In this document: in pieces, positions 1-64,000 of the stretch | How positions within the stretch are numbered: the first letter of the stretch is position 1 | How the letters are laid out: each line of letters begins with the position of its first letter | From: an uncultured Candidatus Micrarchaeota archaeon | Lineage (GTDB): Archaea > Micrarchaeota > Micrarchaeia > Norongarragalinales > CAINOH01 | Reading direction: 5' to 3' | DNA length: 64,000 nucleotides | NCBI GenBank assembly: GCA_903851445.1 | Contig: CAINOH010000009.1 | Coordinates: forward strand, 23,908 to 87,907 | Made by a program: the position numbers and the translations under genes | The notes under the pieces: model-generated | Seen by the model: only the letters and a program-made list of their open reading frames with translations | Databases searched by the model: none | What the model was told of the DNA's origin: nothing

Positions 1-1126
1 CGGGCTTGCGGAGCTTGAGCGTTACGATGTTCTTCTTCTTGTCCGTGACAAAGCCGACGGTAGTGTTGGTGCCTACGCCAAGCACAAGCGGCTCGTCCTT
101 GCCAAGGCCGACTGGGAATATTTCCATCGTGCGGCCAAGCGGGGTAATCTTTATCTTTATCTCATCCATCAGAAGCGGGAGCTTTCCGGGAAGGCCTACT
201 GTGCAGCCCACAAGCGAGTCCGCTTTTGAGATTGCAGGGTCGACTTCAAGTCCCATTGCGATGAGCCCGCCGGGAATCGCTTCCTTAAGTTGCTCGGCGC
301 CGGCGTGGAGCGAGACTATCTTGGACTTTAGCCTGATGTAGCTGGTCTTTTCCTTCTTCTTTCGCGCAGGCCCGGGCAGGAGCTCAACCTGGTCGCCGAT
401 TTTGAATACGCCACGGATTACCGAGCCGCCAACTACGCCGCCATTCACTTCGGCAATCTTTGTGCCGGGCTTGTTCACGTCAAAACTACGCGCAACATAC
501 ATTATTGGCGAGTCTGACGGCTCGCGCTTCGGGGTCGGGATGTCCTTCTCAATCGCCTGTATTAGCGCGTCAAGGTTGATGCCCTGGTTCGCCACAACCG
601 GAATGATTTGCGAGCCCTCGTAAGACGAGCCCTTGAGGAACGCCTTGATTTCCTGGTAGTGCTCAAGGGCGCGTTCCTTGGTCACAAGGTCAATCTTGTT
701 CTGCACGATGACCACGTTCTTGATTCCTGCTGCCTCCAAAACGGCCAGGTGCTCAACGGTCTGGGGCATCGGGCACTTCTCCGTTGCAGCTATCAGGAAA
801 AGCGCGCCGTCGATGATTGAGCTTGCAGCGATGACCGTTGCCATCAATGTCTCGTGCCCCGGCGCGTCAACAAAAGAAATCTTCCTCATGCGCTCGGTCT
901 TTCGGTTGCACACCGGGCACTCCTGCTTCGTGGAAAAGCACTGGGGCGCGGAGCACTTGACACAGCGATAAAACGACGCGTCAGCGTAGCCGAGCTTTAT
1001 CGTGATTCCGCGCTTGAGCTCCTCGCTGTGCGTGTCCGTCCACTTTCCGGTAAGCGCCTGAACCAGGCTGGTCTTCCCGTGGTCGACGTGGCCTATGGTG
1101 CCTATGTTGATTTCAGCTTGAGCCAT
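1..1126 (-). CDS. eif2g: Translation initiation factor 2 gamma subunit (aIF2-gamma), partial; C-terminus runs off the window start
   Basis: Reverse-strand translation from the ATG at 1126..1124 gives MAQAEINIGTIGHVDHGKTSLVQALTG...DAPGHE...NKIDL (GTPase G1-G4 motifs) plus the zinc-ribbon CxxC...CxxC insert typical of e/aIF2-gamma. The frame is open to position 1. It is absent from the ORF track only because no stop lies inside the window. Confidence 0.9.
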   Translation of the reverse strand, partial: MAQAEINIGTIGHVDHGKTSLVQALTGKWTDTHSEELKRGITIKLGYADASFYRCVKCSAPQCFSTKQECPVCNRKTERMRKISFVDAPGHETLMATVIAASSIIDGALFLIAATEKCPMPQTVEHLAVLEAAGIKNVVIVQNKIDLVTKERALEHYQEIKAFLKGSSYEGSQIIPVVANQGINLDALIQAIEKDIPTPKREPSDSPIMYVARSFDVNKPGTKIAEVNGGVVGGSVIRGVFKIGDQVELLPGPARKKKEKTSYIRLKSKIVSLHAGAEQLKEAIPGGLIAMGLEVDPAISKADSLVGCTVGLPGKLPLLMDEIKIKITPLGRTMEIFPVGLGKDEPLVLGVGTNTTVGFVTDKKKNIVTLKLRKP

Positions 1127-1248
1127 TAGAAACAAATTATCGCTGTTTAAGGTTAAAATGGGAATGGGTGGTTTCCCGACGCATTTAACTTACCTTTCGT
1201 GCCAAAGCCATAATATGCAATCTGCCTATTTTACAGAGGTAATTTTCA

Positions 1249-2856
1249 ATGGCCGCGGATTATGATTCGGAAAAGAAAAGGAAGCTCGGCGAGCTTTGCA
1301 AAAAGGGAATCAACCCCTACCCGTACACTTTCGGTCGCACACACAAGGCAAGCCAGGTCAAGGACAACTACGATTCCCTTGAGGGCAAGGACGTCTCCGT
1401 TGCGGGACGCATAATGCAGATGCGCTCCTTTGGAAAGCTCGTGTTCGCAACCCTTGACGACGTCTCGGGCCGCATCCAGGTCTACGCAAGCGAAGCCGAC
1501 GTGGGCCCCGAAGTACTCAAGTCCTTTGAAACCGCGGACCTTGGTGACATCATTGGCGCAACCGGGAAGGTCACAAAGACAAAGAAAGGCGAGGTTTCGG
1601 TCGCAATAAAGAAGTGGGAGATGCTTGCAAAATCACTGCGCACGCTCCCTGAGAAGTTCCACGGCCTGGAGGACACCGAGATTCGCTACCGGAAGCGCTA
1701 CTTGGACCTTCTCATGAACCCCGAGTCGCGGAAGATTGCAATCACACGCTCGCGGATGGTCAGCGCGATGCGCGAGTATTTCGACAGGAACGAGTTCTTC
1801 GAGGTCGAGACGCCCGTCTTGCAGCCGCTTTACGGCGGCGCAGCGGCGCGTCCGTTCATCACGCACCACAATGCGCTTGACACGGACCTGTACCTGCGCA
1901 TCGCAAACGAGCTTTACCTCAAGAGGCTCATAGTCGGCGGGCTTGAGCGAGTCTACGAGTTCTCCAAGGACTTCCGCAACGAGGACATCGACTCGACCCA
2001 CAACCCGGAGTTCACGCAGGTGGAATTCTATTCCGCATACTGGGACTACAACAACTGTATGCGGTTTACCGAAGGCATACTTGGCCACGTGGTCCAGAAA
2101 ATCCATGGAACAAAAAAAATACAGTTCCGCGGGAAGGAAATCAGCTTCGAAGCGCCGTTCAAGGTAGTTTCGCTGGTTGGTGCAATTAAGGAAAAGTCCG
2201 GCGAGGACGTGCTTTCCTGGACTACTGATAAGCAGGCAGTTGATGCTGCAAAGAAGCACGGCCTGGAGTGCAAGATACCAAACAGGGCGCACGTGATTGA
2301 CGCGCTCTTTGACAAGTACGTCCAGCCCGAACTGGTACAGCCGACCTTCCTCATCGATTTCCCGGGCTTCATGTGCCCGCTTGCGAAGAAAAAGCGAGGC
2401 GACGAACGCCTCGCGGAGCGCTTCGAGCTGTTCATCGGCGGAGGTGAGTGCGGAAACTCCTACTCGGAAATCAACGACCCGGTCTTCCAGAGGCAGAAGC
2501 TCGAGGAACAAGCAAGGGAACTTGCGGGCGGGGACGAGGAGGCGATGCCCCTTGACGAGGACTTCCTCGAATCGATGGAGTACGGGATGCCGCCGACCGG
2601 CGGGATGGGAATCGGCATCGACCGGCTGGCAATAATCCTTACTGACTCAGCCTCAATCAAGGAGGTCATACTCTTCCCGAGCATGAGGCCGCTTGACTCT
2701 GAAAGGACGGCAAAGGAAAAAGCCACCCCAAAGGCTGTTGCGGAACAAAAACAAAGGGAAAAGGAAAAAACAAAGGCAACGGGTTCAAAAAAGCCCGAAA
2801 GAAAGTCAAAGACACCCAGGTTTGCCGAGGAGTTGGGTGAGATGCCGTCGATTTGA
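1249..2856 (+). CDS. lysS: Lysyl-tRNA synthetase, class II (LysRS-II), with a Lys-rich C-terminal tail
   Basis: Class II aaRS motifs and a near-identical block to bacterial LysS: FFEVETPVLQPLYGGAAARPFITHHNALDTDLYLRIANELYLKRLIVGGLERVYEFSKDFRNEDIDSTHNPEFTQVEFY. Motif 3 GGMGIGIDRL is present. N-terminal OB anticodon-binding region. Confidence 0.9.
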   Translation: MAADYDSEKKRKLGELCKKGINPYPYTFGRTHKASQVKDNYDSLEGKDVSVAGRIMQMRSFGKLVFATLDDVSGRIQVYASEADVGPEVLKSFETADLGDIIGATGKVTKTKKGEVSVAIKKWEMLAKSLRTLPEKFHGLEDTEIRYRKRYLDLLMNPESRKIAITRSRMVSAMREYFDRNEFFEVETPVLQPLYGGAAARPFITHHNALDTDLYLRIANELYLKRLIVGGLERVYEFSKDFRNEDIDSTHNPEFTQVEFYSAYWDYNNCMRFTEGILGHVVQKIHGTKKIQFRGKEISFEAPFKVVSLVGAIKEKSGEDVLSWTTDKQAVDAAKKHGLECKIPNRAHVIDALFDKYVQPELVQPTFLIDFPGFMCPLAKKKRGDERLAERFELFIGGGECGNSYSEINDPVFQRQKLEEQARELAGGDEEAMPLDEDFLESMEYGMPPTGGMGIGIDRLAIILTDSASIKEVILFPSMRPLDSERTAKEKATPKAVAEQKQREKEKTKATGSKKPERKSKTPRFAEELGEMPSI

Positions 2857-2867
2857 GCGGTAACTGA

Positions 2868-2880
2868 TTCTTTCTTTTTT
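2868..2880 (+). terminator. T-tract (ttctttctttttt) between convergent lysS and the downstream minus-strand gene; candidate archaeal oligo-T terminator
   Basis: T-rich run immediately 3' of the lysS stop. Archaeal termination commonly uses oligo-T tracts. Confidence 0.3.
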
Positions 2881-3418
2881 ACTTGGACTGCTTCGAAAGT
2901 TTGGAGTCCAAGTACCCCATCGCCTGGTATCCCGCATCAAACCCGACTACTGCAAAAGCGTATGCCGGTTCGGAAAGCAGGACGGATATTGCGATTGCGG
3001 TCACGTCCAGTATTACGCGGTAGGACAGGAATTTGCGCAGGGCCTTGTCCTTGATTTTTCTAATCTCGGCTCGGTCCGAGAGAAGTTCGTCCATATACGC
3101 TGCAAGTGCAAGCGCGAACAACGGAAGCGCGTAAGGCATCTTCGGCCCGATTGCAATTGATGCCAGGACGAATGCGAGCATCCCCGCATAGTGTATCGGG
3201 TGGTCCTCCTTTCCCGCAAGCACTACAGCGATTATCACCGCAAGAACTGCGGTTGCGAGCACCGGGCTTTGCGTGAAAAGAACCGCGCCGACAAGGCCGT
3301 AGCCAACGCCCGCGAGGTACCCGTAAACGCTGTGGCGCGAGAGCCGCTTGTCGTCGGCAATGTCGTCAGCGAGCTTGACCAGGCAGCCGCAAAGGATGCA
3401 AAGGAGGTATTCGAGCAC
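2879..3418 (-). CDS. Small polytopic membrane protein (179 aa), function unassigned
   Basis: Four to five hydrophobic helices with an N-terminal DDIADD acidic motif. A CarS/CDP-alcohol-transferase-like role is one possibility but cannot be confirmed from sequence. Confidence 0.45.
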   Translation of the reverse strand: MLEYLLCILCGCLVKLADDIADDKRLSRHSVYGYLAGVGYGLVGAVLFTQSPVLATAVLAVIIAVVLAGKEDHPIHYAGMLAFVLASIAIGPKMPYALPLFALALAAYMDELLSDRAEIRKIKDKALRKFLSYRVILDVTAIAISVLLSEPAYAFAVVGFDAGYQAMGYLDSKLSKQSK

Positions 3419-3432
3419 GTCGGGTCACCAAG

Positions 3433-4404
3433 TCAAAGGAACGGAGAAACAATTATCGGGAATAGCACGGTCGCGTCTCCCTCCACGTAAGCTGATTTCG
3501 CCTTGCCGCTGATTTTCCCCCACGACACGGCCTCGTTGGTGCGCGCGCCGGTCATCGAGCCGTCGTACTGCGTGCCGGTTGAGACGTACACCGCGTAGTC
3601 GAGCCCTCCGCGCATTATGTTGAGGCCGATGGTGTGGTGCTTTGCAAAGCCGCCGCCGAGTATGATTGCGCCTGTTTTCTTCGCAAATCCGACTTCGGTG
3701 CCTATGGCGCGCATGTCGCCTGCAGCGTCAACCACCAGGTCGTAGTCCTGGCGGAAGAACGCAAGGTGCATCCCCATTGCGCCGTCGGTTGGCGCGGGAA
3801 GGACGACCTTGATGTTGTTCCTGTAGGCCCAGTAGACCCACGAGCGTTCAAGCGCCTTCTGGCCCTTGAATTTCTCGGAGATGAACTTTCCGTAATCGTA
3901 AACCAGTTCGGACGGGGACACGACCGCGCGGTATTTCCCGTTCGGCCGCCTCTCCTTTTTACGCTCGAACAGCATCGAATAGAACTCCGTGTCCAGCTTT
4001 TCAAGCATCACGTAGCGGTCGTTGGGCACGAGCACGTTGCCGATGCGGTTGACGCCCTTGTTGTGCAACGCCTTGTCGTCCTCGTTGAACGTCCCAAGCA
4101 GGAAGGGCTTGCTTATTTTCATCACGTCCTCCTCAACCGAGCCCACTCCGGTTACCACGACGTCGCAGAACTTGCGGCGGCAGAGCTCGGCGAAGAGCTC
4201 GCGCAAACCGCCAGAGACCATGTTTGAGGTAAAGGCAAGGAAAGTGTATGCTTTGTCCTTCTTCATCGCCCTGACCACGTCAACGGCGCGGCCAAGCTCG
4301 GAAGCCTGGAAGCCGCCGGACTTGAGCATGCTTGCGTATTCCGAAAGCGTGGTCTTGGAAGTGACATCCAAACCCTCGACGTTTTTTGCTGCCATGAAAG
4401 TCAA
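3433..4404 (-). CDS. dys: Deoxyhypusine synthase
   Basis: 323 aa. C-terminal block ...AIILGGGFAKHHTIGLNIMRGGLDYAVYVSTGTQYDGSMTGARTNEAVSWGKI matches the conserved DHS NAD/spermidine-binding region (GGG.xKH). Confidence 0.9.
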   Translation of the reverse strand: MTFMAAKNVEGLDVTSKTTLSEYASMLKSGGFQASELGRAVDVVRAMKKDKAYTFLAFTSNMVSGGLRELFAELCRRKFCDVVVTGVGSVEEDVMKISKPFLLGTFNEDDKALHNKGVNRIGNVLVPNDRYVMLEKLDTEFYSMLFERKKERRPNGKYRAVVSPSELVYDYGKFISEKFKGQKALERSWVYWAYRNNIKVVLPAPTDGAMGMHLAFFRQDYDLVVDAAGDMRAIGTEVGFAKKTGAIILGGGFAKHHTIGLNIMRGGLDYAVYVSTGTQYDGSMTGARTNEAVSWGKISGKAKSAYVEGDATVLFPIIVSPFL

Positions 4405-4466
4405 CTCGCCTTAGTCAACAGATAATTGCCAGTATATTATTTTGCCCTGCCCGGGCTTTTATCACT

Positions 4467-5633
4467 TTACGGCTGGCTCCATTCTATCTCGTAGTACTCG
4501 AACTTGCTGCTAGGGAGCGCGATGCGCTTCACGAGGTAGTGCGTGATGGAAGTCTCGCGGTCGCAGATTGCAAGCATCAGGTCCAGGCCGTACTTCTTGG
4601 ATGTCTCGATTGCCTTTGCAAGCTCCTGGCCGCCGATTTCCTCTTCTTCGGAAAGCGCGAGCATCGCAAAGCGCGGCCCGGCGTTCTTGGGAGTCTCGAT
4701 GCCATCCTTTGCACGGTGGTATAAGATGTAGTCTATTTCCGATGGAACCTCGCGCTTGGTTCCCGGGATTGCAAGGATGAATGTCTTCTTCACCCCGTGG
4801 GCAACGCGGATTGCGCGGCTCCACTCCGAGATGAGCATCTTGCTCTCGCGGGGAAAGACGTGGATGACGTGCTTTGAGTGCATCCAGTCGTCGTTGGAAA
4901 GCGCAGGCGACGCGCCGGGAAGGTAGAGCCGGAAGTGCGTGCCGAACTTGAACCCAGTCTTGAGCACGCAGCCCCTAAGCCGCCAGTCCTCGTACACTTC
5001 GTAAAGCGCGAGGAAATCTGACCTGCGCTTGGTGGCCTCCTCAATGAGCCGCTTTTCGCCCACGTTGAGCAAAAACCCGCAGTGCCGCATCAGAAACAGG
5101 GTCTCGTAAGCATCAAGCTTGAGAAACCGGCCGTGCTTTCGCGCCTTGTAGGTGCCGAGCTGACCGAACCATCCATTGTCGTAAAGCTGGGCGCCGACAG
5201 CGTCGTCGTCTATCACAGTCATCAGGTCGTCGTAGAAGAACAGCCCCTTTGCCGCAATCCCAAACGGCTTGAATTCCCCTGAAGGGTACTTCTTGACCGG
5301 GTTGCGGCCGTAGTTCTTCTTGGCCTCGCCAAACTCGCGCGCTATGAGCCCTCGGTCGCGCCAGTCCTTGTAGCAGAAGTAGCGCGCGAGGAACTTTCTC
5401 GAGCGGTCGGCCTTTTTCGCAATGTCATTGAAGGACAGCAGCTTGCCTGAAGGCCCCTTGCACTCGGCGTTGCGCACGTCCAATAGGTAAAGCGCCTCCT
5501 CTGCCGAAAGCTCGAGCTCGAACTTTCCCTTCTCCTTTTTCTCAACGCCGTAGAAGCTGCGGTCCAAAGCCTGGACTGACACCAGGTCGCGGACAACTGC
5601 CGACTCGCCGTTGAATTCAAAAACGACTCCCAT
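4467..5633 (-). CDS. endA: tRNA-splicing endonuclease, homodimeric two-repeat type (EndA)
   Basis: Catalytic C-terminal repeat YEVYEDWRLRGCVLKTGFKFGTHFRLY...H...K (the Y.DLR.RG..V..G.KFG.DF..Y signature). A degenerate N-terminal repeat ARYFCYKDWRDRGLIAREFG is also present. Confidence 0.8.
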   Translation of the reverse strand: MGVVFEFNGESAVVRDLVSVQALDRSFYGVEKKEKGKFELELSAEEALYLLDVRNAECKGPSGKLLSFNDIAKKADRSRKFLARYFCYKDWRDRGLIAREFGEAKKNYGRNPVKKYPSGEFKPFGIAAKGLFFYDDLMTVIDDDAVGAQLYDNGWFGQLGTYKARKHGRFLKLDAYETLFLMRHCGFLLNVGEKRLIEEATKRRSDFLALYEVYEDWRLRGCVLKTGFKFGTHFRLYLPGASPALSNDDWMHSKHVIHVFPRESKMLISEWSRAIRVAHGVKKTFILAIPGTKREVPSEIDYILYHRAKDGIETPKNAGPRFAMLALSEEEEIGGQELAKAIETSKKYGLDLMLAICDRETSITHYLVKRIALPSSKFEYYEIEWSQP

Positions 5634-5700
5634 TGCAAACTACCCAAGCGCAGGTGGCTTGTGACACGTTTATATCCTTCAGGATTTTTCCTTAGTATGT

Positions 5701-6141
5701 ATGCACGCGCATAAATTAAACAGGTGCCGCGGCCAGGTCTCGCTCGAGTACGTGGTGGTAGTCGGCTTGGTCCTTGCCGCCTGCGTGCCGGTATGGCTCC
5801 TTGCGCAGGACCGGATTTCGTCCGCGCAGACCGAGCTTGACGCGGCAACTGCACAGGCTTCTGTTGACTCGCTGGTCAAGGCAGCAGACTGGGCGGCGCT
5901 TTCAGGCTATCCTGCGAGGCGCACTGTTGACATAGAACTTCCGCATTCTATCGAGGCCGCGCTTGTCGAAGGACGCGAGGTGCGGATTATTTTCCGCGGC
6001 TCTTCAGGACTGACTGAAGCCTACGGAGTTTCCGAGGCCAACCTCACGGGCGCCATCCCGACCGGCGGCTTGAAGGCAAAGCTCGTCGTGGCTGCAAGCG
6101 AGTCCCAACCGGGAAACGTCACCATTGGGCTGGTGGGCTGA
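5701..6141 (+). CDS. Class III signal peptide (archaeal type IV pilin-like) protein
   Basis: N-terminus ...RCRGQVSLEYVVVVGLVLAA: basic residue, G-Q, E at +5, then a hydrophobic helix. This is the prepilin-peptidase substrate pattern. A TATA-like gtttatat lies ~25 nt upstream. Confidence 0.6.
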   Translation: MHAHKLNRCRGQVSLEYVVVVGLVLAACVPVWLLAQDRISSAQTELDAATAQASVDSLVKAADWAALSGYPARRTVDIELPHSIEAALVEGREVRIIFRGSSGLTEAYGVSEANLTGAIPTGGLKAKLVVAASESQPGNVTIGLVG

Positions 6142-6143
6142 AG

Positions 6144-6539
6144 ATGCGGCGCGGCCAGGTAGCCTTGGAGTTTGTCGCGGCCTGCATGCTGCTCATACTA
6201 GTTTGGACGGCATTCTCGATGCTTTCGAGCGAGTGGAACCGCCGCACCTACGCGGTCGCGGCATCATCGGATGCGCAGGCCCTGCTTGAAAAAATCTATG
6301 GCGAGGCTGTTGACGCAAAGGCTGCCGGTGCGGGATACTCGCATTCGTTTGAAGTGCCTGCGGCGCTTGCAGGCAACGCCGACTATTCCATCGAGCTTTA
6401 CCCGCCATACTCGACGATACAAATCACGTTCAAGGACTCAAGCGCATCGGCAGTGCTCCCGTTCAGCTCGTTCGGGGGGAGCGTGGGCTGCTGCACAGTA
6501 AAAGTGACCAATGACAATGGAAACGTCGTGTTCTCATAG
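6144..6539 (+). CDS. Class III signal peptide pilin-like protein
   Basis: MRRGQVALEFVAACMLLILVW... Confidence 0.65.
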   Translation: MRRGQVALEFVAACMLLILVWTAFSMLSSEWNRRTYAVAASSDAQALLEKIYGEAVDAKAAGAGYSHSFEVPAALAGNADYSIELYPPYSTIQITFKDSSASAVLPFSSFGGSVGCCTVKVTNDNGNVVFS

Positions 6540-7086
6540 GCGCAGGGGCCAGGTGCTGAGCGCGGAAATCGTGCTCGCCACATTCGTGTTCGTGCTGGCT
6601 GTTGCCATCATCAACCACGCATACTCGCGCACGCTTGAGGGCGCGCTTTCTGCCACTCTCGGCCAGGGCGACGTGCGCGCCTATTCAATCCTGCTCCTGG
6701 ACAGCCAGGGTGCACAGCCCGACTGGGACTATGCAAGCCACGATGCCAGGCCCATTACTTTGTCTTCCAACGGCTCAATCAACATCACAAAAGCTGCGTA
6801 CCTTGTCGCGCTGCTTGCTGACAATGAGAGCGCCACGCTCTCGGCGCTCTCTGCCGGGCCGTACAAGATAGGCATAAAGGTGACCGGACAGGACGGAAAA
6901 CCAATAGTTGCGCCGTGCCCGGGGTGCAGCTGCGGCGGAAAGTGCACGGTCACGCTTGAACATTACCCTTCCACGGATTCAAACAACATATTCACAATAG
7001 ACGGCCCCTATAGGCTGGTTAACTCGGACGGCTCCGGCGCAGGCGTTGCAGAGGTCCGGCTGCTGTTCTACAGGACGTACGACTGA
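6511..7086 (+). CDS. Class III signal peptide pilin-like protein; start overlaps the previous gene
   Basis: ...HRRRGQVLSAEIVLATFVFVLAVAII; Cys pair in the C-terminal half. The start could also be the ATG at 6517. Confidence 0.55.
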   Translation: MTMETSCSHRRRGQVLSAEIVLATFVFVLAVAIINHAYSRTLEGALSATLGQGDVRAYSILLLDSQGAQPDWDYASHDARPITLSSNGSINITKAAYLVALLADNESATLSALSAGPYKIGIKVTGQDGKPIVAPCPGCSCGGKCTVTLEHYPSTDSNNIFTIDGPYRLVNSDGSGAGVAEVRLLFYRTYD

Positions 7087-7100
7087 AGGTTGATGATGCT

Positions 7101-7649
7101 TTGGAAAAAGGAAACGGGCGCCGCGGGATTGCTTTTGCAATAGACTCGCTGTTCGCAATTGCGGTCATAGCGGCATTTGCAATCTCCGTTGTGCCGGCGT
7201 ATTCGGCATTCGCTACAGCAGGCGACGCGGCTCCGGACGCGCTTTCAAGGCTGTCCTCTGCAACGCTCCGCTCGATGTGCCTGGCTACTGCAAGCGAGCT
7301 TTCGGCATCCTCTGCGCAAATCACCGGGTTATATTCAGACGGCAACCTCACTGCGAACGATTCGGAAATGACTGCGTGCCAGCTCATTGCACGGCAATCT
7401 GTTGGAAACAATGAATCAATCGCAAGGGCGCGCAACATAACAGCGGAAATCTACGGTCCCCTCATCCCGGCCGCCGTTGGGATGGCGGTCTATGCGAACG
7501 GCACGCTAGTCTACAACTCCACTTCCCAGCCGCAGTCTCCCCTGGCGCTGCACTCGTCCAAGGCGTTCGTCTACACTTACGGAAAGACGGGGGCCGCAAA
7601 AGAGCCCATCGGGCCTGTTGAAATCGAGGTGAGGGCGTGGTGGCCATGA
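7101..7649 (+). CDS. Pseudopilin/minor pilin-like protein
   Basis: MEKGNGRRGIAFAIDSLFAIAVIAAFAISVV: basic-G then a hydrophobic helix. Confidence 0.55.
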   Translation: MEKGNGRRGIAFAIDSLFAIAVIAAFAISVVPAYSAFATAGDAAPDALSRLSSATLRSMCLATASELSASSAQITGLYSDGNLTANDSEMTACQLIARQSVGNNESIARARNITAEIYGPLIPAAVGMAVYANGTLVYNSTSQPQSPLALHSSKAFVYTYGKTGAAKEPIGPVEIEVRAWWP

Positions 7650-8197
7650 GACGGGGTTTTGCCTACTCGCTTGCCGCGCTTGCCCTCGCGCTGGCTGTTG
7701 CGCAGGCTGCGATAATATTCTCGTCAGCATCAGCAGGCGCTGCTTACGGCCGCGTCTCGCAAAAGGATGCCGTGGAGTTCGCCGCGTTCTCCGAGGGCGT
7801 GGCCGGGATGCGGTCCGGCCTGCTCCTAAGCTGCAGCCTTGCTGCGGCTGCTGCCAAGGAATACGAGGAGTCCACCAACAAGTCATTTGTGAACAAGTCG
7901 TGCGTGCTCTCTTTCCTTGCAAGGAACGGCAACGTGACCAGCGGGAACTGCCCTGGCGAGTCGTTTGCGCTGCTTGAGACTTCGAACGGGCAGTATTCGC
8001 TCCTGGCCTGGTCCCTTGGCAACGGCCTAAGGAAGACGGGAACAATCGACGTTTCGGACGAGCTGCTGTCGGTCTACGCGACTGCCAATGAGACGCACAC
8101 TACTTGCTCCGCAACGGCATCGGTCACGGTTGCGACGATTGACAATCACACTTCGATTACGCGCACATGCGTTGCGGCAAGAACAGTCGCAAACTAA
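7637..8197 (+). CDS. Pseudopilin/minor pilin-like protein
   Basis: MVAMRRGFAYSLAALALALAVAQAAIIF... Overlaps the previous stop, so operon-coupled. Confidence 0.55.
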   Translation: MVAMRRGFAYSLAALALALAVAQAAIIFSSASAGAAYGRVSQKDAVEFAAFSEGVAGMRSGLLLSCSLAAAAAKEYEESTNKSFVNKSCVLSFLARNGNVTSGNCPGESFALLETSNGQYSLLAWSLGNGLRKTGTIDVSDELLSVYATANETHTTCSATASVTVATIDNHTSITRTCVAARTVAN

Positions 8198-8877
8198 TAG
8201 CCCGTTTGACAGGCGGGCTTTTATTTGGCGCGTCATTAATAGTGCCATGCGGCGTTGAAGGCAAAAGCCGCGCAAAACGCTTTGGGCAAGAGGGAAGAGG
8301 GATTTTGGCTGAATCTGTGACTGAGGACTCCTCCGAAAAGGCCATCGAGACAGTGGTGGACCGGCTCTACGACCTTGTCAAGGCAAGGAAGGCAATATCG
8401 GTCAGGGAAGTGTCCAAGGCGCTCTCACTCCCAGAACCCCAGACTGAGAAGCTTGCCAGGCTGCTTGAATCGTCAAAGCTCGTGCAGGTAAACTACAGCC
8501 TCTCCGACATAATCATCACAACAGTCGATGAAGCCAAGGCTGCCCCGGCAGCTTTCGCCGCAAGCAATTCCGACTCGGCCGAACGCGAAATACTGACCGC
8601 CTGCGAAGACGTTGCAAGGGCAAAAACCCTCCTTGAATTTTCCAAGCGCCAGACCGAACAGGTTTCAAGGAAGCTTGCACAGGCCGCATCACAGCAGGCG
8701 GCAAGCATCAAGGCAAAGGACGTGAGCCCGGCCTTGAGAAAGCGTCTTGAAAGCCTCGAGTCAGACGCCGCCGAGGCCAAAGGGTATGCAAACGCCGCAC
8801 TTGTGGCGGCAACGGTACTCGAGGAGGCCAGCCAGAAGCTTTCGCAGGCCGCAACACGCAAGGGTGCAAGGCAATGA
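8167..8877 (+). CDS. Hypothetical protein with a putative winged-helix segment and long coiled coil; translationally coupled to the pilus ATPase
   Basis: IETVVDRLYDLVKARKAISVREVSKALSLPEPQTEKLARLLESSKLV is wHTH-like, followed by an A/K/Q-rich coiled coil. The stop overlaps the ATPase start (ATGA). The true start is uncertain; a TTG near 8305 or GTG near 8317 is possible. Confidence 0.4.
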   Translation: MRCGKNSRKLIARLTGGLLFGASLIVPCGVEGKSRAKRFGQEGRGILAESVTEDSSEKAIETVVDRLYDLVKARKAISVREVSKALSLPEPQTEKLARLLESSKLVQVNYSLSDIIITTVDEAKAAPAAFAASNSDSAEREILTACEDVARAKTLLEFSKRQTEQVSRKLAQAASQQAASIKAKDVSPALRKRLESLESDAAEAKGYANAALVAATVLEEASQKLSQAATRKGARQ

Positions 8878-10370
8878 AAGTCATAGACTCCTACAACGTC
8901 GAAAGCGAGGGCATAACCGCCCAGGTCCAGATTGTGGACGACGAGACCTTCACCAACATGTACCTGCTCCATCGCACCAAGGTGCGAAAGTCAACCGCGG
9001 CCGTGATGGACTTCCTCAAGCAGCGCATCATCGACGCAGTCAACATCAGCGCGTCAGAAATAGCGAACTTCAGCGCGTGGGAGACCCTACGCGTGAACGT
9101 CAAGAAGAAGGCCCACGAGCTGGTGCGGACAGAGCTCGGCGGCCTGAACGCCAAGGAGGAGGACCTGCTTGTCGGAAAGCTCCTGCAGGAAATGCTCGGG
9201 ATAAGCGAACTTGAGTTCTTCCTGTGCGACGAACAGCTTGAGGAGGTCGTGGTGATTTCCTCAAAGGACCCCGTGTGGGTGTACCACCGGAAATACGGCT
9301 GGCTCCGGACCAACGTCGACATCCAAACCGAGGACCAAATCCGCAACTACGCCGCGATAATGGGAAGACGGGTTGGCAAGCAAATCACAAACCTCGACCC
9401 GCTCATGGACGCCTACCTGCTCTCGGGCCACCGCGTGAACGCGACCCTCGCGCCGGTCTCTGCAAAGGGCAACAGCATCACGATACGCAAGTTCCGCAAG
9501 GACCCGTTCACCGTGATAGACTTCATCAGCCCCAGCCTCAACACCACTTCTGCGGAGGCCCTTGCATTCATCTGGCTTGCGGTCCAGTACGAGATGAACC
9601 TCCTTGTGGGCGGGGGGACGGCAAGCGGAAAGACCTCCTTCCTCAACGCAATCCTCGCATTTACGCCGCCCAACCAGCGCATCATCAGCATCGAGGACAC
9701 GCGCGAGCTCATGCTCCCAAGCTACCTGCACTGGACGCCGATGGTCACGCGGCTGCCAAACCCCGAAGGCAAGGGCGGCGTGAGCATGCTTGACCTGGCA
9801 GTTAACTCGTTGCGCATGCGGCCCGACCGCATCGTGCTCGGCGAGGTGCGCAGGCAAAGCGAAGCCGAGGTGCTGTTCGAGGCAATGCACACCGGCCACG
9901 CGGTATACTCCACGGTGCATGCCGATGACGCCGCCCAGATGAAGAGCAGGCTCATAAGCCCGCCGATAAACCTGCCCGAACAGTTCCTTTCCGCAATGCA
10001 CCTTGCGGTTGTGCAGTACCGCCAGCGCAGGACCGGAATCCGCAGGACAACCGAGATTGCCGAGATAAACCCGGGCGAGAGGGGGACGAGCTTCAACGTG
10101 GTGTTCCAGTGGAACGCCCAGGACGACGCGCTTGAGAAGGTCGACGAGCACATCCGGGTGGACAACGAAATCAAGGCCCGCACCGGGATGAAGCAGAAGG
10201 AGATTACTGCAGACCTTGAGCAGAAGAGGGCAATCCTGCTTGCGATGTCGGCCGCGGGAATCAGCCACGTAGACGACGTGGGCGTGATTTTCGCAAAATA
10301 CTACAAGTCGCCAAAGCTGGTTGCCGAAAGCGCAGAGAAGGGCGCAAAGGAGATGCGAAAGCTCCTGTGA
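8874..10370 (+). CDS. Type IV pilus/archaellum assembly ATPase (FlaI/TadA/VirB11 superfamily)
   Basis: Walker A GGGTASGKTSFLNAIL, then SIEDTRELML, VLGEVRRQSEAEVLFEAMHTGH (Asp/His boxes); N-terminal FlaI-like domain. Confidence 0.9.
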   Translation: MKVIDSYNVESEGITAQVQIVDDETFTNMYLLHRTKVRKSTAAVMDFLKQRIIDAVNISASEIANFSAWETLRVNVKKKAHELVRTELGGLNAKEEDLLVGKLLQEMLGISELEFFLCDEQLEEVVVISSKDPVWVYHRKYGWLRTNVDIQTEDQIRNYAAIMGRRVGKQITNLDPLMDAYLLSGHRVNATLAPVSAKGNSITIRKFRKDPFTVIDFISPSLNTTSAEALAFIWLAVQYEMNLLVGGGTASGKTSFLNAILAFTPPNQRIISIEDTRELMLPSYLHWTPMVTRLPNPEGKGGVSMLDLAVNSLRMRPDRIVLGEVRRQSEAEVLFEAMHTGHAVYSTVHADDAAQMKSRLISPPINLPEQFLSAMHLAVVQYRQRRTGIRRTTEIAEINPGERGTSFNVVFQWNAQDDALEKVDEHIRVDNEIKARTGMKQKEITADLEQKRAILLAMSAAGISHVDDVGVIFAKYYKSPKLVAESAEKGAKEMRKLL

Positions 10371-11269
10371 CGGTGCAAACGACAGTGGAAAGCAAGGTCC
10401 CGATGCTGCCGTTCTCGCTCGTGCCACCCCAGTTTACCTTCGAGCTTGCAAGCAAGACCCGGCCCCTTGGCACCGCAGTGCAGGCCTGGGTGCCCATCCT
10501 TGGCGACGACCTCCTGGGCGCAGGCTATGCCGACATCGACGCCGACACCTACGCAACCGCGTGCGTTCTCAACGCATTCACGAACTTCTTTGCCGTGTTC
10601 ATACTCATCGACTTGCTAGGCGCGCTCACGCTCACGCCGATGCTCCTGGTTGCGGGGCTTGCGTCCGCAGGCGTGGGCATTGCAACATTGGTCTCGTGCC
10701 TCGTCTGGCCCCAGATCATCGCAACGCAAAGGCGGCGCGCCATTGACGCGAACATGATTGCCGCAACCCGCCAGCTGCTCATACAGATACGCTCGGGCGT
10801 CCCGCTCTTCAACGCGCTCCTTTCGGTAAGCTCCGGCCACAGCAAGGTCTCGGAGGAGTTCTACAAGATTGCGGCCAAGCTCAACGCGGGCGTTGACGAG
10901 ACCGACGCGCTTGCCGAGGCGTCAGCAACCTCGCCGTCCATACAATTTCGCAAGGTGGTGTGGCAGCTTTCCAACGCGCTCAAGGTCGGCACCGACGTGG
11001 GCCTGGCGCTCGAGGCCACTCTTGGCGAGCTCGAACTCGAGCAGACCGAGCAAATCAAGAAGTATTCGCAGGAGCTCTCGCCCCTCACGATGATTTACAT
11101 GATAAGCGCAATCATCGTGCCGAGCCTGGGCGTGACAATGCTCATAGTCGTGGGCTCCCTGATGTCGTTCCCGATTCCCAAGGCAACGCTTGTCGTGGTG
11201 TTCATCGTGATGATAGGGTTCCAGGCGTTCTTCCTCAACTTCGTCGCCTCGCGCAGGCCGGTGGTGTGA
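10367..11269 (+). CDS. Pilus assembly membrane platform protein, TadB/FlaJ-like (T2SS-F domain), first half of a split platform
   Basis: Polytopic. T2SSF-like block IAATRQLLIQIRSGVPLFNALLSVSS...TDVGLALEATLGELE. Start overlaps the ATPase stop. Confidence 0.75.
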   Translation: MTVQTTVESKVPMLPFSLVPPQFTFELASKTRPLGTAVQAWVPILGDDLLGAGYADIDADTYATACVLNAFTNFFAVFILIDLLGALTLTPMLLVAGLASAGVGIATLVSCLVWPQIIATQRRRAIDANMIAATRQLLIQIRSGVPLFNALLSVSSGHSKVSEEFYKIAAKLNAGVDETDALAEASATSPSIQFRKVVWQLSNALKVGTDVGLALEATLGELELEQTEQIKKYSQELSPLTMIYMISAIIVPSLGVTMLIVVGSLMSFPIPKATLVVVFIVMIGFQAFFLNFVASRRPVV

Positions 11270-11272
11270 AAG

Positions 11273-12298
11273 ATGAAGACCAGTCGCATAATCACAAGGG
11301 CGTCCTACGTCCTGCCGCGAAAGTGGGTCGACTCGATTGGAAGGCTGCTTGTCAAGGGCGGGTTCAATACCACCAAGCACAGGTACCTGATAGGCCTTGC
11401 CATGCTTGGCGCTCTCTGTTTGGGCGCCCTGTCCAGCTTCATCTGCCTCGCTGTGATGCGCGACTATAAGTTCGCGGCGTTCTCCGGGCTCCTTATAATC
11501 ATGGCGGAAGTCGGCGGCGCGTACTTCATCCTCAAGTCAACTGCATTCCAGCGCAGCAAGAGGATAGAGAGCGTGCTCCCTGACGCTTTGCGCATCATCT
11601 CGGCAAACATGCGGGCCGGGATGACAATAGAGAACGCGCTGTGGTCCGCCGCAAGGCCCGAATTCGGCCCATTTAAGGACGAGCTGAGCAGGGTGGCTGC
11701 TGACACGTTCGGTGGGATGCCGATAGAGGATGCGCTCCTTTGCATGCCAGAGCGCGTTGACTCGCGGCTCGTGGAGCGCTCAATCGACCTGATGGTAGGC
11801 GGCCTGCGCCTGGGCGGACGCATGACCGACCTGCTTGACCACATCGCAGCTGACATCTCTTCGCGCCAGAGCCTGCAGCGTCAAATCGAGACTTCGACAA
11901 CGACCTACGCCATATTCATCGTGTTCTCGGCGCTCGTAGCCGCACCGATGCTCTTTGCAGTCTCCACGTTCTACTCGGAAATCAACGAGAAGACGCTCTT
12001 GGGTTTCACCGAGGGGATGCAGGTGAATTCGGCCGCCCGCGCACGCATAGCCTCGTCCGGCATCCCTATGCTTTTGCCATCAGCGCAGGCTGACCAGATA
12101 GGGTTTGCTGACATCCGCCTCTTCTCGCTCGGCGTAATCATCATCACCGCGTTCTTCGCATCCATAATCATCGCCCAGATAAAGGAAGGCGAGGCACACA
12201 GGGGCCTTTCCTACGTCCCCATTTTCGTCGCAGTTGCAATGACCGTGTTCCTGCTTGGCCTCTACGGGCTTGAGACCGCGTTTGCGGGAATGATATAA
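11273..12298 (+). CDS. Pilus assembly membrane platform protein, TadC/FlaJ-like (T2SS-F domain), second half
   Basis: LRIISANMRAGMTIENALWSAARPEFGPFKDELSRVAADTFGGMPIEDAL, then TM helices. 4 nt after the previous gene. Confidence 0.75.
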   Translation: MKTSRIITRASYVLPRKWVDSIGRLLVKGGFNTTKHRYLIGLAMLGALCLGALSSFICLAVMRDYKFAAFSGLLIIMAEVGGAYFILKSTAFQRSKRIESVLPDALRIISANMRAGMTIENALWSAARPEFGPFKDELSRVAADTFGGMPIEDALLCMPERVDSRLVERSIDLMVGGLRLGGRMTDLLDHIAADISSRQSLQRQIETSTTTYAIFIVFSALVAAPMLFAVSTFYSEINEKTLLGFTEGMQVNSAARARIASSGIPMLLPSAQADQIGFADIRLFSLGVIIITAFFASIIIAQIKEGEAHRGLSYVPIFVAVAMTVFLLGLYGLETAFAGMI

Positions 12299-12378
12299 AG
12301 GCGCAAAGCCGGCCAACAGCACGCATTAAATAAGACAGGAAAGTAATTTTTCAGGACGTTCCAAACGGTGATTATGTT

Positions 12379-12843
12379 ATGTCAAAAGGGCAAACCGCAC
12401 TCGAATACCTTGTCACTTACGGCTGGGCAATACTCGGCATCATCATCATAGTCGGCGTGCTCATCTCGTTCGGGGTGTTCAACCCGACCAAGTGGGCGAC
12501 CGTGCGCCAGCAGGGCGGATTCTCATCAATCGCAGTGCTTGACCACAGCATCACAGCAGGAACCGGCGGCGTCATGAAGATAGCTTTCCAGAACACGCGC
12601 GGAAACTCGATTACCATAACGCAGGTTGTGTCGATGGCCGGCGGGTGCGGCTGGACCGGCTCGCAGCTTCTGACTGTTGACAACCCCGTCTCAATCACCA
12701 CCAGCGCGTGCAACCAGACCACAGTCACCGGCGCAACCGTAGGCTCGGCGTACGACTTTTCCGACGTGGCCGTGACATACACCGACTCAGTATCGAGCAT
12801 GTCGCACACCGAACGCGGGTTCATCAAGGGCCAGTTCCAGTAG
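12379..12843 (+). CDS. Class III signal peptide pilin (candidate pilin of the Tad-like operon)
   Basis: MSKGQTALEYLVTYGWAILGIIIIVGVLISFGVF..., beta-rich C-terminus with Cys pairs. Confidence 0.7.
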   Translation: MSKGQTALEYLVTYGWAILGIIIIVGVLISFGVFNPTKWATVRQQGGFSSIAVLDHSITAGTGGVMKIAFQNTRGNSITITQVVSMAGGCGWTGSQLLTVDNPVSITTSACNQTTVTGATVGSAYDFSDVAVTYTDSVSSMSHTERGFIKGQFQ

Positions 12844-12875
12844 GGAAAATAGCCAAAGCGCACGTTCTGTTCCCA

Positions 12876-13802
12876 ATGGCCAAAGAACGCTTTCCAAAAG
12901 AATACCTGGACAAGTACTCCTCAATCCTCGGAAGCGAGTTTGGCAGGTTCATCTCCTCATTTGAAAAAAAGGAAAAGAAGGCAATCTGGTGCAACTCGCT
13001 CAGGACCACACCGCAGGAACTGTGCTCCGAACTGACGGGCCGCGGCTTTTGCCTTGCGCCGCTCGAATTCTCGGAAAACGCCTTCCTTATTGAGTCGGGC
13101 CCCGAGCGGCCTGGCCGCGACGACGCGTTCATGCAGGGAAGGTTCAACCTGCAGGAGAAGGCCGCGATGCTTCCTGCAATCGCGCTTGAACCAAAACCTG
13201 GAGAGCGCATACTCGACGGCTTTGCAGCGCCGGGAAACAAGACGCTCCAGCTCTGCTGCCTGTGCAACAATGAAGCGGAAATCACCTGCCTCGAGAGGGA
13301 CCCTGTACGCATACGTACGCTGCAATTCAACGCGCGAAAGTTCGGAATGCAGATTGATGCGAAGAAACTTGACTTTTTGAAATTCAAGGACCGCGAGGGT
13401 TTTGACAGGATCCTGCTTGACGCGCCCTGCAGCTCCGAAGGCCTGGCAAGAAAACGGTTGGATGCCCTTGCGGAATGGAGCCAGAGGAAAGTTGAGAACA
13501 TGTCCAAGAGGCAGAAGAAAGCCGTTGTCCGCGGGTTCGACCTGCTCAAGAGCGGCGGCACGCTGGTATATTCCACCTGCTCGCTTTCTCCAGAGGAGGA
13601 CGAGGAAGTCATCGACCACCTCCTTGCAAGCAGGGATGGCGTGACGGTGGAAAGGGTAAAGCTTGCAGGCGTCAACGCATCCAAGGGAATCGTGCAATAC
13701 CAGGGAAAGGAATTCGACTCCCGCGTCGGGAACTGCGTACGGCTCTACCCGCACGAGTGGGACTGCCAGCCATTCTTCATCGCAAAGATTCAGAAAGGAT
13801 AA
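12876..13802 (+). CDS. NOL1/NOP2/Sun-family RNA cytosine-C5 methyltransferase
   Basis: SAM motif ILDGFAAPGNKT, catalytic DAPCSSEG and TCSLSPEE motifs. The ATG at 12876 is chosen because the longer ORF from 12708 overlaps the upstream pilin. Confidence 0.85.
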   Translation: MAKERFPKEYLDKYSSILGSEFGRFISSFEKKEKKAIWCNSLRTTPQELCSELTGRGFCLAPLEFSENAFLIESGPERPGRDDAFMQGRFNLQEKAAMLPAIALEPKPGERILDGFAAPGNKTLQLCCLCNNEAEITCLERDPVRIRTLQFNARKFGMQIDAKKLDFLKFKDREGFDRILLDAPCSSEGLARKRLDALAEWSQRKVENMSKRQKKAVVRGFDLLKSGGTLVYSTCSLSPEEDEEVIDHLLASRDGVTVERVKLAGVNASKGIVQYQGKEFDSRVGNCVRLYPHEWDCQPFFIAKIQKG

Positions 13803-13907
13803 TGGCCAGCCGCGGAGCAGGACAACTGCCGGCTGATGCGAAGCGCATATAATGATTGTTGCCCAAAGTCGTCTTACAAACTTTCAACAAGAAAAGGTCG
13901 GTTGCCT

Positions 13908-14639
13908 ATGACAATAGCAGTGCCCCAGACGTTCGATGCTGTCCTTTCGGAAAAGCGCGAGGAAGTCCCGGGCGTTGTCACGATGCGCCTTGCGCCCGTT
14001 GACGGCCGCAAGCTCTCCTTCTTGCCAGGCCAGTTTGCAATGCTGTGCTTTCCCGACGAGCCCGACCCGCAGCGGAAGTGCCGCGCATACTCAATCTCAT
14101 CATCCCCGCAGGTGACTGACTACATCGAAGTCACTATAAAGATAGTCAAGGAGTGGACGAGCCGCATGACATCCACTGCCGTTGGCACCAAGCTGCAGGT
14201 CAAGATGCCATTCGGCAGGTTCGTCCTCGACCCGACTTGCCGCGACCACGTGTTCATCGCGGGTGGTGTTGGGATCACGCCTTTCGCGGCAATGTCAAGC
14301 TTCCTTGCGGCAACCAAGCCCGAAGCCGTACGGGCAACATTGTTCTACAGCGCAAAGACGCCGGCAACGCTCATATTCCGCGAGCGGTTTGAGAAGACCG
14401 CACGAGAATGGCCGGAGCTCAACCTTGCGTTCACTATTACAGACAAGGAATATTCGGGCGCGGACTGGCCAGGCCACCGCGGCAGGCTTGACGCCGAATT
14501 CATCAAGGCAACGCTCGGGAATATTGCCGGAAAGAAGTTCTACCTATGCGGCTCCGGCCAGATGATGGCAGGCATAGAGGAGATACTCGAATCGATGGGC
14601 GTTGCAAAGGAGAACATCCACACCGAGAAATTCGGCTAG
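13908..14639 (+). CDS. FAD/NAD(P)-binding oxidoreductase (ferredoxin-NADP reductase-like, PyrK/hydrogenase-gamma family)
   Basis: FAD-binding barrel (RAYSISS, LCFPDEPDP), then NAD-binding GGVGITPF...LCGSGQMM. No Cys cluster. Confidence 0.65.
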   Translation: MTIAVPQTFDAVLSEKREEVPGVVTMRLAPVDGRKLSFLPGQFAMLCFPDEPDPQRKCRAYSISSSPQVTDYIEVTIKIVKEWTSRMTSTAVGTKLQVKMPFGRFVLDPTCRDHVFIAGGVGITPFAAMSSFLAATKPEAVRATLFYSAKTPATLIFRERFEKTAREWPELNLAFTITDKEYSGADWPGHRGRLDAEFIKATLGNIAGKKFYLCGSGQMMAGIEEILESMGVAKENIHTEKFG

Positions 14640-14641
14640 AA

Positions 14642-14929
14642 TCAGCGCCTAGCCTTCATCTTCTCGCCGACAAAGTTGATGAGGTCGCGGAGCTTCTTTT
14701 CCATGGTCGGGTAGTCAACGAGCTCATCCAGGCCGGTAAGCATCGACGCTACCTCGGGCTTGATTTTTAGGTACTCGCGCTCAAGCTGCTCCAGCCGCGA
14801 CGCGAGCTCGCCTATCTCATTCTGCGTACGCCTTCGGTAATCCAGGACGAAGTATATGGCAACCACGAGCACGACCATGGATGCTGCAAAGAGCCCGAAA
14901 GCGAGTGCCGACATACTGACAAGGGCCAT
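14642..14929 (-). CDS. Small membrane-anchored coiled-coil protein
   Basis: N-terminal TM helix, then a charged heptad-like segment (ELASRLEQLEREYLKIK). Confidence 0.4.
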   Translation of the reverse strand: MALVSMSALAFGLFAASMVVLVVAIYFVLDYRRRTQNEIGELASRLEQLEREYLKIKPEVASMLTGLDELVDYPTMEKKLRDLINFVGEKMKARR

Positions 14930-15240
14930 TACACTACGCCCCCCTCTATGACTGCTGACGTCAGGTCCCTAGCCTGCTTTGTGATGCTCTGCATCGCGTT
15001 GCGCGTAATCTTCCTCTCAAGCCCGGCTTTCGCATCCTGGATGCTTTGCGCCATCGCTGCAGACTCGGCGTGCGCCGCGTCAATCCTGGCCGAAAGCTCC
15101 GCCACCTTCGCAACCGCACCGTCGTGCGCCCTCTTTGCAAGGACGAACGCCACAAAAGCGCCCGCTAATGACACTAGGAAACAGAACCCCGCAACGTAGA
15201 CGTCTTCGACCATAGGAACATCAGGCAAAATCAACTGCAC
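14929..15240 (-). CDS. Small membrane-anchored coiled-coil protein
   Basis: TM helix then an Ala/Lys-rich helix. Overlaps the upstream pilin stop by 10 nt and the downstream gene by 1 nt. Confidence 0.4.
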   Translation of the reverse strand: MQLILPDVPMVEDVYVAGFCFLVSLAGAFVAFVLAKRAHDGAVAKVAELSARIDAAHAESAAMAQSIQDAKAGLERKITRNAMQSITKQARDLTSAVIEGGVV

Positions 15241-15710
15241 GTCCCGACGAGCGGCCTTGCGCCAGTCTGCCTCATGGAATAGTTCATGAAGTTGTACAGG
15301 ATGTTCACCTGCACCTCGAAGGCCTTGCCGGACGCGGTATAGACGCAGGGGTTTCCGCTTGTAAAGCTTGACACGTAAATGGCGTTCTCCTCGCCAGCTG
15401 AGAATACGTGGTAGCCCGTGCTCAGGTTATTGACGTTGCCCACGCTGTCTACGAACTGCATCTCGGTGACGTTGAGGCTGTCGGAGCCGCGGTTGGCAAG
15501 AACAAGCAGCGCGGTGCCGTTCATGACCTTGAATGCCGTGATTGAGAAGGGCGTGGCGGTCTTCCAGTAGGACTCCGACTCCCTTTCCCTGCCGGGCCCG
15601 CCCACTTGCGGGAACCAGCCCAAAAGCGCTATGACGACCATCGCCACTAGAAGCACCGCGCCCAAAATGACAAGATATTCCGTTGCGCCCTGCCCCTTTG
15701 AGCGGACCAT
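15231..15710 (-). CDS. Major-pilin-like protein (class III signal peptide), paralog 3
   Basis: MVRSKGQGATEYLVILGAVLLVAMVVIALLGWFP...; many NxS/T sequons; C-terminal ...LVGTCS. Confidence 0.75.
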   Translation of the reverse strand: MVRSKGQGATEYLVILGAVLLVAMVVIALLGWFPQVGGPGRERESESYWKTATPFSITAFKVMNGTALLVLANRGSDSLNVTEMQFVDSVGNVNNLSTGYHVFSAGEENAIYVSSFTSGNPCVYTASGKAFEVQVNILYNFMNYSMRQTGARPLVGTCS

Positions 15711-15870
15711 ACAATCACCTATATTGCAAATGAAATTGGCTTATGCAAAGGGAACGGAAAAGGGGAATAAAAAAGTAGGTTTTGGGAACAACTTGCCCCA
15801 TCGCCCGAAAGGGCACAAGGAGCAGAGGGAGAAAAAGAAAAACAAAAAAAAGAAAAAAGGGAATTGGTGC

Positions 15871-16380
15871 TTACGAGCACCTTCCAACCAGGGACTGCGC
15901 GCCCTGCTGTCGAATCCCGGTAATCGACCCCTGGGTGTAGCCGAACGCCACAATCTTGAGCTCGAACGGGTTGCCCGTCTTCGAAGTGACTCCGTTGCAC
16001 GGGTTGGTGGCGTTGACGCCTACTAAGAAAGTGAAAGGCACAGTAACCACTGCTTCCTCGCCTCCGTTGAAAGACTGGGCCGGACTCGCTACGACGTATG
16101 TAAACGTACTCGTTCCATTAGGAATTTCAATCGAAGTCAGGGTCAGTGCGTCAGAAAGCCTGTTTGAAAGCGAGAAGGTCATTGTCGTGTTGTCGACCTT
16201 GAACGAGTTTATCGCAAACGGGCTTGCACCGGACCAGTACGCCTTGGACTGCTGCTCCTTTGTAGAGCCGCCGAGCGCGGGGAACCAGCCAAGAAGGCTT
16301 ACTACTACAAGCGCGACAAGCAACACTGCGCCCAATATGACAAGATATTCCGTTGCGCCCTGACCTCTTGAGTAGACCAT
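15871..16380 (-). CDS. Major-pilin-like protein, paralog 2
   Basis: MVYSRGQGATEYLVILGAVLLVALVVVSLLGWFPALGGSTKEQQSKAYWSGASPFAINSFK...IRQQGAQSLVGRCS. Confidence 0.8.
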   Translation of the reverse strand: MVYSRGQGATEYLVILGAVLLVALVVVSLLGWFPALGGSTKEQQSKAYWSGASPFAINSFKVDNTTMTFSLSNRLSDALTLTSIEIPNGTSTFTYVVASPAQSFNGGEEAVVTVPFTFLVGVNATNPCNGVTSKTGNPFELKIVAFGYTQGSITGIRQQGAQSLVGRCS

Positions 16381-16542
16381 ATCATCACCTATACCTATAT
16401 TGCAAATGAAATTGACTTATGTAAAGGAACGGAAAGGGAGAATAAAAAAGTAGGTTTTGGGCCTTGTTCTTTTGGGCGATGGGAAAACTAAAGGAATGGT
16501 GAGAAAAAGAAAAACTAAAAAAAGAAAAAAGGGAATTGGTGC

Positions 16543-17040
16543 TTACGAGCACCTTCCAACCAGGGACTGCGCGCCCTGCTGGCGAATCCCGGTAATCGCC
16601 CCAGAGGTGTAGGTGAACGCCACAATCTTGATCTCAAACGGATTGCCCGTCTTGGACGCGCCCGATGAGTAGCACGGGTTGGTGGAATTTGCGACGGTCG
16701 TAGTAACCACCGCTTCCTCGCCCCCGTTGAAGGCCTTGGCCGGCCACGCTACCGTATATGTAAACGTGCCCGTTCCATTAGGTATGTCAATCCCAGTCAG
16801 GGTCAGCGAGTCAGAAAGCCTGTTTGAAAGCGAGAAGGTCATTGTGGTGCCGTCAAGTTTGAACGAGTTTATCGCAAACGGGCTGGCGCCGGACCAGTAC
16901 GCCTTGGACTGCTGCTCCTTTGTAGAGCCGCCAAGCGCGGGAAACCAGCCAAGAAGGCTTACCACGACAAGAGCGACAAGCAAGACTGCGCCCAATATGA
17001 CAAGATACTCGGTCGCACCCTGCCCTCTCCTAAACTGCAT
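16543..17040 (-). CDS. Major-pilin-like protein, paralog 1
   Basis: MQFRRGQGATEYLVILGAVLLVALVVVSLLGWFPALGGSTKEQQSKAYWSGASPFAINSFK..., ~85% identical to paralog 2. Confidence 0.8.
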   Translation of the reverse strand: MQFRRGQGATEYLVILGAVLLVALVVVSLLGWFPALGGSTKEQQSKAYWSGASPFAINSFKLDGTTMTFSLSNRLSDSLTLTGIDIPNGTGTFTYTVAWPAKAFNGGEEAVVTTTVANSTNPCYSSGASKTGNPFEIKIVAFTYTSGAITGIRQQGAQSLVGRCS

Positions 17041-17233
17041 TGTAAACCACCTTAAATGAAAATGGACTAAGAAATCAAGATGCCGAGTTTATTTAAATAG
17101 GTTGCTTAACTCCGGCGTTTTCGCGCAAACCCAACGCCCAACGCCATACTTTCTCCTCTAATAAAAGCGATGGCTTTTTAAAGAGCCGAACAGAAATGAC
17201 ATAAAATAATTGATACAAAAAGGTGAACTGCTG

Positions 17234-17620
17234 ATGTCTGAAACAAAGAGGGGCCAGGGCGCGTTCGAGTACATTCTGATGCTGTCGGGAGTGCTCCTGA
17301 TAGTGATACTCATAATATTCATACTCCAAGGGACGATAACGGGAACAAACAACACTATGGGAACACAGCAAAACACGCTCAACAGCACAGTAAACGTGGA
17401 CATAGTACCGCAATACACGCAATGTTTGATAGTCACAAGTGCAACTGGCAGCATCACCGGACCATCATACCCCTGCTGCGTCCTTAACGGAGCCGCAAAC
17501 CTTGCCGCATGCACAGCAGCAGGATGCGCCGGAGTACCTGGGATTGTTCAATGCACCCAAACCACACTTGCCAGCTGTCCGACAAGCCAGTTCAACAGGA
17601 AAATAGGAAGGTGCGCGTAA
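17234..17620 (+). CDS. Cysteine-rich mini-pilin (family member 1)
   Basis: MSETKRGQGAFEYILMLSGVLLIVILIIFILQGTITGTNNTM... then PCC...C...C...FNRKIGRCA. Confidence 0.7.
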   Translation: MSETKRGQGAFEYILMLSGVLLIVILIIFILQGTITGTNNTMGTQQNTLNSTVNVDIVPQYTQCLIVTSATGSITGPSYPCCVLNGAANLAACTAAGCAGVPGIVQCTQTTLASCPTSQFNRKIGRCA

Positions 17621-17662
17621 GCGCACACTTTCCCCATCTTTCTTAAGAGGTGAACAAGGAAT

Positions 17663-18001
17663 ATGAGACGCGGACAAGGCGCATTTGAATACATACTCAT
17701 GCTTTCGGGGGTACTGCTGATTGTGATAATCATCATATTCATACTCCAGGGGACAATCGGCGGGGCGAACAACACGATGACAGCACAGCAAAACACCTAC
17801 AACACGTCAGTGTCCGTGGATATCGTGCCCCAGTACACGGCAAACCTAATAGTGATGAGCCAGACTGGCGGACTTGGCGGCCCATACCCCTGCTGTGAAA
17901 ACTTCGCTACGCCAGGATGCACCGGAGTAATAATCAACTGCACCGGCACGCTCAACTGCTATTCAAGCAGGTTCGACAGGAAAGTAGGAAGGTGCGTATA
18001 A
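17663..18001 (+). CDS. Cysteine-rich mini-pilin (family member 2)
   Basis: MRRGQGAFEYILMLSGVLLIVIIIIFILQGTIGGANNTM...PCCENFATPGCTGVIINCTGTLNCYSSRFDRKVGRCV. Confidence 0.75.
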   Translation: MRRGQGAFEYILMLSGVLLIVIIIIFILQGTIGGANNTMTAQQNTYNTSVSVDIVPQYTANLIVMSQTGGLGGPYPCCENFATPGCTGVIINCTGTLNCYSSRFDRKVGRCV

Positions 18002-18042
18002 GCGCATTGCCTCTCTTTTTTTATTTTTAAATAATTGAAATA

Positions 18043-18420
18043 GTGATTGGGACTATGATGAGGCGCGGCCAGGGGGCATTTGAGTACATCCTGATGCTGT
18101 CCGGGGTGATTCTCGTGGTCATAATCATCCTGCTCATACTGCAGGGCAGCATCTCATCCACAAACAACACGCTTGCGGACAACGAGAACAAGTTTGGAAC
18201 CTATACGACGGTCGACTTTGACAACCACCGGACGCCCAACCTGTACGTGGCTGAGCAGACGGGTACTACCACAATAACAAACACGCCCTGCTGCTCGAAC
18301 GTGAACTCGTCTACAGTAAAATGCTACGGCCCGAACAGCGTATCGAGCACCACCATATGCAGCGCAAACATCACGTGCCCGTCGAAATACTTCAACAACG
18401 CAACTGGCACCTGCGGCTGA
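18043..18420 (+). CDS. Cysteine-rich mini-pilin (family member 3)
   Basis: ...MMRRGQGAFEYILMLSGVILVVIIILLILQGSISSTNNTL...PCCSNVNSSTVKCYG...CSANITCPSKYFNNATGTCG. Confidence 0.7.
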   Translation: MIGTMMRRGQGAFEYILMLSGVILVVIIILLILQGSISSTNNTLADNENKFGTYTTVDFDNHRTPNLYVAEQTGTTTITNTPCCSNVNSSTVKCYGPNSVSSTTICSANITCPSKYFNNATGTCG

Positions 18421-18482
18421 GAAAGAAATAATATAAAAAAAACATTAGCTATAGCAGGAACTTTACTACGAGGAGAATAAAA

Positions 18483-18830
18483 TTGCGGCGCGGGCAGAAC
18501 TATTACGGGATAATGCTCGTGTGCGTGCTCGCGCTCACCCTCGGCACCATCTTCCTGCTTTCACAGGCGCCGCCGGCAATCAACGCCTCGCTTTCAAGCT
18601 CGCAGGACAGGCTTGACAACGGCTCGATTTCGGGGGTTGCACCCCAAGGCGACGCGGACCTTCTTGTGCTAAGGCGCACGGGCAACGTCGCAGTCGACTC
18701 CGCCATTCCCTGCTGCGCGAACGCCAAAAGCGGATGTGGTGGAAACGCGGCCAACTGCACCTATTCAAATGGCAACAGCCTGTCGTGCTTTTCCCGGCTT
18801 TTCGACACTGACGCCGGCTCTTGCGCATAG
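18483..18830 (+). CDS. Cysteine-rich mini-pilin (divergent family member 4; TTG start)
   Basis: MRRGQNYYGIMLVCVLALTLGTIFLL...PCCANAKSGCGGNAANCTYSNGNSLSCFSRLFDTDAGSCA. An aggagaataaaa motif lies upstream. Confidence 0.55.
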   Translation: MRRGQNYYGIMLVCVLALTLGTIFLLSQAPPAINASLSSSQDRLDNGSISGVAPQGDADLLVLRRTGNVAVDSAIPCCANAKSGCGGNAANCTYSNGNSLSCFSRLFDTDAGSCA

Positions 18831-18892
18831 CAAGAATACGCCGCGGATGTTTTCTGCAAAGAATATTAAGCGCTGCAAGAGTAGCGAATAAT

Positions 18893-19078
18893 ATGAAGCG
18901 GAAAGGCCTTGGGCAGCGCGGGCAGACGTCGACGGAGTACATGCTGCTCATAGCCCTCGGCCTGACAATAGTGATTGTCTCGATCGCAATAGCAACCCAG
19001 ATCAAGGGGATGACCGACTCGCTTCTGGTGCGCGCGCAGGTTGAGCGCGAGTCCACAATCTCTATGATTGTGCGCTGA
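18893..19078 (+). CDS. Minor pilin-like protein (61 aa)
   Basis: MKRKGLGQRGQTSTEYMLLIALGLTIVIVSIAIATQIKG... Confidence 0.55.
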   Translation: MKRKGLGQRGQTSTEYMLLIALGLTIVIVSIAIATQIKGMTDSLLVRAQVERESTISMIVR

Positions 19079-19139
19079 TTGTTTCCCAGCAAGGGCGTTG
19101 CTTCAAAACCAATATTAGTACCCGCAGGCCACACTTTGC

Positions 19140-20183
19140 TTGACAACACTTATGACGGACTTCCTGCTTTTCGCCTTTGCAGCTGCCTATTGCGCAACCG
19201 CCTGCTACATTGACATCAGGCATAGGACAATACCGGACTGGCTCACTTACGGCGGCATCGCAGCCGGGCTTGCCCTTGGCGGCCTCAACTGCCTTGCCCT
19301 GGGAGGTGCCTTTGCTTTGCAATACACGCTGATGCTTGCAACCGCGCTTGCCCTGGGCTACCTCCTGTTCGCCCTTGGCGTGTGGGCCGGCGGCGACGCA
19401 AAATTATTCTGGGCGTTTGCCGCGCTGCTTGGCGCTGCAAGCCGTGCAGACGTGCTCCTTCCGGTTGTGCTGTTTGCGGCCTCGGCGCTGCTTTTCCTTG
19501 CCTGGACGTTCGTTTCGAACGCGGGAACCATACTGAAGAAAAGAAGGGAGTGCACGCGAATAGCTGTTGATTCGGCAGCAAAGGCAGTTGGCGCGGCGGC
19601 AGTTGCCTCGCTTTTTGCCAGCGGCCTTGGCGCGGATTACATCCTTGCGGCAATCGTTGCAGTTGCATTTCTTCTTGTGCAGCTGCCGAAATACGCCTGG
19701 CTGGCGATATTGCTTGTTGCGCTTGCCTTGAACGCCGACGCAACCACAGTCGCGTTCCCGCTCTCCTTTTTGCTTGCATCCGCAATAGGGACGGTGGCGG
19801 GAATAGGCTCGAAAGTCATTGCGCCCAGCCTCACCTACAAAGTGCGCAAGGCCGACCTTGAGGAAGGGATGCTGCCAGCGTACACGGTGATTGAAAATAA
19901 CGGCAAGGCGGTGCTGTTTCGGCCAATGTTCGACTTGGGCGGAATAATCAAGGCAGCACGAAAGGAAAGCGATGTGAAAAAAATCCTCCAAAAAGCGGGT
20001 GCGATTCCGCCTGCCGGCTCAAAAATAGTCGCGGATTCCGCAGACGCGGCCGGGCTTGAAGCTTCGCAATTGCAGAGGTTAAAAAAGCTGGGAAATGTTA
20101 GATGGTTGCAAGTGCGGAGGACAACGGCATTCGCGCCGGTCCTTTGCGTTTGCTTTCTTGCGGCGCTTGCCGGGTTGTTCTGA
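19140..20183 (+). CDS. Prepilin/preflagellin peptidase (A24 aspartic peptidase, PibD/FlaK-like) with a C-terminal extension
   Basis: Two catalytic Asp motifs at canonical spacing: CYIDIRHRTIPD (D~24) and GVWAGGDAKLFWAF (GGDxK, D~86). Eight or more TM helices. TTG start. Confidence 0.75.
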   Translation: MTTLMTDFLLFAFAAAYCATACYIDIRHRTIPDWLTYGGIAAGLALGGLNCLALGGAFALQYTLMLATALALGYLLFALGVWAGGDAKLFWAFAALLGAASRADVLLPVVLFAASALLFLAWTFVSNAGTILKKRRECTRIAVDSAAKAVGAAAVASLFASGLGADYILAAIVAVAFLLVQLPKYAWLAILLVALALNADATTVAFPLSFLLASAIGTVAGIGSKVIAPSLTYKVRKADLEEGMLPAYTVIENNGKAVLFRPMFDLGGIIKAARKESDVKKILQKAGAIPPAGSKIVADSADAAGLEASQLQRLKKLGNVRWLQVRRTTAFAPVLCVCFLAALAGLF

Positions 20184-20196
20184 AGGGTAGACGAAG

Positions 20197-20625
20197 ATGC
20201 GCGGACAGGTCGGGCTGGAATTCTTCCTAATACTGGGCTTCTGCCTTGCAATGCTCACAATACTGATTTCGGACTCGGAGCGGGAGATAACCGAGAACGA
20301 AAAGCTTGACACTGCCGTGCTTTCGCTTTCAGCGCTGAACTCGGTGTCCAACGCAATCAACATCGTTGCCTTGCAGGGCAACGGCGCACAGTTGGCAGTT
20401 AGCGCGTTCGTGCCGTCAAAAAGCAAGTGCTACCTGCCGGTTGCTTCAGAGCAGCGGCTTGCTTGCGACATCGGCGACGCGTACGGCCGGCGCGTGTACG
20501 GGATGAGGCTGATGGCGATGCCGGACACCATCAACGATGCGTGCTACACCACGTACGGCTGGATGGACGTTACCGTGAAGAAGGCGGCCGGAAAGATTGA
20601 AATCTACTGCTCGGGGCAGGCGTGA
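20197..20625 (+). CDS. Class III signal peptide pilin-like protein
   Basis: MRGQVGLEFFLILGFCLAMLTILI...; Cys pairs in the C-terminal part. Confidence 0.6.
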   Translation: MRGQVGLEFFLILGFCLAMLTILISDSEREITENEKLDTAVLSLSALNSVSNAINIVALQGNGAQLAVSAFVPSKSKCYLPVASEQRLACDIGDAYGRRVYGMRLMAMPDTINDACYTTYGWMDVTVKKAAGKIEIYCSGQA

Positions 20626-20632
20626 GCGGCTT

Positions 20633-21055
20633 ATGCTTTCTGGAAGGGACGGAAAACGCGCGCAGACCTCGGTAGAGTACATGATGGCGCTTGCGATGAC
20701 CCTCGTGATCGTTGCGGCCATCATGGTCGGCGGGTTCCGCGAGCTCGAGCTTGACCTTGCGCTTGGCGCTGCAAGGATGGGCGGCACCGACTTTACCGCC
20801 GGGAACCCGGGCTACACGCTTGGAAGGGTTGACTTTACCCTTAACGAGAGTGAAAACACCATTAATGTCACGCCGCACTTCTACCTTCGCGGCGCAAGCA
20901 CGATCCCGGACGAGGACAGGATTACGGCCGGGTCCCTATGCTTTTCCAAGATACGAAGCGTGTTCCAGCCAGGCAACTTAAGCCCGAGCGCGGACTATTG
21001 TTTTGACGCGACTTACCGGCGCTACTGCGTCACTCCGGTAATGGCGCCGGCATAG
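20633..21055 (+). CDS. Class III signal peptide pilin-like protein
   Basis: MLSGRDGKRAQTSVEYMMALAMTLVIVAAIMVGG... Confidence 0.55.
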   Translation: MLSGRDGKRAQTSVEYMMALAMTLVIVAAIMVGGFRELELDLALGAARMGGTDFTAGNPGYTLGRVDFTLNESENTINVTPHFYLRGASTIPDEDRITAGSLCFSKIRSVFQPGNLSPSADYCFDATYRRYCVTPVMAPA

Positions 21056-21063
21056 GTGAGACG

Positions 21064-21600
21064 ATGAGACTGCTTCCAACTGACGACGTTTCAAGGTTCC
21101 AGCTTTTCTCGCTGCTTTTCCTCGCGGCCATACTCGCGTCCACGTTCATAGGCACGTACGCGTTTGCGGCCACGCTCCTGCTGTTTGGAATCCTTTGCCT
21201 CTTCCTAGCGCAGCCGCTTGCGCAGGCGCAGAGGAAACAGGCGTACGCGCTGTTCTGTATATTCGGCCTCTTCGGCCTTGGCGCGCTCTTGGGAAGCCTG
21301 TTAGTAGCTTCACCCGCCCAGGCGCTCGGCTTTTTCCCGCTGTTGATTGTTGGTTTTCTTGCCCTGTACGCAGTAGTCAAGCTCTACGTGGTAAGCGGTG
21401 ATGCGGAGTGCAAAGTCATCGGCTACTCCGAAGGCTACGCGATAGTCGATGTCGCACCGTCGGTGCTGGCGGCAATCCCGCCGGGAATCCACGCGGTAAA
21501 AAGCAGGCCTGTTGCGAAGGGAAGGAAGGCGCGGCTTGTCTTTGAGCGCAAGCTTTTCGGCTCCGCGTCAAAGCCAACCGGCCTTGAGACGCACTCCTGA
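21064..21600 (+). CDS. Polytopic membrane protein of unknown function inside the pilin island
   Basis: Four to five TM helices then a ~60 aa soluble tail. No class III motif. Confidence 0.4.
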   Translation: MRLLPTDDVSRFQLFSLLFLAAILASTFIGTYAFAATLLLFGILCLFLAQPLAQAQRKQAYALFCIFGLFGLGALLGSLLVASPAQALGFFPLLIVGFLALYAVVKLYVVSGDAECKVIGYSEGYAIVDVAPSVLAAIPPGIHAVKSRPVAKGRKARLVFERKLFGSASKPTGLETHS

Positions 21601-21694
21601 TTTTTGCCTAATGTTAAACGTGGGAAAAGTTGGGCCGCCACCAGCGTTGCCCTTTCGGCAGTTTTTTATCGTGCAGCATAATACTTCCTTTGCG

Positions 21695-22168
21695 ATGAGG
21701 GGACAGATGGCGTTGGAGTTCTTTTTTGCAATGGCGCTAGTCTACCTTTCGGTCTCCTGGCTGGTCAACTACCTTAATGCGGGCTACGACTCCGGCAGGT
21801 TCCTCGCATTGCGAGAGGAAAAACTTGTTGCTGCTGAAATCGCCGGCCTTGCAAACAGCGCCTGCGTGTCAAACTTGAGCGCGACAATCAACGCGCCGTG
21901 CATGACGTACATTGGAAAACCAACCGGCTACTGGCTTTACACCGACGGCAACAGGCTCATAGTCAATACCTCACTCGCGCCAGAGGCTGCGAGGGCAGTG
22001 GCGGTCTGTGATGTTTACGCCAACCTGACGGAATACAACGCGACTTTTGGCGTGTTCGAGCAGCAGCAAATGGCCTGTGATGCCAACACTTTCGAAGGCA
22101 CAGAGATATGCGTCCGGCCGGACGGCACGGGAAAGGTCGGCCTCTCAATGGGGCGGTGCACGTCATGA
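21695..22168 (+). CDS. Class III signal peptide pilin-like protein
   Basis: MRGQMALEFFFAMALVYLSVSWLV...; several Cys. The internal ATG is chosen over the long ORF from 21512. Confidence 0.55.
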   Translation: MRGQMALEFFFAMALVYLSVSWLVNYLNAGYDSGRFLALREEKLVAAEIAGLANSACVSNLSATINAPCMTYIGKPTGYWLYTDGNRLIVNTSLAPEAARAVAVCDVYANLTEYNATFGVFEQQQMACDANTFEGTEICVRPDGTGKVGLSMGRCTS

Positions 22169-22569
22169 GCCACTACCGCCGCAAGGCCAGGCGTGCGCAG
22201 TTCTTCTCGGCAGACTTTGTAGTTGCAACGGTAACGCTGTGCTTTGCGCTCGGGTTCCTCCTGCACTCCGGCCAGCTTTCGCTTGACAGTTTCTCAAAAT
22301 ACGGCCAGCACGACAACAACATAGCCGAGACAGTTGCCGCAAGCCTTACAACGCCCGGCGCGCTGCCGGTTGCTCCGGCAAAAATGCCGCATACTTGCTG
22401 GGAATACGACAACGGGACGAATTCGACACCGGACTGCGCGTCGGTAATTGACGGCACCGGCGGGTGCGCTGGCCGCAAGATGGACACATATTCCGCAAGC
22501 AGGCTTGTCGCGTGCGGAAACTCGGCGTGCCTTTTGACTGTAAGAAGCTGCGATGTGGTTGTGCAATGA
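22165..22569 (+). CDS. Pilin-like / signal-anchored secreted protein
   Basis: MSHYRRKARRAQFFSADFVVATVTLCFALGFLL...; Cys-rich; start overlaps the previous stop. Confidence 0.5.
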   Translation: MSHYRRKARRAQFFSADFVVATVTLCFALGFLLHSGQLSLDSFSKYGQHDNNIAETVAASLTTPGALPVAPAKMPHTCWEYDNGTNSTPDCASVIDGTGGCAGRKMDTYSASRLVACGNSACLLTVRSCDVVVQ

Positions 22570-22994
22570 GACGGGCGTTCATCTTCACTGCTGACGCGAT
22601 TTTTGCGCTGATGATGCTGGGCGCGGTGGCGCTCATGTTTACAGTGTACGCGACGCAGCCGGAGTATTCTGCCAAGACGACCCTCTTGCAGGCCATTGCC
22701 TATGACTATGCAACGCTTTCACTGCCGCCGGTGAACCTTGACGAGAGCACGTTCAAGGCAAAGACGGGCTTTGACGTTTACGTCTCGGAGGGCGCGGTGC
22801 CAAACGCAAGGCAAATCGTGGTGCGGGCGACAAAGTACGCGTACAACAACTCGTGCAACAGCAAGGACTGCAGCAAAAACTGCAGCATTACCAAGGCCGA
22901 TGCGACCGGGTCGGGCGGGTACGGCTGCCTTACAAACCAGGCGCTTGACCGGTTCGGCATAATCAGCACAAAAGCGTGGGTGGCTACCCCATGA
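22566..22994 (+). CDS. Pilin-like / signal-anchored secreted protein
   Basis: MRRAFIFTADAIFALMMLGAVALMFTVY...; ATGA overlap with the neighbour. Confidence 0.5.
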   Translation: MRRAFIFTADAIFALMMLGAVALMFTVYATQPEYSAKTTLLQAIAYDYATLSLPPVNLDESTFKAKTGFDVYVSEGAVPNARQIVVRATKYAYNNSCNSKDCSKNCSITKADATGSGGYGCLTNQALDRFGIISTKAWVATP

Positions 22995-23614
22995 AGGGAA
23001 TGTTCTCTTTCGCAGTGGCAATGTTCGCCTCACTGGTTCTCTTCTACTTCGTGGCCAGTGTGGTTTCCATCTCGGAATACCAGGCCATCGGCCAGAAGCG
23101 GCTGCAGGTGCAGGTGCTCTCGCAGGCCTACGGCGACGCGACTGGAGTTTATGACGATGCAGTAATGGATGCGATACTCGATTCGGCTTACTCGTCAGAT
23201 GATGCCAACGCCTGCAATGGCGCTACGGGCGCGCTTTCAAGCAAGCTTGCCACTAAGGTGCAGTCGTATGTTGACCACACCACCACCAACCTTTCAGCAG
23301 CGTTCGATGGCACCGCAACCGCCGCCACGTCCTGGCCCGCATCGGGCCTCTACGTTGACATTTCCCCTGGCCAGCAGACGCTGGCCCCGTCGTGCAAGGC
23401 AGCAGCGGACGCGAGCCTCGTCCTGAATCGCGTGAATGCAACCGTGGCTTTCCCGCTCAACGTCACTTCAGCCGACGGGTCAACAGGCGCGGTGTCAAAG
23501 CAGTTCAATCGCTCCTACGAAATACTGACCAACTACTCCGCCGCGAGCAATTCGTTCACAATTCTGGTCCGGCGCAACGGCGTTGACATGCGCTGCGTCA
23601 ACGTCGCCTGCTGA
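22991..23614 (+). CDS. Signal-anchored secreted protein (pilus-associated?)
   Basis: MKGMFSFAVAMFASLVLFYFVASVVSI...; ATGA overlap with the previous gene. Confidence 0.45.
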   Translation: MKGMFSFAVAMFASLVLFYFVASVVSISEYQAIGQKRLQVQVLSQAYGDATGVYDDAVMDAILDSAYSSDDANACNGATGALSSKLATKVQSYVDHTTTNLSAAFDGTATAATSWPASGLYVDISPGQQTLAPSCKAAADASLVLNRVNATVAFPLNVTSADGSTGAVSKQFNRSYEILTNYSAASNSFTILVRRNGVDMRCVNVAC

Positions 23615-23692
23615 ACTCGTTTCCTTCCCTCACCAAAACGGTTAAATCGGCTTGCAGGCACTAAGAGTCAATAGGGGAAAAGGGGGATTGTC

Positions 23693-24337
23693 GTGGACCG
23701 CCGGTCGGTCACTTTCGCAATACTGGTCGTTGTAGTGCTGATAGCCGTTGCCATGCTCACTACACCGCCCCGGAACACCGCATTCACATCAAAGGACGCG
23801 GTTGACGCGAGCTTGAAGGATGCCCAGCAGTTCGCGGCAGTCGGTTATCCTGGCGCGGAGACTTACATCGAAGTGACGTCGGCATCCAACGCATCGGGAA
23901 AGTGGAAGGTCGAGATGCGCCTTTCAATTGCACCGCACTCGCGGTGCCCTGCGATGCAGAAGCTGTACTACGAGATGTTTCCGGTTACTTTGCGCAACGA
24001 GACGGTTGTTGCGGCCAACGACTGCCACGCTAGGCCAATCAGCGTTGCGCCGGACGCGATAGTTGACTCTTATGCTGACTCGGCAGGCGCAAGGCAGGCA
24101 CAATCAATAGGGTATGCCGCTTGCGCTTTCCAAATCCCGCTTTCGGATGTTGCCGCTGCGACAAACTATTGCCCTGCTGTTGACAATGCGTCCATTGCGG
24201 ATTTTGCATCAAGTAATGCGCTCAAGGACGGCTCGTGGGTGGTGCAGTGGTACAGGAAGGCCTCTGACAGCTACCTGGTGGCGCTGGACTCCTCCGGGAG
24301 CCTGCTTGCCGAGGGCAACTACGCACCCAGGACGTAA
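23693..24337 (+). CDS. Signal-anchored secreted protein
   Basis: GTG start; MDRRSVTFAILVVVVLIAVAMLTTP... then a Cys-containing ectodomain. Confidence 0.45.
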   Translation: MDRRSVTFAILVVVVLIAVAMLTTPPRNTAFTSKDAVDASLKDAQQFAAVGYPGAETYIEVTSASNASGKWKVEMRLSIAPHSRCPAMQKLYYEMFPVTLRNETVVAANDCHARPISVAPDAIVDSYADSAGARQAQSIGYAACAFQIPLSDVAAATNYCPAVDNASIADFASSNALKDGSWVVQWYRKASDSYLVALDSSGSLLAEGNYAPRT

Positions 24338-24386
24338 GCGCGGGCTGCCAAACCCGTTTTTATTTTCAGCCAGTGTAAACCAGTAG

Positions 24387-24539
24387 ATGAAAAAATCGTG
24401 CCGCGGCCAGACCGCCACCGAGATGCTGCTGATAATCGCGTTCGTGGTGTTTATCGCCGCCATTGCAATAGTAATGTCCACCCAAGTGGTCGCAGGCATG
24501 GCCAACTCGGTGAGCAACGTCACGATCATACCAAAATAG
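24387..24539 (+). CDS. 50-aa mini-pilin with class III signal peptide (below the ORF-track cutoff)
   Basis: Own translation: MKKSCRGQTATEMLLIIAFVVFIAAIAIVMSTQVVAGMANSVSNVTIIPK*. R-G-Q, E at +5, hydrophobic helix; followed by a T-run at 24551-24557. Confidence 0.55.
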   Translation: MKKSCRGQTATEMLLIIAFVVFIAAIAIVMSTQVVAGMANSVSNVTIIPK

Positions 24540-24563
24540 GCGCTTGGCGGTTTTTTGCCGTGA

Positions 24564-26336
24564 TTACTCGTAGTAGTACTCGCCGGACTTCTTCTGCTCC
24601 GCGTCCTTCTGGCTTCCTTCCTTGTTTGCGCGCGGCCGGCCTGTTGACTCGTCGCGGCGGAAAGTGATTTCGAACGACTTGAGGAAGGAGTTCATCCCGC
24701 TGCGCATTGCAACAGGTGCGCCCGCAAGACCCTCTGCTGACGGGGTCCCGGAGAACACTATGAGCCTGTCCGAGACCGAGTCCACCAGCACGAGGTCATG
24801 GTCTATCACGAACGCGTTCTTTCCGCTGTCCGCAATCATCCTGCGCAGTATCTCCGCAACGCGGAGCCGCTGCTCGACGTCAAGGAAGGCCGACGGCTCG
24901 TCAAGCAGGTAGATGTCCGCCTTGCGCGAGAGGCACAGCGCGACATTGACGCGCTGGAGCTCGCCGCCTGAAAGCGCCCTGACCTTTTTTTCCTCAAGCT
25001 CGTCCATAGACAGCGCGGTCCGAAGCTCGGATGAGTAGACTGCTGCGTCGAATGCGGGGTCGGACTCGAAAAATTCCCGGACGTTGCCGTCGAAGTCCTG
25101 AGTAAGGTACTGCGGCTTGTAGGAAATGACCTTCTTGCCAAGGCCCACCTTGCCTCCATCGGATTCAAGCTCTCCTGCGAGCATCCGGATGAACGTGGTC
25201 TTGCCAACTGCGTTGGGCCCCAGGATGCCGATTATTTCCGACTCGTAGACTTTGCCCGCCTCCGCGGACATTCGGAAGCCCTTGAATGTCTTTTCGCACG
25301 CGGGGTACTCGAATGCAAGCAGGCCCTTGTTCGTGTTGAGGTGGGTTGCTGTTGAGAACTTGATCTGGTGGTCGCGAAAACGCACGTTCTCCTCCGGAAG
25401 GTACCCTGCCAGGAAGTCGTTGATGCCGTTGCGCGAGCCCTTAAGCTGCGACACTACCCCATAGGCCCCGCGAAAACCATAGAGGACGTGCACGTAATCG
25501 GAAAGGTAGTCAAGGAGCGCCAGGTCGTGCTCGACTACGACCATCGGCCGATCCCCGGATTTTGCCTTTATTGCCTTTGCCGCCTTGAGCCGCTCGCTCA
25601 CGTCCAAGTATGACGAGGGCTCGTCAAGGCAGTACACTTGTGCGTCCCGTCCTAGGCAGCACGCTATTGCAAGCCGCTGCAGCTCGCCGCCTGAAAGCTG
25701 GGAGGTCTTGCGGTCGAGGATTGCAAAAAGGTTGAACTGGATGCAAATTGCGTCGAAGTCCTTCTTCTTGGGAACTGTTGCAGACAGGAGCTCGCGCGCA
25801 GTGGTCTTGCCTGACGCGAGCCTGTTCACGTCCTGCAGCTTGTGCGAGAATGAGATTTTGCCTTCCTTGAGCCTCTGCAGGTACCCCTGGATTTCCTGGC
25901 CGCGGACAGCGAGCTTGATTTGCTCGAATGACGGCGGGTTTGCATAGTTGCCCATGTTGGGGGAAAGGCTACCGCGCATGAGGTTCACAGCAGTGCTTTT
26001 GCCTATGCCGTTTACACCGATGATTCCAACCACTGAATTTTCCTTCGGGAGCAAGAACCCGTAGAGGCGGAAGGTGTTGGGGCCGTACTGGTAGCTTGGC
26101 GTGTCAAGCTCGCCCACCAGGTTCACTATCTTGATTGCGCCGGGCTGCGCCCGCTTTACGCACAGCCCGCAGCCGGTGCACAGCGACTCATCTATGACTG
26201 GCAGGCCCTCCGGGTCGAGGCTGATTGCGTTTCGGCCCATCCGCACCTCCGGGCACGCCTTGACGCACTCGTAGGCAAGCTGGGGCGAGTCGAACTTCTG
26301 CCGGTCAATCACTGCGATGCGGTGCTTCTGTGCCAT
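24564..26336 (-). CDS. abce1: ABCE1/RLI ribosome-recycling ATPase
   Basis: N-terminal 2x[4Fe-4S] domain (CVKACPEV...CTGCGLCVKRAQPGAI) followed by two ABC cassettes (GPNAVGKTT, LSGGELQR, twice). Confidence 0.92.
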   Translation of the reverse strand: MAQKHRIAVIDRQKFDSPQLAYECVKACPEVRMGRNAISLDPEGLPVIDESLCTGCGLCVKRAQPGAIKIVNLVGELDTPSYQYGPNTFRLYGFLLPKENSVVGIIGVNGIGKSTAVNLMRGSLSPNMGNYANPPSFEQIKLAVRGQEIQGYLQRLKEGKISFSHKLQDVNRLASGKTTARELLSATVPKKKDFDAICIQFNLFAILDRKTSQLSGGELQRLAIACCLGRDAQVYCLDEPSSYLDVSERLKAAKAIKAKSGDRPMVVVEHDLALLDYLSDYVHVLYGFRGAYGVVSQLKGSRNGINDFLAGYLPEENVRFRDHQIKFSTATHLNTNKGLLAFEYPACEKTFKGFRMSAEAGKVYESEIIGILGPNAVGKTTFIRMLAGELESDGGKVGLGKKVISYKPQYLTQDFDGNVREFFESDPAFDAAVYSSELRTALSMDELEEKKVRALSGGELQRVNVALCLSRKADIYLLDEPSAFLDVEQRLRVAEILRRMIADSGKNAFVIDHDLVLVDSVSDRLIVFSGTPSAEGLAGAPVAMRSGMNSFLKSFEITFRRDESTGRPRANKEGSQKDAEQKKSGEYYYE

Positions 26337-26424
26337 TGTGCTATCAACACTAACTCCTATATTTGAACAGGATAATACTTCTTCAAGCCAAATAAATTAA
26401 CTGTTCGCACGAAGGAAGAAAGCC

Positions 26425-27477
26425 ATGAGGGTAATGCATTTCGACGAGGCCGAGGGTTCGCTCAAGGCAGAGGCCCGGAACCTTGAGGACCTGTGGTACC
26501 TCTCGATGATAATCACGCCGGGCGCAAAGGTAGCCGGCCGCTCTTTCCGCAGGTTCGCAACAGCGGCCGAGGGCGAGCGCGCAAAGTCAGGGGAGAAGAA
26601 GCCCATCCACGCGGTGATTTCAGCCGAGCAGGTCGAGTTCTCGGAGTCGGCAAACCGGCTGCGCGTCACCGGGAAGATAATCAGTGGCGAGCCTGCGGAG
26701 TTCGTGCAGGCAGGCGCATACCACACGCTGGACGTCGAAGTTGGGAGCGTAATCACGGTTTCCAAGCAAATGACCGCATTTGACCGCGAGATGGTCGACG
26801 AGGCTCGAAAGAGCGCCAAGGCAATCAAGGCGGCAATCCTTGCGCTTGACGACCGCAAGGCCACGTTCAGCGTAATCACCAACTCGGGAATAAAGCACAA
26901 GATGGAGATAGAGAGCGGCGCAAGCAAGCGCGACCTCAAGGGCTTCGACGAGGCAAAGAAGGGCTTCTTTTTCGAGCTTTACACGCTCCTCTCGCAGTCG
27001 GAGTGCGAGGCGCTGATTGTGGCTGGGCCGGGCTTTGCAAAGGATGACTTCGCAAAATACGTCAAGGAAAGGGACGGCAAGCTGTTCTCGAAAATCCGCA
27101 TCGAGCACGCGAGCACCGCGGAGCGCAACGCAGCATCCGAGCTCCTCAAGCGAGGCGCGATAAGCAGGATAATGGAGTCGCAAAAAATGCAGGAAGAGTT
27201 CGACGTGCTGGAGGCGCTCAAGAAGTCCGTTGCAAGGGACGACGGCTACTCGGTTTATGGGCCAAAGGAAGTTGAAAAGGCCGTTGAATCCGGAGCAGTC
27301 TCGGAATTGCTCGTGCTCGACGAAGTTGCGCGAAAGGACGCAAAGGCCCAGAAGATGATACGCACGGTGCGCAGCTCGGGCGGGAAGATAGTCATATTCA
27401 ACTCGCAGGACGATGCTGGAGCCGAGTTTCGGAATTTCGGGATTGCGGCGAGGCTGCGCTACAAGACCAACTACTGA
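26425..27477 (+). CDS. pelA: Pelota (Dom34 homolog), mRNA surveillance/ribosome rescue factor
   Basis: N-terminus MRVMHFDEAEGSLKAEARNLEDLWYLSMIITPGAKVAG matches the Pelota N-domain; eRF1-like domains 2 and 3 follow. Confidence 0.88.
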   Translation: MRVMHFDEAEGSLKAEARNLEDLWYLSMIITPGAKVAGRSFRRFATAAEGERAKSGEKKPIHAVISAEQVEFSESANRLRVTGKIISGEPAEFVQAGAYHTLDVEVGSVITVSKQMTAFDREMVDEARKSAKAIKAAILALDDRKATFSVITNSGIKHKMEIESGASKRDLKGFDEAKKGFFFELYTLLSQSECEALIVAGPGFAKDDFAKYVKERDGKLFSKIRIEHASTAERNAASELLKRGAISRIMESQKMQEEFDVLEALKKSVARDDGYSVYGPKEVEKAVESGAVSELLVLDEVARKDAKAQKMIRTVRSSGGKIVIFNSQDDAGAEFRNFGIAARLRYKTNY

Positions 27478-27513
27478 TGGCTGCCGGACGCTTTTCCTTG
27501 CCCTCTGCTTCCA

Positions 27514-29580
27514 CTAATTTTTCTGCCTGAAAAAGTCAAGGTACGGGTCAACAAACTGCGACCATAATTGCGCGGGGTTCTTCACCGGAACTGGCTCCTT
27601 GTCAAGCGCGAACAGCTCGGGACAATACCCGATTGCAGACTCCGAGAATTCCTGCTCAAGCGACGACGCAAGAAGCTGCTCCGCAAGGTCGGCCCGGTCG
27701 CACAACAGTAGGAATTTGTACAGGTAGGGGTTGTCGCGCGGCCAGCACACGTGGCCGTGGTACTGCGCATCACCCTCAAACTCATCCTCAAAGCCGGCTC
27801 CTGCGCGCACGGGGATGCCGAACGCCTTGCCGTTGCGGTACACCAGGTTCTGCTGCACCCGCTCGAACGCCCGTGAAAAGTCGGCTTTCCGGAAAAGGTG
27901 GGAAACGAGCGAGTACGCGACAACCGAAGCGCTCGAGAACGAGGAGTCGCGGAGCGAAAACGGGTCCTCGCAGTTTGCGGTGTGCGCAAGGAAGCCGTCG
28001 TGGAAGAATACCTCGTGGAAGTTGCGCTGCGAGACCTTGTAAAGCCAGTCGAGCTCGTTCCTCCTCGGGAGCGAAAGCCGCGACGCGTGGCGAAGAAGGG
28101 AAATCCAGAGCGCGTTGATTTCAACAAGAAAGTATCTTGCTGCTGCGGCCTTGGCTTGTTCAGCAGGCGTAGTGCCTAACCATTCCTGCGGGATGCGACG
28201 CGGGATTAGGATCTCCTCGCCGCCGACATCAATTTTTTTGCACGAGTCCATCCAGGAATAGTTTGCGGGGCAGGACAGCAGGCCATAGTCAAGCACAACC
28301 GCGTGCTTTTTGCTTGCGGCCTGCGAAAGGAATTTCTTGAGCGCGTGCGAAACCGCCTTTGCAACCTCCGCGTCTGCAGAGAACTCGTAATACTTGCACC
28401 CGCAGAGCATGCACAACAGTGTGGAGTCAAGGCCGTTGCTTGCCCTGTCGCCGTTCACGCCGACCCGCGTCGGGATAAGCCCCGCGTCGTCCTGCATTGA
28501 AAGCCCGGAGAGGATCAGGCTGCGGGCCTTGCCTGGCTCGCAGCGGAAGAAGAAGTCAAAATTCGAGTACAATGCCTCGAAGCAGTCGCGCAGCCAGAGC
28601 TGGCGGAACCACATCGAACCCGCGTCAAACCCGGCCACGCCCGAGGATTCAAAGTCGAAGTTGTGGGCAATCCCGTAGAGCCGCCATTCAAGCCTGTTGG
28701 CCTCCTTTTCCCCCCACAATTTCCTTGCAGCCAGGAGCTCCGAGGAAAACTTTGTTGCGATTGCGTCAAGATAGGCGGGGTTTGCCGATGCCGCAACCGT
28801 CGGCTGGCTTGCTGGCTTGTCGCCAAAAAAGGCGGTTGCGATAAGAATTGCGTTTCGCTCCTTCGTTGCCACCTCGATTTCGCCGGCTATCCTTGATGTC
28901 GCCCTTGCGGGCCTGGGAACCGTGCCGGAGGCATCTTTTCTTCGCTCGCCAAAGCCGAGCTTGCAGTCCCACTGCTGGAGGATATCAAGCGGGGTGGCGC
29001 GGACTGCGGTATCGGAACAAACCTCGACTGATGCTCCGGCCGAAGTGCACAGCAGGGATTTTTTTTCTGTTGCGACTGCGGAGATGTCCTTGGCGCAATC
29101 AGGAGAGGGGAACGGCGAAAGGCTGATTAGCGGCCGCACGATTATGCGGGTGCTGTCAGCGACAGCACCGCTCGCATCAATGGAAAAATGCGTGACCAGG
29201 GCTGGTTGCGGGCCGTGTGAAAGCGAATAAGTGACGATGAGTACGCCGGAACTGGATTGCGAAGAGAAGGCATAGGAGTATTTTGCGCTCCAGGGGGTTA
29301 TGGAGACTCCTTTTGGCGAAAGCTCAATGGGGTTTCCGGCAGCGTCCGAAACGCCGATTGCGTAGGCGTCAAGAATCTTGTACTGGCGCTCGGAAAGGAA
29401 CACGCTGAAGCCTTCGCACAAGAAGTCGCGGTTGGGGCAGTAAAGGTTCCCAAGCTTTGCTGAAAATGCGGACCAGCAGGCTTCCGAGGACTTGTTCCGT
29501 ATGAGGGTGCGGGCAGTGCGAAAGGGGTTTTCACTGTCCTCGCCGCAGGAAAGTTCCTCTACAAGATGCTCGTGGCGCAA
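27514..29580 (-). CDS. Six-hairpin glycoside hydrolase, amylo-alpha-1,6-glucosidase (GDE_C)-like; candidate glycogen debranching enzyme
   Basis: 688 aa. Central ...GFDAGSMWFRQLWLRDCFEAL... resembles the GDE_C/GH133 entry motif. Operon context with GH57 and glycogen synthase. The family call is tentative. Confidence 0.5.
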   Translation of the reverse strand: MRHEHLVEELSCGEDSENPFRTARTLIRNKSSEACWSAFSAKLGNLYCPNRDFLCEGFSVFLSERQYKILDAYAIGVSDAAGNPIELSPKGVSITPWSAKYSYAFSSQSSSGVLIVTYSLSHGPQPALVTHFSIDASGAVADSTRIIVRPLISLSPFPSPDCAKDISAVATEKKSLLCTSAGASVEVCSDTAVRATPLDILQQWDCKLGFGERRKDASGTVPRPARATSRIAGEIEVATKERNAILIATAFFGDKPASQPTVAASANPAYLDAIATKFSSELLAARKLWGEKEANRLEWRLYGIAHNFDFESSGVAGFDAGSMWFRQLWLRDCFEALYSNFDFFFRCEPGKARSLILSGLSMQDDAGLIPTRVGVNGDRASNGLDSTLLCMLCGCKYYEFSADAEVAKAVSHALKKFLSQAASKKHAVVLDYGLLSCPANYSWMDSCKKIDVGGEEILIPRRIPQEWLGTTPAEQAKAAAARYFLVEINALWISLLRHASRLSLPRRNELDWLYKVSQRNFHEVFFHDGFLAHTANCEDPFSLRDSSFSSASVVAYSLVSHLFRKADFSRAFERVQQNLVYRNGKAFGIPVRAGAGFEDEFEGDAQYHGHVCWPRDNPYLYKFLLLCDRADLAEQLLASSLEQEFSESAIGYCPELFALDKEPVPVKNPAQLWSQFVDPYLDFFRQKN

Positions 29581-29586
29581 CTTGCA

Positions 29587-29802
29587 TCATCCGGTTATCT
29601 TGAATCGGAAGAAAAGCGGCCGGTCGCCGAGAATCTCTATCTTGTTCTCCCTCGCAAGCCAGCCCAGCGCCGCGTAAAGCTCGGAATCCGAAAGCTTGGT
29701 GGTGCGCTTGAGCTGCGCAATGTTCTGCGGACCTTGCTTGGATAACACGACCCACACTACGCCGGCCTTGCAGCCGAAATACTCCTCTACTTTCACAGTC
29801 AT
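29587..29802 (-). CDS. Small (72 aa) winged-helix-like protein embedded in the glycogen operon
   Basis: MTVKVEEYFGCKAGVVWVVLSKQGPQNIAQLKRTTKLSDSELYAALGWLARENKIEILGDRPLFFRFKITG has a helix-turn-helix-wing pattern. The internal ATG is chosen over the track ORF from 29880. Confidence 0.35.
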   Translation of the reverse strand: MTVKVEEYFGCKAGVVWVVLSKQGPQNIAQLKRTTKLSDSELYAALGWLARENKIEILGDRPLFFRFKITG

Positions 29803-29813
29803 TTTATCCCCCT

Positions 29814-31394
29814 CTACCCCTTTCTGTAAATTTCGGCGTGCCGCGAATAGTTGCGGCCTGCACGCCTGTAGCACTCGCAAATCCGGAGCACGGTATAGTG
29901 CCAGTCAAAATACGGCGACTGCACGCGCTCTGCCGCGCCTTTTGAAATCCTTGCTCGGAGCGCGCCGTCAGAGCACGCCATGGATATGATTCTTGCAAGG
30001 TGGTCCGGCCGAAGCTCGAACTGCGCAGCCATCGGCGCCTTGAACCCGTTCACGCCGTTGCGGATGACCTCGTTCATGCCGCCGTTCGCACCCACTATCG
30101 CAACTGGGCCGGCGGTGCCGTTCTCCTCGCATGCAAGGTCAGCTGCAAGCGCTTCCAACGTGACGAGGCCGAACGGCTCGTAAAGCGAAGGCAGCGCGAC
30201 CACGTCAGCTGCGCATAGCAGCGAGCGCTTTGCGGAGTCTGAAAGCCAGCCGTTGTGCACTGCCACGCTTGATTCAAGACGCAAGCTACGGATGCGGGTC
30301 ATCAATGCATCGTAATCCCCGCCAGACATGTTGCTTGATATCACAAGGCCTATGTCCTTGCCTCGGAGCTGCGCCATTGCGGCTAGGAGCTCATCAATTC
30401 CCTTCCTGCGCTCGGGCCGGCCCAGGAACAGCACGTAGCCCTTCTTTTGGAATATGCCGCGGAGCATCTCGCGGCCCTTGAAGATGTCAGCTATGTGGAC
30501 GTTGCGCCACGGTTCGAGGATGATTCCATTCGGTATTCCCGCGCAATACTCGCTGACCATTTCCAGGCTGTCAGACTCCAAGAGGAGGAACTCCTCGAAC
30601 TTTTCGTCGCGCTCCTCCTGCAAGGCAAGCCAGCCCAGAGGCATCCTCGGCGCGAGTTCCGAGCAGATTTGCCGCTTGCGTGCTGCGAGGTTGTAAAGCT
30701 CGAACTTCGTCTCCGAAATCGAGACGCCCTGTATGAAGTCCGCTGTTGCAAGCGCGGAGGCCTCGATGTCAAGCGGCGCGGAAACCGCGTCAGGTTTGCC
30801 CATCGCGCGGCCGTATTCGCCCGAGTGGAACCGGCATAACAGCGGCCGTGCAAGCTTCTCGCGGCACAAGAACCCTGCTGGGAATGCGAGCCAGTCCTGG
30901 CTGTCAATCACGCCGATGTTTGCGTTGAGCTTTCGCTGCATGAAGTCGGCGACTGTTGGCGCGTATTTCCAGAAGGCGCTTAGCGTGCGGTAGTAGGCGT
31001 CCCTAGATGCGCGCTCGGAGCGTATGCGGAATTTTTCGTAAAGCTCGCCGTGGAAGGAATTGCACTCCTCAACAGGCATCCGGGCGTCTAGGAAATAGCA
31101 CGTGACCCCGCCGCGCTCGGCCTTGTAGATTGAAAGCTGTGGGTAAGCGGTGGTCAGCTCGGAGAACTTCTGCGCAGGCACGAGGTCGGAAAGTGGCGCG
31201 GCTGGGTCGTGCATCGCAAGCACTATGGGCTCGTACTCGGTCTTTCCCTGTTCGTGCGCCTCTTTCCAGGATGCCAATAGCTCGGTCGCAAAGCGCGACA
31301 GCCCGCCAACAGGCCGCTCAAGCTCGGTAATCAAGAAGAGAGCCGCCTTGCTTTCGCGCTCCGGCCTTGCCTTTTGGCTTTTGTGTTCGGTCAT
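29814..31394 (-). CDS. Glycosyltransferase (GT4/GT5-like, glycogen-synthase-related) with an extended N-terminal domain
   Basis: N-terminal ELERPVGGLSRFATEL (GGL motif); C-terminal Rossmann half with LYEPFGLVTLEALA (E-x7-E-like). Confidence 0.65.
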   Translation of the reverse strand: MTEHKSQKARPERESKAALFLITELERPVGGLSRFATELLASWKEAHEQGKTEYEPIVLAMHDPAAPLSDLVPAQKFSELTTAYPQLSIYKAERGGVTCYFLDARMPVEECNSFHGELYEKFRIRSERASRDAYYRTLSAFWKYAPTVADFMQRKLNANIGVIDSQDWLAFPAGFLCREKLARPLLCRFHSGEYGRAMGKPDAVSAPLDIEASALATADFIQGVSISETKFELYNLAARKRQICSELAPRMPLGWLALQEERDEKFEEFLLLESDSLEMVSEYCAGIPNGIILEPWRNVHIADIFKGREMLRGIFQKKGYVLFLGRPERRKGIDELLAAMAQLRGKDIGLVISSNMSGGDYDALMTRIRSLRLESSVAVHNGWLSDSAKRSLLCAADVVALPSLYEPFGLVTLEALAADLACEENGTAGPVAIVGANGGMNEVIRNGVNGFKAPMAAQFELRPDHLARIISMACSDGALRARISKGAAERVQSPYFDWHYTVLRICECYRRAGRNYSRHAEIYRKG

Positions 31395-32662
31395 GCCAAC
31401 AACTTCTCCTTTTCAATAGGGGCTGACTCGCTGTCAGCAACTTTTTCGACTTTTGCGATTTTGCCATCCACTTGCTCTTTGAAGTCCGTGATTATGTTCA
31501 TGAAGCTGATGAAATTGTCATAGGGCCCCGAGTCCTTGTATGGCGAGAAGTAGTCGTGCACCTCCCGGTCGGACATTCCCTTGGTGGAAAGGTACATGAG
31601 GTGGTCGGAAGTCTGCAGCTGCCTGTAGGTTTCCCACAATTGCACGTCGTTTGCCTTCCGAAGTTTGGGAAGGAGCGCCTCCAGTTCCGAGAAGCAGGCG
31701 CGCTGTATGCGGTTGCCAAGCCAGGCGCTCGTGTTGCGCTCCGCGTCCGCCCACGATATTTCGCTTGGGACGCTGATTGCGTCGCAGGGCTCGAAACTTT
31801 CCGCCGCCTCGGTTACTGTTGAGAAGGACAGGCCGGGATGGCGGTGCACCTCTGCAGGCAGGTGCGAAAGGAAATCTAGTATTCCTGTATCCTTCCAGTG
31901 GTGCTCGCCGAAAGTCTCGTAGTCCATGAACAGGTTGATTACCTGGCCGGGGGTTGCGGAAAGCCAGGTTGCGTACTTGTCAGCTGTGAGCGGCCACTCC
32001 TTCCACGATTTTGCCGAGAAGCGGAATCCGACGTCATCCGAGAGCTTGTAATTGCGCATGAGCAGCTTGAGCCTTGAACAGCCTTGCGGCCTGTAGACGT
32101 AGTTCGGCGACCTCCAGCCCAGGATGCGTTCGACACCCTCGGTGATGATTGCCTTGTACCCGAGGCCCTCGACAACTTGCGCAATGCGGTCGGAATAAAT
32201 CGCCTCGGTATTGCGGAAACTCTTTGGCGCAACTCCCAACAGGTCGCGGACGAGCTGGTTGTGTATCTGCACCTGTTCTTTGAACTCGGACAGATCCGAG
32301 TACAGCGAAGAGAGTGAATGGTAATACGTCTCGTCAAGGACGTCGACCCTTCCGGTTGCGCAAAGGTTGCGGAACGACTCAACTACTTCTGGCCGGTACT
32401 TCCTTGCCTGCATCAGGAGCGTTCCTGTGATGCTGAGCGAGAACCTGAACTTCCCGCGGTTGTCATCAAGCAATTGCTGCAGAATCCTGTTTGCGGGAAG
32501 GTAGCACTGGTCAGCAGCCTTGTTGAAGTAGTGCTCGTTCATCCTGTTGTCAAAGTAGCGCGACTCAAGGCTCGCGCCGTCGCCGCTCCCAATCCCGAAG
32601 TAGGAGAACCGTGAAAGCCGGACGGGCTGGTGCACGTGGAAGCACAGGCAGACTTTGGGCAT
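31391..32662 (-). CDS. Glycoside hydrolase family 57 (alpha-amylase/4-alpha-glucanotransferase/branching-enzyme family)
   Basis: N-terminal CLCFHVHQPVRL (GH57 HxHQP motif); 423 aa. ATGA overlap with the downstream GT. Confidence 0.8.
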   Translation of the reverse strand: MPKVCLCFHVHQPVRLSRFSYFGIGSGDGASLESRYFDNRMNEHYFNKAADQCYLPANRILQQLLDDNRGKFRFSLSITGTLLMQARKYRPEVVESFRNLCATGRVDVLDETYYHSLSSLYSDLSEFKEQVQIHNQLVRDLLGVAPKSFRNTEAIYSDRIAQVVEGLGYKAIITEGVERILGWRSPNYVYRPQGCSRLKLLMRNYKLSDDVGFRFSAKSWKEWPLTADKYATWLSATPGQVINLFMDYETFGEHHWKDTGILDFLSHLPAEVHRHPGLSFSTVTEAAESFEPCDAISVPSEISWADAERNTSAWLGNRIQRACFSELEALLPKLRKANDVQLWETYRQLQTSDHLMYLSTKGMSDREVHDYFSPYKDSGPYDNFISFMNIITDFKEQVDGKIAKVEKVADSESAPIEKEKLLA

Positions 32663-33943
32663 CTAAATCATCGTTATTGCGGCCTTGGCCGCAAGCCTTG
32701 TTCTGATTGCCTTGTCGTAAACTCCGATTGTTTGTCTCGCCACCTCGTCCCAGGTTATGGACTCGGTTTCGGCAATAGAATTTTCGCGCAACTCCTCGTA
32801 AAGCGGGCGATAGGAAAGGACTGCGAGGATTTTCGAGGCCATCTCGTCGGTGTCCCAAAAATCTACTGTCAGGCAGTTCTTGACCCGTTCGCTTACCCCG
32901 GAGGTCTTGGACACTATGGTTGGAGTGCCGCTTGCCATCGACTCCAGAGCAACTATCCCGAAGGGCTCGGATATGCTTGGGAACACGAGGACGTCGCTCG
33001 TGCAGAGGATGCGCTTGAGCTGGTCGTCGGACACGTAACCGAGGAACATTACGTTCTGGCTTATCCCAAGGTCAAACGCCATCTCAACAAGCCTTGGGAG
33101 CATATCGCCCTTTCCGCTCACCAGGAACTTTACGTTGCGGTCCCTGGAGAGCACCTTCTGCGCAGCACGCAGGAAATATTCCACGCCCTTCTGCACCGAA
33201 AGCCTGCCGTGGTAGAGCACCACCTTGGTTCGTTTTCCAGAGGCGTCCTGCATGGCCTCCTTGTACTTTGGGAACTTTGAGGAATCTATTGCGTTGTAGA
33301 TTACACTGACATTGCGTTCGGCCGCGCCGAACTTGTCGAGCAGCAGCTGGGCGCTCCTTTTGCTTACCGTGATTATCTGGTCGGACTGCTGCATCATTTC
33401 CCTTTCAACTTCCAGAATCCATTCAAAGGGCCACAAGTCCGCTGTGCGGTCGTATTCGGTGCTGTGGACTGTTGACACGAGCGGGAGGCCGGTGCTGTGC
33501 CTTAGGGCAATGCCCGCTTTTGCTGAAAGCCAGTCGTGCACGTGCACCACGTCATAATGCCGTTCAGCGTGCTTTTTTTGCACGAGGAGCCGGGCAAGGT
33601 GATTGTAGGCGGCCACTGCCTCGAAGAACCCGAGGTCGTCGGCCTTGGACTGACCGGGCATTTGCAAAAGCCCGGCAATCCCGCTTGCGTGGAATCGGGC
33701 TTGGGTCGGGGAGCTGCCGTAGCAGCCATAGGTTGTTGGCGCCAGGCCAAGTTGCAGTTCGTGCGGGTCGAGCAAAACCCAATCCGTCTGGTAAATGTTG
33801 AGCCAATGCTCGTGGATATCGTAACTTGTCTTTGGCATGAAAAAGTCAATTTCGACCCCGCGGTTGGCAAGTGCCCGCGTCAGTTCGTAGCAGTGCGTGC
33901 CAAGGCCGCCGCTGATAAAAGGCGGGAATTCCCAGCCAAGCAT
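32663..33943 (-). CDS. Glycogen synthase-like glycosyltransferase
   Basis: MLGWEFPPFISGGLGTHCYELTRALANRGVEIDFFMP matches the archaeal GlgA N-terminus. C-terminal ISEPFGIVALESMASG. An alternative start at 34033 would add 30 aa. Confidence 0.7.
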   Translation of the reverse strand: MLGWEFPPFISGGLGTHCYELTRALANRGVEIDFFMPKTSYDIHEHWLNIYQTDWVLLDPHELQLGLAPTTYGCYGSSPTQARFHASGIAGLLQMPGQSKADDLGFFEAVAAYNHLARLLVQKKHAERHYDVVHVHDWLSAKAGIALRHSTGLPLVSTVHSTEYDRTADLWPFEWILEVEREMMQQSDQIITVSKRSAQLLLDKFGAAERNVSVIYNAIDSSKFPKYKEAMQDASGKRTKVVLYHGRLSVQKGVEYFLRAAQKVLSRDRNVKFLVSGKGDMLPRLVEMAFDLGISQNVMFLGYVSDDQLKRILCTSDVLVFPSISEPFGIVALESMASGTPTIVSKTSGVSERVKNCLTVDFWDTDEMASKILAVLSYRPLYEELRENSIAETESITWDEVARQTIGVYDKAIRTRLAAKAAITMI

Positions 33944-34343
33944 TGCAACACGAAGACTTCTCGTCACGCGACCACGATTGGGAAAATTGCGTATGAAGCC
34001 GGCTATGGGCCAAAACAAACCCGCGCCAACCACTTACCCAAAACGCCAACAAGCGGCGGGTAACTCCCCAAGCAGATGGGTGCTTTTGGGACTTAAAAAG
34101 GTGATGAAAACAACAAAAAACAGGGAGTGATTTCTTTGGAAAAAAGCGTCTTGTGTGAAAAAAAAGGCATACTAAAGCCTATTTTCTAAAAAGGAGGATA
34201 ATTAGACGTCTATTTTGTAAAAATAGGCAGGAAATAAGAAAACAAAAAAATACTGGAAGTGTGGTTTGCAAGGAGCATAATGCGCCGGATTGACAAATAG
34301 ACGAAAAATAATGCTTTTCTAGGCAAAACGAGTAAGAAAAACA

Positions 34344-35345
34344 CTATTTCTTTCCAATCAAGGACATTTGAGCCAGTAATGCTTCAAGTTGGATGGTTTC
34401 GTCTGCGCCCATGACCATGCGGAAGTCGTATTCGCCAATCTTGTCAACCAGCGCGACCTTCTGCTCGTCAGGGATTGACAGGCCGGTGACTTCACGGTAA
34501 ATGGAAATCAGGACGTCCTCTCCTGCCAGGCCGTACTTGCCCATTATTTCCCAAAGCATCTTTCGCGCTGAAGAAAAGTCGCCCTTGACTGCGGTTGTGA
34601 CCATAATGGCGACTTCCTTTGGGGTTGCGCGCGAAGCGACCTTGAAAATTGACTGCGCGGTGACTTTTGCGGAAAGAGAGCAAGCGCCTTGGAGGACGTT
34701 GGCTGCCTTCCGGGCGTCGCCTTCGGAAACTGCTACAACGGCATCCCTGACGTCCTTTTCCAGGTGCAGGTTCTCGTGCTTTGCGATGTTGTCGACAATC
34801 TTGCCTATGTGCTCGTCGGACAGCGCAAGGAAGCGGAATACCGCGCACCTGCTCTGGATTGGCTCGATTACCCTGCTTGAATAGTTGCAGCTTAGGATGA
34901 AGCGCGTGTTCTCCGAATAGCGCTCCATTGTGCGGCGCAGCGCCTGCTGGGCCTCTGCAGTAAGGGCATCTGCCTCGTCCAGGAAGATTATCTTGAACGG
35001 CACCGAGGCAAGGGGAATGGAACGGGCGAAGTCCTTGATTTTTCCGCGCACGATGTCGATTCCCCGCTCGTCGCTTGCATTAAGCTCAAGGAAACACTCG
35101 CGATACGCCTCGCCGTAAAGCTCGTGGGCAAGCGCAAGCACGCAGGTGGTCTTTCCTATGCCTGCTCGGCCTGCAAAGAGCATATGCGGCATCTCCTTTG
35201 CCGCAACGTACGCCTCGAGCCTGCTTACTATGTGTTCTTGGCCTACGACTTCGGAGAGCTTTTTCGGCCGGTACTTCTCAATCCACGGCTCGTAATCCGC
35301 CTTGGACCTTTCCTTCCTGGCCGGTTCGGCTTCCTTGAGGGTCAT
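34344..35345 (-). CDS. rfcS: Replication factor C small subunit
   Basis: Walker A GRAGIGKTTCVLALAHELYG, RFC box ELNASDERGIDIVR, DEAD-like FLDEADALT, SRC motif ILSCNYSSRVIEPIQSRCAVFRF. Confidence 0.9.
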   Translation of the reverse strand: MTLKEAEPARKERSKADYEPWIEKYRPKKLSEVVGQEHIVSRLEAYVAAKEMPHMLFAGRAGIGKTTCVLALAHELYGEAYRECFLELNASDERGIDIVRGKIKDFARSIPLASVPFKIIFLDEADALTAEAQQALRRTMERYSENTRFILSCNYSSRVIEPIQSRCAVFRFLALSDEHIGKIVDNIAKHENLHLEKDVRDAVVAVSEGDARKAANVLQGACSLSAKVTAQSIFKVASRATPKEVAIMVTTAVKGDFSSARKMLWEIMGKYGLAGEDVLISIYREVTGLSIPDEQKVALVDKIGEYDFRMVMGADETIQLEALLAQMSLIGKK

Positions 35346-35379
35346 ATTCCTTGCACCGCAATAAACGTAAAATCAGATA

Positions 35380-36780
35380 GAAATGGAGTGAAACTCCTTT
35401 TTCGAACAATCAGTTAAGCAAATACAATCTTTAATAGCCGTTGCTCGAACTTGACTGTGACATGCAACCGAGATATGGTTTTTGCTCGGAAAGGTGAATC
35501 ACCCCGACTTGGTGTAAACCGAAGTCGCGGCTTCTTCCTTCAATGACGAGCCTGTTGGTTCATCTCCGGAAGCGTTTCTTCCCGCCATTCCAGCGGTAGC
35601 TCTTGTGAGTATATTTATAGCAGCGTTCACATCCCTATCCAAGACTAGGCCGCAGTGCGGACAATCGTGCGTCCGCACAGTCAAGTCTTTCTTGACTACC
35701 TCGTGACAACTGCTACATTCTTGTGTAGTATTCTTCGCATCAACGAACACGACCTTGCAACCAGCACCCGCCGCCTTGTATGCTATCATGTTCGAGAACG
35801 TTCCCCAACCAACATCATTGATTTGCTTGCCGTAATTCTGTTCAGCCATCCGCCGAACCGCAAGCCGTTCTAGGCCAATTAAGGAATACGAATTTACGAG
35901 CGACGTGGTTGTCTTGTGCAGGAAGTCACTACGAGCGTTGGCTATCTTCTCGTGCACCAAAGCTACCTTGCGCTTAGTTTTAAGTCTGTTCCTGCTGCCA
36001 TTCTTCGCTCGCGATAATCTCCGCTCGCACTTCGCCAACTTGTCTCGATGTTTGTCAAAGTGGCGCGGATTTTTAATCTTCAAACCGTTCGACAACGTGG
36101 CGAACGTAGTCAAACCCAAATCAATCCCGACTTTTCCGCCGTTGTTCATCAACGGTTCTACGTCATCCTGTCCGGCAGTGAAAATCGCGAACCACTTGCC
36201 CGAAGCTTCTTTCTTCAGAGTCAGGGTTTTTACTTCGCCTTTGATTGGACGGTGTTGCCTGATACCCAACTCGCCAAAAGGCGTGACCCGCAACTTTTTG
36301 TCCGATAAAATTTTGAAACCAGACTGAGGGTAATGCAAACTCTTCATTCTATCAAAGGATTTGAATCTTGGAAAGCCTCCGTTTAAACCTGCTTTTTTAC
36401 GTCTAATCTTGACTCTCAATGCATTAGTAAGACGAATGAAAACATCCTGCGCTACCTGCGAGTGCAACCCAGAACCCTTGCTTATTTCCTGCAAAGTCTT
36501 TCGCGTTGGAAACTTTCCAAAATCATCATACAACTGTTTCGCCAACGCCAAGCCATAGTTCCACAAGTTCTTAGAAGCCCACAAGTGAGTCCGCAACAAC
36601 TCGTCCTGCTGCTTGGATGGATACAAACGAAACTTCCAAGATATCATAAGCTATACGCCTATAATACTGCAAAACCTTTTTGGTTTATACGCTATTCCAC
36701 ACTGCATTTCCGTTGATTCGTTTCCATCCCCACCAATGGTTCAGACGTGGACGTCTCAACGACCAGATTTATAATCCGAG
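35380..36780 (-). mobile_element. Solo-tnpB IS200/IS605-like element (no tnpA); approximate boundaries
   Basis: tnpB without an adjacent Y1 transposase. AT-richer flanks relative to the ~60% GC surroundings. Ends not mapped. Confidence 0.45.
35499..36647 (-). CDS. tnpB: IS200/IS605-family TnpB (OrfB) RNA-guided endonuclease-like protein
   Basis: N-terminus MISWKFRLYPSKQQDELLRTHLWASKNLWNYG is the classic OrfB_IS605 start. RuvC-like core. C-terminal zinc finger CSSCHEVVKKDLTVRTHDCPHCGLVLDRDVNAAINIL. Confidence 0.85.
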   Translation of the reverse strand: MISWKFRLYPSKQQDELLRTHLWASKNLWNYGLALAKQLYDDFGKFPTRKTLQEISKGSGLHSQVAQDVFIRLTNALRVKIRRKKAGLNGGFPRFKSFDRMKSLHYPQSGFKILSDKKLRVTPFGELGIRQHRPIKGEVKTLTLKKEASGKWFAIFTAGQDDVEPLMNNGGKVGIDLGLTTFATLSNGLKIKNPRHFDKHRDKLAKCERRLSRAKNGSRNRLKTKRKVALVHEKIANARSDFLHKTTTSLVNSYSLIGLERLAVRRMAEQNYGKQINDVGWGTFSNMIAYKAAGAGCKVVFVDAKNTTQECSSCHEVVKKDLTVRTHDCPHCGLVLDRDVNAAINILTRATAGMAGRNASGDEPTGSSLKEEAATSVYTKSG

Positions 36781-36835
36781 CGTGACAAATGCAATCGGAA
36801 GCCGAACGCCGCTTTCAGAGAAAAGGTGATTGCTT

Positions 36836-37186
36836 ATGCAGGCTACTGACCCGGACGTGCTCATCTCAACTACTTGCGAAGTCCCTGGCTTCAAGACCAA
36901 GAAATACGTAGGCGTGGTATGGGCATCAAGCGCGCGCACCCTTGACACTGCAAGCGAAATCGGCGCGATGATCCGCAGCATCGGAGGCGGCGACCTTCCC
37001 GCTTTCCGCAAGATGCTCAACGAAGCCAGGCATTCGGTTCTGCACGAGCTTGCCGCAACAGCCAAGGCCCGGGGCGCGAACGCGGTCGTAGGAATGAAGC
37101 TTGAAAGCTCAAGCATAGTCGGCGGAACGCTCGACGTCTATGCCTATGGGACTGCCGTAGTGGTGGAGAAGGAGACTAAGAAGTAG
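36836..37186 (+). CDS. YbjQ/UPF0145 (DUF74) family protein
   Basis: Alignable to E. coli YbjQ: ...GVVWASSARTLDTASEIGAMIRSIGGGDLPAFRKMLNEARHSVLHELAATAKARGANAVVGMKLESSSIVGGTLDVYAYGTAVVVE. Confidence 0.75.
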   Translation: MQATDPDVLISTTCEVPGFKTKKYVGVVWASSARTLDTASEIGAMIRSIGGGDLPAFRKMLNEARHSVLHELAATAKARGANAVVGMKLESSSIVGGTLDVYAYGTAVVVEKETKK

Positions 37187-37229
37187 ACTATTGGAAAAAT
37201 ACAGAAAAAGATTGAGAAAAAAGGAACTA

Positions 37230-37433
37230 CGCTGCCTTGAAGGCAGTCCTCTTTGCCGGGGTTCCCCAGCAGGTCTTGCAGATTATGTGGCGCTCGCCCT
37301 TTACGCGCCTGCGGGAGAGTTTGCTTGACTTTTCGCAGGCGTGGCAGACCTTGCGCTTGCACTGGCCGCACTGCTCGAGAAGGTGCGCCTCGCGGCCGCA
37401 CTTTTCGCACTTTTTGGAAGAAACTGGCTTGAC
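37230..37433 (-). CDS. Candidate small zinc-ribbon protein (4 CxxC pairs) with no canonical start codon
   Basis: Own minus-strand translation: (V)KPVSSKKCEKCGREAHLLEQCGQCKRKVCHACEKSSKLSRRRVKGERHIICKTCWGTPAKRTAFKAA*. Eight Cys in four CxxC pairs. No in-frame ATG/GTG/TTG after the upstream TGA. Confidence 0.3.
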
Positions 37434-37574
37434 TATACAAATACACCCTTGTAAGATACAATATTCATTGACGGCTTGAAGCCTTCAAAATGAGTATATT
37501 GTCTTTTGCGAAGAAAATTAATAAAGTTGCTTAAGAGTGAAGGATTGCCCCGAAAAGGCGGTTGTTTGCTCAAA

Positions 37575-38939
37575 ATGACAAAAAAGGCAGATGAAGGCAT
37601 TATGAAGGCAAAGCCCATTGCGGCCAAAAAGGCGAAAGAACCCGTTTCCGCCGCCCAAAAGGTCTTCTTTCTCACCTACGGATGCACGTTCAACGCCGCG
37701 GATACCGATGCTTTGAAGGAAGCGGCAAAAAAGGAATTCGGACTGGCAGGAAAGGAATCGGATGCCGACGTAATAGTGATGAACACCTGCTCGGTCAAGG
37801 ACTCGACGCAGGAAAAGATATTGTTCAAGGCAAGAAGGCTCGGCTCGCAGGGAAAGAAGCTGGTGATTACGGGCTGCCTTGCGCAAGTGTCGCCCGAAAT
37901 AATTGAAAATGCAGTGCCAAGGGCGAGCATTGTCGGCGTTTGGTCGAATGCCAAAATAGTTGATGCGATTGAAATTGCGTTGGCAGGAAAGAAAATAATC
38001 CAGACCAGAAAAACCTTGGTCCTTCCATTCAACGTCGCAGTTGACAGAATCTTTGCGCGCGCGCAGATAAGCCGCGGGTGCCTCGGCAACTGCACATACT
38101 GCTCGACAAAACTCGCCCGCGGCCGCCTTGAGAGCTTCCAGCAGGACGAAATCGTGGCTGCTGTAGGGTCGGCAGTTGCACGCGGCGCGAAGGAAATCCA
38201 GCTTACCAGCCAGGACACGGCCTGCTATGGGTTTGACTTCGAAGGCAACGGGAACGGCCAGCGCGAAAATCTCGCCACGCTTGTTGAAAGAATCTGCGCC
38301 ATTCCCGGGCGCTTCCGGGTGCGAATCGGGATGGGAAAACCCGAGCATTTCTGGAAGATACGGAAGGAGCTTGCAAGAGTGATTTGCTCAACGGACAAGG
38401 TTTACCGCTTCCTGCACATACCCGTGCAAAGCGGGAGTGACGCAGTCCTTATGGCGATGGGCCGCAGGTATGCTGCAAAGGACTATGCGGAGCTTGTGCA
38501 GTTTTTCCACGAAGAAATCCCGGACCTTACAGTTGAAACGGACGTCATCGTGGGCTTTCCTACTGAGACGCAGAAGGACTTCGAGGCCACGCTCGACCTG
38601 GTTGAAAGGACAAGGCCGCAGATTACCAACATATCGAAATACAGCGCAAGGCCGAAGACCGTTGCCGCGGGAATGAAGCAGGTTGACAGGAAGACAATCA
38701 ACGCACGCAGCACGAAGATGAACGCGCTGTGCAGGAAAATCGCGCTGGAAGAGAATGGGAAGATGGCTGGAAAAAAATACGATGTTCTGGTCACCGAAAA
38801 GGCGAAGGGCTTCTTTTCAGCGAGGACGCCGAACTACAAGACGGTGCTCCTGCAAGGCGGCGCCATTGGCTCATTTATTACGGCAAGGACTACCGGTTAC
38901 GGCCAATGCTACCTGAAAGGAAGGGTTGCGGAAAAATGA
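37575..38939 (+). CDS. mtaB: Radical-SAM methylthiotransferase (MiaB/MtaB family, archaeal e-MtaB-like)
   Basis: N-terminal MTTase domain (FFLTYGCTFNAADTDAL), radical-SAM CLGNCTYCSTKLARG (CxxxCxxC), C-terminal TRAM-like region. Start could be 37506, 37575 or 37599. Confidence 0.8.
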   Translation: MTKKADEGIMKAKPIAAKKAKEPVSAAQKVFFLTYGCTFNAADTDALKEAAKKEFGLAGKESDADVIVMNTCSVKDSTQEKILFKARRLGSQGKKLVITGCLAQVSPEIIENAVPRASIVGVWSNAKIVDAIEIALAGKKIIQTRKTLVLPFNVAVDRIFARAQISRGCLGNCTYCSTKLARGRLESFQQDEIVAAVGSAVARGAKEIQLTSQDTACYGFDFEGNGNGQRENLATLVERICAIPGRFRVRIGMGKPEHFWKIRKELARVICSTDKVYRFLHIPVQSGSDAVLMAMGRRYAAKDYAELVQFFHEEIPDLTVETDVIVGFPTETQKDFEATLDLVERTRPQITNISKYSARPKTVAAGMKQVDRKTINARSTKMNALCRKIALEENGKMAGKKYDVLVTEKAKGFFSARTPNYKTVLLQGGAIGSFITARTTGYGQCYLKGRVAEK

Positions 38940-39025
38940 GCGGGCGGGGCAGGCAGGCGGAAACGCCAAAACCCATTGGTTTTAAATCCGCAAAGCAAGA
39001 AGACTTTATCTAAATTCAAGGGCGA

Positions 39026-39775
39026 ATGGGAATGAAGAGGATTGGGGATATTTTCAACAAGACGTTCGAGGCCTACGGCAAGAACATAAAGACGATTTCA
39101 TTCTTCTCGATACCCTTCCTGATATCCTTCCCGGTCGCTCTTTTCATCTCAAACTACGCCTCGCTCGGCTCCATTTTCCTGCGCTTGGACAGCATCAAGT
39201 GGGACATGACGCCCCTTGACATGGGAATAATCATCATCCTTCCGATAATCTCAATGCTCCTATTTTCCTTTGCGCTTGTAGTAATCAACATGATTATCAC
39301 AAGCCAGCGCTCGATGAACAAGATTGCGTTCTACGAGATGGAGAAGGTTGAGCAGAGGACGTACCACCTGTTCGAGATTTTCCTAGCGGCGTTCGCGATA
39401 ACGTTCATAGCAGAAGTGCTCCTCTACCAGTACGGCCTGCACCCGACCATCGGCGCGCTTGTTGCTGCGCTTGTGGCGCTCGCCATACTCTTCGTCCCGC
39501 AGTCAATAGTCATCGACGGCTTCAGCGGCTGGACCGCAGTCAAAAAGAGCATTTCGACTGTGACTCACAGGTTTTCCTACGTGCTCCTGTTCCTCGTGTT
39601 GTCGGCTGTTCTCATCCTTGTCAATGACCTCATATTCCTCAACATCTCGCAGGACCCGGCAATATTCGCATACGGCCGCTACGCCGCGATAGTCATAAAC
39701 GCGCTTGTCATCCTGCCTTTCCTTGAGGTGTTCAAGGTGCAAGTCTACCTCAGCAAGTACACGATACTCGACTGA
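39026..39775 (+). CDS. Polytopic membrane protein, unknown function
   Basis: Six to seven hydrophobic helices; no recognisable motif. Confidence 0.4.
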   Translation: MGMKRIGDIFNKTFEAYGKNIKTISFFSIPFLISFPVALFISNYASLGSIFLRLDSIKWDMTPLDMGIIIILPIISMLLFSFALVVINMIITSQRSMNKIAFYEMEKVEQRTYHLFEIFLAAFAITFIAEVLLYQYGLHPTIGALVAALVALAILFVPQSIVIDGFSGWTAVKKSISTVTHRFSYVLLFLVLSAVLILVNDLIFLNISQDPAIFAYGRYAAIVINALVILPFLEVFKVQVYLSKYTILD

Positions 39776-39895
39776 GCCTCGCTTGCCTTTTCGCCCTTGT
39801 TATGCCCAGGCTTAGCTTTGCGAAAGCAATAAAACCCGCCAACCCAATTAGGATTAGCCCGCCAAAAGCAAGAAATGCAGTTTGGAAGCCTTACT

Positions 39896-42163
39896 ATGGA
39901 AACTGTAATGATTATCACCGAAAAGCCGCGCGTAGCTGAAAAGATGGCAGCTGCGCTTGCGGAAGGCCCGGTCAAGCAATCGGCAGGCGCGGGCGTCAGG
40001 TCGTACGAGCTTGCCCGCGGCGGAAAGAGGATACTCATCGCACCAGCTGTTGGCCATGTATACTCGCTCAAACAGAAGGAGGCCGGCGGACGCTACCCGG
40101 TTTTTGACATCGAGTGGGTCCCAGCCTACGAATCAAACGAGTCAGCGGCGTTCACAAAAAAATACCTAGAATCGATCAAGAAGCTTGCAAAGAACGCGGA
40201 CACGGTTGTGAACGCGTGCGACTGGGACATCGAGGGAAGCCTCATCGGAGGCAATATCATCCGCTATGCGGTGAAGAAGCCGGCAAAACGGATGCTCTTT
40301 TCAACGCTTACAAAGGAGGACCTGGTTGACGCGTACTCGGACCTGAAGCCTCTTGACACACCCCAAATAGACGCGGGCGAGGCGCGACACTACCTTGACT
40401 GGTACTGGGGCATCAACACGTCGCGCGCGCTCATGTCGGCCATAAAGAAGGCTGGGATTTTCCGCATCATGAGCATAGGACGGGTCCAGGGTCCGGCGCT
40501 TGCAATACTCTCACAGCGCGAGCTTGAGATACAAAAGTTCGTGCCAGAACCATACTGGACAATCGCAGCAGTGCTCAAGGGCGTGGAGTTTTCCTGCGAC
40601 GAAGGCAACATTTTCGACGAGAAGAAAGCAAAGGAGATTGCCGACAAGGTCACAAGGGCGGCAAAGGACAAGGCGCTTGTCGAAAATGTCGAGGAGAAAG
40701 AGTTTGCCCAGAACCCGCCGTTCCCATTTGACCTGACCTCGATGGAAATCGAGGCTTACCGCACGTTCGGCTTCAAGCCGTCGATGACGCTTTCGCTTGC
40801 GCAGGACCTGTACGAGGCGGCTCTCATCAGCTACCCGCGCACGTCCTCGCAAAAGTTGCCTGCAAAGCTGAACCTGAAGAAAATCATTTCAGACATCGGA
40901 AAGAACCCCGCTTACTCCGGATTGTCCGGCAAGCTCCTTGGAAAGAACAAGATCGTCCCCCGCGAGGGCGAAAAGGAGGACGCTGCGCACCCGGCAATCC
41001 ACCCGACCGGAATGATCCCGAGCGGCCTGAACCCGCACCAGGCAAAGCTTTACGACCTTATAGTGCACAGGTTCCTTTCGTGTTTTGCAGACCCTGCAAA
41101 GAGGGCACGCATGAACGTTGCAGCAAAAATCGGCGACGTCGGCTTCTCCGCAGGCGGCTCGCGGACAGTCGAAAAGGGCTGGTTCGAGTTCTATGAAAAA
41201 TACGTTGACCTGGAGGAAGAGGTCCTTCCCAAGTTCGAGGTCGGCGAGCGCGTTCCTGTTGACAGGCACGAGCTTCTAAAGAAGATGACCAAGCCTCCAA
41301 AGCGATACACCGAGGCGTCGCTTGTAAAGAAGCTCGAGGACGAGGACCTTGGGACGAAGGCAACCCGCTCGGAAATAATTGAGACGCTTTTCCGGCGGGG
41401 TTACGTTTCAGGAAAGAGCATCGAGGTTTCCGCGCTCGGGCTTTCGGTGTACGAGGCGCTTATGCACCACGTTGACGAGATTTTGAGCGAGCAGCTCACC
41501 CGCGACTTCGAGAAGGAGATGGAGGACATCCAGTCCGGCAAAATCACCAAGGAAAAGGTGATTGCCGAGGGAAAGGCCGCGCTTGAGAAAATCCTTGAAA
41601 AGTTCCGCACCAAGGAAGAGAGCATCGGAAAGGAACTGGTTGACGCTTTGAAGCAGACGCAGAGGGAAGAGAGCGTGCTCGGGCCGTGCCCTGTTTGCGC
41701 AAAGGAAGGAAGACAAGGCCAGCTCCAAATCAGGAAATCCCGCTTCGGCCTCTTTGTCGGCTGCGGCGCGTACCCTGTCTGCAGGAACCTGTACCCCCTT
41801 CCGAAGATGGCGCTCATCAAGAACACGCAGAAGATTTGCCCCGAGTGCGGCACGCCAATAGTCACAGTTATCCGCAAGGGCAAGCGGCCGTTCAGCATGT
41901 GCATCGACACCAAGTGCAAGACCAAGGAATCTTGGGAAAAGAAGAGCTACAACGTCAACAACTCGGACGGCACGGTTACGGAAGCGAAGAACAAAATCGT
42001 TGCACAGCCGGATGCGACTACCGGCGCGCAGGAAGCTTCAGGGAAAAAGCCAGAAGCGGTTGCGAAAGAAACACCGACAACGAAAAGTATGCAACCAAAG
42101 GCAACAAAGAGGCCCGCAGCCAAGAAACCCACTGCAAAAACACCAAAGCCGAAAGCGAAATAG
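39896..42163 (+). CDS. topA: DNA topoisomerase IA (TopA/Topo III-like) with C-terminal zinc ribbons and a Lys-rich tail
   Basis: TOPRIM N-terminus MIITEKPRVAEKMAAAL...RILIAPAVGHVYSL; the topo IA catalytic-tyrosine region is not located in the sequence. Two C4 zinc ribbons (CPVCAKEG...CGAYPVC, CPECGTP...CIDTKC). Tail ...KRPAAKKPTAKTPKPKAK. The ORF could start at 39875. Confidence 0.88.
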   Translation: METVMIITEKPRVAEKMAAALAEGPVKQSAGAGVRSYELARGGKRILIAPAVGHVYSLKQKEAGGRYPVFDIEWVPAYESNESAAFTKKYLESIKKLAKNADTVVNACDWDIEGSLIGGNIIRYAVKKPAKRMLFSTLTKEDLVDAYSDLKPLDTPQIDAGEARHYLDWYWGINTSRALMSAIKKAGIFRIMSIGRVQGPALAILSQRELEIQKFVPEPYWTIAAVLKGVEFSCDEGNIFDEKKAKEIADKVTRAAKDKALVENVEEKEFAQNPPFPFDLTSMEIEAYRTFGFKPSMTLSLAQDLYEAALISYPRTSSQKLPAKLNLKKIISDIGKNPAYSGLSGKLLGKNKIVPREGEKEDAAHPAIHPTGMIPSGLNPHQAKLYDLIVHRFLSCFADPAKRARMNVAAKIGDVGFSAGGSRTVEKGWFEFYEKYVDLEEEVLPKFEVGERVPVDRHELLKKMTKPPKRYTEASLVKKLEDEDLGTKATRSEIIETLFRRGYVSGKSIEVSALGLSVYEALMHHVDEILSEQLTRDFEKEMEDIQSGKITKEKVIAEGKAALEKILEKFRTKEESIGKELVDALKQTQREESVLGPCPVCAKEGRQGQLQIRKSRFGLFVGCGAYPVCRNLYPLPKMALIKNTQKICPECGTPIVTVIRKGKRPFSMCIDTKCKTKESWEKKSYNVNNSDGTVTEAKNKIVAQPDATTGAQEASGKKPEAVAKETPTTKSMQPKATKRPAAKKPTAKTPKPKAK

Positions 42164-42196
42164 GCGCACAGCCAAATCGAGGAGGCAAGCAGGACA

Positions 42197-42845
42197 GATG
42201 CCGAAGACAACCATTTACCTTATCCGGCACGCCGAGACCGTTGGCAACGCCGAGGGAATCATACAGGGCCAGACTATGGGCGGCAAGCTCTCAAAGCACG
42301 GCATCCGCCAAGCAGAGGCGTTGGGAAAGTGGGCCGGGCAAAACAAAATCGACGCAGTATACGCAAGCCCGCTCTCTCGCGCCATCGAGACTGCAAAAAT
42401 CGCGTTCCCGGATGCCGAGCCAAAGCAGGTGGACGGGCTGATGGAGCAGGATGCAGGCGAGCTGTCGGCAAAGACAGCAGGCGAGGCATTCAAGATATTC
42501 CACAAGATGAACCTGTCCAAGGCGCGCGAGCCCGAACGCACAATCGACTACTACCTCCTGCGCTACGGCCACGAGATTGGCGGCGAGCGCGACGTAGAGG
42601 AGCGCGGGATGAAAGCCCTTGAAAAGATTGCAAAGGAGAACGCAGGAACGCCGGTCGCGGTTGTCTCGCACGGCAACCTCATCAAGTGCGTGCTGTGCGG
42701 AATCCTCGGGACGCCCCCAACGTACGAAAACTTCCGCAACATGGTGCAGGAAAACTGCTGCATAAACACCATCGAGTTCAATACCGAAGGCCCAAGCATA
42801 GTGGCTATAAACGATACCAGCCACCTTGATTCTGTTGCAAAATGA
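42197..42845 (+). CDS. Histidine phosphatase superfamily (phosphoglycerate-mutase-like) protein
   Basis: MPKTTIYLIRHAETVGN... (RHG/E catalytic motif) and downstream His. The stop overlaps the next start. Confidence 0.75.
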
Positions 42846-43669
42846 AAATCGCACTTGACGCCTCAAAGACCGCCCAGCAGAACGCCGCAGAATACTACTC
42901 GAAGGCAAGCAAGCTGCGCGCAAAGGCCGATGGCGCGAAGAAGGCGCTTGAGGATACGCGCAGGCTCATCGCAAGGGAGGAAAAGCGCGAGCAGTACAGG
43001 AAGCCCGAAGACGATGCGGCAACTTCCAAGAAAAAGTTCAGGCTCAAGCGCGAGCTCGAGTGGTACGAGAAATACCGCTGGTTCTACACAAGCTCCGGCC
43101 TCCTTGTTGTTGCAGGACGCGACGCGGGCCAGAACGAGCACGTGTTCACAAGGCACGCGGAAAAGGGCGACCTGTACTTTCACGCCGACGTGCACGGCGC
43201 GCCAACCACCATACTCAAGGAAGGAAACACCGACAAGGCGACCGGGCAGGACAAGCTGGAAGCCGCGCAGTTTGCAGTCAGCTATTCCTCGTCGTGGAAG
43301 AACGGCTTTGGCAGCGCGGACGCGTATTGCGCGCCAGTTGAGAACGTCTCTCGCCACGCAAAAGCCGGGGAGTACGTGGCAAAGGGAGGGTTCATCATAA
43401 CGGGAAAACGCGAGTATTACCGCGGGACAGCGCTTGGCCTGCGTATCGGCCTTGACGAGAAGGAGCGGGTCGCGGCCGTTCCCGCAGTATCGACGCGGGT
43501 TCTCAAGAACGCCGTTTCCATCCTCCCTGCCGGCACAAAGGAAAAGGGCGCGGTTGCAAAGGAAATAATGGCGCGGCTTGGCACCGAAAACCTTGACGAC
43601 CTGCTTTTGGTGATTCCTGCTGGCAAGTCGGAAGTCGAGCGCGCCGCAAGGCCTGTTGGAAAGGCGTAA
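42842..43669 (+). CDS. NFACT-R (DUF814) domain protein: short Rqc2/NEMF/FbpA-like C-terminal module lacking the NFACT-N domain
   Basis: Coiled-coil N-terminal part, then RWFYTSSGLLVVAGRDAGQNEHVFTRHAEKGDLYFHADVHGAPTTIL, which matches the DUF814/NFACT-R core. Only 275 aa, against ~600+ for full archaeal NEMF homologs. Confidence 0.6.
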   Translation: MKIALDASKTAQQNAAEYYSKASKLRAKADGAKKALEDTRRLIAREEKREQYRKPEDDAATSKKKFRLKRELEWYEKYRWFYTSSGLLVVAGRDAGQNEHVFTRHAEKGDLYFHADVHGAPTTILKEGNTDKATGQDKLEAAQFAVSYSSSWKNGFGSADAYCAPVENVSRHAKAGEYVAKGGFIITGKREYYRGTALGLRIGLDEKERVAAVPAVSTRVLKNAVSILPAGTKEKGAVAKEIMARLGTENLDDLLLVIPAGKSEVERAARPVGKA

Positions 43670-43771
43670 AGGCCATTGGAGCTTTTGGGCGAACCGATTA
43701 TTCAATTATTTAAACAGAATCTACACTACATACTCTCAAGGCAAAAACCGATTTCCCTAATTACCAGATGA

Positions 43772-45916
<2,145 letters not shown>

Positions 45917-45951
45917 ATTCTTGCACAAAACCAAAAGGGAAGTGACTAAGG

Positions 45952-46407
45952 ATGAACATCAAGTTATTTGCACAGTGCACGTTGGCGCTACTTACGGCGT
46001 CGTTCCTAGGCTACGCGTTCAGCTACATCGGCGTTGCGGGAACGGTAATCGACTCGTTCTGGAAGCTGGTCGCGTTCGACCTGGGTGCGTCAATGATTTT
46101 TGCTTTTGCCTGGCCGCACGTGCGCGGAGTGAGAAAGGGCGACGCCCTTGCAACGGACTTGTCAATGGGCAACCTGCGCATGCCGGGGTTGAACGTGATG
46201 GTCGGGACTTTCGGCATCGGAAACGCATTCGCAGCTGCAAACGGCAGGATTGGCCAGAAGATACGCATACACTTGGCGGACGGCAGGCGCGGAGAGGCTA
46301 AGATAGTGGAATACGCCGGGACTTTCTCGCCTGCGCGCGTGCAAATCCTTGAGATGGAAAAGCCTGCGCCCCAGCACATCGTCGAGAACGGCGAGCGGCT
46401 GCTCTGA
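45952..46407 (+). CDS. Membrane-anchored protein, unknown function
   Basis: Two N-terminal TM helices then a ~80 aa beta-rich tail (possible OB/NfeD-like). Weak. Confidence 0.4.
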   Translation: MNIKLFAQCTLALLTASFLGYAFSYIGVAGTVIDSFWKLVAFDLGASMIFAFAWPHVRGVRKGDALATDLSMGNLRMPGLNVMVGTFGIGNAFAAANGRIGQKIRIHLADGRRGEAKIVEYAGTFSPARVQILEMEKPAPQHIVENGERLL

Positions 46408-46558
46408 TTCTCTGCACGCACAGCACCAAAGGCCCGACAGAACCGGCCAGGGCAATCTCTGGTTTTTTTTCTTCAAATATCCCCCATTGCGAGTTGCTTA
46501 AAAAAGCCGGTTGTTTAACCAATAGGAACCACGCCGCAAGGCCGGTTTCAGTGTTATT

Positions 46559-48382
46559 ATGTCTCGTCGCGGCCAGGGCGCATTTGAGTACCTTCTGATG
46601 CTTGGAGGAACAGTACTAATCGCAGTAGTAGTCATCATAATGGTACAAGGTTCCGCCCAGAACGCGAACAGCACGCTCAACGAGTCAACAAACGACTATT
46701 TGGCATACATAAATAGTGGAATCAACAATGCGATTGCAACCACTCCAACGCCTATTGTAACTGTTTTGCCTTCGTCAACCCCAACCACCAGCCCAACGCC
46801 ATCCTCAACTCCCACGGTAACTCCAATGCCTACCACTACCCCGACTGCAACGCCAACGGCTACTCCTACGCCCACATCAATGCCTACTACTACGCCAACT
46901 GCAACAGCTACCGCAACGCCAACTGCTACGCCCACACCCACTACGAGTCCGACGCCAATTCCTACTGCAACGTCCACGCCAACACCTACTGCTAACCCAA
47001 CAGCAACGCCAACCGCAACGTCCACGCCAACACCTACTGCTAACCCAACCGCAACGTCCACGCCAACACCTACTGCTAACCCAACAGCAACGCCAACTGC
47101 TACGCCCACTCCCACCGCAACCCCCGTGACAACTGGAAGCGCCATCATAACGACGAGCCCAGGAGGGGCGCAGGTAATGGTCGATGGCCAGCAGAAGGGG
47201 GTGTCAAGTCCTAGTCTCACAGTTTCTTCCCTGGCGCCGGGAACACACGTCGTGAGGGTTTCAATGCAGGGCTATTTTGACGCGTCGCTTAACGCTGTCG
47301 TACAACTCGGACAGGCCACGCCGGTGACGATTAGCCTCATCTCGCTCTCCGTCCCCACGCCAACACCGGTGCAGGTACCAGCAAGCCCGAAACTGACGTG
47401 CGATTACTCCTTTGCGGCTATCCCGCCGGTGACGAAGACTATCGCGCGGTCGGGAAGCGCCGCGGGAGTGCGCATCGGGTTCTCCGAGGATTTCGGCGCA
47501 ATCGCCACGAGCTTCGAACTCGTAAATCCCGCGAACGGCGCCTCAGTCAACGTGCTAGAGTCACGCAGCGGAGCGGGTTCGGCGTGGCAGTACACTGGCC
47601 AGGCTACCGCTTACGACGGTGGCGGTGCCCTCATCAACCAGGCAGCCGGCAACTCCCTCGGCTCCCAGTGGGGGTACCAGAGCGTGCTCAATGTGAACAC
47701 TTCGGCGACGGGAGTAACGGCATCGGCAGCGAACTGGGTCCCAAATCCTTCAGACACGCTCAACGGTGACGGAACGTCTCCCTGTGCGTCCCAGTATCCC
47801 CCGGCAGTCTTTGACCTCGGCAAGCCCTCGATGAGCGTCAGCGACATTGCGACGTCGCTGGGGACCGCACTCAACATCACGAGCACATATACGCTTCAGT
47901 CGACCATCGACCAATATTGGAAAATGTACGTTCCCGGCGAAGCAATCTACATGAACAGGCAGGTAGCCCGCGACGCCAACCTGCGCATGTACATCCTAGG
48001 ACCAGGCTGGACGGAAGGTCCCATTCGGCCGTACTACGACAATTTCACCATAGCCCACGCCACGTACGTGCGCCCTGTTCCACAGTGGGGGGTATGGATG
48101 ATTACCGCAGATGTCCAGTACACTGCGTTCGTGTGGAACGTGGGTGGAAAGGACGTCGGCGTCGTGCTTCCGGGCGCGAAGGGCTCCCAGCGGCTGGTGA
48201 ACAATACCTACTGCTCCAACGAGGCGGATTACAGCTGCGGCAGCATGGACTATGGTTTTTGGGAACAACTCGATCAGAGTTCCTCATATCCTAACGGGGC
48301 AATCCGCAGCTACTCCTTCGGCTACCTTGTCGGCTCGGTGCCCCAGCTTGAAGCCATCATAGGCAGGTCCATCACGGGTTAA
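46559..48382 (+). CDS. Large pilin-adhesin: class III signal peptide + Pro/Thr linker + PEGA domain + globular C-terminal domain
   Basis: MSRRGQGAFEYLLMLGGTVLIAVVVIIMVQG...; ~135 aa TPTATP-type linker; SPGGAQVMVDGQQKGVSSPSLTVSSLAPGTHVVRVSMQGYFDASLNAVVQ matches the PEGA motif; ~370 aa C-terminal domain. Confidence 0.7.
   Translation: MSRRGQGAFEYLLMLGGTVLIAVVVIIMVQGSAQNANSTLNESTNDYLAYINSGINNAIATTPTPIVTVLPSSTPTTSPTPSSTPTVTPMPTTTPTATPTATPTPTSMPTTTPTATATATPTATPTPTTSPTPIPTATSTPTPTANPTATPTATSTPTPTANPTATSTPTPTANPTATPTATPTPTATPVTTGSAIITTSPGGAQVMVDGQQKGVSSPSLTVSSLAPGTHVVRVSMQGYFDASLNAVVQLGQATPVTISLISLSVPTPTPVQVPASPKLTCDYSFAAIPPVTKTIARSGSAAGVRIGFSEDFGAIATSFELVNPANGASVNVLESRSGAGSAWQYTGQATAYDGGGALINQAAGNSLGSQWGYQSVLNVNTSATGVTASAANWVPNPSDTLNGDGTSPCASQYPPAVFDLGKPSMSVSDIATSLGTALNITSTYTLQSTIDQYWKMYVPGEAIYMNRQVARDANLRMYILGPGWTEGPIRPYYDNFTIAHATYVRPVPQWGVWMITADVQYTAFVWNVGGKDVGVVLPGAKGSQRLVNNTYCSNEADYSCGSMDYGFWEQLDQSSSYPNGAIRSYSFGYLVGSVPQLEAIIGRSITG
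46740..47147 (+). repeat. Imperfect tandem DNA repeats (36/48-bp units, acgtccacgccaacacctactgctaacccaac...) encoding the Pro/Thr linker
   Basis: Units begin at 46970, 47018 and 47054. These produce the antisense [12 protein letters not shown] at 46696..47220. Confidence 0.7.
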
Positions 48383-48439
48383 GGCTGTTCGTTGCGTACG
48401 GAGCGAGTGGGATGCATACGGGCAGCGACAAAGTTTGAG

Positions 48440-49510
48440 TCAGCGGAACGGCCGTTCGTTACGCCGCAGCCTGCGAAGCGACACCGCATCGGGCCCGACT
48501 TTTGCGCACAGCCGCGCGTACGCCACTTCGAGCTCCTTCGGGTCCATCGCAGCTCGCAAGTCCGCCTCAATCAGGATTGCAGGGTATGCATAGCGCGAGT
48601 TGCCCTTGCACAGGCCGCAGATTATCTTGCTTGCAGCTTCCGCTTTCGTGTAGTCGGAAAACTCTAGCCGGAGCGGCCGGTCGTATTTTACGGCCTTGAG
48701 GTATGTTGCTGCGGGGGTGGTGCGGCACAGGTCACGGCCCAAGTCCTGGCGTTCAATCCGCACAAGGCCACTGCGCTCATTCTCCTCCAACGCCATTGAA
48801 AGGAATGCCGAGTCGTTTGTCGATGACAGGGATTTTGCGTGCTCGGAATAGAAATCTGAAAGACTTTCGGATTTTCGCAAGGCATCTAGGTAGTTGCGGC
48901 TCTTGGTGTCCTTCACAACCCCAACAAGAGTTACGTCTGCTTCGCTGCACTCGGAGTACAAAAAGCGGTATTCCGCAAGCAGCCGTTCGAACCCGTCGAA
49001 CGCGGCCGAGTCCTTCGGCGGCCGGTCCTGCGGGTTTGGGAAGATGCTGCCGTCAAGGAAGACCATCGAAGGCAAGAAGAGCTTGACCGACTCCCTTGCG
49101 CGGCCGATTTCCGAGCGCAATCGGATTATCGAGTCGCGCTGCACCGTGTCGGACTCGTCAAACGAGTCAAGGAGCGCGGTCTCGAAGCCATCAAGCCCCG
49201 AAGGGTGGCAGGCCTTGCGGCACACCAGGCCGTTCTCGTAGCCGAATGCCGTGCACACGGCGCGGAAGAGCACGAGCTCACAGGACTGGTAGGTTTCGGA
49301 AACTATGCCGCCATCTATTGCCGCGATGGTGCCGGAAAAACTTGCGTTCGGCTCGCAGGGAACGATTGCGGGCTCGCCAAGCAACGCGGCCTCCGGGGCG
49401 GTTGCCTGAGATTTTCGCAAGGCGCTTGCCGCAGCGGATAGGCCGGACTCTAGCGTGCGTATCCTTGCTATCACCTCTGAGGTGTTGTCCTTCAACATTG
49501 CCGAGAGCAC
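48440..49510 (-). CDS. NurA-like nuclease domain protein (tentative), orphan
   Basis: IAAIDGGIVSETYQSCELVLFRAV resembles the NurA N-terminal catalytic Asp motif ((I/V)AA(I/V)DGS). No herA/mre11/rad50 adjacent. Confidence 0.4.
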   Translation of the reverse strand: MLSAMLKDNTSEVIARIRTLESGLSAAASALRKSQATAPEAALLGEPAIVPCEPNASFSGTIAAIDGGIVSETYQSCELVLFRAVCTAFGYENGLVCRKACHPSGLDGFETALLDSFDESDTVQRDSIIRLRSEIGRARESVKLFLPSMVFLDGSIFPNPQDRPPKDSAAFDGFERLLAEYRFLYSECSEADVTLVGVVKDTKSRNYLDALRKSESLSDFYSEHAKSLSSTNDSAFLSMALEENERSGLVRIERQDLGRDLCRTTPAATYLKAVKYDRPLRLEFSDYTKAEAASKIICGLCKGNSRYAYPAILIEADLRAAMDPKELEVAYARLCAKVGPDAVSLRRLRRNERPFR

Positions 49511-49643
49511 CCGGGCGCGTTTTTACAAGCCGGACCTAGATGACTTGACGGGATTGTAATTTATTACGGACTGCCAGGGGCGGTTTCCAGTGATTATACC
49601 CCCCTGCACATCGTTTATATCCCCGCGGCGAATGTTGATATTT

Positions 49644-50096
49644 ATGCCCAACCACGGCCAAGGCGCCTTCGAATATCTCCTGATGCTTGGCGGCGTCGTG
49701 CTCGTCGCAGTAATCGTCATAATCATTATGCAGGGTTCGGCTTCCGGGGCAAACAACGCGCTGAACACATCCGCTTCGAGTTACGGCTCGTTTATCACGA
49801 CCGGCGTAGAGAACGTGCTTACGACGGGGTCGGTGAATGGGGCGTCACTCGTTAAATTGACCTGCACCGCAGGCACGGACACCAGCGATATGATTAGCAA
49901 CAATGTAAACTGCAACTCGGCGTGCCAGGCCGCAGGGTATTCAAGCGGGACGACGGTATGCGCCGTCCCTGGCTGCAGCGCGTCATGCAAAAACTGCAGG
50001 CAGATTTCCTGCTATGGCACAGCCTGGAACATAATCACCGACGACTGCTCCAAACCGGGTTCTTGCAAAATTGACAATTGCTACTGCTCCCCCTGA
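49644..50096 (+). CDS. Cysteine-rich pilin (class III signal peptide)
   Basis: MPNHGQGAFEYLLMLGGVVLVAVIVIIIMQGSASGANNALN...; 16 Cys in the C-terminal 90 aa. Confidence 0.65.
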   Translation: MPNHGQGAFEYLLMLGGVVLVAVIVIIIMQGSASGANNALNTSASSYGSFITTGVENVLTTGSVNGASLVKLTCTAGTDTSDMISNNVNCNSACQAAGYSSGTTVCAVPGCSASCKNCRQISCYGTAWNIITDDCSKPGSCKIDNCYCSP

Positions 50097-50168
50097 TTCA
50101 GCAAAGATGCCGGCTTTTTGATGCGCCTGCGGCGATTCCTTTTTATTGCCCGCGACAATGGTCTTTCT

Positions 50169-51728
50169 ATGAAGCTGCGCGGCCAGACTGCCCTTGAATA
50201 CCTGCTGATTCTTGCCGGAAGCATAATGATAGTCATCGTCACCTCAAGCGTGCTCAACGGCGTGATGGCACCCGGGATGGAAATCGTGGGCAACAACAGC
50301 ACGCCCCTGCTGTGGCCCCCGTCAGGTGAGTGCGGCCTTGCCGCAACCGTTTACGGTTCCTCTGCAACGGGATACTCCGGGGCCTTCTGCGCTGTTGGAA
50401 CGCCAAACCCAACCCCTGTTTTTCCACCTCAAGGCAGCTCGGTAACGTGGTTCTGTAATGTAACAGATGGCGGGTACAACGCGTCATGTTCAGCGTCAAG
50501 GGCAGCAACATCCACCCCGACGCCTACTCCGACACCATTACCAGTTAATGGTGCTTGCGGAATCAGCAGCGCATACGCACTCACGGCAACAACCAGCGGG
50601 CTCTGCTCAAGCGGAACGGTCTACTCATTCGCCGGCACGGGGCCGTGGACTTGGTTCTGCAATGGCACAAACGGCGGTACGGACGCGAGCTGCACAGCAA
50701 CAGTAATAGTGGACGGCACCTGTGGAACTTCAAACGGGGCAAACCTTACCGCAGCGCCAACAACAAACCTGTGCTCCAATGGGACTAATTCCAGCGTCTC
50801 CGGCACAGGACCGTGGACGTGGTTCTGCAATGGCACGAACGGCGGCACGAACGCCAGTTGCTGGGCAAACGTCATCATCAACAACGGCGGTGCCTGCGGA
50901 ACAGCTGCAAAGAGGTATGCGTACAATGTCACATCATATGGCACTGACACCATCTGCAATGCCGGAATCGCTTCTCCCTCCAGCCCGGCATTCCCAACCC
51001 AAGGAGCGTCAGTTTCTTGGAGGTGCATAGAAGTTAACCTGCCTGAAATTACGATTAATGTTTGCACAGCTTCAAGAGCAGCAGCCCCTGTTAATGGTGC
51101 TTGCGGCACTGCCTCAAAGACATATGTGTACACTGCCACCAGCTATGGAACGGACACGTTCTGCGCCAATGGCACCGCCAGCCCAGCAAGCCCGGCATTC
51201 CCGGCCCAAGGACAAACAATTCCTTGGACTTGCGTGGGAACAAACAACGGAACCAACGCATCCTGTTCCGCCACCAGGCCGGCCAAGATTAATGGTGAGT
51301 GTATAACTTCTGCCTACTTTTCAAACCTTAATGTTTTCAGCTGCGGATATTCCGAAATGCACGATAAAATCGGCAGCCCCGTACTCAGTTGGTGCGTGGC
51401 TGGAAGTATGACTAGTTACACTGGCGGATATACTGGACCTTGGACATGGAAATGCCTCGGAGCATACGGCGGAACCAATGCGTCCTGCTCTGCCTCTCAT
51501 ACAAGTGAATATCATCCGAGTTTTACTTGCGGTTACTCTGGACGCACAACTGCCGCTTGCGTAGCCGCCGGAGGGTACGTTGACTGGTCCGTGTGTGACG
51601 GTTGCGGGTTCTGCAAAAGTTACAGTGCAGCACGTGGTTCGGGCTACTGTGATTTCCTGACAATTGCTAATGTTCCTGCTATTCCTTATGGTTATTTTGA
51701 TAATGGCGTATATTGGGGTTGCATATAG
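50169..51728 (+). CDS. Large pilin-adhesin with six tandem Cys4 repeat modules
   Basis: MKLRGQTALEYLLILAGSIMIVIVTSSVLNG...; modules of ~55-65 aa, e.g. NGACGISSAYALTATTSGLCSSGTVYSFAGTGPWTWFCNGTNGGTDASCTA, repeated six times. Confidence 0.65.
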   Translation: MKLRGQTALEYLLILAGSIMIVIVTSSVLNGVMAPGMEIVGNNSTPLLWPPSGECGLAATVYGSSATGYSGAFCAVGTPNPTPVFPPQGSSVTWFCNVTDGGYNASCSASRAATSTPTPTPTPLPVNGACGISSAYALTATTSGLCSSGTVYSFAGTGPWTWFCNGTNGGTDASCTATVIVDGTCGTSNGANLTAAPTTNLCSNGTNSSVSGTGPWTWFCNGTNGGTNASCWANVIINNGGACGTAAKRYAYNVTSYGTDTICNAGIASPSSPAFPTQGASVSWRCIEVNLPEITINVCTASRAAAPVNGACGTASKTYVYTATSYGTDTFCANGTASPASPAFPAQGQTIPWTCVGTNNGTNASCSATRPAKINGECITSAYFSNLNVFSCGYSEMHDKIGSPVLSWCVAGSMTSYTGGYTGPWTWKCLGAYGGTNASCSASHTSEYHPSFTCGYSGRTTAACVAAGGYVDWSVCDGCGFCKSYSAARGSGYCDFLTIANVPAIPYGYFDNGVYWGCI

Positions 51729-51889
51729 AGTTCCGTTCTTTTTGGCTGAGATTTTACCTCGGGCTTTTGCCTTATTGTAGTGTGAGGGTCTCAATCTCCT
51801 AAGCACTGGCTCGTGTGCAAATAAATCGGCTACATCTCAAACCGCGCAACCTGCGCGGCATTTTTATTGCACGACTGCGTCTAGTGCAT

Positions 51890-52246
51890 ATGGTCGAATA
51901 CAAGCAAGCGATAATCCTCCGCTCGGACCTTGGCATGGGCAAGGGAAAGCTCGTTGCACAGGGCTGCCACGCAAGCATTGACGCGTTCGAGAAGGCGCGG
52001 TCCTCAAAGTCAGATTGGGTTGAGGAGTGGAAGGAAGGCGGCTGCAGGAAGATTGTGGTTAAGGTACAATCCGAGCGCGAGCTTGTCGAGGTTTTTATGC
52101 GTGCAAAGAAGGCAACGCTGCCCTGTTCGCTTATTTCCGATGCCGGCCACACGCAGGTCGAGCCCGGAAGCAAGACTGCTGTTGCAATCGGCCCGGCGCC
52201 AGAAGAAGAGATTGACAAGATTACCGATAAGCTCAAGCTCCTTTGA
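51890..52246 (+). CDS. pth2: Peptidyl-tRNA hydrolase, archaeal/eukaryotic type (Pth2)
   Basis: MVEYKQAIILRSDLGMGKGKLVAQGCHASIDAFEKA...AIGPAPEEEIDKITDKLKLL matches PTH2. The internal ATG is chosen over the GTG at 51815. Confidence 0.85.
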   Translation: MVEYKQAIILRSDLGMGKGKLVAQGCHASIDAFEKARSSKSDWVEEWKEGGCRKIVVKVQSERELVEVFMRAKKATLPCSLISDAGHTQVEPGSKTAVAIGPAPEEEIDKITDKLKLL

Positions 52247-52279
52247 ATTTTAGCTGCGGCCGACAACAAGCACAATTCA

Positions 52280-52552
52280 CTACTTATCACCGTCTTCCTG
52301 CTGCCAGAGCGCGCGCTTTTTGTTGATTAGCTCCTTGGAAAGCTGGCCAAGCAGGGAACTTACGCGCAAAGCCTCATCCGGAGAAAGCCGGAAGCCAACG
52401 GTTCCAACTGTGTTTGCGATTCGGAGCGTAATCGTGCCGTCGCGCGGGTAGCCGTTGGCGGAAGTCGGCTCGGCGGTCTCGAGCTTGAGCGCGCTCTTGT
52501 GCGACACGCCGTCGTCGTCCTTGTACCAGTGCACCAGCTCGTCCTCAATCAT
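52280..52552 (-). CDS. Hypothetical small protein (90 aa)
   Basis: ORF only; acidic N-terminus, no motif recognised. Confidence 0.3.
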   Translation of the reverse strand: MIEDELVHWYKDDDGVSHKSALKLETAEPTSANGYPRDGTITLRIANTVGTVGFRLSPDEALRVSSLLGQLSKELINKKRALWQQEDGDK

Positions 52553-52671
52553 TGCAATGAATTCACTTTTTTGGGTGGGTTACAATGAGCACCGAAAAAG
52601 CGAATATAAACAAGGCGGGGGCGCGTTTCCGGTGAAAACGCCTTGGATTTTTGGCTTCCGCGCGCCCAAAA

Positions 52672-53229
52672 TCACTTTCGGTATCCTGCAATCTTGGCCT
52701 TCTCGCTTGGCTTTGTCACTCGCTTTCCAACATAGTAGTTTACCGTGCGCTCGCCGAAGGCCTGCGCGCGGACAAAGTCGACCTCGTCAAGCCGGCCCTT
52801 TCCCAAAAAGGACAGGTTGCCCTTGACGTTGAGCGTGAGCGTGTTGCGGACTACTGCGCCGCGCTTTTCAAACTCTGCCGCAACCTGCTTGAAGGCCCCG
52901 CGAGACGGCTTCGAGTTCGAGCAAAGTGCGAATGGCGCGACGTTCCTTCCCTGCCAGCCAAAGCCCTTGGTTTGGGCAAAAAGGTCGTGCTTGGAGAACA
53001 TGTGCGCAAGGTCGGCCCCGACAAAAAACAGGTCGTAGAACCCGTCGGCAGGCAGGTAGCCCGAGGCGGCCCACTGAGAATAGGACATGAGCGCGGCTTC
53101 TGCACCCGCGATGGTTGCGCCCGCGTGAACCGCCCGGGCTACTGGAAGGAGCCGGGCATCAGCCTCGAAATAAAGCACCAGGGCGCGCACGGCCATAGTC
53201 AGCACGAACCTCCGCTCAAACATCAACAC
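52672..53229 (-). CDS. Hypothetical protein (185 aa)
   Basis: Consistent codon usage; no family recognised. Confidence 0.35.
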   Translation of the reverse strand: MLMFERRFVLTMAVRALVLYFEADARLLPVARAVHAGATIAGAEAALMSYSQWAASGYLPADGFYDLFFVGADLAHMFSKHDLFAQTKGFGWQGRNVAPFALCSNSKPSRGAFKQVAAEFEKRGAVVRNTLTLNVKGNLSFLGKGRLDEVDFVRAQAFGERTVNYYVGKRVTKPSEKAKIAGYRK

Positions 53230-53255
53230 CTGTTTTTTCCCTAAAGCCCTAAAGA

Positions 53256-53975
53256 TTATGCCGTGCTGGCTGCAGCCGGCCGCACTAGCGAGTAGGCGCG
53301 CTCGACTTTGAGCTCGGAAAAGTCCGCGCGCTCCGACGCCCAGTCAAGGAGCGTGGTAAAGGCCACGTAGGACACGGCAATCCCGGCTGCGAACAACAGC
53401 CGCTCGTACGCCGTGACGGGCATGAGTGCGGCCCACTGCGCCGCGGTGTACGGGAGGGAGTAGGCGAAGATGACCGAGCCTATTGCGTGCGCCGTGAAGG
53501 TGGCGCCCAGGCTGCGTGCAACAAGGTTTTTGCTCCAGCCGGCAACGCGGACAACTACAGGAATGAGCCAGTAGAGCGAGTAATACCACGCCTGCGCGCC
53601 TGCCGGGGTCATCATAAATAGCGCCATGCAGGCAAGGGGCACGCCGATCCCAACCGCGTCAAACCTCTTGGTGTCTATGCGGGCAAAATAGTATGCCGCA
53701 AAGAGCATTGTTGAAAGCCGCAGTACGTTCACAAGGGTAATCGCCTTTCCAAGGAGCACGAAATTCACCACCTGCGAAGCCAGAAGCGCAGCGAGGCCCA
53801 GGCCCAGGCCTAGGAACGCCGCGACTATGGGGCCGAAGAACTGGAAGAGCGTAAAGTAAGCCGCATTCGAGCCTATGACTGGCGCGAAGTTGATCTGCTC
53901 GGCAATCGCCGCGAACACCGCAAAGAGGCACAAGAACAGGAGCTTGCGCTTCGTAAGGCCCATTGGCAAATCCAT
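53256..53975 (-). CDS. Polytopic membrane protein; possible small-molecule (vitamin/ECF S-component-like) transporter
   Basis: Six to seven TM helices, 239 aa, 73 nt downstream of folC on the same strand. The functional guess is contextual only. Confidence 0.4.
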   Translation of the reverse strand: MDLPMGLTKRKLLFLCLFAVFAAIAEQINFAPVIGSNAAYFTLFQFFGPIVAAFLGLGLGLAALLASQVVNFVLLGKAITLVNVLRLSTMLFAAYYFARIDTKRFDAVGIGVPLACMALFMMTPAGAQAWYYSLYWLIPVVVRVAGWSKNLVARSLGATFTAHAIGSVIFAYSLPYTAAQWAALMPVTAYERLLFAAGIAVSYVAFTTLLDWASERADFSELKVERAYSLVRPAAASTA

Positions 53976-54048
53976 AGTTACAAAACCCCCCTAAAACTGG
54001 CTGAAAAGAAAGCAAGTATTGTATAGGGAGAAACGGCAAATATTAACC

Positions 54049-55410
54049 CTATTGTTTATTTTTCTGGAAAGCCGGCGCGGGCAAAAGTGCCGCCTTTACT
54101 TCGCCCACCAGGTAAAGCGAGCCTGCCACCAGCACCATCCCGTTTTCCTTTTTTGCAGCAGCCACAGCAGCATCCAGCGCGGCCTTTGCAGATGGAAATT
54201 CGGCCACGCCCCCCGCGCCGGCCGCTCTTGCTGCGTCCGCCACCCTCTTTGCCGTCGCGGTCCGGTGGTAGGCAACAGGAGCCGCATAGAACGCTGCTGC
54301 TAGCGGCGCCAAAATCGCCACCGCAGCCTCGACATCCTTGTCATCCATCATGCCGCAGACTTGGAATATCTTCCTGTCGGGGAAAAGCGCGGGAATGGAT
54401 TCCGCAAGCGCGCTTGCGCCATCCACGTTGTGCGCGCCGTCAAGGACAAGAAGCGGCGGCCCTCCCGACACGACTTCAAGCCTGCCGGGCCATGCCGCAT
54501 TTTTGAAACCCGCGACCATCGCCTCCTGGGAAATCTTCAGCGTGCCCTGCCCGTCAAGCTTTGATAGCGCAGCATCCGCAACAGCCATGTTGAAGCACTG
54601 GTATTTTCCCAGAAGCCGGGAGGAAAGCAGCGTAGTGCCTAACTTTGATGAGACCTCAACTTGGGTTCCTGAAAGGGAAACGCTCCTTTCGATAAATGAA
54701 AAATCGGTCTTGTTGGCTGCGCCGCTTGCACCTACGACAACAACCTCGCTTTTCTTTTCGCCTGCAACCCTCCGGATTACCTCAAGCGCAGCCCCTTCGC
54801 AGCCGGTGATTACCGGCCTGCCGGGACGGATGATTCCCGCTTTCTCCGAAGCGATTTTTTCAACCGTGTTGCCAAGAGCCTCAGTGTGCTCAAGAGAGAC
54901 GCGCGTGATTACCGAGAGCGCCGGCTCTGTCACGTTGGTCGAATCGAGCCTGCCGCCCATCCCAATCTCAATGACCGCAAAATCGGCCTTCGAGTCAAGG
55001 AAGAGCTTCAGCGCAACAGCGGTGTTGACCTCGAACTGGCTGAGCTTTTCAGCGTGAGTGCGGTTGTATTCCTCAACAGCGGATTTTGCATCCAGGATTA
55101 TCCGCGCAAAATCCGGCCGCAAAATATCCGAGCCGTTGATGCTTATGCGCTCGGTGTAGTCGACAAGGTGCGGCGAGATATAGCGGCCGGTCCTGTACCC
55201 GGCGGCTCGTATTGCGGACTCGCAGAATGCCGAGACCGAGCCCTTGCCGTTGGTGCCGGTCACAAGAATGCATGGAACTGTCTTGGGGTCAAAGCCAAGG
55301 ATGCCGCACAACTCGTGCATAGGCGTTAGCGTCCACTCGCTCTTTGCAGGCAGCGACTCAAGAAAGGCTATTGCTGCCGAGTAGTCGTCAGGTTGGAAGC
55401 CCATTGGCAA
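54049..55410 (-). CDS. folC: Folylpolyglutamate synthase/dihydrofolate synthase (Mur-ligase family, FolC)
   Basis: P-loop ILVTGTNGKGSVSAF, RYISPHLVDYTERI, Mur-ligase central and C-terminal domains (LLVLDGAHN). Confidence 0.8.
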   Translation of the reverse strand: MPMGFQPDDYSAAIAFLESLPAKSEWTLTPMHELCGILGFDPKTVPCILVTGTNGKGSVSAFCESAIRAAGYRTGRYISPHLVDYTERISINGSDILRPDFARIILDAKSAVEEYNRTHAEKLSQFEVNTAVALKLFLDSKADFAVIEIGMGGRLDSTNVTEPALSVITRVSLEHTEALGNTVEKIASEKAGIIRPGRPVITGCEGAALEVIRRVAGEKKSEVVVVGASGAANKTDFSFIERSVSLSGTQVEVSSKLGTTLLSSRLLGKYQCFNMAVADAALSKLDGQGTLKISQEAMVAGFKNAAWPGRLEVVSGGPPLLVLDGAHNVDGASALAESIPALFPDRKIFQVCGMMDDKDVEAAVAILAPLAAAFYAAPVAYHRTATAKRVADAARAAGAGGVAEFPSAKAALDAAVAAAKKENGMVLVAGSLYLVGEVKAALLPAPAFQKNKQ

Positions 55411-55443
55411 AACCGATAACTGGTCTTTGCACAGGCGGATTAA

Positions 55444-57186
55444 TCAGGCCTTCTTTGCGTGCTCCAAACAGGCCTTCACAAAGCCCAGGAAAAGCGGGTT
55501 TGGAGTGAACGGCCGGCTTGAAAGCTCGGGATGGAACTGGGTGCCGACAAAGAACGGGTGACTTGGGATTTCCACGACCTGCATGATGGGCTGGTTTGGC
55601 GCCTTTCCCGAGAAAACCATACCCGCTTTCTGGATGCGTTCGATGTACTCCGGGTTCACCTCATAGCGGTGGCGGAACCTCTCGCGTATCTTGAGCTTTC
55701 CGTAAAGCTCCGCCGCAACCGAACCTTTGGCAAGTTCGATATCCTTTCCGCCCAGGCGCATGTTGCCTCCAAGGCCCTCGATTTTCTTCTGCTCCGGAAG
55801 GATGTCAATTACCATATCCGGTGTATCGGGGTCGATTTCAGTGGAATTTGCCTTTGAAAGCCCGAGCACGTTCCTGCAGAACTCGACTACTGCCATCTGC
55901 ATGCCATAGCACAGGCCTAGGTAGGGCATCCTGTTCTTTCGCGCAAACTCTATGCACTTGATCTTGCCCTCTGTCCCGCGCGAGCCGAACCCGCCTGGCA
56001 CGATTATGCCGTTGACCCCGTCAAGGATTTTTGCAACCTCGGCGTCAGTTGACTTCTGGCCAAGCTTGCTTGTCTCAATCCAGACCAGTTCGACCTTGCA
56101 CCCGGCTTTTGCGCGCGAGTGTTCTATGGCCTGCATTATGCTTGCATAGGAGTCCTTCACTTCGGTGTATTTTCCGGTTATTCCAATCTTGACGGACTTT
56201 GTGGGCTTTGCCAGCGCCTCGCAGAAGTCCTCCCAGCGCCGCATAGCGGCCTCGGTGCGGACTGCGGGCGCCCTCTTTATCCCAAGAAGGTCGAGGACTG
56301 CCTTGTCCAGGCCCTTCTCGTGGAGCATGATTGGCACTTCGTAGATTGAGGACGCGTCGGGAAGGCTTACCACTCGCTCGATTGGCACGTTGGAGTAGAT
56401 GCTGATTTTCTCGCGCACCTTCTCGCCGACCTCGCCTGATGCGCGCACCACGACTATCTCCGGCTGGACGCCAAGCGACATCAGGGTGCGGATTCCGCTC
56501 TGTGCGGGCTTGCTCTTGTACTCGCCAAGCGAGGATGGGTTGAACGCGTAGGTTACGTTCGCGAATATGACGTTCTGCCTGCCTTCCTCGTACTGCAGCT
56601 GGCGCATGGCTTCCATGAAGTATCCGTTCTCCAAGTCACCAACAGTACCGCCGACTTCGATGAGCACCACATCGGACTTGGTGTTGTTTGCGCACTCGCG
56701 CACGAAGGCCTTGATTTCGCCTGTGACGTGGGGGATGAACTGCACGTCGCGGCCAAGGTACTCGCCCTTGCGCTCCTTGGAAAGCACGGTATTGAATATT
56801 TTCCCGCCGGTCAGGTAGTTCTGCTTTGAGAGGTTCTTGTCAAGGAAGCGCTCGTAGGTCCCGAGGTCCATGTCGGTCTCCGCGCCGTCGTCAAGCACAA
56901 AGACCTCGCCGTGGCGGTAGGGATTGAGTGTTCCCGCGTCCTGGTTTAGGTAACCGTCGAACTTGATTGGCTCGACCTTGAGCCCCGCTGCTTCCAAGAG
57001 CGCGCCCATGCTCGAGGTAAAGATTCCCTTGCCCACGCCTGAGATTACGCTTCCGGTGATTACCAAGTACTTGGTGCGGCCGGCCTCGTAGCCCTTGGGC
57101 ACCGGCGTGTAGAACTCGTGGTCGCTGCTCTTGTTCGAAAGCGACGACAATATGCCACAAGAGTCCTCAGCTGCCATTTCCCCCAC
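55444..57186 (-). CDS. pyrG: CTP synthase, with a ~35-aa N-terminal extension
   Basis: KYLVITGSVISGVGKGIFTSSMGALL...; GATase domain with GLCYGMQ (catalytic Cys) and QFHPE. Confidence 0.92.
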   Translation of the reverse strand: MGEMAAEDSCGILSSLSNKSSDHEFYTPVPKGYEAGRTKYLVITGSVISGVGKGIFTSSMGALLEAAGLKVEPIKFDGYLNQDAGTLNPYRHGEVFVLDDGAETDMDLGTYERFLDKNLSKQNYLTGGKIFNTVLSKERKGEYLGRDVQFIPHVTGEIKAFVRECANNTKSDVVLIEVGGTVGDLENGYFMEAMRQLQYEEGRQNVIFANVTYAFNPSSLGEYKSKPAQSGIRTLMSLGVQPEIVVVRASGEVGEKVREKISIYSNVPIERVVSLPDASSIYEVPIMLHEKGLDKAVLDLLGIKRAPAVRTEAAMRRWEDFCEALAKPTKSVKIGITGKYTEVKDSYASIMQAIEHSRAKAGCKVELVWIETSKLGQKSTDAEVAKILDGVNGIIVPGGFGSRGTEGKIKCIEFARKNRMPYLGLCYGMQMAVVEFCRNVLGLSKANSTEIDPDTPDMVIDILPEQKKIEGLGGNMRLGGKDIELAKGSVAAELYGKLKIRERFRHRYEVNPEYIERIQKAGMVFSGKAPNQPIMQVVEIPSHPFFVGTQFHPELSSRPFTPNPLFLGFVKACLEHAKKA

Positions 57187-57374
57187 ACCCCATAAAAAAA
57201 GAACTAATGATACACGAAATGCAATAAAAAGAAGTGGTTATGTTTGGGCTGTTAAAAACATATTGTTGGGCTTAGGCAGTCCTTTCTAATACTCCCTATT
57301 AGGTGTGGCATATGCCAATCGTGGCCGGGGGTATCTTGTTAGCTTTGTTTAATAGAAAAACTAGCGACCGACCT

Positions 57375-58979
57375 TCACGACCCCGTGTATCCGCCGTCGG
57401 TTATCGTCCAACCGTTGTTTGCAATTAGCGTGGTGTTCCTTGCCGTGACCGAGGCGGAAGAGTAACGGGATTTGCCGCCATCAAAAGTAACTCCCGACTG
57501 AACCGAATGGCTTGCCCAGCCGTTGAGGAGAGCGTCGTAATTGGTGGTTGACAGCGTCACGCCGGAGAACATCCCGCGCATATCAGTTACACTTTTTGTG
57601 TTCCATTTGCCTATCGGCTGGTTGAAAGCAGACGCGTTGGCAAACATATACTTCATTGTCCAGACTTTCCCCATATCCCAGCCGCCAATAGGCTGGTTGA
57701 ATGAATGCGCGTTGGCAAACATCCAGTCAATGGAACTGACGCTGCTCGTATTCCAGCCCGAGACGTTGCCATTGAACGCCGACGCGCCGGAAAACACGCC
57801 AGACATGAATATGGCATTGCGCGTATCCCATCCGCTTAAGTTCTGGTTGAATGCAGGCGCGCCCGCAAACATTCCATTCATCATTACTACGCTTCTGGTG
57901 TTCCAGTTGCCTATCGGCTGGTTGAACGAAGACGCATACCCAAACGTGCTGTACATATCTACTACGCGGCTGGTGTTCCAATTGCCTATCGGTTGGTTGA
58001 ACGAAGACGCCCAACCAAACATGTTATTCATGGTTATGACGCTGCTGGTATCCCAGCCGGTAATGTTGCCGTTGAAGGAGGTCGCATTGTAGAACATGAA
58101 GTCGAGCGAGGTCAGGCCGGTAAGGTTGAGGCTGTCCGAACCTATGAAGTTCATGTTTGAGCAGCCGTAGAAGGTGCCGCAGGAGCTTGCGGTGTACCTG
58201 AAAACGCCATAGCAGCCGCCGCATTCGGCGTCTGGGGGGGAGCCCGGAGGGCAGATGTCGCTCGAACAGCCCAAGGTGCCCGAGTAGGCGCGGATGTAGG
58301 GATTGTAATTTCCGATGTTCAAGTCGCCCCAGTGGGTGATGTTGATTATCTTCAGCTTGTCCCCGCCATTGTTGAACGAAAAGCTCGTTTCGTTCGTGTT
58401 GGTGACGTTAATCGTGTAAACTCCCGGCGAGACATACACGTGCGTGGTGATGTTAGAGTCTGACCTGCCGTCGCCCCAGTTTACCGAGAAATAACCTGTT
58501 ATCGGGAGCACGATTGTCGTGGAGTTGCTGCCGGTGCCACCGATCTTGCGCGTGTCCCAAACCGCGCTGAATGGCGAAGGCTTTGGAGTCGGGCTGGGCG
58601 TGGGGCTTGGAGTGGGCGTTGCGGTAGGTGTTGCAGTAGGCGTCGCAGTCGGCGTGGGACTGGCCGTTGGTGTTGCAGTAGCAGTGGGTGTAGGAGTTGC
58701 AGTAGGAGCGGGTGTCGGACTCGGCGTAGGTGTGGGCGTAGCAGTTGGCGTTGCGGTAGTTGTTGCTGTCGGAGTAGCAGTAGGCGTTGGAGTTACTGTG
58801 GATGGGGTTATGCCGTAGTTCTGTACTAACTCCCAATAGGTGCTTGACTGATTAGTAACGGAATTGTTTGCCTGGCCTTGCGAGGCCTGCACGACCATCA
58901 GGGTGATGGCTGCAATGAGCACGCTGCCGCCTATCATCAACAGGTATTCGAATGCGGCCTGGCCGCGGGAAACTGACAT
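57375..58979 (-). CDS. Pilin-adhesin fusion: class III signal peptide + Pro/Thr linker + DUF285-type tandem repeats
   Basis: [33 protein letters not shown]...; ~80 aa TPTATP linker; repeated ~26-aa units F(G/A)[24 protein letters not shown] characteristic of DUF285 repeats. Confidence 0.7.
58572..58808 (-). repeat. Low-complexity tandem DNA repeats encoding the Pro/Thr linker of the DUF285 pilin-adhesin
   Basis: Produces the antisense [13 protein letters not shown] (58519..58818). Confidence 0.65.
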
Positions 58980-59007
58980 TTGAACCCGAAAAAACTACTG
59001 TCCTGCG

Positions 59008-59016
59008 CTATAAATA
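59008..59016 (-). promoter_or_regulatory. Candidate TATA box (tttatata on the minus strand) ~30 nt upstream of the DUF285 pilin gene; suggests a leaderless or short-leader mRNA
   Basis: AT-rich octamer in a GC-rich background at the expected distance from the ATG at 58979. Confidence 0.3.
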
Positions 59017-59021
59017 AGAGA

Positions 59022-59057
59022 CCCCCTCCCGATGCGGGAGGGGGCTTCACCTTTTTT
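59022..59057 (-). terminator. Perfect 10-bp stem hairpin (ccccctcccg-atg-cgggaggggg) flanked by T-runs; candidate terminator of the upstream five-gene membrane-protein operon
   Basis: Arms 59022..59031 and 59035..59044 are exact reverse complements; tttttt at 59052-59057. Confidence 0.4.
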
Positions 59058-59136
59058 CCAAGGGGGGCTTGGAGGATTTGATGAAGGATAAATGCCGCCA
59101 AAAGGGCGGCGAAAGGAAAGCGCGCAATGGCCTTGC

Positions 59137-59520
59137 TTACTGTCCCCACATGACCTTACGTTTGGATGTCAGACGCTCCTTGCGGAACTCTCCCTGCATG
59201 TGGTAGTATGAAGCGCCGAAGAGCGCAGCTACCCCGACAATGGGAACGTACATGAGGGTGACGACCCCGATAATGGCGAGCACCAGCGAGTACGAACGGA
59301 AACGCAAAGCCTCCTTCCACAAAGGAAGGTAGCTCTGGGTGTAGGCGTAACGGTTGGTGAGCTTCATCATCGGCTCCTTTCCGTCTGCCGGGACGCTCGT
59401 CATCTGGATGTCCCAGGTCTTTTCCGACGGAGCCTGGCCAGTGGGAGCGACTGCGTCGCCCGAGACGATTTCGTCCGTGTTTTTGGGATTCAGCTTTGAA
59501 AGCATGTCCTGTATTGCCAT
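59137..59520 (-). CDS. Small membrane protein, paralog family member (P5)
   Basis: Soluble N-terminus with ...PMMKLTNRYAYTQSYLPLWKEALRF, then two TM helices. Confidence 0.45.
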   Translation of the reverse strand: MAIQDMLSKLNPKNTDEIVSGDAVAPTGQAPSEKTWDIQMTSVPADGKEPMMKLTNRYAYTQSYLPLWKEALRFRSYSLVLAIIGVVTLMYVPIVGVAALFGASYYHMQGEFRKERLTSKRKVMWGQ

Positions 59521-59533
59521 ATTGCATCCCCCT

Positions 59534-60148
59534 CTACTGCGCTACTATTACCGAGCGCCCCTTCTCCCAGGTGACTTCGGTCCCGAACCCGTTCAGGTGG
59601 TGGCCCCAGTAGTGGCCCCAAAGGTAGGCGAACACAACTGAAATCAGCGGGCTTATGAAAAACGTGACTATCATTAGGATGAAGCACGCCATGGACCAGA
59701 AGAAGCTGTTGTACACTCCTGACCAGCTGTCGTAGCTTTCAATCCCGTTGAACTCGAACCCTAGACGCTTTCCGAGGAAGTGGCCACGCGTGTCGATGTT
59801 GAACATGTGCATTGGCCGCATTCCGGCGGTCATCGGGTCCTTCGGGCCCATGATGTTGCCCGAACCGTCGGGCATCTCCTCGCCTTCCTTGTTAGTGGGC
59901 ACGAACATGGGAATGTCGTAGTTCTCGTTGCCTGCGGGCTGCCCTGCCTGCGCGGGAACAGCAGCGGGCTTTGCCGATGCGGAAACTGCGCTGACCTTTT
60001 CGGAGTAGACTACCTTGTTGTTTCCGACCTTGCCCGCAGTGACCGGGATGGGCCACGACGCCGGGCCGTTGTAGATGTATTTTATCTCCGCCGGAGTGCC
60101 AGCAGCGTTCTTTGCCTGTGAAAGGTTGAGCAATGCCATTTGTCTCAC
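59534..60148 (-). CDS. Small membrane protein, paralog family member (P4)
   Basis: ...YDIPMFVPTNKEGEEM...MRPMHMFNIDTRGHFLGKRLGFEFNGIESYDSW..., then TM helices. Start overlaps the P3 stop. Confidence 0.5.
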   Translation of the reverse strand: MRQMALLNLSQAKNAAGTPAEIKYIYNGPASWPIPVTAGKVGNNKVVYSEKVSAVSASAKPAAVPAQAGQPAGNENYDIPMFVPTNKEGEEMPDGSGNIMGPKDPMTAGMRPMHMFNIDTRGHFLGKRLGFEFNGIESYDSWSGVYNSFFWSMACFILMIVTFFISPLISVVFAYLWGHYWGHHLNGFGTEVTWEKGRSVIVAQ

Positions 60149-60393
60149 AACAGAAACTGCGCCATAAGCGCGTAAATCAGGCAGCCGAAGGCCACCACGT
60201 AAATTGCGGAGTCCGAAAGGCCGAACGGCCGTCCGAGCGAGTGGTCGCTGTAAATCTCGGCCATCGTGGGCGTGTCGGTCGTGTCAAGGACGTGGACCAA
60301 CCCCGCGTCCTCCAGCCACATCACGGCCTGCACAGTAAGGGGCGCGTAGTGGAACGGCGCCTTGTTCTTGTACGGGTTCTTGCTTTCTGCCAT
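60145..60393 (-). CDS. Small membrane-anchored protein (P3, 82 aa)
   Basis: C-terminal TM helix; same operon. Confidence 0.35.
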   Translation of the reverse strand: MAESKNPYKNKAPFHYAPLTVQAVMWLEDAGLVHVLDTTDTPTMAEIYSDHSLGRPFGLSDSAIYVVAFGCLIYALMAQFLL

Positions 60394-60409
60394 AATGCCC
60401 TTTCGCCTT

Positions 60410-60883
60410 TTAGTCTACTGTCATGATTGTACGCTGTACTCCGAACACCCAGGCTCCGAAGCGCAGTGAAGCGCCCATTGCGCGAAAACGCGCTGCAAGG
60501 GCGAACATCAAAAGCGACCCTGCCGGGAAAACCGTGAAAGTGTAGATTCCTGCAACCATCCAGAACGTGAAAATCGACCAGGCGATTTTTTCCTTGCGCC
60601 ACATGTCGATGTATTCCATTACGAAGCCGTGGCGCGTGTTCATGCGCATGACCGGGAAGTCCTTCGGGTTGACTTCGCATCCTGCGGTTGTCACGGTTGT
60701 GCGCGGCTCGGGCACTCCGCCCTTTTGCCTTGCGACCGGCGAGGCTGTGGTCTCGTTCTTCTGCTTTTGGTAAGCGCCGTGATACGCGCTCTCCTGGATG
60801 CCGGGCGCTATGGGCGCCTTGCCGTATCCCGCAGGGTCGCCGAAGCCGGAATGTTCCTGTACTGGAGTGTGCACTGAGATCAT
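60410..60883 (-). CDS. Small membrane protein, paralog family member (P2)
   Basis: ...FPVMRMNTRHGFVMEYIDMWRKEKIAWSIFTFW..., then TM helices. Confidence 0.45.
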   Translation of the reverse strand: MISVHTPVQEHSGFGDPAGYGKAPIAPGIQESAYHGAYQKQKNETTASPVARQKGGVPEPRTTVTTAGCEVNPKDFPVMRMNTRHGFVMEYIDMWRKEKIAWSIFTFWMVAGIYTFTVFPAGSLLMFALAARFRAMGASLRFGAWVFGVQRTIMTVD

Positions 60884-60893
60884 CTAAATCAAC

Positions 60894-61277
60894 TTATGTT
60901 GCCTCGTAGAGCATACGAACTTTCCAGTTGTTGCTTACGTAGAAGTCCTGCCACACGAAGCGGCCGTATGCGAAGCCCGATGCAAGGCCGAATGCGCCTG
61001 CCACGAATATGTTACGCGAGATAAGAACGACTGCCATTATCGCAAGGAAGATTGCAGCTGCCTTGGCTACCTGCCATTCCTTGTAGATTCCGATTGACTC
61101 GTTGAGGTAGTCCTGCCTGCGCTTGATGTGCATGACTGAGTTCCCGTGGGTATCAGTAGGCACGAACATAGGTATGTGGTTGTAGCCGCGCTTCGGGACG
61201 GTCTCGTCCTGCGTGTGGGCCTGCCCATTAGTGAGCATTTCCCTGCGGGCCTTTGAAAGCGAATAGTCTTTTTCCAT
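60894..61277 (-). CDS. Small membrane protein, paralog family member (P1)
   Basis: MEKDYSLSKARREMLTNGQAHTQDETVPKRGYNHIPMFVPTDTHGNSVMHIKRRQDYLNESIGIYKEWQVAK..., then TM helices. The internal ATG is chosen. The extended track ORF to 61403 is AT-rich and contains a TATA-like aaatatataaa at 61323-61333. Confidence 0.5.
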   Translation of the reverse strand: MEKDYSLSKARREMLTNGQAHTQDETVPKRGYNHIPMFVPTDTHGNSVMHIKRRQDYLNESIGIYKEWQVAKAAAIFLAIMAVVLISRNIFVAGAFGLASGFAYGRFVWQDFYVSNNWKVRMLYEAT

Positions 61278-61520
61278 GTCGAACAAATCCCCCTCGATTT
61301 GCGTAACAGATTTAGGAAACCCCAAATATATAAACTGTTCGGTAGTAACAAACATTAATATTTGGTAGACAATTGACGTAGTTTGGAAACTGCCTAAAAA
61401 CAATATTCGTCAAAAGACGTATTTTGGAGGTTTGCGCCTCTGGAAAGGGGAAGGCAAGCAAGGTGGCGTTTAGGCTGCCGGAGCTACTGATTATATTTTC
61501 CAAGCCCCAGTAACACTATC

Positions 61521-62390
61521 ATGGCACCAAGCCCGGCAACAAAGGCAAGGCTCCTGGAAGGAAAGCCCATAGCCGACACGATGCTTTCGGCTGTTGCGGC
61601 CAAGGTCGCAACGCTTGCACAAAAGCCGACCCTGGCAGTGGTCATTGCAGAAGGCAACCCTGCTTCCGAGCTATATGTCGCCAAAAAGCAGGCTGCGTGC
61701 AAGAAAGTGGGCATAAACTCGCTGCGCTTTGACATTGCCCGCACCGAGACAACTGCCAAACTCCTCTTTCTCATCCGCAAGCTCAATGCCGACCCAAAGG
61801 TGGATGGCATCCTGGTCCAGCTCCCGCTCCCAAAGCAGATTGACGAGGACGCGGTAATCGAGGCGATTGACCCGCAAAAGGACGTTGACGGCTTCCACCC
61901 GATAAACGTGGGCCGGCTCTCGCGCGGAGACGAGGATGCCGCGCTGGTCTCGGCAACACCAAAGGGAATAATCAAGCTCCTGGAATCCGCCGGAGTGGAC
62001 GTTTCTGGAAAAATATGCACAGTCGTGGGCACCAGCAACATCGTAGGAAAGCCTGTTGCCTACCTGTTGACGAACCGCAAGGCAACAGTGATTACCGCAA
62101 ACAGCAAGACCAAGGACCTGAAAGCGGTGACTCGCCAGGCCGACGTCCTCGTGGTTGGCGTTGGAAAGCCCGGGCTCGTCCGCGGCGACATGGTAAAGCC
62201 GGGTGCAATCGTGATTGACGTTGGCACAAGCAAGCTTGCGAATGGAAAGCTTGCCGGGGATGTGGACTTTGAGGCCGTCTCCCAAGTGGCGTCCATAATA
62301 ACGCCCGTGCCCGGCGGTGTCGGGCCGATGACGATTGCAAGCCTTCTTGACAACACGCTCATTGCATACGAACGCAGAAGGAAAAAGTAA
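61521..62390 (+). CDS. folD: Bifunctional methylenetetrahydrofolate dehydrogenase/methenyl-THF cyclohydrolase
   Basis: DGILVQLPLPKQIDEDAVIEAIDPQKDVDGFHPINVGRL; NAD(P) site GKICTVVGTSNIVGKPVAYLL; C-terminal PVPGGVGPMTIA. Confidence 0.9.
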   Translation: MAPSPATKARLLEGKPIADTMLSAVAAKVATLAQKPTLAVVIAEGNPASELYVAKKQAACKKVGINSLRFDIARTETTAKLLFLIRKLNADPKVDGILVQLPLPKQIDEDAVIEAIDPQKDVDGFHPINVGRLSRGDEDAALVSATPKGIIKLLESAGVDVSGKICTVVGTSNIVGKPVAYLLTNRKATVITANSKTKDLKAVTRQADVLVVGVGKPGLVRGDMVKPGAIVIDVGTSKLANGKLAGDVDFEAVSQVASIITPVPGGVGPMTIASLLDNTLIAYERRRKK

Positions 62391-62418
62391 TTTTACTGTT
62401 GCGGGCGCGTATCCCATC

Positions 62419-63012
62419 ATGCCTATTTCCTGCCAAGACAAGAGCCAGTTGCGCAACCTGATGAAAAAGATGCGAAAGGAGCACCACCCGCTGGAGCGGA
62501 AGAAAAAGAGCGAAACCATTTGCGGAAAGCTCGTTGAAAGCACGGGATTCGGACAGGCAAAAACCATACTCTTCTACTATCCGAAATCCGACGAGGTCGA
62601 CACGCTGGCCGCAATCGCGGCTTCACTTGAGCAGAAAAAGACGGTTTGCCTCCCCTGCACGGACAGGAAAACGGGAGTGATTACGGCCTGCGAAATTTCG
62701 GGCCTGGACGGCCACAACCTTGAGAAAGCCGCCTTCGGGATACCCGAACCGAAACCCGGCGAAAACACTGCGGTCCCCGCACAAAAAATCGACCTTGTAA
62801 TAGTGCCGGGCGTTGCCTTTGACTTGCACGGCGACCGAGTGGGCCACGGCCTGGGCTACTACGACAGGTTCCTTACCAGTGCAAGGAAAGCGAAAAAAAT
62901 CGCGCTTGCCTTTGACTTCCAGGTTGTCAATGAAAAAATCGTGTGCGAGTCCCACGACGTGACAGTTGATGAGATAATAACCGAGAAAAGGCACATTGTT
63001 GTAAGAAAATAA
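62419..63012 (+). CDS. 5-formyltetrahydrofolate cyclo-ligase (MTHFS)
   Basis: KEHHPLERKKKSETI...ILFYYP; ...DLVIVPGVAFDLHGDRVGHGLGYYDRFL matches the MTHFS C-terminal signature. Confidence 0.8.
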   Translation: MPISCQDKSQLRNLMKKMRKEHHPLERKKKSETICGKLVESTGFGQAKTILFYYPKSDEVDTLAAIAASLEQKKTVCLPCTDRKTGVITACEISGLDGHNLEKAAFGIPEPKPGENTAVPAQKIDLVIVPGVAFDLHGDRVGHGLGYYDRFLTSARKAKKIALAFDFQVVNEKIVCESHDVTVDEIITEKRHIVVRK

Positions 63013-63051
63013 GGAAAAACGAAGCGAATGCAGAAAAAGTGAGACATCAAA

Positions 63052-63681
63052 ATGAAAAAAATCCGCGTAGTAGTCCTCGCCTCAGGAAGGGGTAGCGACT
63101 TCGAGTCAATAGCGCAAGCTGCAAAGAAGGGCGAAATCAGCGCGGAAATGGCGTGCATGATTACCGACAACCCGTATGCTGGCGCGATTGCAAAGGCTGC
63201 CGCGCTCGGGGTGCAGTCCAAAGTGGTTGACTATGAGGCTTTCCCGAACCGCGCGGAGTACGAAAAGGAACTGCTGAAGGCGATAAGCTCAACCGGGCCC
63301 GACCTCGTTGTGCTTGCGGGGTATATGCGCATAATTCGTTCGGAGGAACTTCTCGCAAAGTACGCAGGAAAAATAATCAACGTCCACCCCTCGCTCCTGC
63401 CGAAGTACCCCGGGGCGCAAGGCCAGAAGGACGCCTTTGATGCGGGGGAAAGGGAATCTGGCTACACCATCCACTTTGTTGACGCGAGCCTGGACGGCGG
63501 GCCGATAATATTGCAGGAAAAGGTGGACATTACAGGCTGCAACGACGCTGACGGGGTCTCGGCAAGAATCCTGGTGCGCGAGCACCTCGGCCTTCCGAAA
63601 GTCGTCGGCATGTTTGCAACTGGAACGTTTGAAATAAGCGGCAAAAAAGTCACATATAAATCCAATTTGGGTAATCCTTGA
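63052..63681 (+). CDS. purN: Phosphoribosylglycinamide formyltransferase
   Basis: MKKIRVVVLASGRGSDFESI...; NVHPSLLPKYPGAQ (formyl-transferase motif); ...GYTIHFVDASLDGGPII. Confidence 0.88.
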   Translation: MKKIRVVVLASGRGSDFESIAQAAKKGEISAEMACMITDNPYAGAIAKAAALGVQSKVVDYEAFPNRAEYEKELLKAISSTGPDLVVLAGYMRIIRSEELLAKYAGKIINVHPSLLPKYPGAQGQKDAFDAGERESGYTIHFVDASLDGGPIILQEKVDITGCNDADGVSARILVREHLGLPKVVGMFATGTFEISGKKVTYKSNLGNP

Positions 63682-64000
63682 TGCCCTCCAACAGCAACCT
63701 TGATTTTTCAGAGTCCGTGCAAATAATAGTCTCCGCGCTCGGCATCTCCTACGCGTTCTCCTACGTCTGGCCCGACCAGCCGTTCCTTTCAATCCTGCTC
63801 ACTGTCGGCGCCGCGTTCGTGCTGCACGAGCTGGGGCACAGGTATGTGGCAACCCGGTACGGTGCGCACGCGCGCTACCAGATGTGGACCATCGGCCTTG
63901 TTGCCGCGATAGTGCTTGCTGTTGCGCTTGGCTTTGTGTTCGCGGCACCCGGCGCAGTTTACATTTACGGGAAGGAACTTACCCGCAGCCAGAGCGGCAA
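63681..64000 (+). CDS. Site-2 protease-like (M50 family) membrane metalloprotease, partial (N-terminal ~106 aa in window)
   Basis: TM helix followed by HELGHRYVATRYG (HExxH zinc motif in a membrane helix). TGATG overlap with the purN stop. Confidence 0.6.
   Translation, partial: MPSNSNLDFSESVQIIVSALGISYAFSYVWPDQPFLSILLTVGAAFVLHELGHRYVATRYGAHARYQMWTIGLVAAIVLAVALGFVFAAPGAVYIYGKELTRSQSG

Follow-up and report, generated by a model that had tools for sequence, protein, structure and literature searches.

As judged from its sequence, the region from 5701 to 12843 (+ strand) of the window, that is, of the whole 64,000-nucleotide stretch of DNA analyzed here, is a genuine gene cluster for type IV pilus assembly; it is intact, and its products would assemble a filament. 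With a probability of roughly 85%, we read it as the core locus for assembling an archaeal type IV pilus of the Epd-like or 'euryarchaeal clade 2' kind, with a platform made of two polypeptides. Ten genes run in one direction and encode five pilin-like proteins, a winged-helix (wHTH)/coiled-coil protein, a secretion ATPase, two platform proteins with a single T2SSF domain each (F1 and F2) and a pilin. The preliminary description of this DNA had listed these ten co-directional genes with their functions, and all are present with the features it gave; its identification of the locus as one for archaeal type IV pilus assembly is likewise borne out by domains and gene content.

The order ATPase, N-terminal platform half, C-terminal platform half was found again in 14 other DPANN loci, and the longer order of pilin-like genes 1–5, wHTH gene, ATPase, F1 and F2 recurs with variations in loci from Micrarchaeota, Woesearchaeota and Nanoarchaeota. 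The locus studied here comes from a tiny symbiotic-type archaeon, Candidatus Micrarchaeia (DPANN). Type IV pili are routinely reported for Micrarchaeota genomes (PMC8561730).

The term operon, used earlier for the whole cluster, is probably too strong. The stretch that separates gene 5 from the wHTH gene contains a hairpin followed by a T-rich run (GGCTTTTATTTGGC, 8199..8229, +), which occurs once in the window and whose T-rich part is kept in loci L003 and L004. This element is probably an archaeal terminator and/or a TATA box at a transcription-unit boundary, and its conserved T-rich part points to two or more transcription units. Several stop/start overlaps had been claimed; firm 4-nt ATGA overlaps are found only between genes 4 and 5 and between the wHTH and ATPase genes.

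Motor ATPase and two-gene platform

The ATPase (8874..10370, +, 498 aa) belongs to the FlaI/VirB11 family of secretion ATPases (Pfam T2SSE, 3.5e-32). Its Walker A motif reads GGTASGKT by eye, and pattern searches place the Asp box at residues 271–278, Walker B at 320–326 and the His box at 340–349. The best solved relative is Archaeoglobus fulgidus GspE (2OAP), matched over the full length at 1.9e-67 and ahead of FlaI and CpaF (231, 175 and 157 bits for AfGspE, FlaI and CpaF), a clade placement given by bit-score ranking against three solved structures and not by a tree. AfGspE was assigned to clade 2, arCOG01817, by Makarova et al. (PMC4858521). FlaI is the best NCBIfam model (2.4e-85), yet its 287 bits stand against an equivalog cut-off of 550. 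A TadA/CpaF-type assignment was rejected, with CpaF at 157 bits versus 231 for AfGspE and the NCBIfam TadA-family model at 187 versus a cut-off of 373.

Platform protein F1 (10385..11269, +) probably starts at GTG 10385 or ATG 10403 and so has 294 or 288 aa, not 300 as first described, while the 341 aa given for F2 (11273..12298, +) stand. Each carries one T2SSF domain (Pfam PF00482, 8.5e-16 and 6.4e-15), in line with the two single-domain genes of the preliminary description, which had also proposed predicting their membrane topology; this yielded four hydrophobic transmembrane helices for F1 and about five hydrophobic segments for F2. In the AlphaFold2 model of F1 (pLDDT 90.8), the cytoplasmic bundle matches EpsF, OutF and PilC. 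Members of the F1 family align to residues 5–250 of ArlJ/UpsF and members of the F2 family to residues 188–451, so that on alignment F1 is equivalent to the N-terminal and F2 to the C-terminal half of that protein. The two profiles are homologous (hhalign probability 99.2), and the halves keep the order of the unsplit gene.

This split had been regarded as unusual for archaea and as a bacterial arrangement. It is instead a normal, already described archaeal one. All 119 F1 and all 120 F2 homologues among the matches listed are short and have a single T2SSF domain, each half with its own start codon, which shows a fixed and ancient split rather than a local event. In Methanococcus maripaludis both EpdJ and EpdK are required (PMC4371748). 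A pair of tadC-like genes is reported for clade 1 and for many archaeal loci of clade 2 (Makarova et al. 2016, PMC4858521), and Denise et al. 2019 (PMC6668835) describe the platform of Epd-like systems in archaea as encoded by two genes of one domain each.

Pilin-like proteins and prepilin peptidase

A rule-based prepilin scan ([KR][GA] ahead of a hydrophobic stretch with no charged residue) was run over the 471 window ORFs of at least 50 aa and flagged 24, only one of which looks spurious. The 23 credible class-III-type N-termini, most with Gln at +1 and Glu at +5, are those of genes 1–5, gene 10 and 17 further ORFs, which upholds the earlier count of six (pseudo)pilins in the cluster. All six have [KR]G before the hydrophobic stretch. 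The fuller pattern G/Q...E[YF] (the slash marks the putative cleavage site) is found in genes 1, 2 and 10 and in most downstream pilins, and genes 3–5 deviate from it.

Gene 1 (5701..6141, +, 146 aa) was identified by motif scan through NRCRG/QVSLEY and the hydrophobic helix that follows; its orthologues hold the same position in DPANN loci. A TATA-like TTTATAT can be read about 27 nt upstream. Motif scan and orthologous loci identify gene 2 (6144..6539, +, 131 aa, MRRG/QVALEF). Genes 3–5 are minor-pilin-like. Gene 3 (6517..7086, +, 189 aa, RRRG/QVLSAEIV, motif scan) probably starts at 6517, in an ORF that opens at 6511; its acidic residue is at +6, and its orthologues have Q...[SA][LIF]D at the corresponding position. 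Gene 4 (7101..7649, +, 182 aa, TTG start, RRG/IAFAIDSLF) and gene 5 (7646..8197, +, 183 aa, probable start at 7646, MRRG/FAYSLAAL) were both identified by motif scan and orthologous loci. The relatives of gene 4 in other DPANN are adhesin-sized, at 900–1200 aa. Gene 10 (12379..12843, +, 154 aa, MSKG/QTALEYLVTYGWAIL), identified in the same two ways, is of a pilin type that is kept beside the locus in other DPANN, and it is a candidate major pilin.

Profile searches had been proposed as a check. They recovered T2SSE and both T2SSF domains; TadE was not found, and Pfam Class_IIIsignal stays under its threshold in genes 1 (20.4 bits, cut-off 23.7), 2 (12.1 bits only) and 10 and is absent from genes 3–5. 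Genes 3 and 4 match nothing in Pfam. Because the Class_IIIsignal match is absent, assigning genes 3–5 to the pilins rests on the motif and on conservation in orthologous loci. Across Pfam and NCBIfam at E-values up to 1, the pilin-like proteins match only sub-threshold Class_IIIsignal, and hence none is Flp- or TadE-like by profile. Class_IIIsignal exceeds its threshold in six downstream pilins, at 16543, 17210, 17663, 18043, 46559 and 57375.

The A24 prepilin peptidase (19140..20183, +, 347 aa, or 343 aa with a start at 19152; Pfam Peptidase_A24, 2.6e-11) has about 8–9 hydrophobic segments by hydropathy and matches generic A24 models, with weak matches to Arc_PepC and FlaK. The dedicated peptidase of Epd-like systems, EppA, is a large enzyme with 9 TM helices. 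A phmmer search within the window returned no paralogue. The earlier claim that the sole peptidase found there lies outside the cluster thus holds, at a distance of 6.3 kb downstream instead of 7 kb. Directly 5' of it sits a gene for a short, Flp/EpdE-sized pilin (18893..19078, +, 61 aa, 51 aa mature, QRG/QTSTEY by motif scan). A large pilin island downstream of the locus encloses the peptidase, and many pilins, two of them Flp-sized, are encoded 15–24 kb into the window.

A winged-helix protein coupled to the ATPase

The protein encoded between the pilin-like genes and the ATPase is the least-described part of the locus. Its gene starts at TTG 8305 and not at 8167, giving 190 aa (8305..8877, +); L004 has ATG at the same position, and the orthologues measure 188–191 aa. 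The AlphaFold model (pLDDT 75) shows an H-b-H-H-b-b arrangement followed by two long helices, in agreement with the wHTH/coiled-coil gene of the preliminary description, and the winged-helix matches returned by Foldseek are SmtB/ArsR and MarR regulators, eS25 and ESCRT-II. Pfam holds no family for this domain, which forms 178 clusters among 1.84 billion representatives. In DPANN it is kept upstream of the ATPase with variable partners, and in other lineages its fusion partners are multi-TM regions, a C-terminal TM segment, long coiled coils or CBS domains.

The resemblance of the predicted fold to ArsR/SmtB and MarR regulators would fit a conventional DNA-binding regulator of pilus gene transcription that is no part of the machine, and Makarova et al. 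link various transcription regulators to archaeal type IV pilus loci (PMC4858521). We regard this reading as a tentative one, at somewhat below even odds. The overlap of the wHTH stop with the ATPase start codon, the constant place just ahead of the ATPase gene in different phyla, the domain fusions described above and a nearly neutral net charge of the domain (hand count from the translation) all speak against a regulator only. Being translationally coupled to the ATPase, the protein would most likely be cytoplasmic and assist or regulate the motor.

Likely function and relation to known systems

What the sequence analysis establishes is the gene content, the domains, the orthology of the two platform halves and the conserved synteny. 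The mechanism we propose is taken from the established type IV pilus model, from which we infer every step as well as filament composition and an adhesive role. Prepilins would insert into the membrane and be cleaved by the A24 peptidase (19140–20183) after the Gly of [KR]G/Q. The hexameric ATPase (8874–10370) would dock on the cytoplasmic T2SSF bundles of a heteromer of F1 and F2, which together would correspond to one FlaJ/PilC, and ATP hydrolysis would drive pilins out of the membrane into the growing filament. As minor pilins, the products of genes 1–5 would most likely make up a complex that primes the filament or sits at its tip, and the subunits of the fibre may come from gene 10 and/or from the many pilin genes 15–24 kb into the window, including those for the two Flp-sized ones.

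Such a pilus likely serves adhesion to a host cell or surface. The same machine might have another main job, either the uptake or exchange of DNA or the export of large surface proteins with class III signals (bindosome/T2SS-like). Three large window proteins (534–607 aa) do combine class III signals with PEGA or DUF285/PKD domains, and an M. maripaludis transposon screen for transformation genes mentions EpdJ and EpdK (PMC10133366). We nevertheless consider a non-adhesive main function unlikely, as ComEC, Ced or Ted-like DNA-binding/translocase genes were not found among the examined ORFs and the window encodes many small pilins of the kind typical for filament subunits.

The likeness to bacterial Tad/Flp pili (T4cP) noted in the preliminary description is real: two single-T2SSF genes adjoin a single ATPase, pilin N-termini follow G/xxxxEY, a pseudopilin set is present and Flp-sized pilins occur nearby, one of them beside the peptidase. 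A Tad system gained from bacteria by horizontal transfer would explain the TadB/TadC-like split, yet it is a very improbable source of the locus. The ATPase is closer to archaeal AfGspE and FlaI than to CpaF, the pilin-like proteins have no Flp- or TadE-like match in Pfam or NCBIfam, and TadZ, TadD/G or a secretin were not seen among the scanned ORFs; moreover, conservation of the locus extends across DPANN phyla, and its GC content matches that of its flanks. The usual tad order is tadA-tadB-tadC, which differs from the present locus with its N-half gene first. According to Denise et al., TadC is the N-half and TadB the C-half; the same authors argue that Tad inherited its two-gene platform from archaea, the opposite direction of transfer (PMC6668835). 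An archaellum operon with a broken FlaJ is hardly conceivable. The ATPase and platform families are homologous to ArlI and ArlJ, the substrates carry class III signal peptides, FlaI is the best NCBIfam model for the ATPase and JGI labels the platform genes 'flagellar protein FlaJ'. Against this, and against the earlier label 'Fla-like', stand the ATPase score far below the FlaI equivalog cut-off, platform proteins far under the ArlJ cut-offs and profile searches in which archaellin, ArlH and ArlF/G found no match, leaving nothing archaellum-specific. ArlJ is one two-domain protein, in contrast to the two platform genes here, which are separate in every listed homologue.

With the Epd pilus of M. 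maripaludis (Makarova clade 1), the locus shares two adjacent one-T2SSF platform genes, Q+1/E+5 pilins (EppA-type substrates; criterion from PMC4371748), at least five minor-pilin-like genes, short stand-alone pilin candidates and an archaeal host. Points of difference are the wHTH-domain protein ahead of the ATPase and the host lineage, here DPANN and not class I methanogen or Thermococci. A further one is that no second ATPase of the TadZ/FleN/MinD or FlaH-like type was found in the cluster or in the other window ORFs scanned, though such a gene may sit elsewhere in the genome. With euryarchaeal clade 2 pili (A. fulgidus GspE AF0659; Haloferax volcanii PilB3/PilB4 loci), it shares the best solved ATPase relative and the two tadC-like genes of many loci, although haloarchaeal pilins lack the Q+1/E+5 signature found here. 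Pilin families of this clade include arCOG02911 and PilA (arCOG02416). Some Nanoarchaea also fall in clade 2 (Makarova et al., PMC4858521).

A ten-gene pilus cluster and its boundaries

Combining the ORF listing with Pfam and NCBIfam family scans, we find ten co-directional genes on the forward strand at 5701-12843: five pilin-like genes (genes 1-5), a winged-helix/coiled-coil (wHTH) gene, a secretion ATPase, two platform genes (F1 and F2) and a terminal pilin (gene 10). This confirms the pilus gene cluster noted in the preliminary description, with corrections to several gene boundaries. The wHTH gene, first called from ATG 8167 (236 aa), starts at TTG 8305. In a DNA alignment with two related contigs this codon is ATG in L004, a related locus from another genome, and coding is not conserved in the part of the ORF upstream of 8305. 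Moreover, 17 database entries of homologues measure 188-191 aa, and the 236-aa length occurs solely in this genome's own call. Gene callers on identical contigs place the starts of genes 3 and 5 at 6517 and 7646, and F1 most likely begins at GTG 10385, which is conserved and has GGTG ahead of it, or at ATG 10403. True 4-nt ATGA overlaps join genes 4 and 5 as well as the wHTH and ATPase genes.

A hairpin followed by a T-run lies directly 3' of gene 5, at 8199-8229. Its T-rich part, GGCTTTTATTTGGC, is invariant in the related loci L003 and L004, with diverged flanks. GGCTTTTATTTGGC does not recur as a motif in the window, with one match versus 0.74 expected by chance; a sigma-70 promoter scan gave 3 matches versus 2.2 expected, from a model that is uninformative for an archaeon. 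Since the element reads, for an archaeon, as a putative oligo-T terminator and/or TATA box, the cluster probably comprises more than one transcription unit.

The N-termini of genes 1-5 and gene 10 share one pattern: a few residues of basic character up to [KR]G, then a hydrophobic helix without charged residues. Among all window ORFs of at least 50 aa (n=471), this rule flagged just 24; 23 of them look genuine and one looks spurious, so that its recovery of the small locus genes (6/6) is far beyond chance. The Pfam Class_IIIsignal model was sub-threshold for genes 1, 2 and 10 and did not match genes 3-5. For the latter, the pilin call was made from the motif and its conservation in orthologous loci, where their counterparts carry K[AT]Q..[SA][LI]D, KKG[FY].F[ST]LDA and KKG[VI].FT. 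The order of the five pilin-like genes and the wHTH gene is also preserved in many related loci. The gene 4 counterpart of Norongarragalinales and Woesearchaeota reaches 900-1200 aa and has the same pilin-like N-terminus (L005, 4447-8058; L006, 322-3906; L014, 2171-4933; L018, 4885-7653); judged from these, gene 4 looks like a version, shortened to 182 aa here, of a minor pilin that has the size of an adhesin.

The wHTH-domain partner of the ATPase is the sole poorly described element of the locus. No Pfam or NCBIfam family matches it, and its profile retrieved just 178 clusters at E <=0.001 from 1.84 billion cluster representatives. In the AlphaFold model (pLDDT 75), residues 8-73 adopt a canonical winged-helix fold (H-b-H-H-b-b), and two long helices that run antiparallel come after it; Foldseek matched the model to SmtB/ArsR and MarR regulators and to the winged helices of ribosomal eS25 and ESCRT-II. 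In other DPANN loci this same domain, of roughly 60 residues, sits just upstream of the ATPase, fused to long coiled coils, multi-TM N-terminal regions, a C-terminal TM segment or CBS domains.

Affiliation of the ATPase and the two-piece platform

The ATPase (8874-10370, +, 498 aa; Pfam T2SSE 3.5e-32) carries the Asp box, Walker B and His box of secretion ATPases, as found by pattern search, and a P-loop, GGTASGKT, read by eye from the translation. Among solved structures, A. fulgidus GspE matches it best (231 bits, full length), followed by FlaI (175) and CpaF (157). AfGspE belongs to clade 2, arCOG01817, in the supplement of Makarova et al. 2016 (PMC4858521). The same ATPase occurs, identical and with the same neighbours, on several ENA metagenome contigs. 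In GTDB species genomes its closest relatives are from Candidatus Micrarchaeia MAGs (92% and 87% identity), followed by Norongarragalinales (58%) and then Woesearchaeota, Nanoarchaeota and Aenigmatarchaeota (43-51%). A DPANN-type locus with 47-48% ATPase identity was also seen in two MAGs labelled 'uncultured Methanosarcinales archaeon' (L009 and L014); this points to wrong labels or contamination of these bins, or else to a distribution of the system beyond DPANN.

F1 and F2 contain exactly one T2SSF domain each (Pfam 8.5e-16 and 6.4e-15) and, by hydropathy, four and about five hydrophobic helices, bearing out the earlier assignment of two separate T2SSF membrane proteins. Sequence searches of both against PDB chains gave no meaningful matches. 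Fold comparison of F1 alone identified relatives: its all-helical AlphaFold model (pLDDT 90.8) superposes through the cytoplasmic bundle on the cytoplasmic domains of EpsF, OutF and PilC (TM about 0.7 on target, probability 1.00). NCBIfam did not match the window's own F1, and its N-half orthology was established via F1-family members from other loci, which align to the ArlJ and UpsF models at positions 5-250. F2-family members align to 188-451 of 465 (ArlJ) and 285-434 of 484 (UpsF), and a profile comparison by hhalign shows F1 and F2 to be homologous (probability 99.2, E 1.6e-19). These alignment ranges, together with the profile homology, show that F1 corresponds to the N-terminal and F2 to the C-terminal repeat of a FlaJ-type platform, encoded in the order of the unsplit gene.

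In principle, a FlaJ gene could have been split recently by a frameshift or a stop codon, or could look split through an assembly artefact. We reject these explanations because every listed homologue is single-domain (119/119 for F1 and 120/120 for the F2 profile, 168-389 aa with a single PF00482) and the two-gene state is conserved: 14 related loci have orthologues of F1 (about 270-310 aa) and then of F2 (about 320-415 aa) behind the ATPase gene. Where named, the homologues among the matches listed come from DPANN lineages. An Aenigmatarchaeota MAG (L010, 7616-9346) has a split platform pair 4 kb from its ATPase that matches the ArlJ N and C halves at 3.7e-27 and 5.2e-13, much more strongly than the Micrarchaeia F1/F2; this pair suggests that split FlaJ-like platforms are not confined to a single lineage of DPANN pili or archaella. 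Horizontal acquisition of the locus was also considered, and the GC profile shows no break there.

The preliminary description read the locus as an archaeal type IV pilus (T4P) system with a two-piece platform, which stands, and presented the split as a peculiarity among archaea, which does not: the arrangement is known from archaea (PMC4858521, PMC4371748, PMC6668835) and is lineage-wide here. According to Makarova et al. 2016, clade 1 loci encode 'two TadC components' and five or more minor pilins, and two tadC-like genes are present in many clade 2 euryarchaea as well (PMC4858521). Both EpdJ and EpdK are required in M. maripaludis, according to Pohlschroder and Esquivel 2015 (PMC4371748). 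Denise et al. 2019 interpreted the two one-domain platform genes of Epd-like archaeal systems and Tad as a fission, with TadC as the N-half and TadB as the C-half, and derived Tad from an Epd-like archaeal ancestor (PMC6668835). Substrates of EppA have Gln at +1 and Glu at +5 (PMC4371748), exactly as in the N-terminus G|Q...E[YF] (| marks the predicted cleavage site) of genes 1, 2 and 10 and most other window pilins. With bacterial Tad the locus shares the two-piece platform, yet it is not a Tad member. Compared with the archaellum, the ATPase scores 287 against the FlaI equivalog model, whose cut-off is 550, and nothing else at the locus is archaellum-specific. Given this literature comparison, AfGspE as the best solved relative and the FlaI score below cut-off, we assign the locus on sequence grounds to archaeal T4P of the clade 2/Epd-like kind, neither bacterial Tad nor archaellum.

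Proposed assembly and role

Following the general T4P model, prepilins would be trimmed by the A24 peptidase and an ATPase hexamer would couple to a heteromer of F1 and F2 that corresponds to one FlaJ. Genes 1-5 may supply a complex of minor pilins for priming or for the tip, gene 10 and/or other pilins would make up the fibre, and the wHTH protein may act on the motor or on transcription. The most likely role in our analysis would be adhesion to hosts or surfaces; DNA uptake or the display of large surface proteins is a possible alternative.

The genomes of DPANN archaea are tiny, and a life attached to host cells is assumed for them. Pilins and pilus assembly account for about two dozen genes in this 64-kb window of a tiny-genome lineage, and therefore the pilus machine is probably central to the host-attached DPANN lifestyle. 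The five ordered minor pilins, wHTH protein, ATPase and two-piece platform offer a clean conserved gene set for host-attachment studies in Micrarchaeota. Nothing is overturned, as type IV pili are routinely listed in Micrarchaeota genomes (PMC8561730) and the archaeal split platform is already in the literature. The main texts of Makarova et al. 2016 (PMC4858521) and Denise et al. 2019 (PMC6668835) mention neither DPANN nor Micrarchaeota, the former having 'Nanoarchaea' only. The present loci add a phylum-level group to the split-platform archaeal systems that are under discussion as the origin of bacterial Tad pili. A bolder proposal, which we consider rather unlikely, is that five ordered pilin-like genes, a wHTH protein with translational coupling to the ATPase, a collinear N-half/C-half platform and Flp-sized G|xxxxEY pilins form a DPANN-wide module representing a distinct, undescribed archaeal type IV filament branch near the Epd/Tad stem, and that the wHTH domain is a new cytoplasmic or membrane-tethering motor component, not a transcription factor.

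The pilin island and other genes of the window

Between the locus and a pilin island lie two housekeeping genes, one for an RsmB-type methyltransferase and one for an FAD/NAD oxidoreductase. Three tandem paralogous pilins (15231-17040, -; 159-169 aa, RGQGATEYLVILGAVLLVA) with spacers of about 160 nt are followed downstream by two small TM plus coiled-coil genes (14642-15240, -). On the opposite strand lie four short pilins with Cys-rich C-terminal parts (17210-18830, +; 112-136 aa), three of which share the N-terminus RGQGAFEYILMLSGV. A Flp/EpdE-sized pilin of 61 aa (18893-19078, +; 51 aa after RG|QT.TE cleavage) directly precedes the A24 peptidase (19140-20183), and a second very short pilin of the island, also Flp/EpdE-sized, has 50 aa (24387-24539, +; 43 aa after RG|QT.TE cleavage). 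Either of these two could be the true major pilin.

After the peptidase, the island continues with a second run of pilin-like genes (20197-23614, +) whose N-termini mirror genes 1, 3, 4 and 5 in order: MRG|QVGLEF, RRA|QFFSADF, RRA|FIFTADA and KG|MFSFAV. Similarity to genes 1-5 is otherwise weak, with only gene 1 versus the gene at 20197 reaching 6.5e-7 in a 10-sequence database. No second ATPase or platform is found near this run, and the window totals one ATPase, one platform pair and one peptidase. Three large class-III-signal proteins of 534-607 aa with PEGA or DUF285 plus PKD domains (46559-48382, +; 50118-51728, +; 57375-58979, -) are candidate pilus-associated adhesins or surface proteins cut by the same peptidase.

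Rfam and tRNA scans of the whole window returned nothing and so provided no anchor for taxonomy, which was taken from the contigs of related genomes. A TnpB/IS605 OrfB-like gene (35499-36647, -; OrfB_IS605 1.5e-29, Cas12f1-like TNB domain 2.2e-23) lies in a patch at 34-38 kb with a GC content of 0.49-0.50 versus about 0.57 elsewhere, and is probably an inserted mobile element.

Follow-up and report, generated by a model that had tools for sequence, protein, structure and literature searches.

The dense run of genes with class III (prepilin) signals at positions 15231-24539 of the window, the 64-kb stretch of DNA analysed here, raises the question of whether it is a pilin island in its own right, as the original prediction proposed, or one part of a larger machine. 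The organism is a Candidatus Micrarchaeia (DPANN) archaeon, tiny and probably host-dependent. The region makes up one half of a conserved cluster of type IV pilus genes, the half with the pilins and the signal peptidase. Genuine and unusually pilin-rich, it is nevertheless of a system type already known. We put at about three in four the chance that 5.7-24.5 kb forms a single Epd/Tad-like ("system 1") archaeal type IV filament supercluster, with 15231-24539 as its pilin, peptidase and minor-pilin portion. Left outside the predicted borders, at 5701-12843, are the genes for the assembly ATPase and the platform, along with six further pilin-like ones (five minor-pilin-like and one pilin). The genes are listed below, where a slash marks the putative cleavage site.

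u1-u5, 5701-8197, plus strand: minor-pilin-like, 146, 131, 189, 182 and 183 aa; 5′ of the ATPase, outside 15231-24539
u6, 8167-8877, plus strand: 236-aa coiled-coil-like accessory protein directly 5′ of the ATPase
Assembly ATPase, type II/IV secretion family, 8874-10370, plus strand: 498 aa (T2SSE E 3.5e-32)
Two TadB/TadC-like platform genes, 10367-12298, plus strand: 300 and 341 aa, one T2SSF domain each (E 8.5e-16 and 6.4e-15)
pil154, 12379-12843, plus strand: 154-aa prepilin MSKG/QTALEYLVTYGWAIL (motif scan); outside 15231-24539
majA, 15231-15710, minus strand: 159-aa prepilin MVRSKG/QGATEY..., beta-sandwich-type head
majB, 15871-16380, minus strand: 169-aa prepilin, paralog of majA and majC
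majC, 16543-17040, minus strand: 165-aa prepilin
mini1, 17234-17620, plus strand: 128-aa Cys-rich small prepilin
mini2, 17663-18001, plus strand: 112-aa Cys-rich small prepilin
mini3, 18055-18420, plus strand: 121-aa Cys-rich small prepilin
mini4, 18483-18830, plus strand: 115 aa, Cys-rich, degenerate N-terminus QNYYGI
pil61, 18893-19078, plus strand: 61-aa headless prepilin, mature 51 aa, no Cys
A24 prepilin peptidase, 19152-20183, plus strand: 343 aa, archaeal C-terminal domain (Peptidase_A24 E 2.6e-11)
d1, 20197-20625, plus strand: 142 aa, MRG/QVGLEF, minor-pilin-like (motif scan)
d2, 20633-21055, plus strand: 140 aa, KRA/QTSVEY, minor-pilin-like (motif scan)
d3, 21064-21600, plus strand: 178-aa polytopic membrane protein, no class III signal
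d4, 21695-22168, plus strand: 157 aa, minor-pilin-like (motif scan)
d5, 22165-22569, plus strand: 134 aa, minor-pilin-like (motif scan)
d6, 22566-22994, plus strand: 142 aa, minor-pilin-like (motif scan)
d7, 22991-23614, plus strand: 207 aa, minor-pilin-like (motif scan)
d8, 23693-24337, plus strand: 214-aa signal-anchored extracellular protein
d9, 24387-24539, plus strand: 50-aa headless prepilin MKKSCRG/QTATEM

Eighteen conserved genes lie in 15231-24539, while the pilin-like count drops from about 18 to 15, the others being the A24 peptidase and two further membrane proteins. The 15 comprise three beta-sandwich paralogs, four Cys-rich small prepilins, two headless ones (50-61 aa) and six minor-pilin-like proteins, and the gene models agree with the three tandem major-pilin paralogs, four Cys-rich mini-pilins, A24 peptidase and terminal 50-aa pilin described earlier. 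Across the window there are 24 class III-type genes, close to the "about 25" proposed: 21 in 5.7-24.5 kb and three large ones starting at 46559, 50118 and 57375.

Scoring of the N-termini had been set beforehand as a refuting test, and they score as class III signals. With a Pfam Class_IIIsignal cutoff of 23.7 bits, majC (24 bits) and mini1-3 (27-31 bits) pass, majA (23.6) and majB (22.7) fall just below, pil61 (20.3), d9 (17.0) and d1 (13.2) match weakly, and mini4 has no match in the Pfam search. Our own FlaFind-like scan, which differs from the published FlaFind program, looks for [KRDE][GAS] ahead of a hydrophobic stretch free of charged residues. Of the 17 non-peptidase genes it flags 15, all but the polytopic d3 and d8. 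Pfam searches returned no family for either; d8, a plain signal anchor and not a prepilin, is picked up by the loose pattern at RS/V. In the whole window 29 ORFs are flagged, versus 4 when the sequence is reversed and 0.5 on average over 30 Markov-1 simulations.

The coding conservation and synteny expected of real genes are both present. All 18 genes have same-order orthologs in related Micrarchaeia contigs, the whole gene order being syntenic in seven (L001-L006 and L027), and dN/dS values of 0.10-0.44 (relatives with ABCE1 88-90% identical) indicate purifying selection on every ORF. Among the pilins of the block, pil61 is the most conserved (80-85% identity, dN/dS 0.10-0.12); the values are 78-81% and 0.11 for majA, 69-81% and 0.14-0.28 for d1 and d2, 59-78% and 0.14-0.33 for d4-d7, and 52-58% and 0.37-0.44 for d9; dN/dS is 0.20 for majB and 0.13-0.29 for mini1-mini4. 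The membrane protein d3 is 63-73% identical in close relatives, and d8 71-75% (dN/dS 0.12-0.14). In the window d9 is convergent with ABCE1, and the core block adjoins ABCE1 even in a relative with 54% ABCE1 identity.

As predicted, the window has one A24 gene, the peptidase at 19152-20183. It looks functional, and both catalytic Asp motifs, D21 and G80-G81-D82-A83-K84, are unchanged among 10 homologs, the most distant at 32% identity; an Arc_PepC match is weak (E 8.9e-4; 19.9 bits against a cutoff of 23.4). In the proposed mechanism, prepilins would first enter the membrane, where the peptidase would cut after [KR][GA] at -1, with Q, F, I or M at +1 and, in most prepilins, an acidic residue at +5 or +6 after the site. 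The ATPase and the two single-domain platform proteins would then extract the mature pilins and polymerise them via their N-terminal helices. Candidate structural subunits are the beta-sandwich majA-C, related to pil154 and each with its own expression signals; the headless, Flp/EpdE-like pil61 and d9; and the Cys-rich mini-pilins, which probably co-assemble with large adhesin-like class III proteins. Minor pilins priming or capping the filaments would be d1 and the coupled d4-d7, putatively a second copy of the u1-u5 module found 5′ of the ATPase.

The genes d4-d5-d6-d7 are translationally coupled via ATGA overlaps, three of which (d4/d5, d5/d6, d6/d7) bear out the overlaps noted originally. 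Together with d1 they form a five-gene minor-pilin module roughly collinear with u1-u5: in N-terminal comparisons the best match is clear for u1-d1 and u3-d5 and holds within the module for u4-d6 and u2-d4 (u2-d4 scores 14 versus 13 for d2 and d9), and the collinear mapping ranks third among 120 permutations. For u1 and d1, hhalign gives 77% over 78 columns. The similarity between the modules is mainly N-terminal, with shallow alignments and a weak u5-d7 match. Orthologs of u1-u5 are present in L007 and L008, and u-type modules also lie 5′ of the ATPase in Woesearchaeota, Nanoarchaeota and other Micrarchaeota loci.

We infer both the pairing of motor and pilins and the number of filament types. 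The motor (ATPase and platform genes) lies about 5 kb upstream of the pilin block, inside the same syntenic 19-kb supercluster, and the block is thus neither a separate nor a mobile island. Its ATPase is 87-93% identical in close relatives (dN/dS 0.07); u6, for which Pfam gave no family, has partial matches (37-46% identity) at the equivalent position in other DPANN loci; and pil154 (87-90%, dN/dS 0.09-0.12), with an identical N-terminus in L009, L012, L015 and L020, is a pilin type kept beside this ATPase across DPANN phyla.

An alternative that we regard as unlikely, if the strongest of its kind, assumes two machines that work independently: a D-type ATPase/platform set outside the window would serve the mini-to-d9 block and the maj genes, and the upstream ATPase would serve u1-u5 and pil154 only, its proximity being an accident of rearrangement. 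A distant relative, L026, bears on both readings; there a single compact row runs ATPase, TadC, TadC, small pilins, the pil61 ortholog (56 aa, equivalent position, 36% identity over full length), A24, d1 (37%), d2 (29%), d3 (30%), an OB-fold gene and TctA, d4, d5, d6, d7, d8 (27-31%) and ABCE1, with d4, d5 and d6 recognised by BLAST (d5 weakly, E 0.03) and d7 by position only. In favour of the single supercluster, the row pairs the mini-to-d8 block with a motor at operon level, and this is hence the ancestral arrangement. Two machines, on the other hand, are suggested by the L026 ATPase: it is 40% identical to that of the window and branches outside all DPANN ATPases 43-59% identical to the latter, as an outgroup to all the U-type ones, so the d-block may originally belong to a different, paralogous motor, possibly still elsewhere in the genome. 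In other DPANN, moreover, the U-type module (u-set, ATPase, pil154) occurs without a d-block within 10 kb, and in L007 the motor, u-set and majA stand apart from the remaining block, so that physical linkage is not obligatory. Against this, no second ATPase or platform gene is found anywhere in the 64-kb window, nor a second motor within 10 kb of the block in 7 related contigs, while the neighbourhood of motor, RsmB, FNR, maj, mini and A24 genes persists in relatives whose peptidases are 64-72% identical. DPANN genomes are small, and the serving of several pilin sets by one ATPase/TadC set is documented (PMC4858521).

Within the single supercluster, the beta-sandwich pilins are candidates for the major subunit. 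Every maj gene comes with a separate T-tract, TATA-like box and GGTGAT site; majA is monocistronic, with a T-rich tract and GGTGAT ribosome-binding site of its own. The family is tight (majA versus majB, hhalign 100% probability; pil154 versus majB, 89% over 131 columns), and majC, whose DNA is 89-92% identical to majB, is a recent duplicate, with just two family genes at the locus in relatives versus three here. That most proteins of the block lack a recognisable globular domain, as originally proposed, holds for Pfam but not for the AlphaFold model of majB (AF2, pLDDT 78.6), in which helix 7-31 is followed by an Ig-like beta-sandwich head whose best PDB fold matches are the archaeal pilus subunits 8fk7 and 8q30 (E ~7e-4). 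Homologs of majB form 61 clusters, the source-named minority being all Candidatus Micrarchaeia. Headless pil61, directly 5′ of the peptidase gene, and d9 are related to one another (hhalign 94%).

The mini-pilins, with 6-8 Cys each, align with invariant or near-invariant Cys columns and one variable loop (mini1 versus mini4, hhalign 97% over 113 columns), and the AF2 model (pLDDT 76) has helix 8-52 and a small head for which a PDB fold search gave no match. This Cys-rich family is lineage-restricted, with 4-5 copies in relatives, among which pilin copy number differs. Its N-terminal helix recurs at the start of many adhesin-like proteins of 450-1974 aa, including the first of the large proteins in the window:

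PEGA-domain class III signal protein, 46559-48382, plus strand: 607 aa, mini-pilin-type N-terminal helix QGAFEYLLMLGG (Pfam, N-terminal comparison)
Class III signal protein, 50118-51728, plus strand: 536 aa, RG/QTALEYLLILAG (Class_IIIsignal 23.5 bits)
Class III signal protein with DUF285 repeats, 57375-58979, minus strand: 534 aa (DUF285 E 2.6e-68, Class_IIIsignal 25.8 bits) and a weak PKD match

Because the helix is common to the mini-pilins and the large proteins, they probably co-assemble, displaying the domains of the latter. The same shared helix lends itself to an improbable reading, in which, instead of long pili, the class III proteins build a short pseudopilus or a scaffold for surface display, like a bindosome or a T2SS, by which large adhesin-like proteins and others of the surface are anchored or exported. 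Bacterial GspG-K form a pseudopilin set, and the five-gene minor sets resemble such sets by analogy; a preprint also proposes functionalised type IV filament machineries with class III signal binding proteins (10.64898/2026.04.22.720090). However, the maj genes are monocistronic with strong-looking signals, the majB fold is that of a filament subunit, headless Flp-like pilins are typical of true pili, and ARM-1, another DPANN symbiont in culture, has been seen to bear thin filaments (PMC11329633). Speaking for a genomic island that is mobile or came by horizontal transfer, or for a series of spurious ORFs, is a dip in GC to 0.50 at ~16-18 kb versus 0.55-0.58 in the flanks; such a reading is scarcely credible, given housekeeping flanks (ABCE1, Pelota, RsmB) syntenic in all relatives down to 54% ABCE1 identity, the selection on every gene, and no integrase, transposase, tRNA genes or flanking repeats in the region.

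The single filament supercluster most resembles system 1, the Epd-like type, which has two platform genes, its own peptidase, many pilins, at least five minor pilins and short major pilins, and is present in DPANN (PMC4858521; PMC6668835; bioRxiv 10.64898/2026.04.22.720090). It shares several features with the EppA-dependent (Epd) pilus of Methanococcus maripaludis, which falls in Makarova's system/clade 1: the platform is encoded by two genes of one T2SSF domain each, beside one ATPase gene; the A24 peptidase is a dedicated one and has an archaeal C-terminal region; and among the numerous pilins are very short headless ones and five or more that look like minor pilins. It differs in gene order, in its two minor-pilin modules, and in the extra beta-sandwich and Cys-rich families, so far found only in Micrarchaeia-affiliated sequences; nor did the locus yield a secondary ATPase of the MinD/FlaH type. 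The likeness to Epd is judged on locus components and architecture.

In bacterial Tad loci (type IVc), Flp pilins carry the processing motif G/XXXXEY and the gene order is flp-tadV. Here the motif is present (RG/QGATEY, RG/QGAFEY, RG/QTSTEY), the gene directly 5′ of the one for the peptidase encodes a short pilin, a methyltransferase domain is missing from the peptidase and the platform is split like TadB/TadC; a Tad-Epd link has been described (PMC6668835). In contrast to Tad/Flp, secretin, TadZ and TadD/E/F/G homologs were not detected here, the envelope is archaeal and most pilins have globular heads. The N-terminal helix and Ig-like beta-sandwich of the majB model recall the Sulfolobus acidocaldarius Aap pilus (8q30) and the Pyrobaculum calidifontis type IV pilus (8fk7), at just 15% identity and TM 0.37-0.46; in those systems the platform is one protein of two domains, and the accessory genes are different. 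Haloferax volcanii PilA1-6 are likewise paralogs with near-identical N-terminal helices that probably share one peptidase and motor (PMC4858521), although that halophile has a different ATPase/platform clade and no Cys-rich heads. Finally, Saccharibacteria, ultrasmall CPR episymbionts with multiple pilin genes, use type IV pili to drive host binding (PMC11623550). Theirs is a bacterial T4aP-type machine, non-homologous at the locus level; the analogy is functional, and together with the Micrarchaeia assignment, which fits the surface-attachment lifestyle originally suggested, it makes a role of these filaments in host attachment plausible.

The island at 15231-24539 contains 18 genes, according to the ORFs listed for 14-26 kb and to the genes called on database contigs with identical proteins. 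Three tandem paralogs, the beta-sandwich pilins majA, majB, and majC, occupy the minus strand, and the plus strand carries 15 genes: the Cys-rich small pilins mini1-4, the headless prepilin pil61, the A24 prepilin peptidase, and the downstream genes d1-d9, with three ATGA overlaps coupling d4-d5-d6-d7. The original prediction counted about 18 pilin-like genes here; a class III-type N-terminus is found in 15 of the 17 non-peptidase genes, and the count falls short by the peptidase itself, by d3, a polytopic membrane protein, and by d8, an ordinary signal-anchored protein. Our motif scan used a FlaFind-like pattern of our own ([KR][GA], then a hydrophobic helix), distinct from the published program, and over the whole window it returned 29 ORFs, against 4 in the reversed sequence and a mean of 0.5 in Markov simulations. 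With the Pfam profile PF04021 (Class_IIIsignal, cutoff 23.7 bits), four island genes, majC and mini1-3, exceed the cutoff (24-31 bits), majA (23.6 bits) and majB (22.7 bits) lie marginally under it, and pil61, d9, and d1 are weaker matches. A weak match of d5 to DUF7287 (E 0.012) is far under the cutoff, ten pilin-like proteins gave no meaningful NCBIfam family, and a scan of the window for tRNA and Rfam found nothing.

Orthologs exist for every island gene, with 52-85% amino-acid identity compared with 85-93% for housekeeping genes. By the Nei-Gojobori method, island genes have dN/dS of 0.10-0.44, and both ABCE1 and the ATPase have 0.07, ratios that are approximate because dS, at about 0.7-1.5, is near saturation. 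The original prediction was to fall if the N-termini failed class III scoring or if the ORFs were not under purifying selection in relatives; since the N-termini score as class III and the genes are conserved at these ratios, neither is the case, and the pilin gene region is real and conserved. Positive selection was rejected, every dN/dS being below 0.45 at this near-saturated dS, as was strain-level hypervariability of the mini-pilins: within the contig pairs L001/L002, L003/L004, and L005/L006, which are 99.3-99.7% identical, the mini-pilin genes carry no excess divergence, and their length variants (100 versus 112 aa, 105 versus 115 aa) are merely differing start-codon calls. Exact-protein lookups of majB and ABCE1 gave matches. 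On one contig with an identical ABCE1 (B8LQpBOx), a gene of 50 aa that follows ABCE1 at the contig end is assigned to the strand opposite to d9, and this call is probably a gene-calling artefact, not an inversion.

The assembly machinery lies outside the island, upstream of it:

5701-8197: u1-u5, five prepilin-like genes, before the ATPase gene
8167-8877: u6, 236 aa, no Pfam match, directly 5′ of the ATPase gene and overlapping its start
8874-10370: assembly ATPase, T2SSE (PF00437, E 3.5e-32)
10367-11269: platform gene 1, one T2SSF domain (PF00482)
11273-12298: platform gene 2, one T2SSF domain (PF00482)

A further prepilin, pil154, follows the platform genes. The ATPase, platform, and A24 genes have no other copies in the 64-kb window, bearing out the expectation of a single prepilin peptidase, and the unit is therefore a supercluster of roughly 19 kb with 21 prepilin-type genes by the motif scan. 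Partial homologs of u6 stand at the same position in loci of Norongarragalinales, Woesearchaeota, and Aenigmatarchaeota, and u6 may be an accessory protein, cytoplasmic or in the membrane, that is conserved in DPANN pili of this type. Between the oxidoreductase gene and majA, at 14642-15240 on the minus strand, are two small single-pass, coiled-coil-like membrane proteins (95 and ~94-103 aa), which are kept in all close relatives at 68-84% identity (dN/dS 0.07-0.21).

The peptidase matches PF01478 (Peptidase_A24, E 2.6e-11) and, at 19.9 bits, lies under the cutoff (23.4) of PF06819 (Arc_PepC), a domain that a 30%-identical homolog (P0014) has in a precomputed table. These are its only Pfam domains, with no methylase domain. 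D21 and the GGD82AK motif are invariant in ten homologs, down to 32% identity, a pattern consistent with an active A24 aspartic protease. Only 15 homologs were found in the database, the nearest annotated as Candidatus Micrarchaeia, and a sequence search of the PDB found no significant match, and thus no solved relative. An exact-protein lookup from the TTG start gave no match, the database start being four codons later.

The prepilins fall into distinct classes. The maj family comprises 61 homolog clusters, most without a source name, and every named one is from Micrarchaeia. In an AF2 model (pLDDT 78.6), a helix at the N-terminus is followed by a beta-sandwich, and the two best PDB matches of this model (E about 7e-4) are the type IV pilus of Pyrobaculum calidifontis and the Aap filament of Sulfolobus acidocaldarius; PDB sequence searches with pil61 and with the maj profile returned nothing significant. 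Each maj gene has a TTTTTTATT box and a GGTGAT ribosome-binding site on its 5′ side and an oligo-T tract on its 3′ side. The majB/majC pair is a recent duplication, and pil154 is a remote member of the family (hhalign 89%). The mini-pilin family comprises 50 homolog clusters, the few with a named source being Micrarchaeia, and its alignment combines a nearly invariant helix, RGQGAFEYILMLSGVLLIVILIIFILQG, with conserved cysteines (PCC...C...C...C...GRCA) around an intervening loop that varies in length. Mini-pilins have 6-8 cysteines each and maj proteins two, one of them penultimate. The mini-pilin AF2 model (pLDDT 76) found no fold match in the PDB with Foldseek. Across majA-C and mini1-4 (15231-18830), d4, and d7, the last residues of nearly all proteins are G-[RTS]-C-x, and the sole possible partner of this penultimate cysteine in the maj proteins is a cysteine ~40 residues upstream; these ends suggest a putative disulfide loop at the C-terminus, comparable to the D-region of type IVa pilins in bacteria.

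Searched against 1.84 billion representatives, the mini-pilin profile gave 270 matches, of which ~25 cover the Cys-rich head, and most of the remainder are proteins of 450-1974 aa that have the N-terminal helix alone in common. Three further large class III proteins were expected elsewhere in the window, and Pfam searches find them: a 607-aa PEGA protein, which likewise has the mini-pilin N-terminal helix, one with DUF285 and PKD domains, and one with no domain match. From this shared helix we infer that such large proteins would be modular pilins able to join a mini-pilin polymer. The headless prepilins pil61 and d9 have mature lengths of 51 and 43 aa. The former is the best conserved pilin of the island (dN/dS 0.10-0.12), lies immediately 5′ of the peptidase gene in every locus, including that of the distant relative L026, and has the G|XXXXEY motif of bacterial Flp pilins, whose gene order is flp-tadV.

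The locus also contains two minor-pilin modules. The mature N-termini of d1 and d4-d7 parallel those of u1-u5 in order.

Mature N-termini of paired upstream and downstream genes
u1 QVSLEY; d1 QVGLEF
u2 QVALEF; d4 QMALEF
u3 QVLSAE; d5 QFFSAD
u4 IAFAID; d6 FIFTAD
u5 FAYSLA; d7 MFSFAV

The collinear assignment ranks third of 120 permutations, the u5-d7 match being weak, and outside the N-terminus u1-d1 is the only pair backed by profile comparison (77%).

Synteny in related genomes is found in contigs L001-L006 and L027, which encode four of the 15 peptidase homologs. Here, the order runs from the ATPase through two platform genes, pil154, an RsmB-like methyltransferase, an FAD/NAD oxidoreductase, and the two small coiled-coil membrane proteins, to two maj genes, four to five mini genes, pil61, A24, and d1-d9, ending with ABCE1 (opposite strand), Pelota, and a debranching enzyme. 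Given this conserved synteny with housekeeping flanks, a mobile island was rejected. Adjoining Pelota at 27514-34033 is a glycogen-metabolism cluster, syntenic in relatives, that by the calls on identical contigs encodes an amylo-alpha-1,6-glucosidase, a GH57 enzyme, and a pair of GT4-type glycosyltransferases. Further along, at 35499-36647 on the minus strand, is a TnpB/IS605 OrfB-type gene with OrfB_IS605, Cas12f1-like TNB, and HTH domains, located where the GC content of the window is lowest (34-38 kb, GC 0.49-0.50).

When a genome collection was scanned with the ATPase, the Micrarchaeia loci recovered had 87-92% identity; the figure was 58-59% in Norongarragalinales and other Micrarchaeota and ~48% in Woese-, Nano-, and Aenigmatarchaeota. 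Loci of these phyla again have a u-type module on the 5′ side of the ATPase gene, as well as a pilin of the pil154 type (Q[AT]ALEYLVTYGWAIL), and the block of d genes was not seen within 10 kb in them. In contig L007 (16434-21494; ATPase 92% identical), synteny stops straight after the majA ortholog, placing the breakpoint between majA and majB, and histidine-biosynthesis genes follow. The supercluster is thus made up of at least two separable modules.

The distant relative L026, the most informative of all (peptidase 30%, ABCE1 54%, and ATPase 40% identical to the window), begins with an intein-containing ATPase, two TadC genes, pilins of 33, 70, and 138 aa (mini-like), and a 56-aa pil61 ortholog, continues with A24, d1, d2, d3, an OB-fold protein, TctA, and d4 to d8, and closes with ABCE1, Pelota, and the debranching enzyme. 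The mini-to-d8 block is therefore old, and its original place was right behind a motor. The L026 ATPase, encoded by a 1594-aa gene (L026 1810-6594) split by two inteins with LAGLIDADG endonuclease domains, branches outside all other DPANN ATPases and may be a paralog of the ATPase in the window. Such paralogy leaves room for a second motor, which may be encoded outside the window.

All relatives have, between d3 and d4, a small gene (86-130 aa; OB-fold-like in L026) and a polytopic membrane protein of ~350-400 aa, annotated PF01970 TctA in L026.

Position of the d3-d4 insert in relatives
L001: 12761-13873
L003: 4348-5654
L005: 12524-13875
L027: 10636-11996
L026: 12367-13949

In the window, the d3-d4 interval (21601-21694) is only a 94-nt spacer in place of these genes, suggesting that a deletion within the pilus operon removed them in this lineage.

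DPANN archaea rely on contact with other cells, and to our knowledge their first-contact molecules are largely unknown. Papers on Micrarchaeota usually note just the presence of type IV pili genes (PMC8561730), and for ARM-1, another cultivated DPANN symbiont, thin filaments "that could represent archaeal pili" were described (PMC11329633). For one Micrarchaeia lineage, the locus now supplies a list of concrete and conserved parts: the 21 prepilin-type genes, one peptidase, one motor, and three large class III proteins with an N-terminal helix like that of the small Cys-rich pilins. What stands out are the duplicated minor-pilin modules, the helix common to mini-pilins and giant adhesin-like proteins, and whether one motor serves all. 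These features could be combined in a speculative reading, to which we give a probability of roughly 0.2, namely a combinatorial pilus with one motor and one peptidase in a reduced DPANN genome. Two paralogous initiation modules of five genes each (u1-u5 and d1, d4-d7) would pick among three subunit classes that differ in structure, the beta-sandwich pilins, the headless Flp-like pilins, and the disulfide-rich mini-pilins, and the helix of the mini-pilins would serve as universal adaptor, loading the filament with interchangeable adhesin domains of 450-1974 aa for host recognition. If this modular-adaptor idea is true, candidate host-recognition determinants are identified, and the locus would offer a tractable example in which several filaments are built by one type IV machine. 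A role in host attachment is one that we infer.

Among known systems, the locus has the components that define an archaeal type IV filament (TFF): class III substrates, defined by a short charged leader, G/A at -1, and a hydrophobic helix; an A24 peptidase with two catalytic Asp residues, the second in GxGD; a VirB11/T2SSE-family ATPase; and a polytopic FlaJ/TadC-type platform. An archaellum was rejected, as the locus has no Pfam match to archaellin or to FlaF/G/H/X-type accessories and its platform is split, not FlaJ-like. The bacterial Tad/Flp pilus is alike in the G|XXXXEY motif on short pilins and in a TadV-type peptidase without a methylase domain; a secretin (RcpA/CpaC) and TadZ were not detected at the locus by Pfam, as expected for an archaeon. 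The locus is a relative of the Tad lineage, not a Tad/Flp member. For Epd-like/system 1, which is reported from DPANN (Sivabalasarma and Albers, 2026; bioRxiv 10.64898/2026.04.22.720090), the criteria include a single T2SSF domain in each of two platform genes (Denise et al., 2019; PMC6668835) and a set of at least five genes for minor-pilin-like proteins (Makarova et al., 2016; PMC4858521). The locus shares with it a single ATPase, a platform encoded by two single-domain genes, a peptidase of its own, and numerous pilins, among them very short ones and at least five that are minor-pilin-like (here u1-u5, and d1, d2, and d4-d7). Epd-like/system 1 has a dedicated EppA-type peptidase (arCOG02300) with an archaeal C-terminal domain, for which the peptidase here gives the Arc_PepC match below cutoff, and it has a short headless major pilin (arCOG06620-like), for which pil61 and d9 are candidates. 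Unlike that system, the locus has minor pilins in two modules, head families (maj and mini) so far confined to Micrarchaeia-affiliated sequences, and no Pfam match to a MinD/FleN- or FlaH-like secondary ATPase in the genes scanned between 6.5 and 24.5 kb, downstream of the prepilin-like u1 and u2 (5701-6539), although one could be encoded elsewhere. That the region is the expected type of system, with uncharacterised pilin head families, is well supported, and it is best described as the pilin/peptidase/minor-pilin half of a supercluster for an Epd/Tad-like type IV filament in a Micrarchaeia archaeon.

Follow-up and report, generated by a model that had tools for sequence, protein, structure and literature searches.

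Four cysteine-rich mini-pilins encoded in a type IV pilus locus of a Candidatus Micrarchaeia genome

In M. maripaludis, the pil operon has its own dedicated peptidase, a pair of PilC paralogues and minor pilins that lie within the operon itself (PMC6098224). In bacterial type 4 filaments, a minor-pilin tip complex is capped by a subunit that lacks Glu5, and adhesive domains are found grafted on pilins (PMC10191384). Bacterial type IV pilins also carry a D-region disulfide, and a Geobacter pilin of 66 aa has been described (both PMC4471445). Among archaea, stabilising disulfides were proposed for the multiple conserved cysteines of Cys-rich type IV pilus components in the Thermoproteales (Makarova, Koonin and Albers 2016; PMC4858521); neither of the terms DPANN and Micrarchae occurs in that survey.

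Here we describe four tandem genes, m1-m4, from the genome of a Candidatus Micrarchaeia archaeon (DPANN). The archaeal type IV pilus locus in which they sit is complete, has about 17 pilin-like genes and lies in a stretch of 64,000 nucleotides that was analysed as a whole (the window). This locus follows the same logic as the pil operon of M. maripaludis, with one ATPase, two PilC paralogues, a dedicated A24 peptidase and several adjoining small pilins. The products share with the EppA-type (DUF361/PF04021) pilins of M. maripaludis the class III signal with Gln at +1, but they belong to a DPANN host and their head, with 6-8 cysteines, has no detectable similarity to described pilins. Like the Thermoproteales components, they are archaeal type IV pilus proteins with multiple conserved cysteines; however, the proteins are different ones, and come from a mesophilic DPANN archaeon rather than from TACK hyperthermophiles. 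The mini-pilins are an undescribed head on a well-known kind of protein, and not a new kind of system. Pilins are notoriously diverse; a new head on a standard pilin scaffold is unsurprising by itself.

DPANN archaea rely on physical contact with host cells, and we know of almost no molecules that mediate it. For one Micrarchaeia lineage, a compact, conserved and lineage-specific set of pilus subunits now provides a tangible candidate for the machinery of that contact. We favour, with a probability of about 0.55, the reading that m1-m4 are peptidase-processed subunits of one pilus, in which a variable, exposed A-type is combined with invariant minor or tip subunits of B- and C-type, and that they are probably adhesive.

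The pilus locus and its mini-pilin genes

The first-pass annotation had described four Cys-rich mini-pilins with a shared C-terminal module, and the four tandem ORFs on the plus strand at 17234-18830 proved to be as it described, encoding products of 112-128 aa and being kept in nine related genomes. The genes m1 (17234..17620, +, 128 aa) and m2 (17663..18001, +, 112 aa) are of A-type, m3 (18055..18420, +, 121 aa) is of B-type, and m4 (18483..18830, +, 115 aa), which starts at a TTG codon, is of C-type. A common N-terminus, RRGQGAFEYILMLSGV..., is found in m1-m3, with the canonical class III signal RG|QGAFEY, in which the bar marks the cleavage site. All three exceed the cut-off of the PF04021 Class_IIIsignal family (23.7 bits), with 30.3 bits for m1 (E=3.8e-07), 31.4 for m2 (E=1.7e-07) and 26.9 for m3 (E=4.3e-06), in agreement with the earlier view of them as class III (type IV pilin-like) proteins whose extracellular head is small and rich in Cys. 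The Pfam scan gave m4 no PF04021 match, and this member had been reported to lack the class III N-terminus. We found instead that m4 is a divergent prepilin: its N-terminus, MRRGQNYYGIMLVCVL, keeps the RRG|Q cleavage site followed by a 22-aa hydrophobic helix, lacks Glu5, and is retained in more than 10 orthologues. The leader, cleavage site and hydrophobic helix of archaeal type IV pilin-like proteins (PF04021) are accordingly present in all of m1-m4.

The assembly machinery lies upstream on the same strand. A PilB/ArlI-like ATPase (8874-10370, +; T2SSE E=3.5e-32) is followed by two PilC/TadC-like genes (10367-11269 and 11273-12298, +; T2SSF E=8.5e-16 and 6.4e-15) and by an ORF for a 154-aa pilin (12379-12843, +). 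Three further pilins of 159-169 aa are encoded on the minus strand (15231-15710, 15871-16380 and 16543-17040), and are thus transcribed divergently from the mini-pilins. They match PF04021 at about the cut-off, and each has two cysteines (NPC ... VG[RT]CS). Homology between these pilins of about 160 aa and the mini-pilin head, considered by way of the C-terminal G[RT]C, was not detectable (hhalign probability 0.2).

The three 160-aa pilins are candidate major pilins. A rather unlikely alternative, though the most probable of the rivals considered, is that m1 and m2 build a separate, very thin pilus as its major subunits, with m3 and m4 as its minor subunits and the 160-aa pilins belonging to a different filament or decorating it. 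In favour of this alternative, both A-type genes start with ATG and are preceded by strong GGTGA Shine-Dalgarno sequences and by TATA-like boxes; they are multi-copy genes with near-identical helices, a situation resembling that of the Haloferax PilA1-6 paralogues, which have one H-domain in common, and very short major pilins have precedent. However, the 160-aa pilins are likewise duplicated, are strongly conserved (66% mean column identity) and have long AT-rich upstream regions of their own, and the window holds only one ATPase/PilC set. We retain the reading of m1-m4 as exposed and minor subunits of a single pilus.

Downstream of the C-type gene lies a 61-aa head-less pilin-like gene (18893..19078, +; RG|QTSTEYMLLIALG...; PF04021 E=5e-4 on a longer ORF). 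Its position between the C-type gene and the peptidase gene is conserved in three related loci (L006, L007 and L011). The A24 prepilin peptidase follows (19140..20183, +; PF01478 E=2.6e-11, PF06819 E=8.9e-4); its translation contains the motif AGGDAKL, its synteny is conserved, and it is presumed to be the processing enzyme of the mini-pilins. ORF translations revealed further pilin-like or membrane-anchored genes of the same locus at 20197..24337 (+), with mostly even Cys counts and conserved synteny. Six pilin-like genes 3' of the peptidase could equally be the set that primes the pilus.

The head domain and its cysteines

Alignment of m1-m4 revealed an invariant P-C-C, three further cysteines, an F and a G-x-C, the C-terminal motif being F(N/D)xxxGxC. 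The last cysteine lies at the extreme C-terminus, where it is the penultimate residue in nearly all family members. The first-pass annotation had put the domain that starts at P-C-C at about 60 aa; measured to the stop codon it is shorter, 37-49 aa, within a whole ectodomain of 84-97 aa. The ectodomain has six cysteines in m2, m3 and m4, with a short Cb-to-Cc loop in m2 and the signature NHRTPNLYVAE ... KYFNNATGxCG in m3. In m1 it has eight, the extra pair lying in QYTQC and LAAC, and this protein has an HMM match at E=3.6e-26.

No characterised family had come to mind for this head at first reading, and database searches brought none to light in Pfam, NCBIfam, PDB sequences or, by Foldseek, PDB folds. 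Pfam and NCBIfam scans of the full proteins matched the class III signal alone and left the head unmatched, and a Pfam-A/NCBIfam scan of 20 isolated ectodomains returned no recurrent family, the best matches (E>=0.002) being different each time. A PDB profile search gave nothing relevant (best E 0.052, an unrelated protein). An AF2 model of m4, built from 32 sequences with a pLDDT of 75 (about 80 in the head), has one helix at 5-27, a second at 32-44 and four short strands; it had 0 Foldseek matches in the PDB and nothing significant in BFVD. The corresponding model of m2, from 13 sequences, was unusable (pLDDT 56). Across 1.84 billion representatives, an exhaustive search with HMMER yielded about 15 true clusters. 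The matches P0042, a T9SS repeat protein of 2125 aa, and P0053, another repeat protein, rich in Cys, were judged spurious. Word-indexed homologue searches return few sequences (13 and 16 proteins), so the size of the family is best taken from the exhaustive scan together with the locus scans.

All 57 unique ectodomain sequences have an even count: four cysteines in two of them, six in 45 and eight in 10. Gain and loss also go in pairs, with P0049 and P0052 missing the second Cys of PCC along with the one that follows it, and both members of the extra pair co-occurring in 10 of 11 cases. Even counts with gain and loss in pairs argue for 2-4 disulfides per ectodomain, and thus lend indirect support to the disulfide-bonded head that was suggested at the outset. 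If such bonds form, pairing of the C-terminal Cys with one further upstream would fasten the C-terminal segment to the head, much like the D-region disulfide of bacterial type IV pilins; here, parity and co-variation point to 3-4 disulfides in fewer than 50 residues rather than one, and in an archaeal protein. The head is probably disulfide-knotted, and in that case these would be rare multi-disulfide extracellular proteins from methanogenic habitats, which poses the problem of how they form disulfides in an anaerobic setting.

Another use for the cysteines would be the binding of metal ions or redox chemistry, which would be plausible for an anaerobe. The relatives inhabit methanogenic landfill leachate, the locus contexts that were read show no exported thiol oxidase, and the Cys content of the mini-pilin ectodomains is very high, at 6.5-8.2% compared with 1.5% in cytoplasmic proteins. 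We nevertheless consider this quite improbable: the commonest count is six, not a multiple of four, the cysteines come and go strictly pairwise, and the alignment contains no CxxC, no CxxCH and no His/Asp co-ligand pattern. Moreover, the even parity of Cys is shared by unrelated class III proteins encoded in the window (in the window as a whole, 16 of 18 Cys-containing class III proteins have even counts, p=0.0007), which is the signature of extracellular disulfides. Structural disulfides therefore remain the preferred role of these residues.

The head is modular. A Laminin_G_3 domain is inserted in a loop of the head of P0047 (E=1.5e-15), P0038 contains a tandem pair of heads, and P0045, P0050 and P0051 bear the mini-pilin head on non-pilin signal anchors, the gene for P0045 being translationally coupled to a MacB/FtsX permease gene. 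These last proteins would fit the idea that m1-m4 are membrane-anchored surface proteins that form no filament, in which a class III-like anchor holds the head as an autonomous ligand or receptor module. We judge this very improbable, since the RG|QGAFEY signals of m1-m3 are canonical and above the Pfam cut-off, and since in every genome the four genes lie between pilins and the prepilin peptidase.

Conservation, selection and the proposed division of labour

In agreement with the proposal that homologues be sought among DPANN genomes, the mini-pilin genes were found in nine related genomes, where their synteny with the A24 peptidase and the PilB/PilC-type machine is kept. The order of genes is two or three of A-type, one of B-type, one of C-type, the 61-aa pilin and the A24 peptidase; the A-type count refers to complete loci, one locus being cut at a contig end. 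Group A comprises m1 and m2, group B m3, whose orthologue is single-copy in every related locus, and group C m4. The fixed A/B/C order persists across genomes down to 45% identity, and only in group A do copy number and loop length vary. All A- and B-type sequences have QGAFE5Y. In the C-type, RRG|Q is kept and Glu5 is absent throughout, and the first 10 mature positions contain no acidic residue except an Asp at +1 in P0058. TTG starts are frequent among B and C orthologues. The occurrence of the same genes with conserved cysteines in nine related genomes, together with pN far below pS, makes it clear that the four-gene pattern is not due to chance, and neither a known Pfam/InterPro family nor lack of conservation in relatives, the two findings that the first-pass annotation had named as speaking against it, emerged from our analysis.

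Its suggestion to align the paralogues and compare dN with dS was followed as well, and revealed purifying selection in every region. Omega rose from 0.01-0.1 in the helix through 0.1-0.45 in the stalk to 0.13-0.6 in the head, values that are rough because synonymous sites are near saturation. Between the shared N-termini of m1 and m2, pS reached 0.73; synonymous sites being saturated there, near-identity of these segments reflects purifying selection on the protein, and recent gene conversion as its cause is rejected. We consider it very improbable that diversifying selection acts on the tandem array to yield antigenic or receptor variation, a reading to which the tandem diversification had at first pointed. 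Genomes do differ in their number of A-type genes (2-3), the loops between Cb and Cc and between Cd and Ce range from about 5 to about 27 residues, and omega peaks in the head. However, every region and pair shows pN below pS, B and C occur in single copy within three old orthologous groups of fixed order, N-terminal synonymous saturation leaves no sign of recent gene conversion, and the window holds no silent or partial pilin cassettes, the HMM finding exactly four matches, m1-m4, all full-length.

On the favoured reading of one pilus with A-, B- and C-type subunits, the mini-pilin precursor would first be inserted in the membrane. The A24 peptidase, encoded 300 bp downstream, would then cut it after the Gly of RRG|Q, and the ATPase/PilC-like machine, encoded 5-9 kb upstream, would polymerise the products through the hydrophobic N-terminal helix. 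Beyond the helix, a stalk rich in Asn, Thr and Ser, in which one N-glycosylation sequon is conserved, and a short beta hairpin would lead to the 37-49-aa head, predicted to be tied by three disulfides in m2-m4 and four in m1, the last of which would staple the extreme C-terminus much as in the bacterial D-region. Of this picture, the analysis shows that the genes are real and conserved, that they carry class III signals and lie in a pilus locus, that they are under purifying selection and that their Cys counts are even; the cleavage and assembly of the products, their disulfide bonds, their adhesive role and the distinct tasks of A, B and C are inferred. The A-type proteins m1 and m2 would be the variable, surface-exposed subunits, which take up domain insertions in relatives, and the single-copy, invariant B-type (m3) and C-type (m4) would probably be of low abundance, at which the frequent TTG starts of their orthologues hint indirectly. 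The C-type is a candidate tip or initiating subunit by analogy only, since archaeal pilins do not all require Glu5. Such a pilus would likely let a DPANN cell that depends on a host attach to a surface or to a partner cell; this is suggested by lifestyle and by the LamG insertion in the relative P0047, rather than by m1-m4 themselves.

A more specific and doubtful version of this reading is that A, B and C assemble into a heteromeric complex, knotted by disulfides, that forms the tip of an archaeal type IV pilus or initiates it. The C-type without Glu5 would be its cap, and a DPANN episymbiont would use the complex to grip its host, with the variable loops of the A-type and grafted domains setting the specificity. 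The complex would be a convergent, miniaturised counterpart of bacterial PilHIJK/GspHIJK, and the gripped host would possibly be methanogenic. The two have in common a co-encoded, conserved set of distinct small pilins, a member that systematically lacks Glu5, like the capping subunit, and the grafting of adhesive domains, as in P0047. In contrast, the mini-pilin heads are far smaller, and searches of Pfam, NCBIfam, PDB sequences and, by Foldseek, structures gave no homology to GspH/I/J/K or PilH/I/J/K folds. Other pilin-like genes of the locus could fill the tip-complex role instead.

With ectodomains of about 85 aa, the mini-pilins are of a size that suits direct structural and binding studies. 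N-glycosylation sequons are not enriched above composition (P=0.14-0.56), and one sequon position, just past the helix, recurs in 21 of 32 sequences. An identical copy of the m2 protein is encoded by 11 contigs.

The mini-pilin genes and their pilus locus

Four tandem plus-strand ORFs were present where the first-pass annotation had placed them: m1 (17234-17620, 128 aa), m2 (17663-18001, 112 aa), m3 (18055-18420, 121 aa) and m4 (18483-18830, 115 aa, TTG start). All four have a Shine-Dalgarno-like GGTGA or GGAG upstream. In an alignment of the four, m2, m3 and m4 were 70, 42 and 34% identical to m1, and the invariant positions were an N-terminal R-G-Q, the P-C-C that opens the head, three more Cys, one F and an extreme C-terminal G-x-C. 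The ectodomains contained 8 Cys in m1 and 6 in each of m2, m3 and m4. The core of the earlier description of these mini-pilins was accurate; two details changed. From P-C-C to the stop we counted 37-49 residues and not ~60, and m4, said to lack the class III N-terminus, keeps both cleavage site and helix (MRRG|QNYYGIMLVCVL...), as do more than 10 orthologues. A Pfam scan matched PF04021 (Class III signal peptide) in m1-m3 above the curated cut-off, m4 had no Pfam match, and no NCBIfam model matched any of the four.

The genes lie within a complete locus for an archaeal type IV pilus. Its assembly genes encode an ATPase of T2SSE type (8874-10370, E=3.5e-32) and two T2SSF/PilC-like proteins (10367-12298). 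Besides the mini-pilins, it encodes a pilin of 154 aa (12379-12843), three of 159-169 aa that are transcribed divergently from the minus strand (15231-17040) and one of 61 aa without a head (18893-19078). An A24 prepilin peptidase (19140-20183; PF01478 E=2.6e-11, PF06819 E=8.9e-4) comes next, and downstream of it a run of further pilin-like genes extends to ~24.3 kb. Archaeal housekeeping genes, ABCE1 and CDC48 among them, flank the locus. The M. maripaludis pil operon is organised similarly, with two PilC paralogues, its own dedicated peptidase and minor pilins encoded within the operon (PMC6098224). The three minus-strand pilins are paralogues, two of them 84% identical, and all three contain just two Cys (NPC ... 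VG[RT]CS), the last being penultimate as in the mini-pilins; despite the common C-terminal G[RT]C, they showed no profile similarity to the mini-pilin head (hhalign probability 0.2). In mid-locus (12708-15240), an RsmB/F-like methyltransferase, an FNR-like FAD/NAD oxidoreductase and two small TM/coiled-coil proteins (14642-14929 and 14929-15240, minus strand) keep their synteny in all relatives, including the distant locus of P0046. G+C was 0.50 over the pilin genes at 16001-18000 versus 0.55-0.59 in the flanks, with a second dip to 0.49-0.50 at 34-38 kb.

A small head family in three classes

Family searches used a profile of the ectodomains only. A word-indexed search of 5.8 billion proteins gave 13 proteins, and an exhaustive HMMER scan of 1.84 billion cluster representatives gave 18 at E<=1e-3, ~15 of them true members; two were repeat-protein artefacts. 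Because true members are so few, every named one is annotated 'hypothetical protein' and PDB sequences gave no match to the profile, the family is real, tiny and undescribed, in line with the first-pass statement that no characterised family came to mind. The DPANN assignment also proved right, since NCBI gives the name 'Candidatus Micrarchaeia archaeon' to the 90% identity cluster that contains the locus ATPase, and an m4 relative was present in only two GTDB species representatives, each of them a MAG of Candidatus Micrarchaeia.

The relatives also revealed the head in other settings. One pilin, P0038 (L011 4784-5407), has two tandem heads; in P0047 (L023 8001-9008), adjoining a 600-aa class III protein annotated Laminin_G_3, a Laminin_G_3 domain (E=1.5e-15) interrupts the head between core Cys three and four; and in P0045, P0050 and P0051 the head is joined to a signal anchor that is not of pilin type. 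The head therefore behaves as an autonomous, loop-tolerant extracellular module. The start of P0045 (L026 1320-3042) and the stop of a MacB_PCD/FtsX ABC-permease gene overlap, suggesting that the module has been put to a separate use here.

When related loci were fetched and scanned with the ectodomain HMM, 57 unique ectodomains clustered into three groups: A (24 sequences, including m1 and m2), B (8 sequences plus P0040, including m3) and C (16 sequences, including m4). The order A, one B, one C, 61-aa pilin, peptidase was found in 9/9 distinct genomes and was kept down to 45% identity of the C-type (L011). Complete loci had 2-3 A-type copies, and one locus ended at a contig edge. Variation was confined to group A, affecting copy number, 8-Cys versus 6-Cys form, head duplication and loop length (~5 to ~27 residues). 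TTG starts were frequent in B and C orthologues. One C-type orthologue on a metagenome contig (L006 7183-7791, equivalent to L016 4736-5344) has a frameshifted N-terminus that loses the MRRGQNYYG... frame, by either assembly error or pseudogene formation.

Nei-Gojobori estimates from codon alignments gave pN << pS in all regions, confirming that m1-m4 are genuine genes. Omega was ~0.01-0.1 in signal and helix, 0.1-0.45 in the stalk and 0.13-0.6 in the Cys head, rough values with synonymous sites near saturation. Recent gene conversion as the source of the near-identical m1 and m2 helices was rejected, since pS was 0.73 over their N-terminal 30 codons; the likeness reflects purifying selection on the protein. 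The antigenic variation proposed earlier is likewise argued against, as omega in no region came near >1. Relaxed or loop-restricted diversification of A-type heads is possible.

Paired cysteines and predicted fold

The Cys count was even in 57/57 unique ectodomains (4 in two, 6 in 45, 8 in 10). Both 4-Cys members have lost the second P-C-C Cys together with the next Cys. The extra pair, QYTQC and LAAC, was complete in 10/11 sequences having the first and never occurred singly in the other 46; the sole exception, P0034, is without the second P-C-C Cys instead, so that parity is kept. Cys made up 6.5-8.2% of mini-pilin ectodomains versus 1.5% of eight cytoplasmic proteins. Judged from sequence, this parity, paired gain and loss, and enrichment appear to be the signature of structural disulfides, and they lend indirect support to the disulfide-knotted head of the first-pass annotation. 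Among the window's class III proteins with Cys, 16/18 had an even count (binomial p=0.0007), showing that Cys-rich ectodomains are a general habit of the organism's pilin-like proteins.

Less probably, the Cys would be metal ligands: at least some relatives originate from municipal landfill leachate well LW1 (Ga0172381), a methanogenic community (PMC9723747), and no exported thiol oxidase was seen in the gene contexts read. Under structural disulfides, the last Cys, almost always the penultimate residue, would staple the C-terminus, a functional analogue of the D-region disulfide of bacterial pilins (PMC4471445).

AF2 models reached pLDDT 56 for m2 (13 sequences), too low to be usable, and 75 for m4 (32 sequences; ~80 over residues 50-115). 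The predicted m4 fold, a long N-terminal helix (5-27, kink, 32-44) with four short strands, is consistent with a minimal pilin 'lollipop'; a Foldseek search gave no PDB hit at E<=10 and no significant one in BFVD.

Proposed role and other class III proteins

In the account that the evidence supports best, the adjacent A24 peptidase would cut the precursors at RRG|Q and the upstream machine would polymerise them through the helix, so that the disulfide-knotted head is displayed on a putatively glycosylated stalk, which has one conserved sequon. Having three classes suggests a division of labour, with variable exposed A subunits and invariant minor B and C subunits; the C-type, which consistently lacks Glu5, is in this respect like the subunit that caps bacterial tip complexes. 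Assembly may be primed by m3 and m4 or instead by the pilin-like genes downstream of the peptidase. Either the A-types or the three minus-strand pilins are candidates for the shaft subunit.

We infer adhesion to a host or surface from the way DPANN archaea live, from the relative that bears LamG and from the modular class III proteins elsewhere in the window. In two large modular pilins a class III signal is followed by a long linker rich in Pro and Thr and then by adhesin-type domains, namely PEGA (46559-48382, plus strand, E=2.4e-10), and DUF285 (E=2.6e-68) with a weak PKD (57375-58979, minus strand). Cys-rich T4P components were previously noted in Thermoproteales (PMC4858521); the mini-pilin head is a new, narrowly distributed variant within the archaeal type IV pilin family, and the system itself is not of a new kind. 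The variant would gain in significance if it were shown to act in a tip complex or in host attachment, or if this anaerobic DPANN archaeon were shown to form disulfides by an unusual route.

Two further plus-strand class III proteins are rich in Cys. A small one of a different type (49653-50096, ~147 aa, HGQGAFEYLLMLGG...), with no match to the mini-pilin HMM or in Pfam, has 12 Cys per ~120 ectodomain residues (9.9%). The other (50178-51728, 516 aa), whose Pfam match is limited to the signal peptide, has 32 Cys (6.5%) in apparently repeated Cys-containing units.
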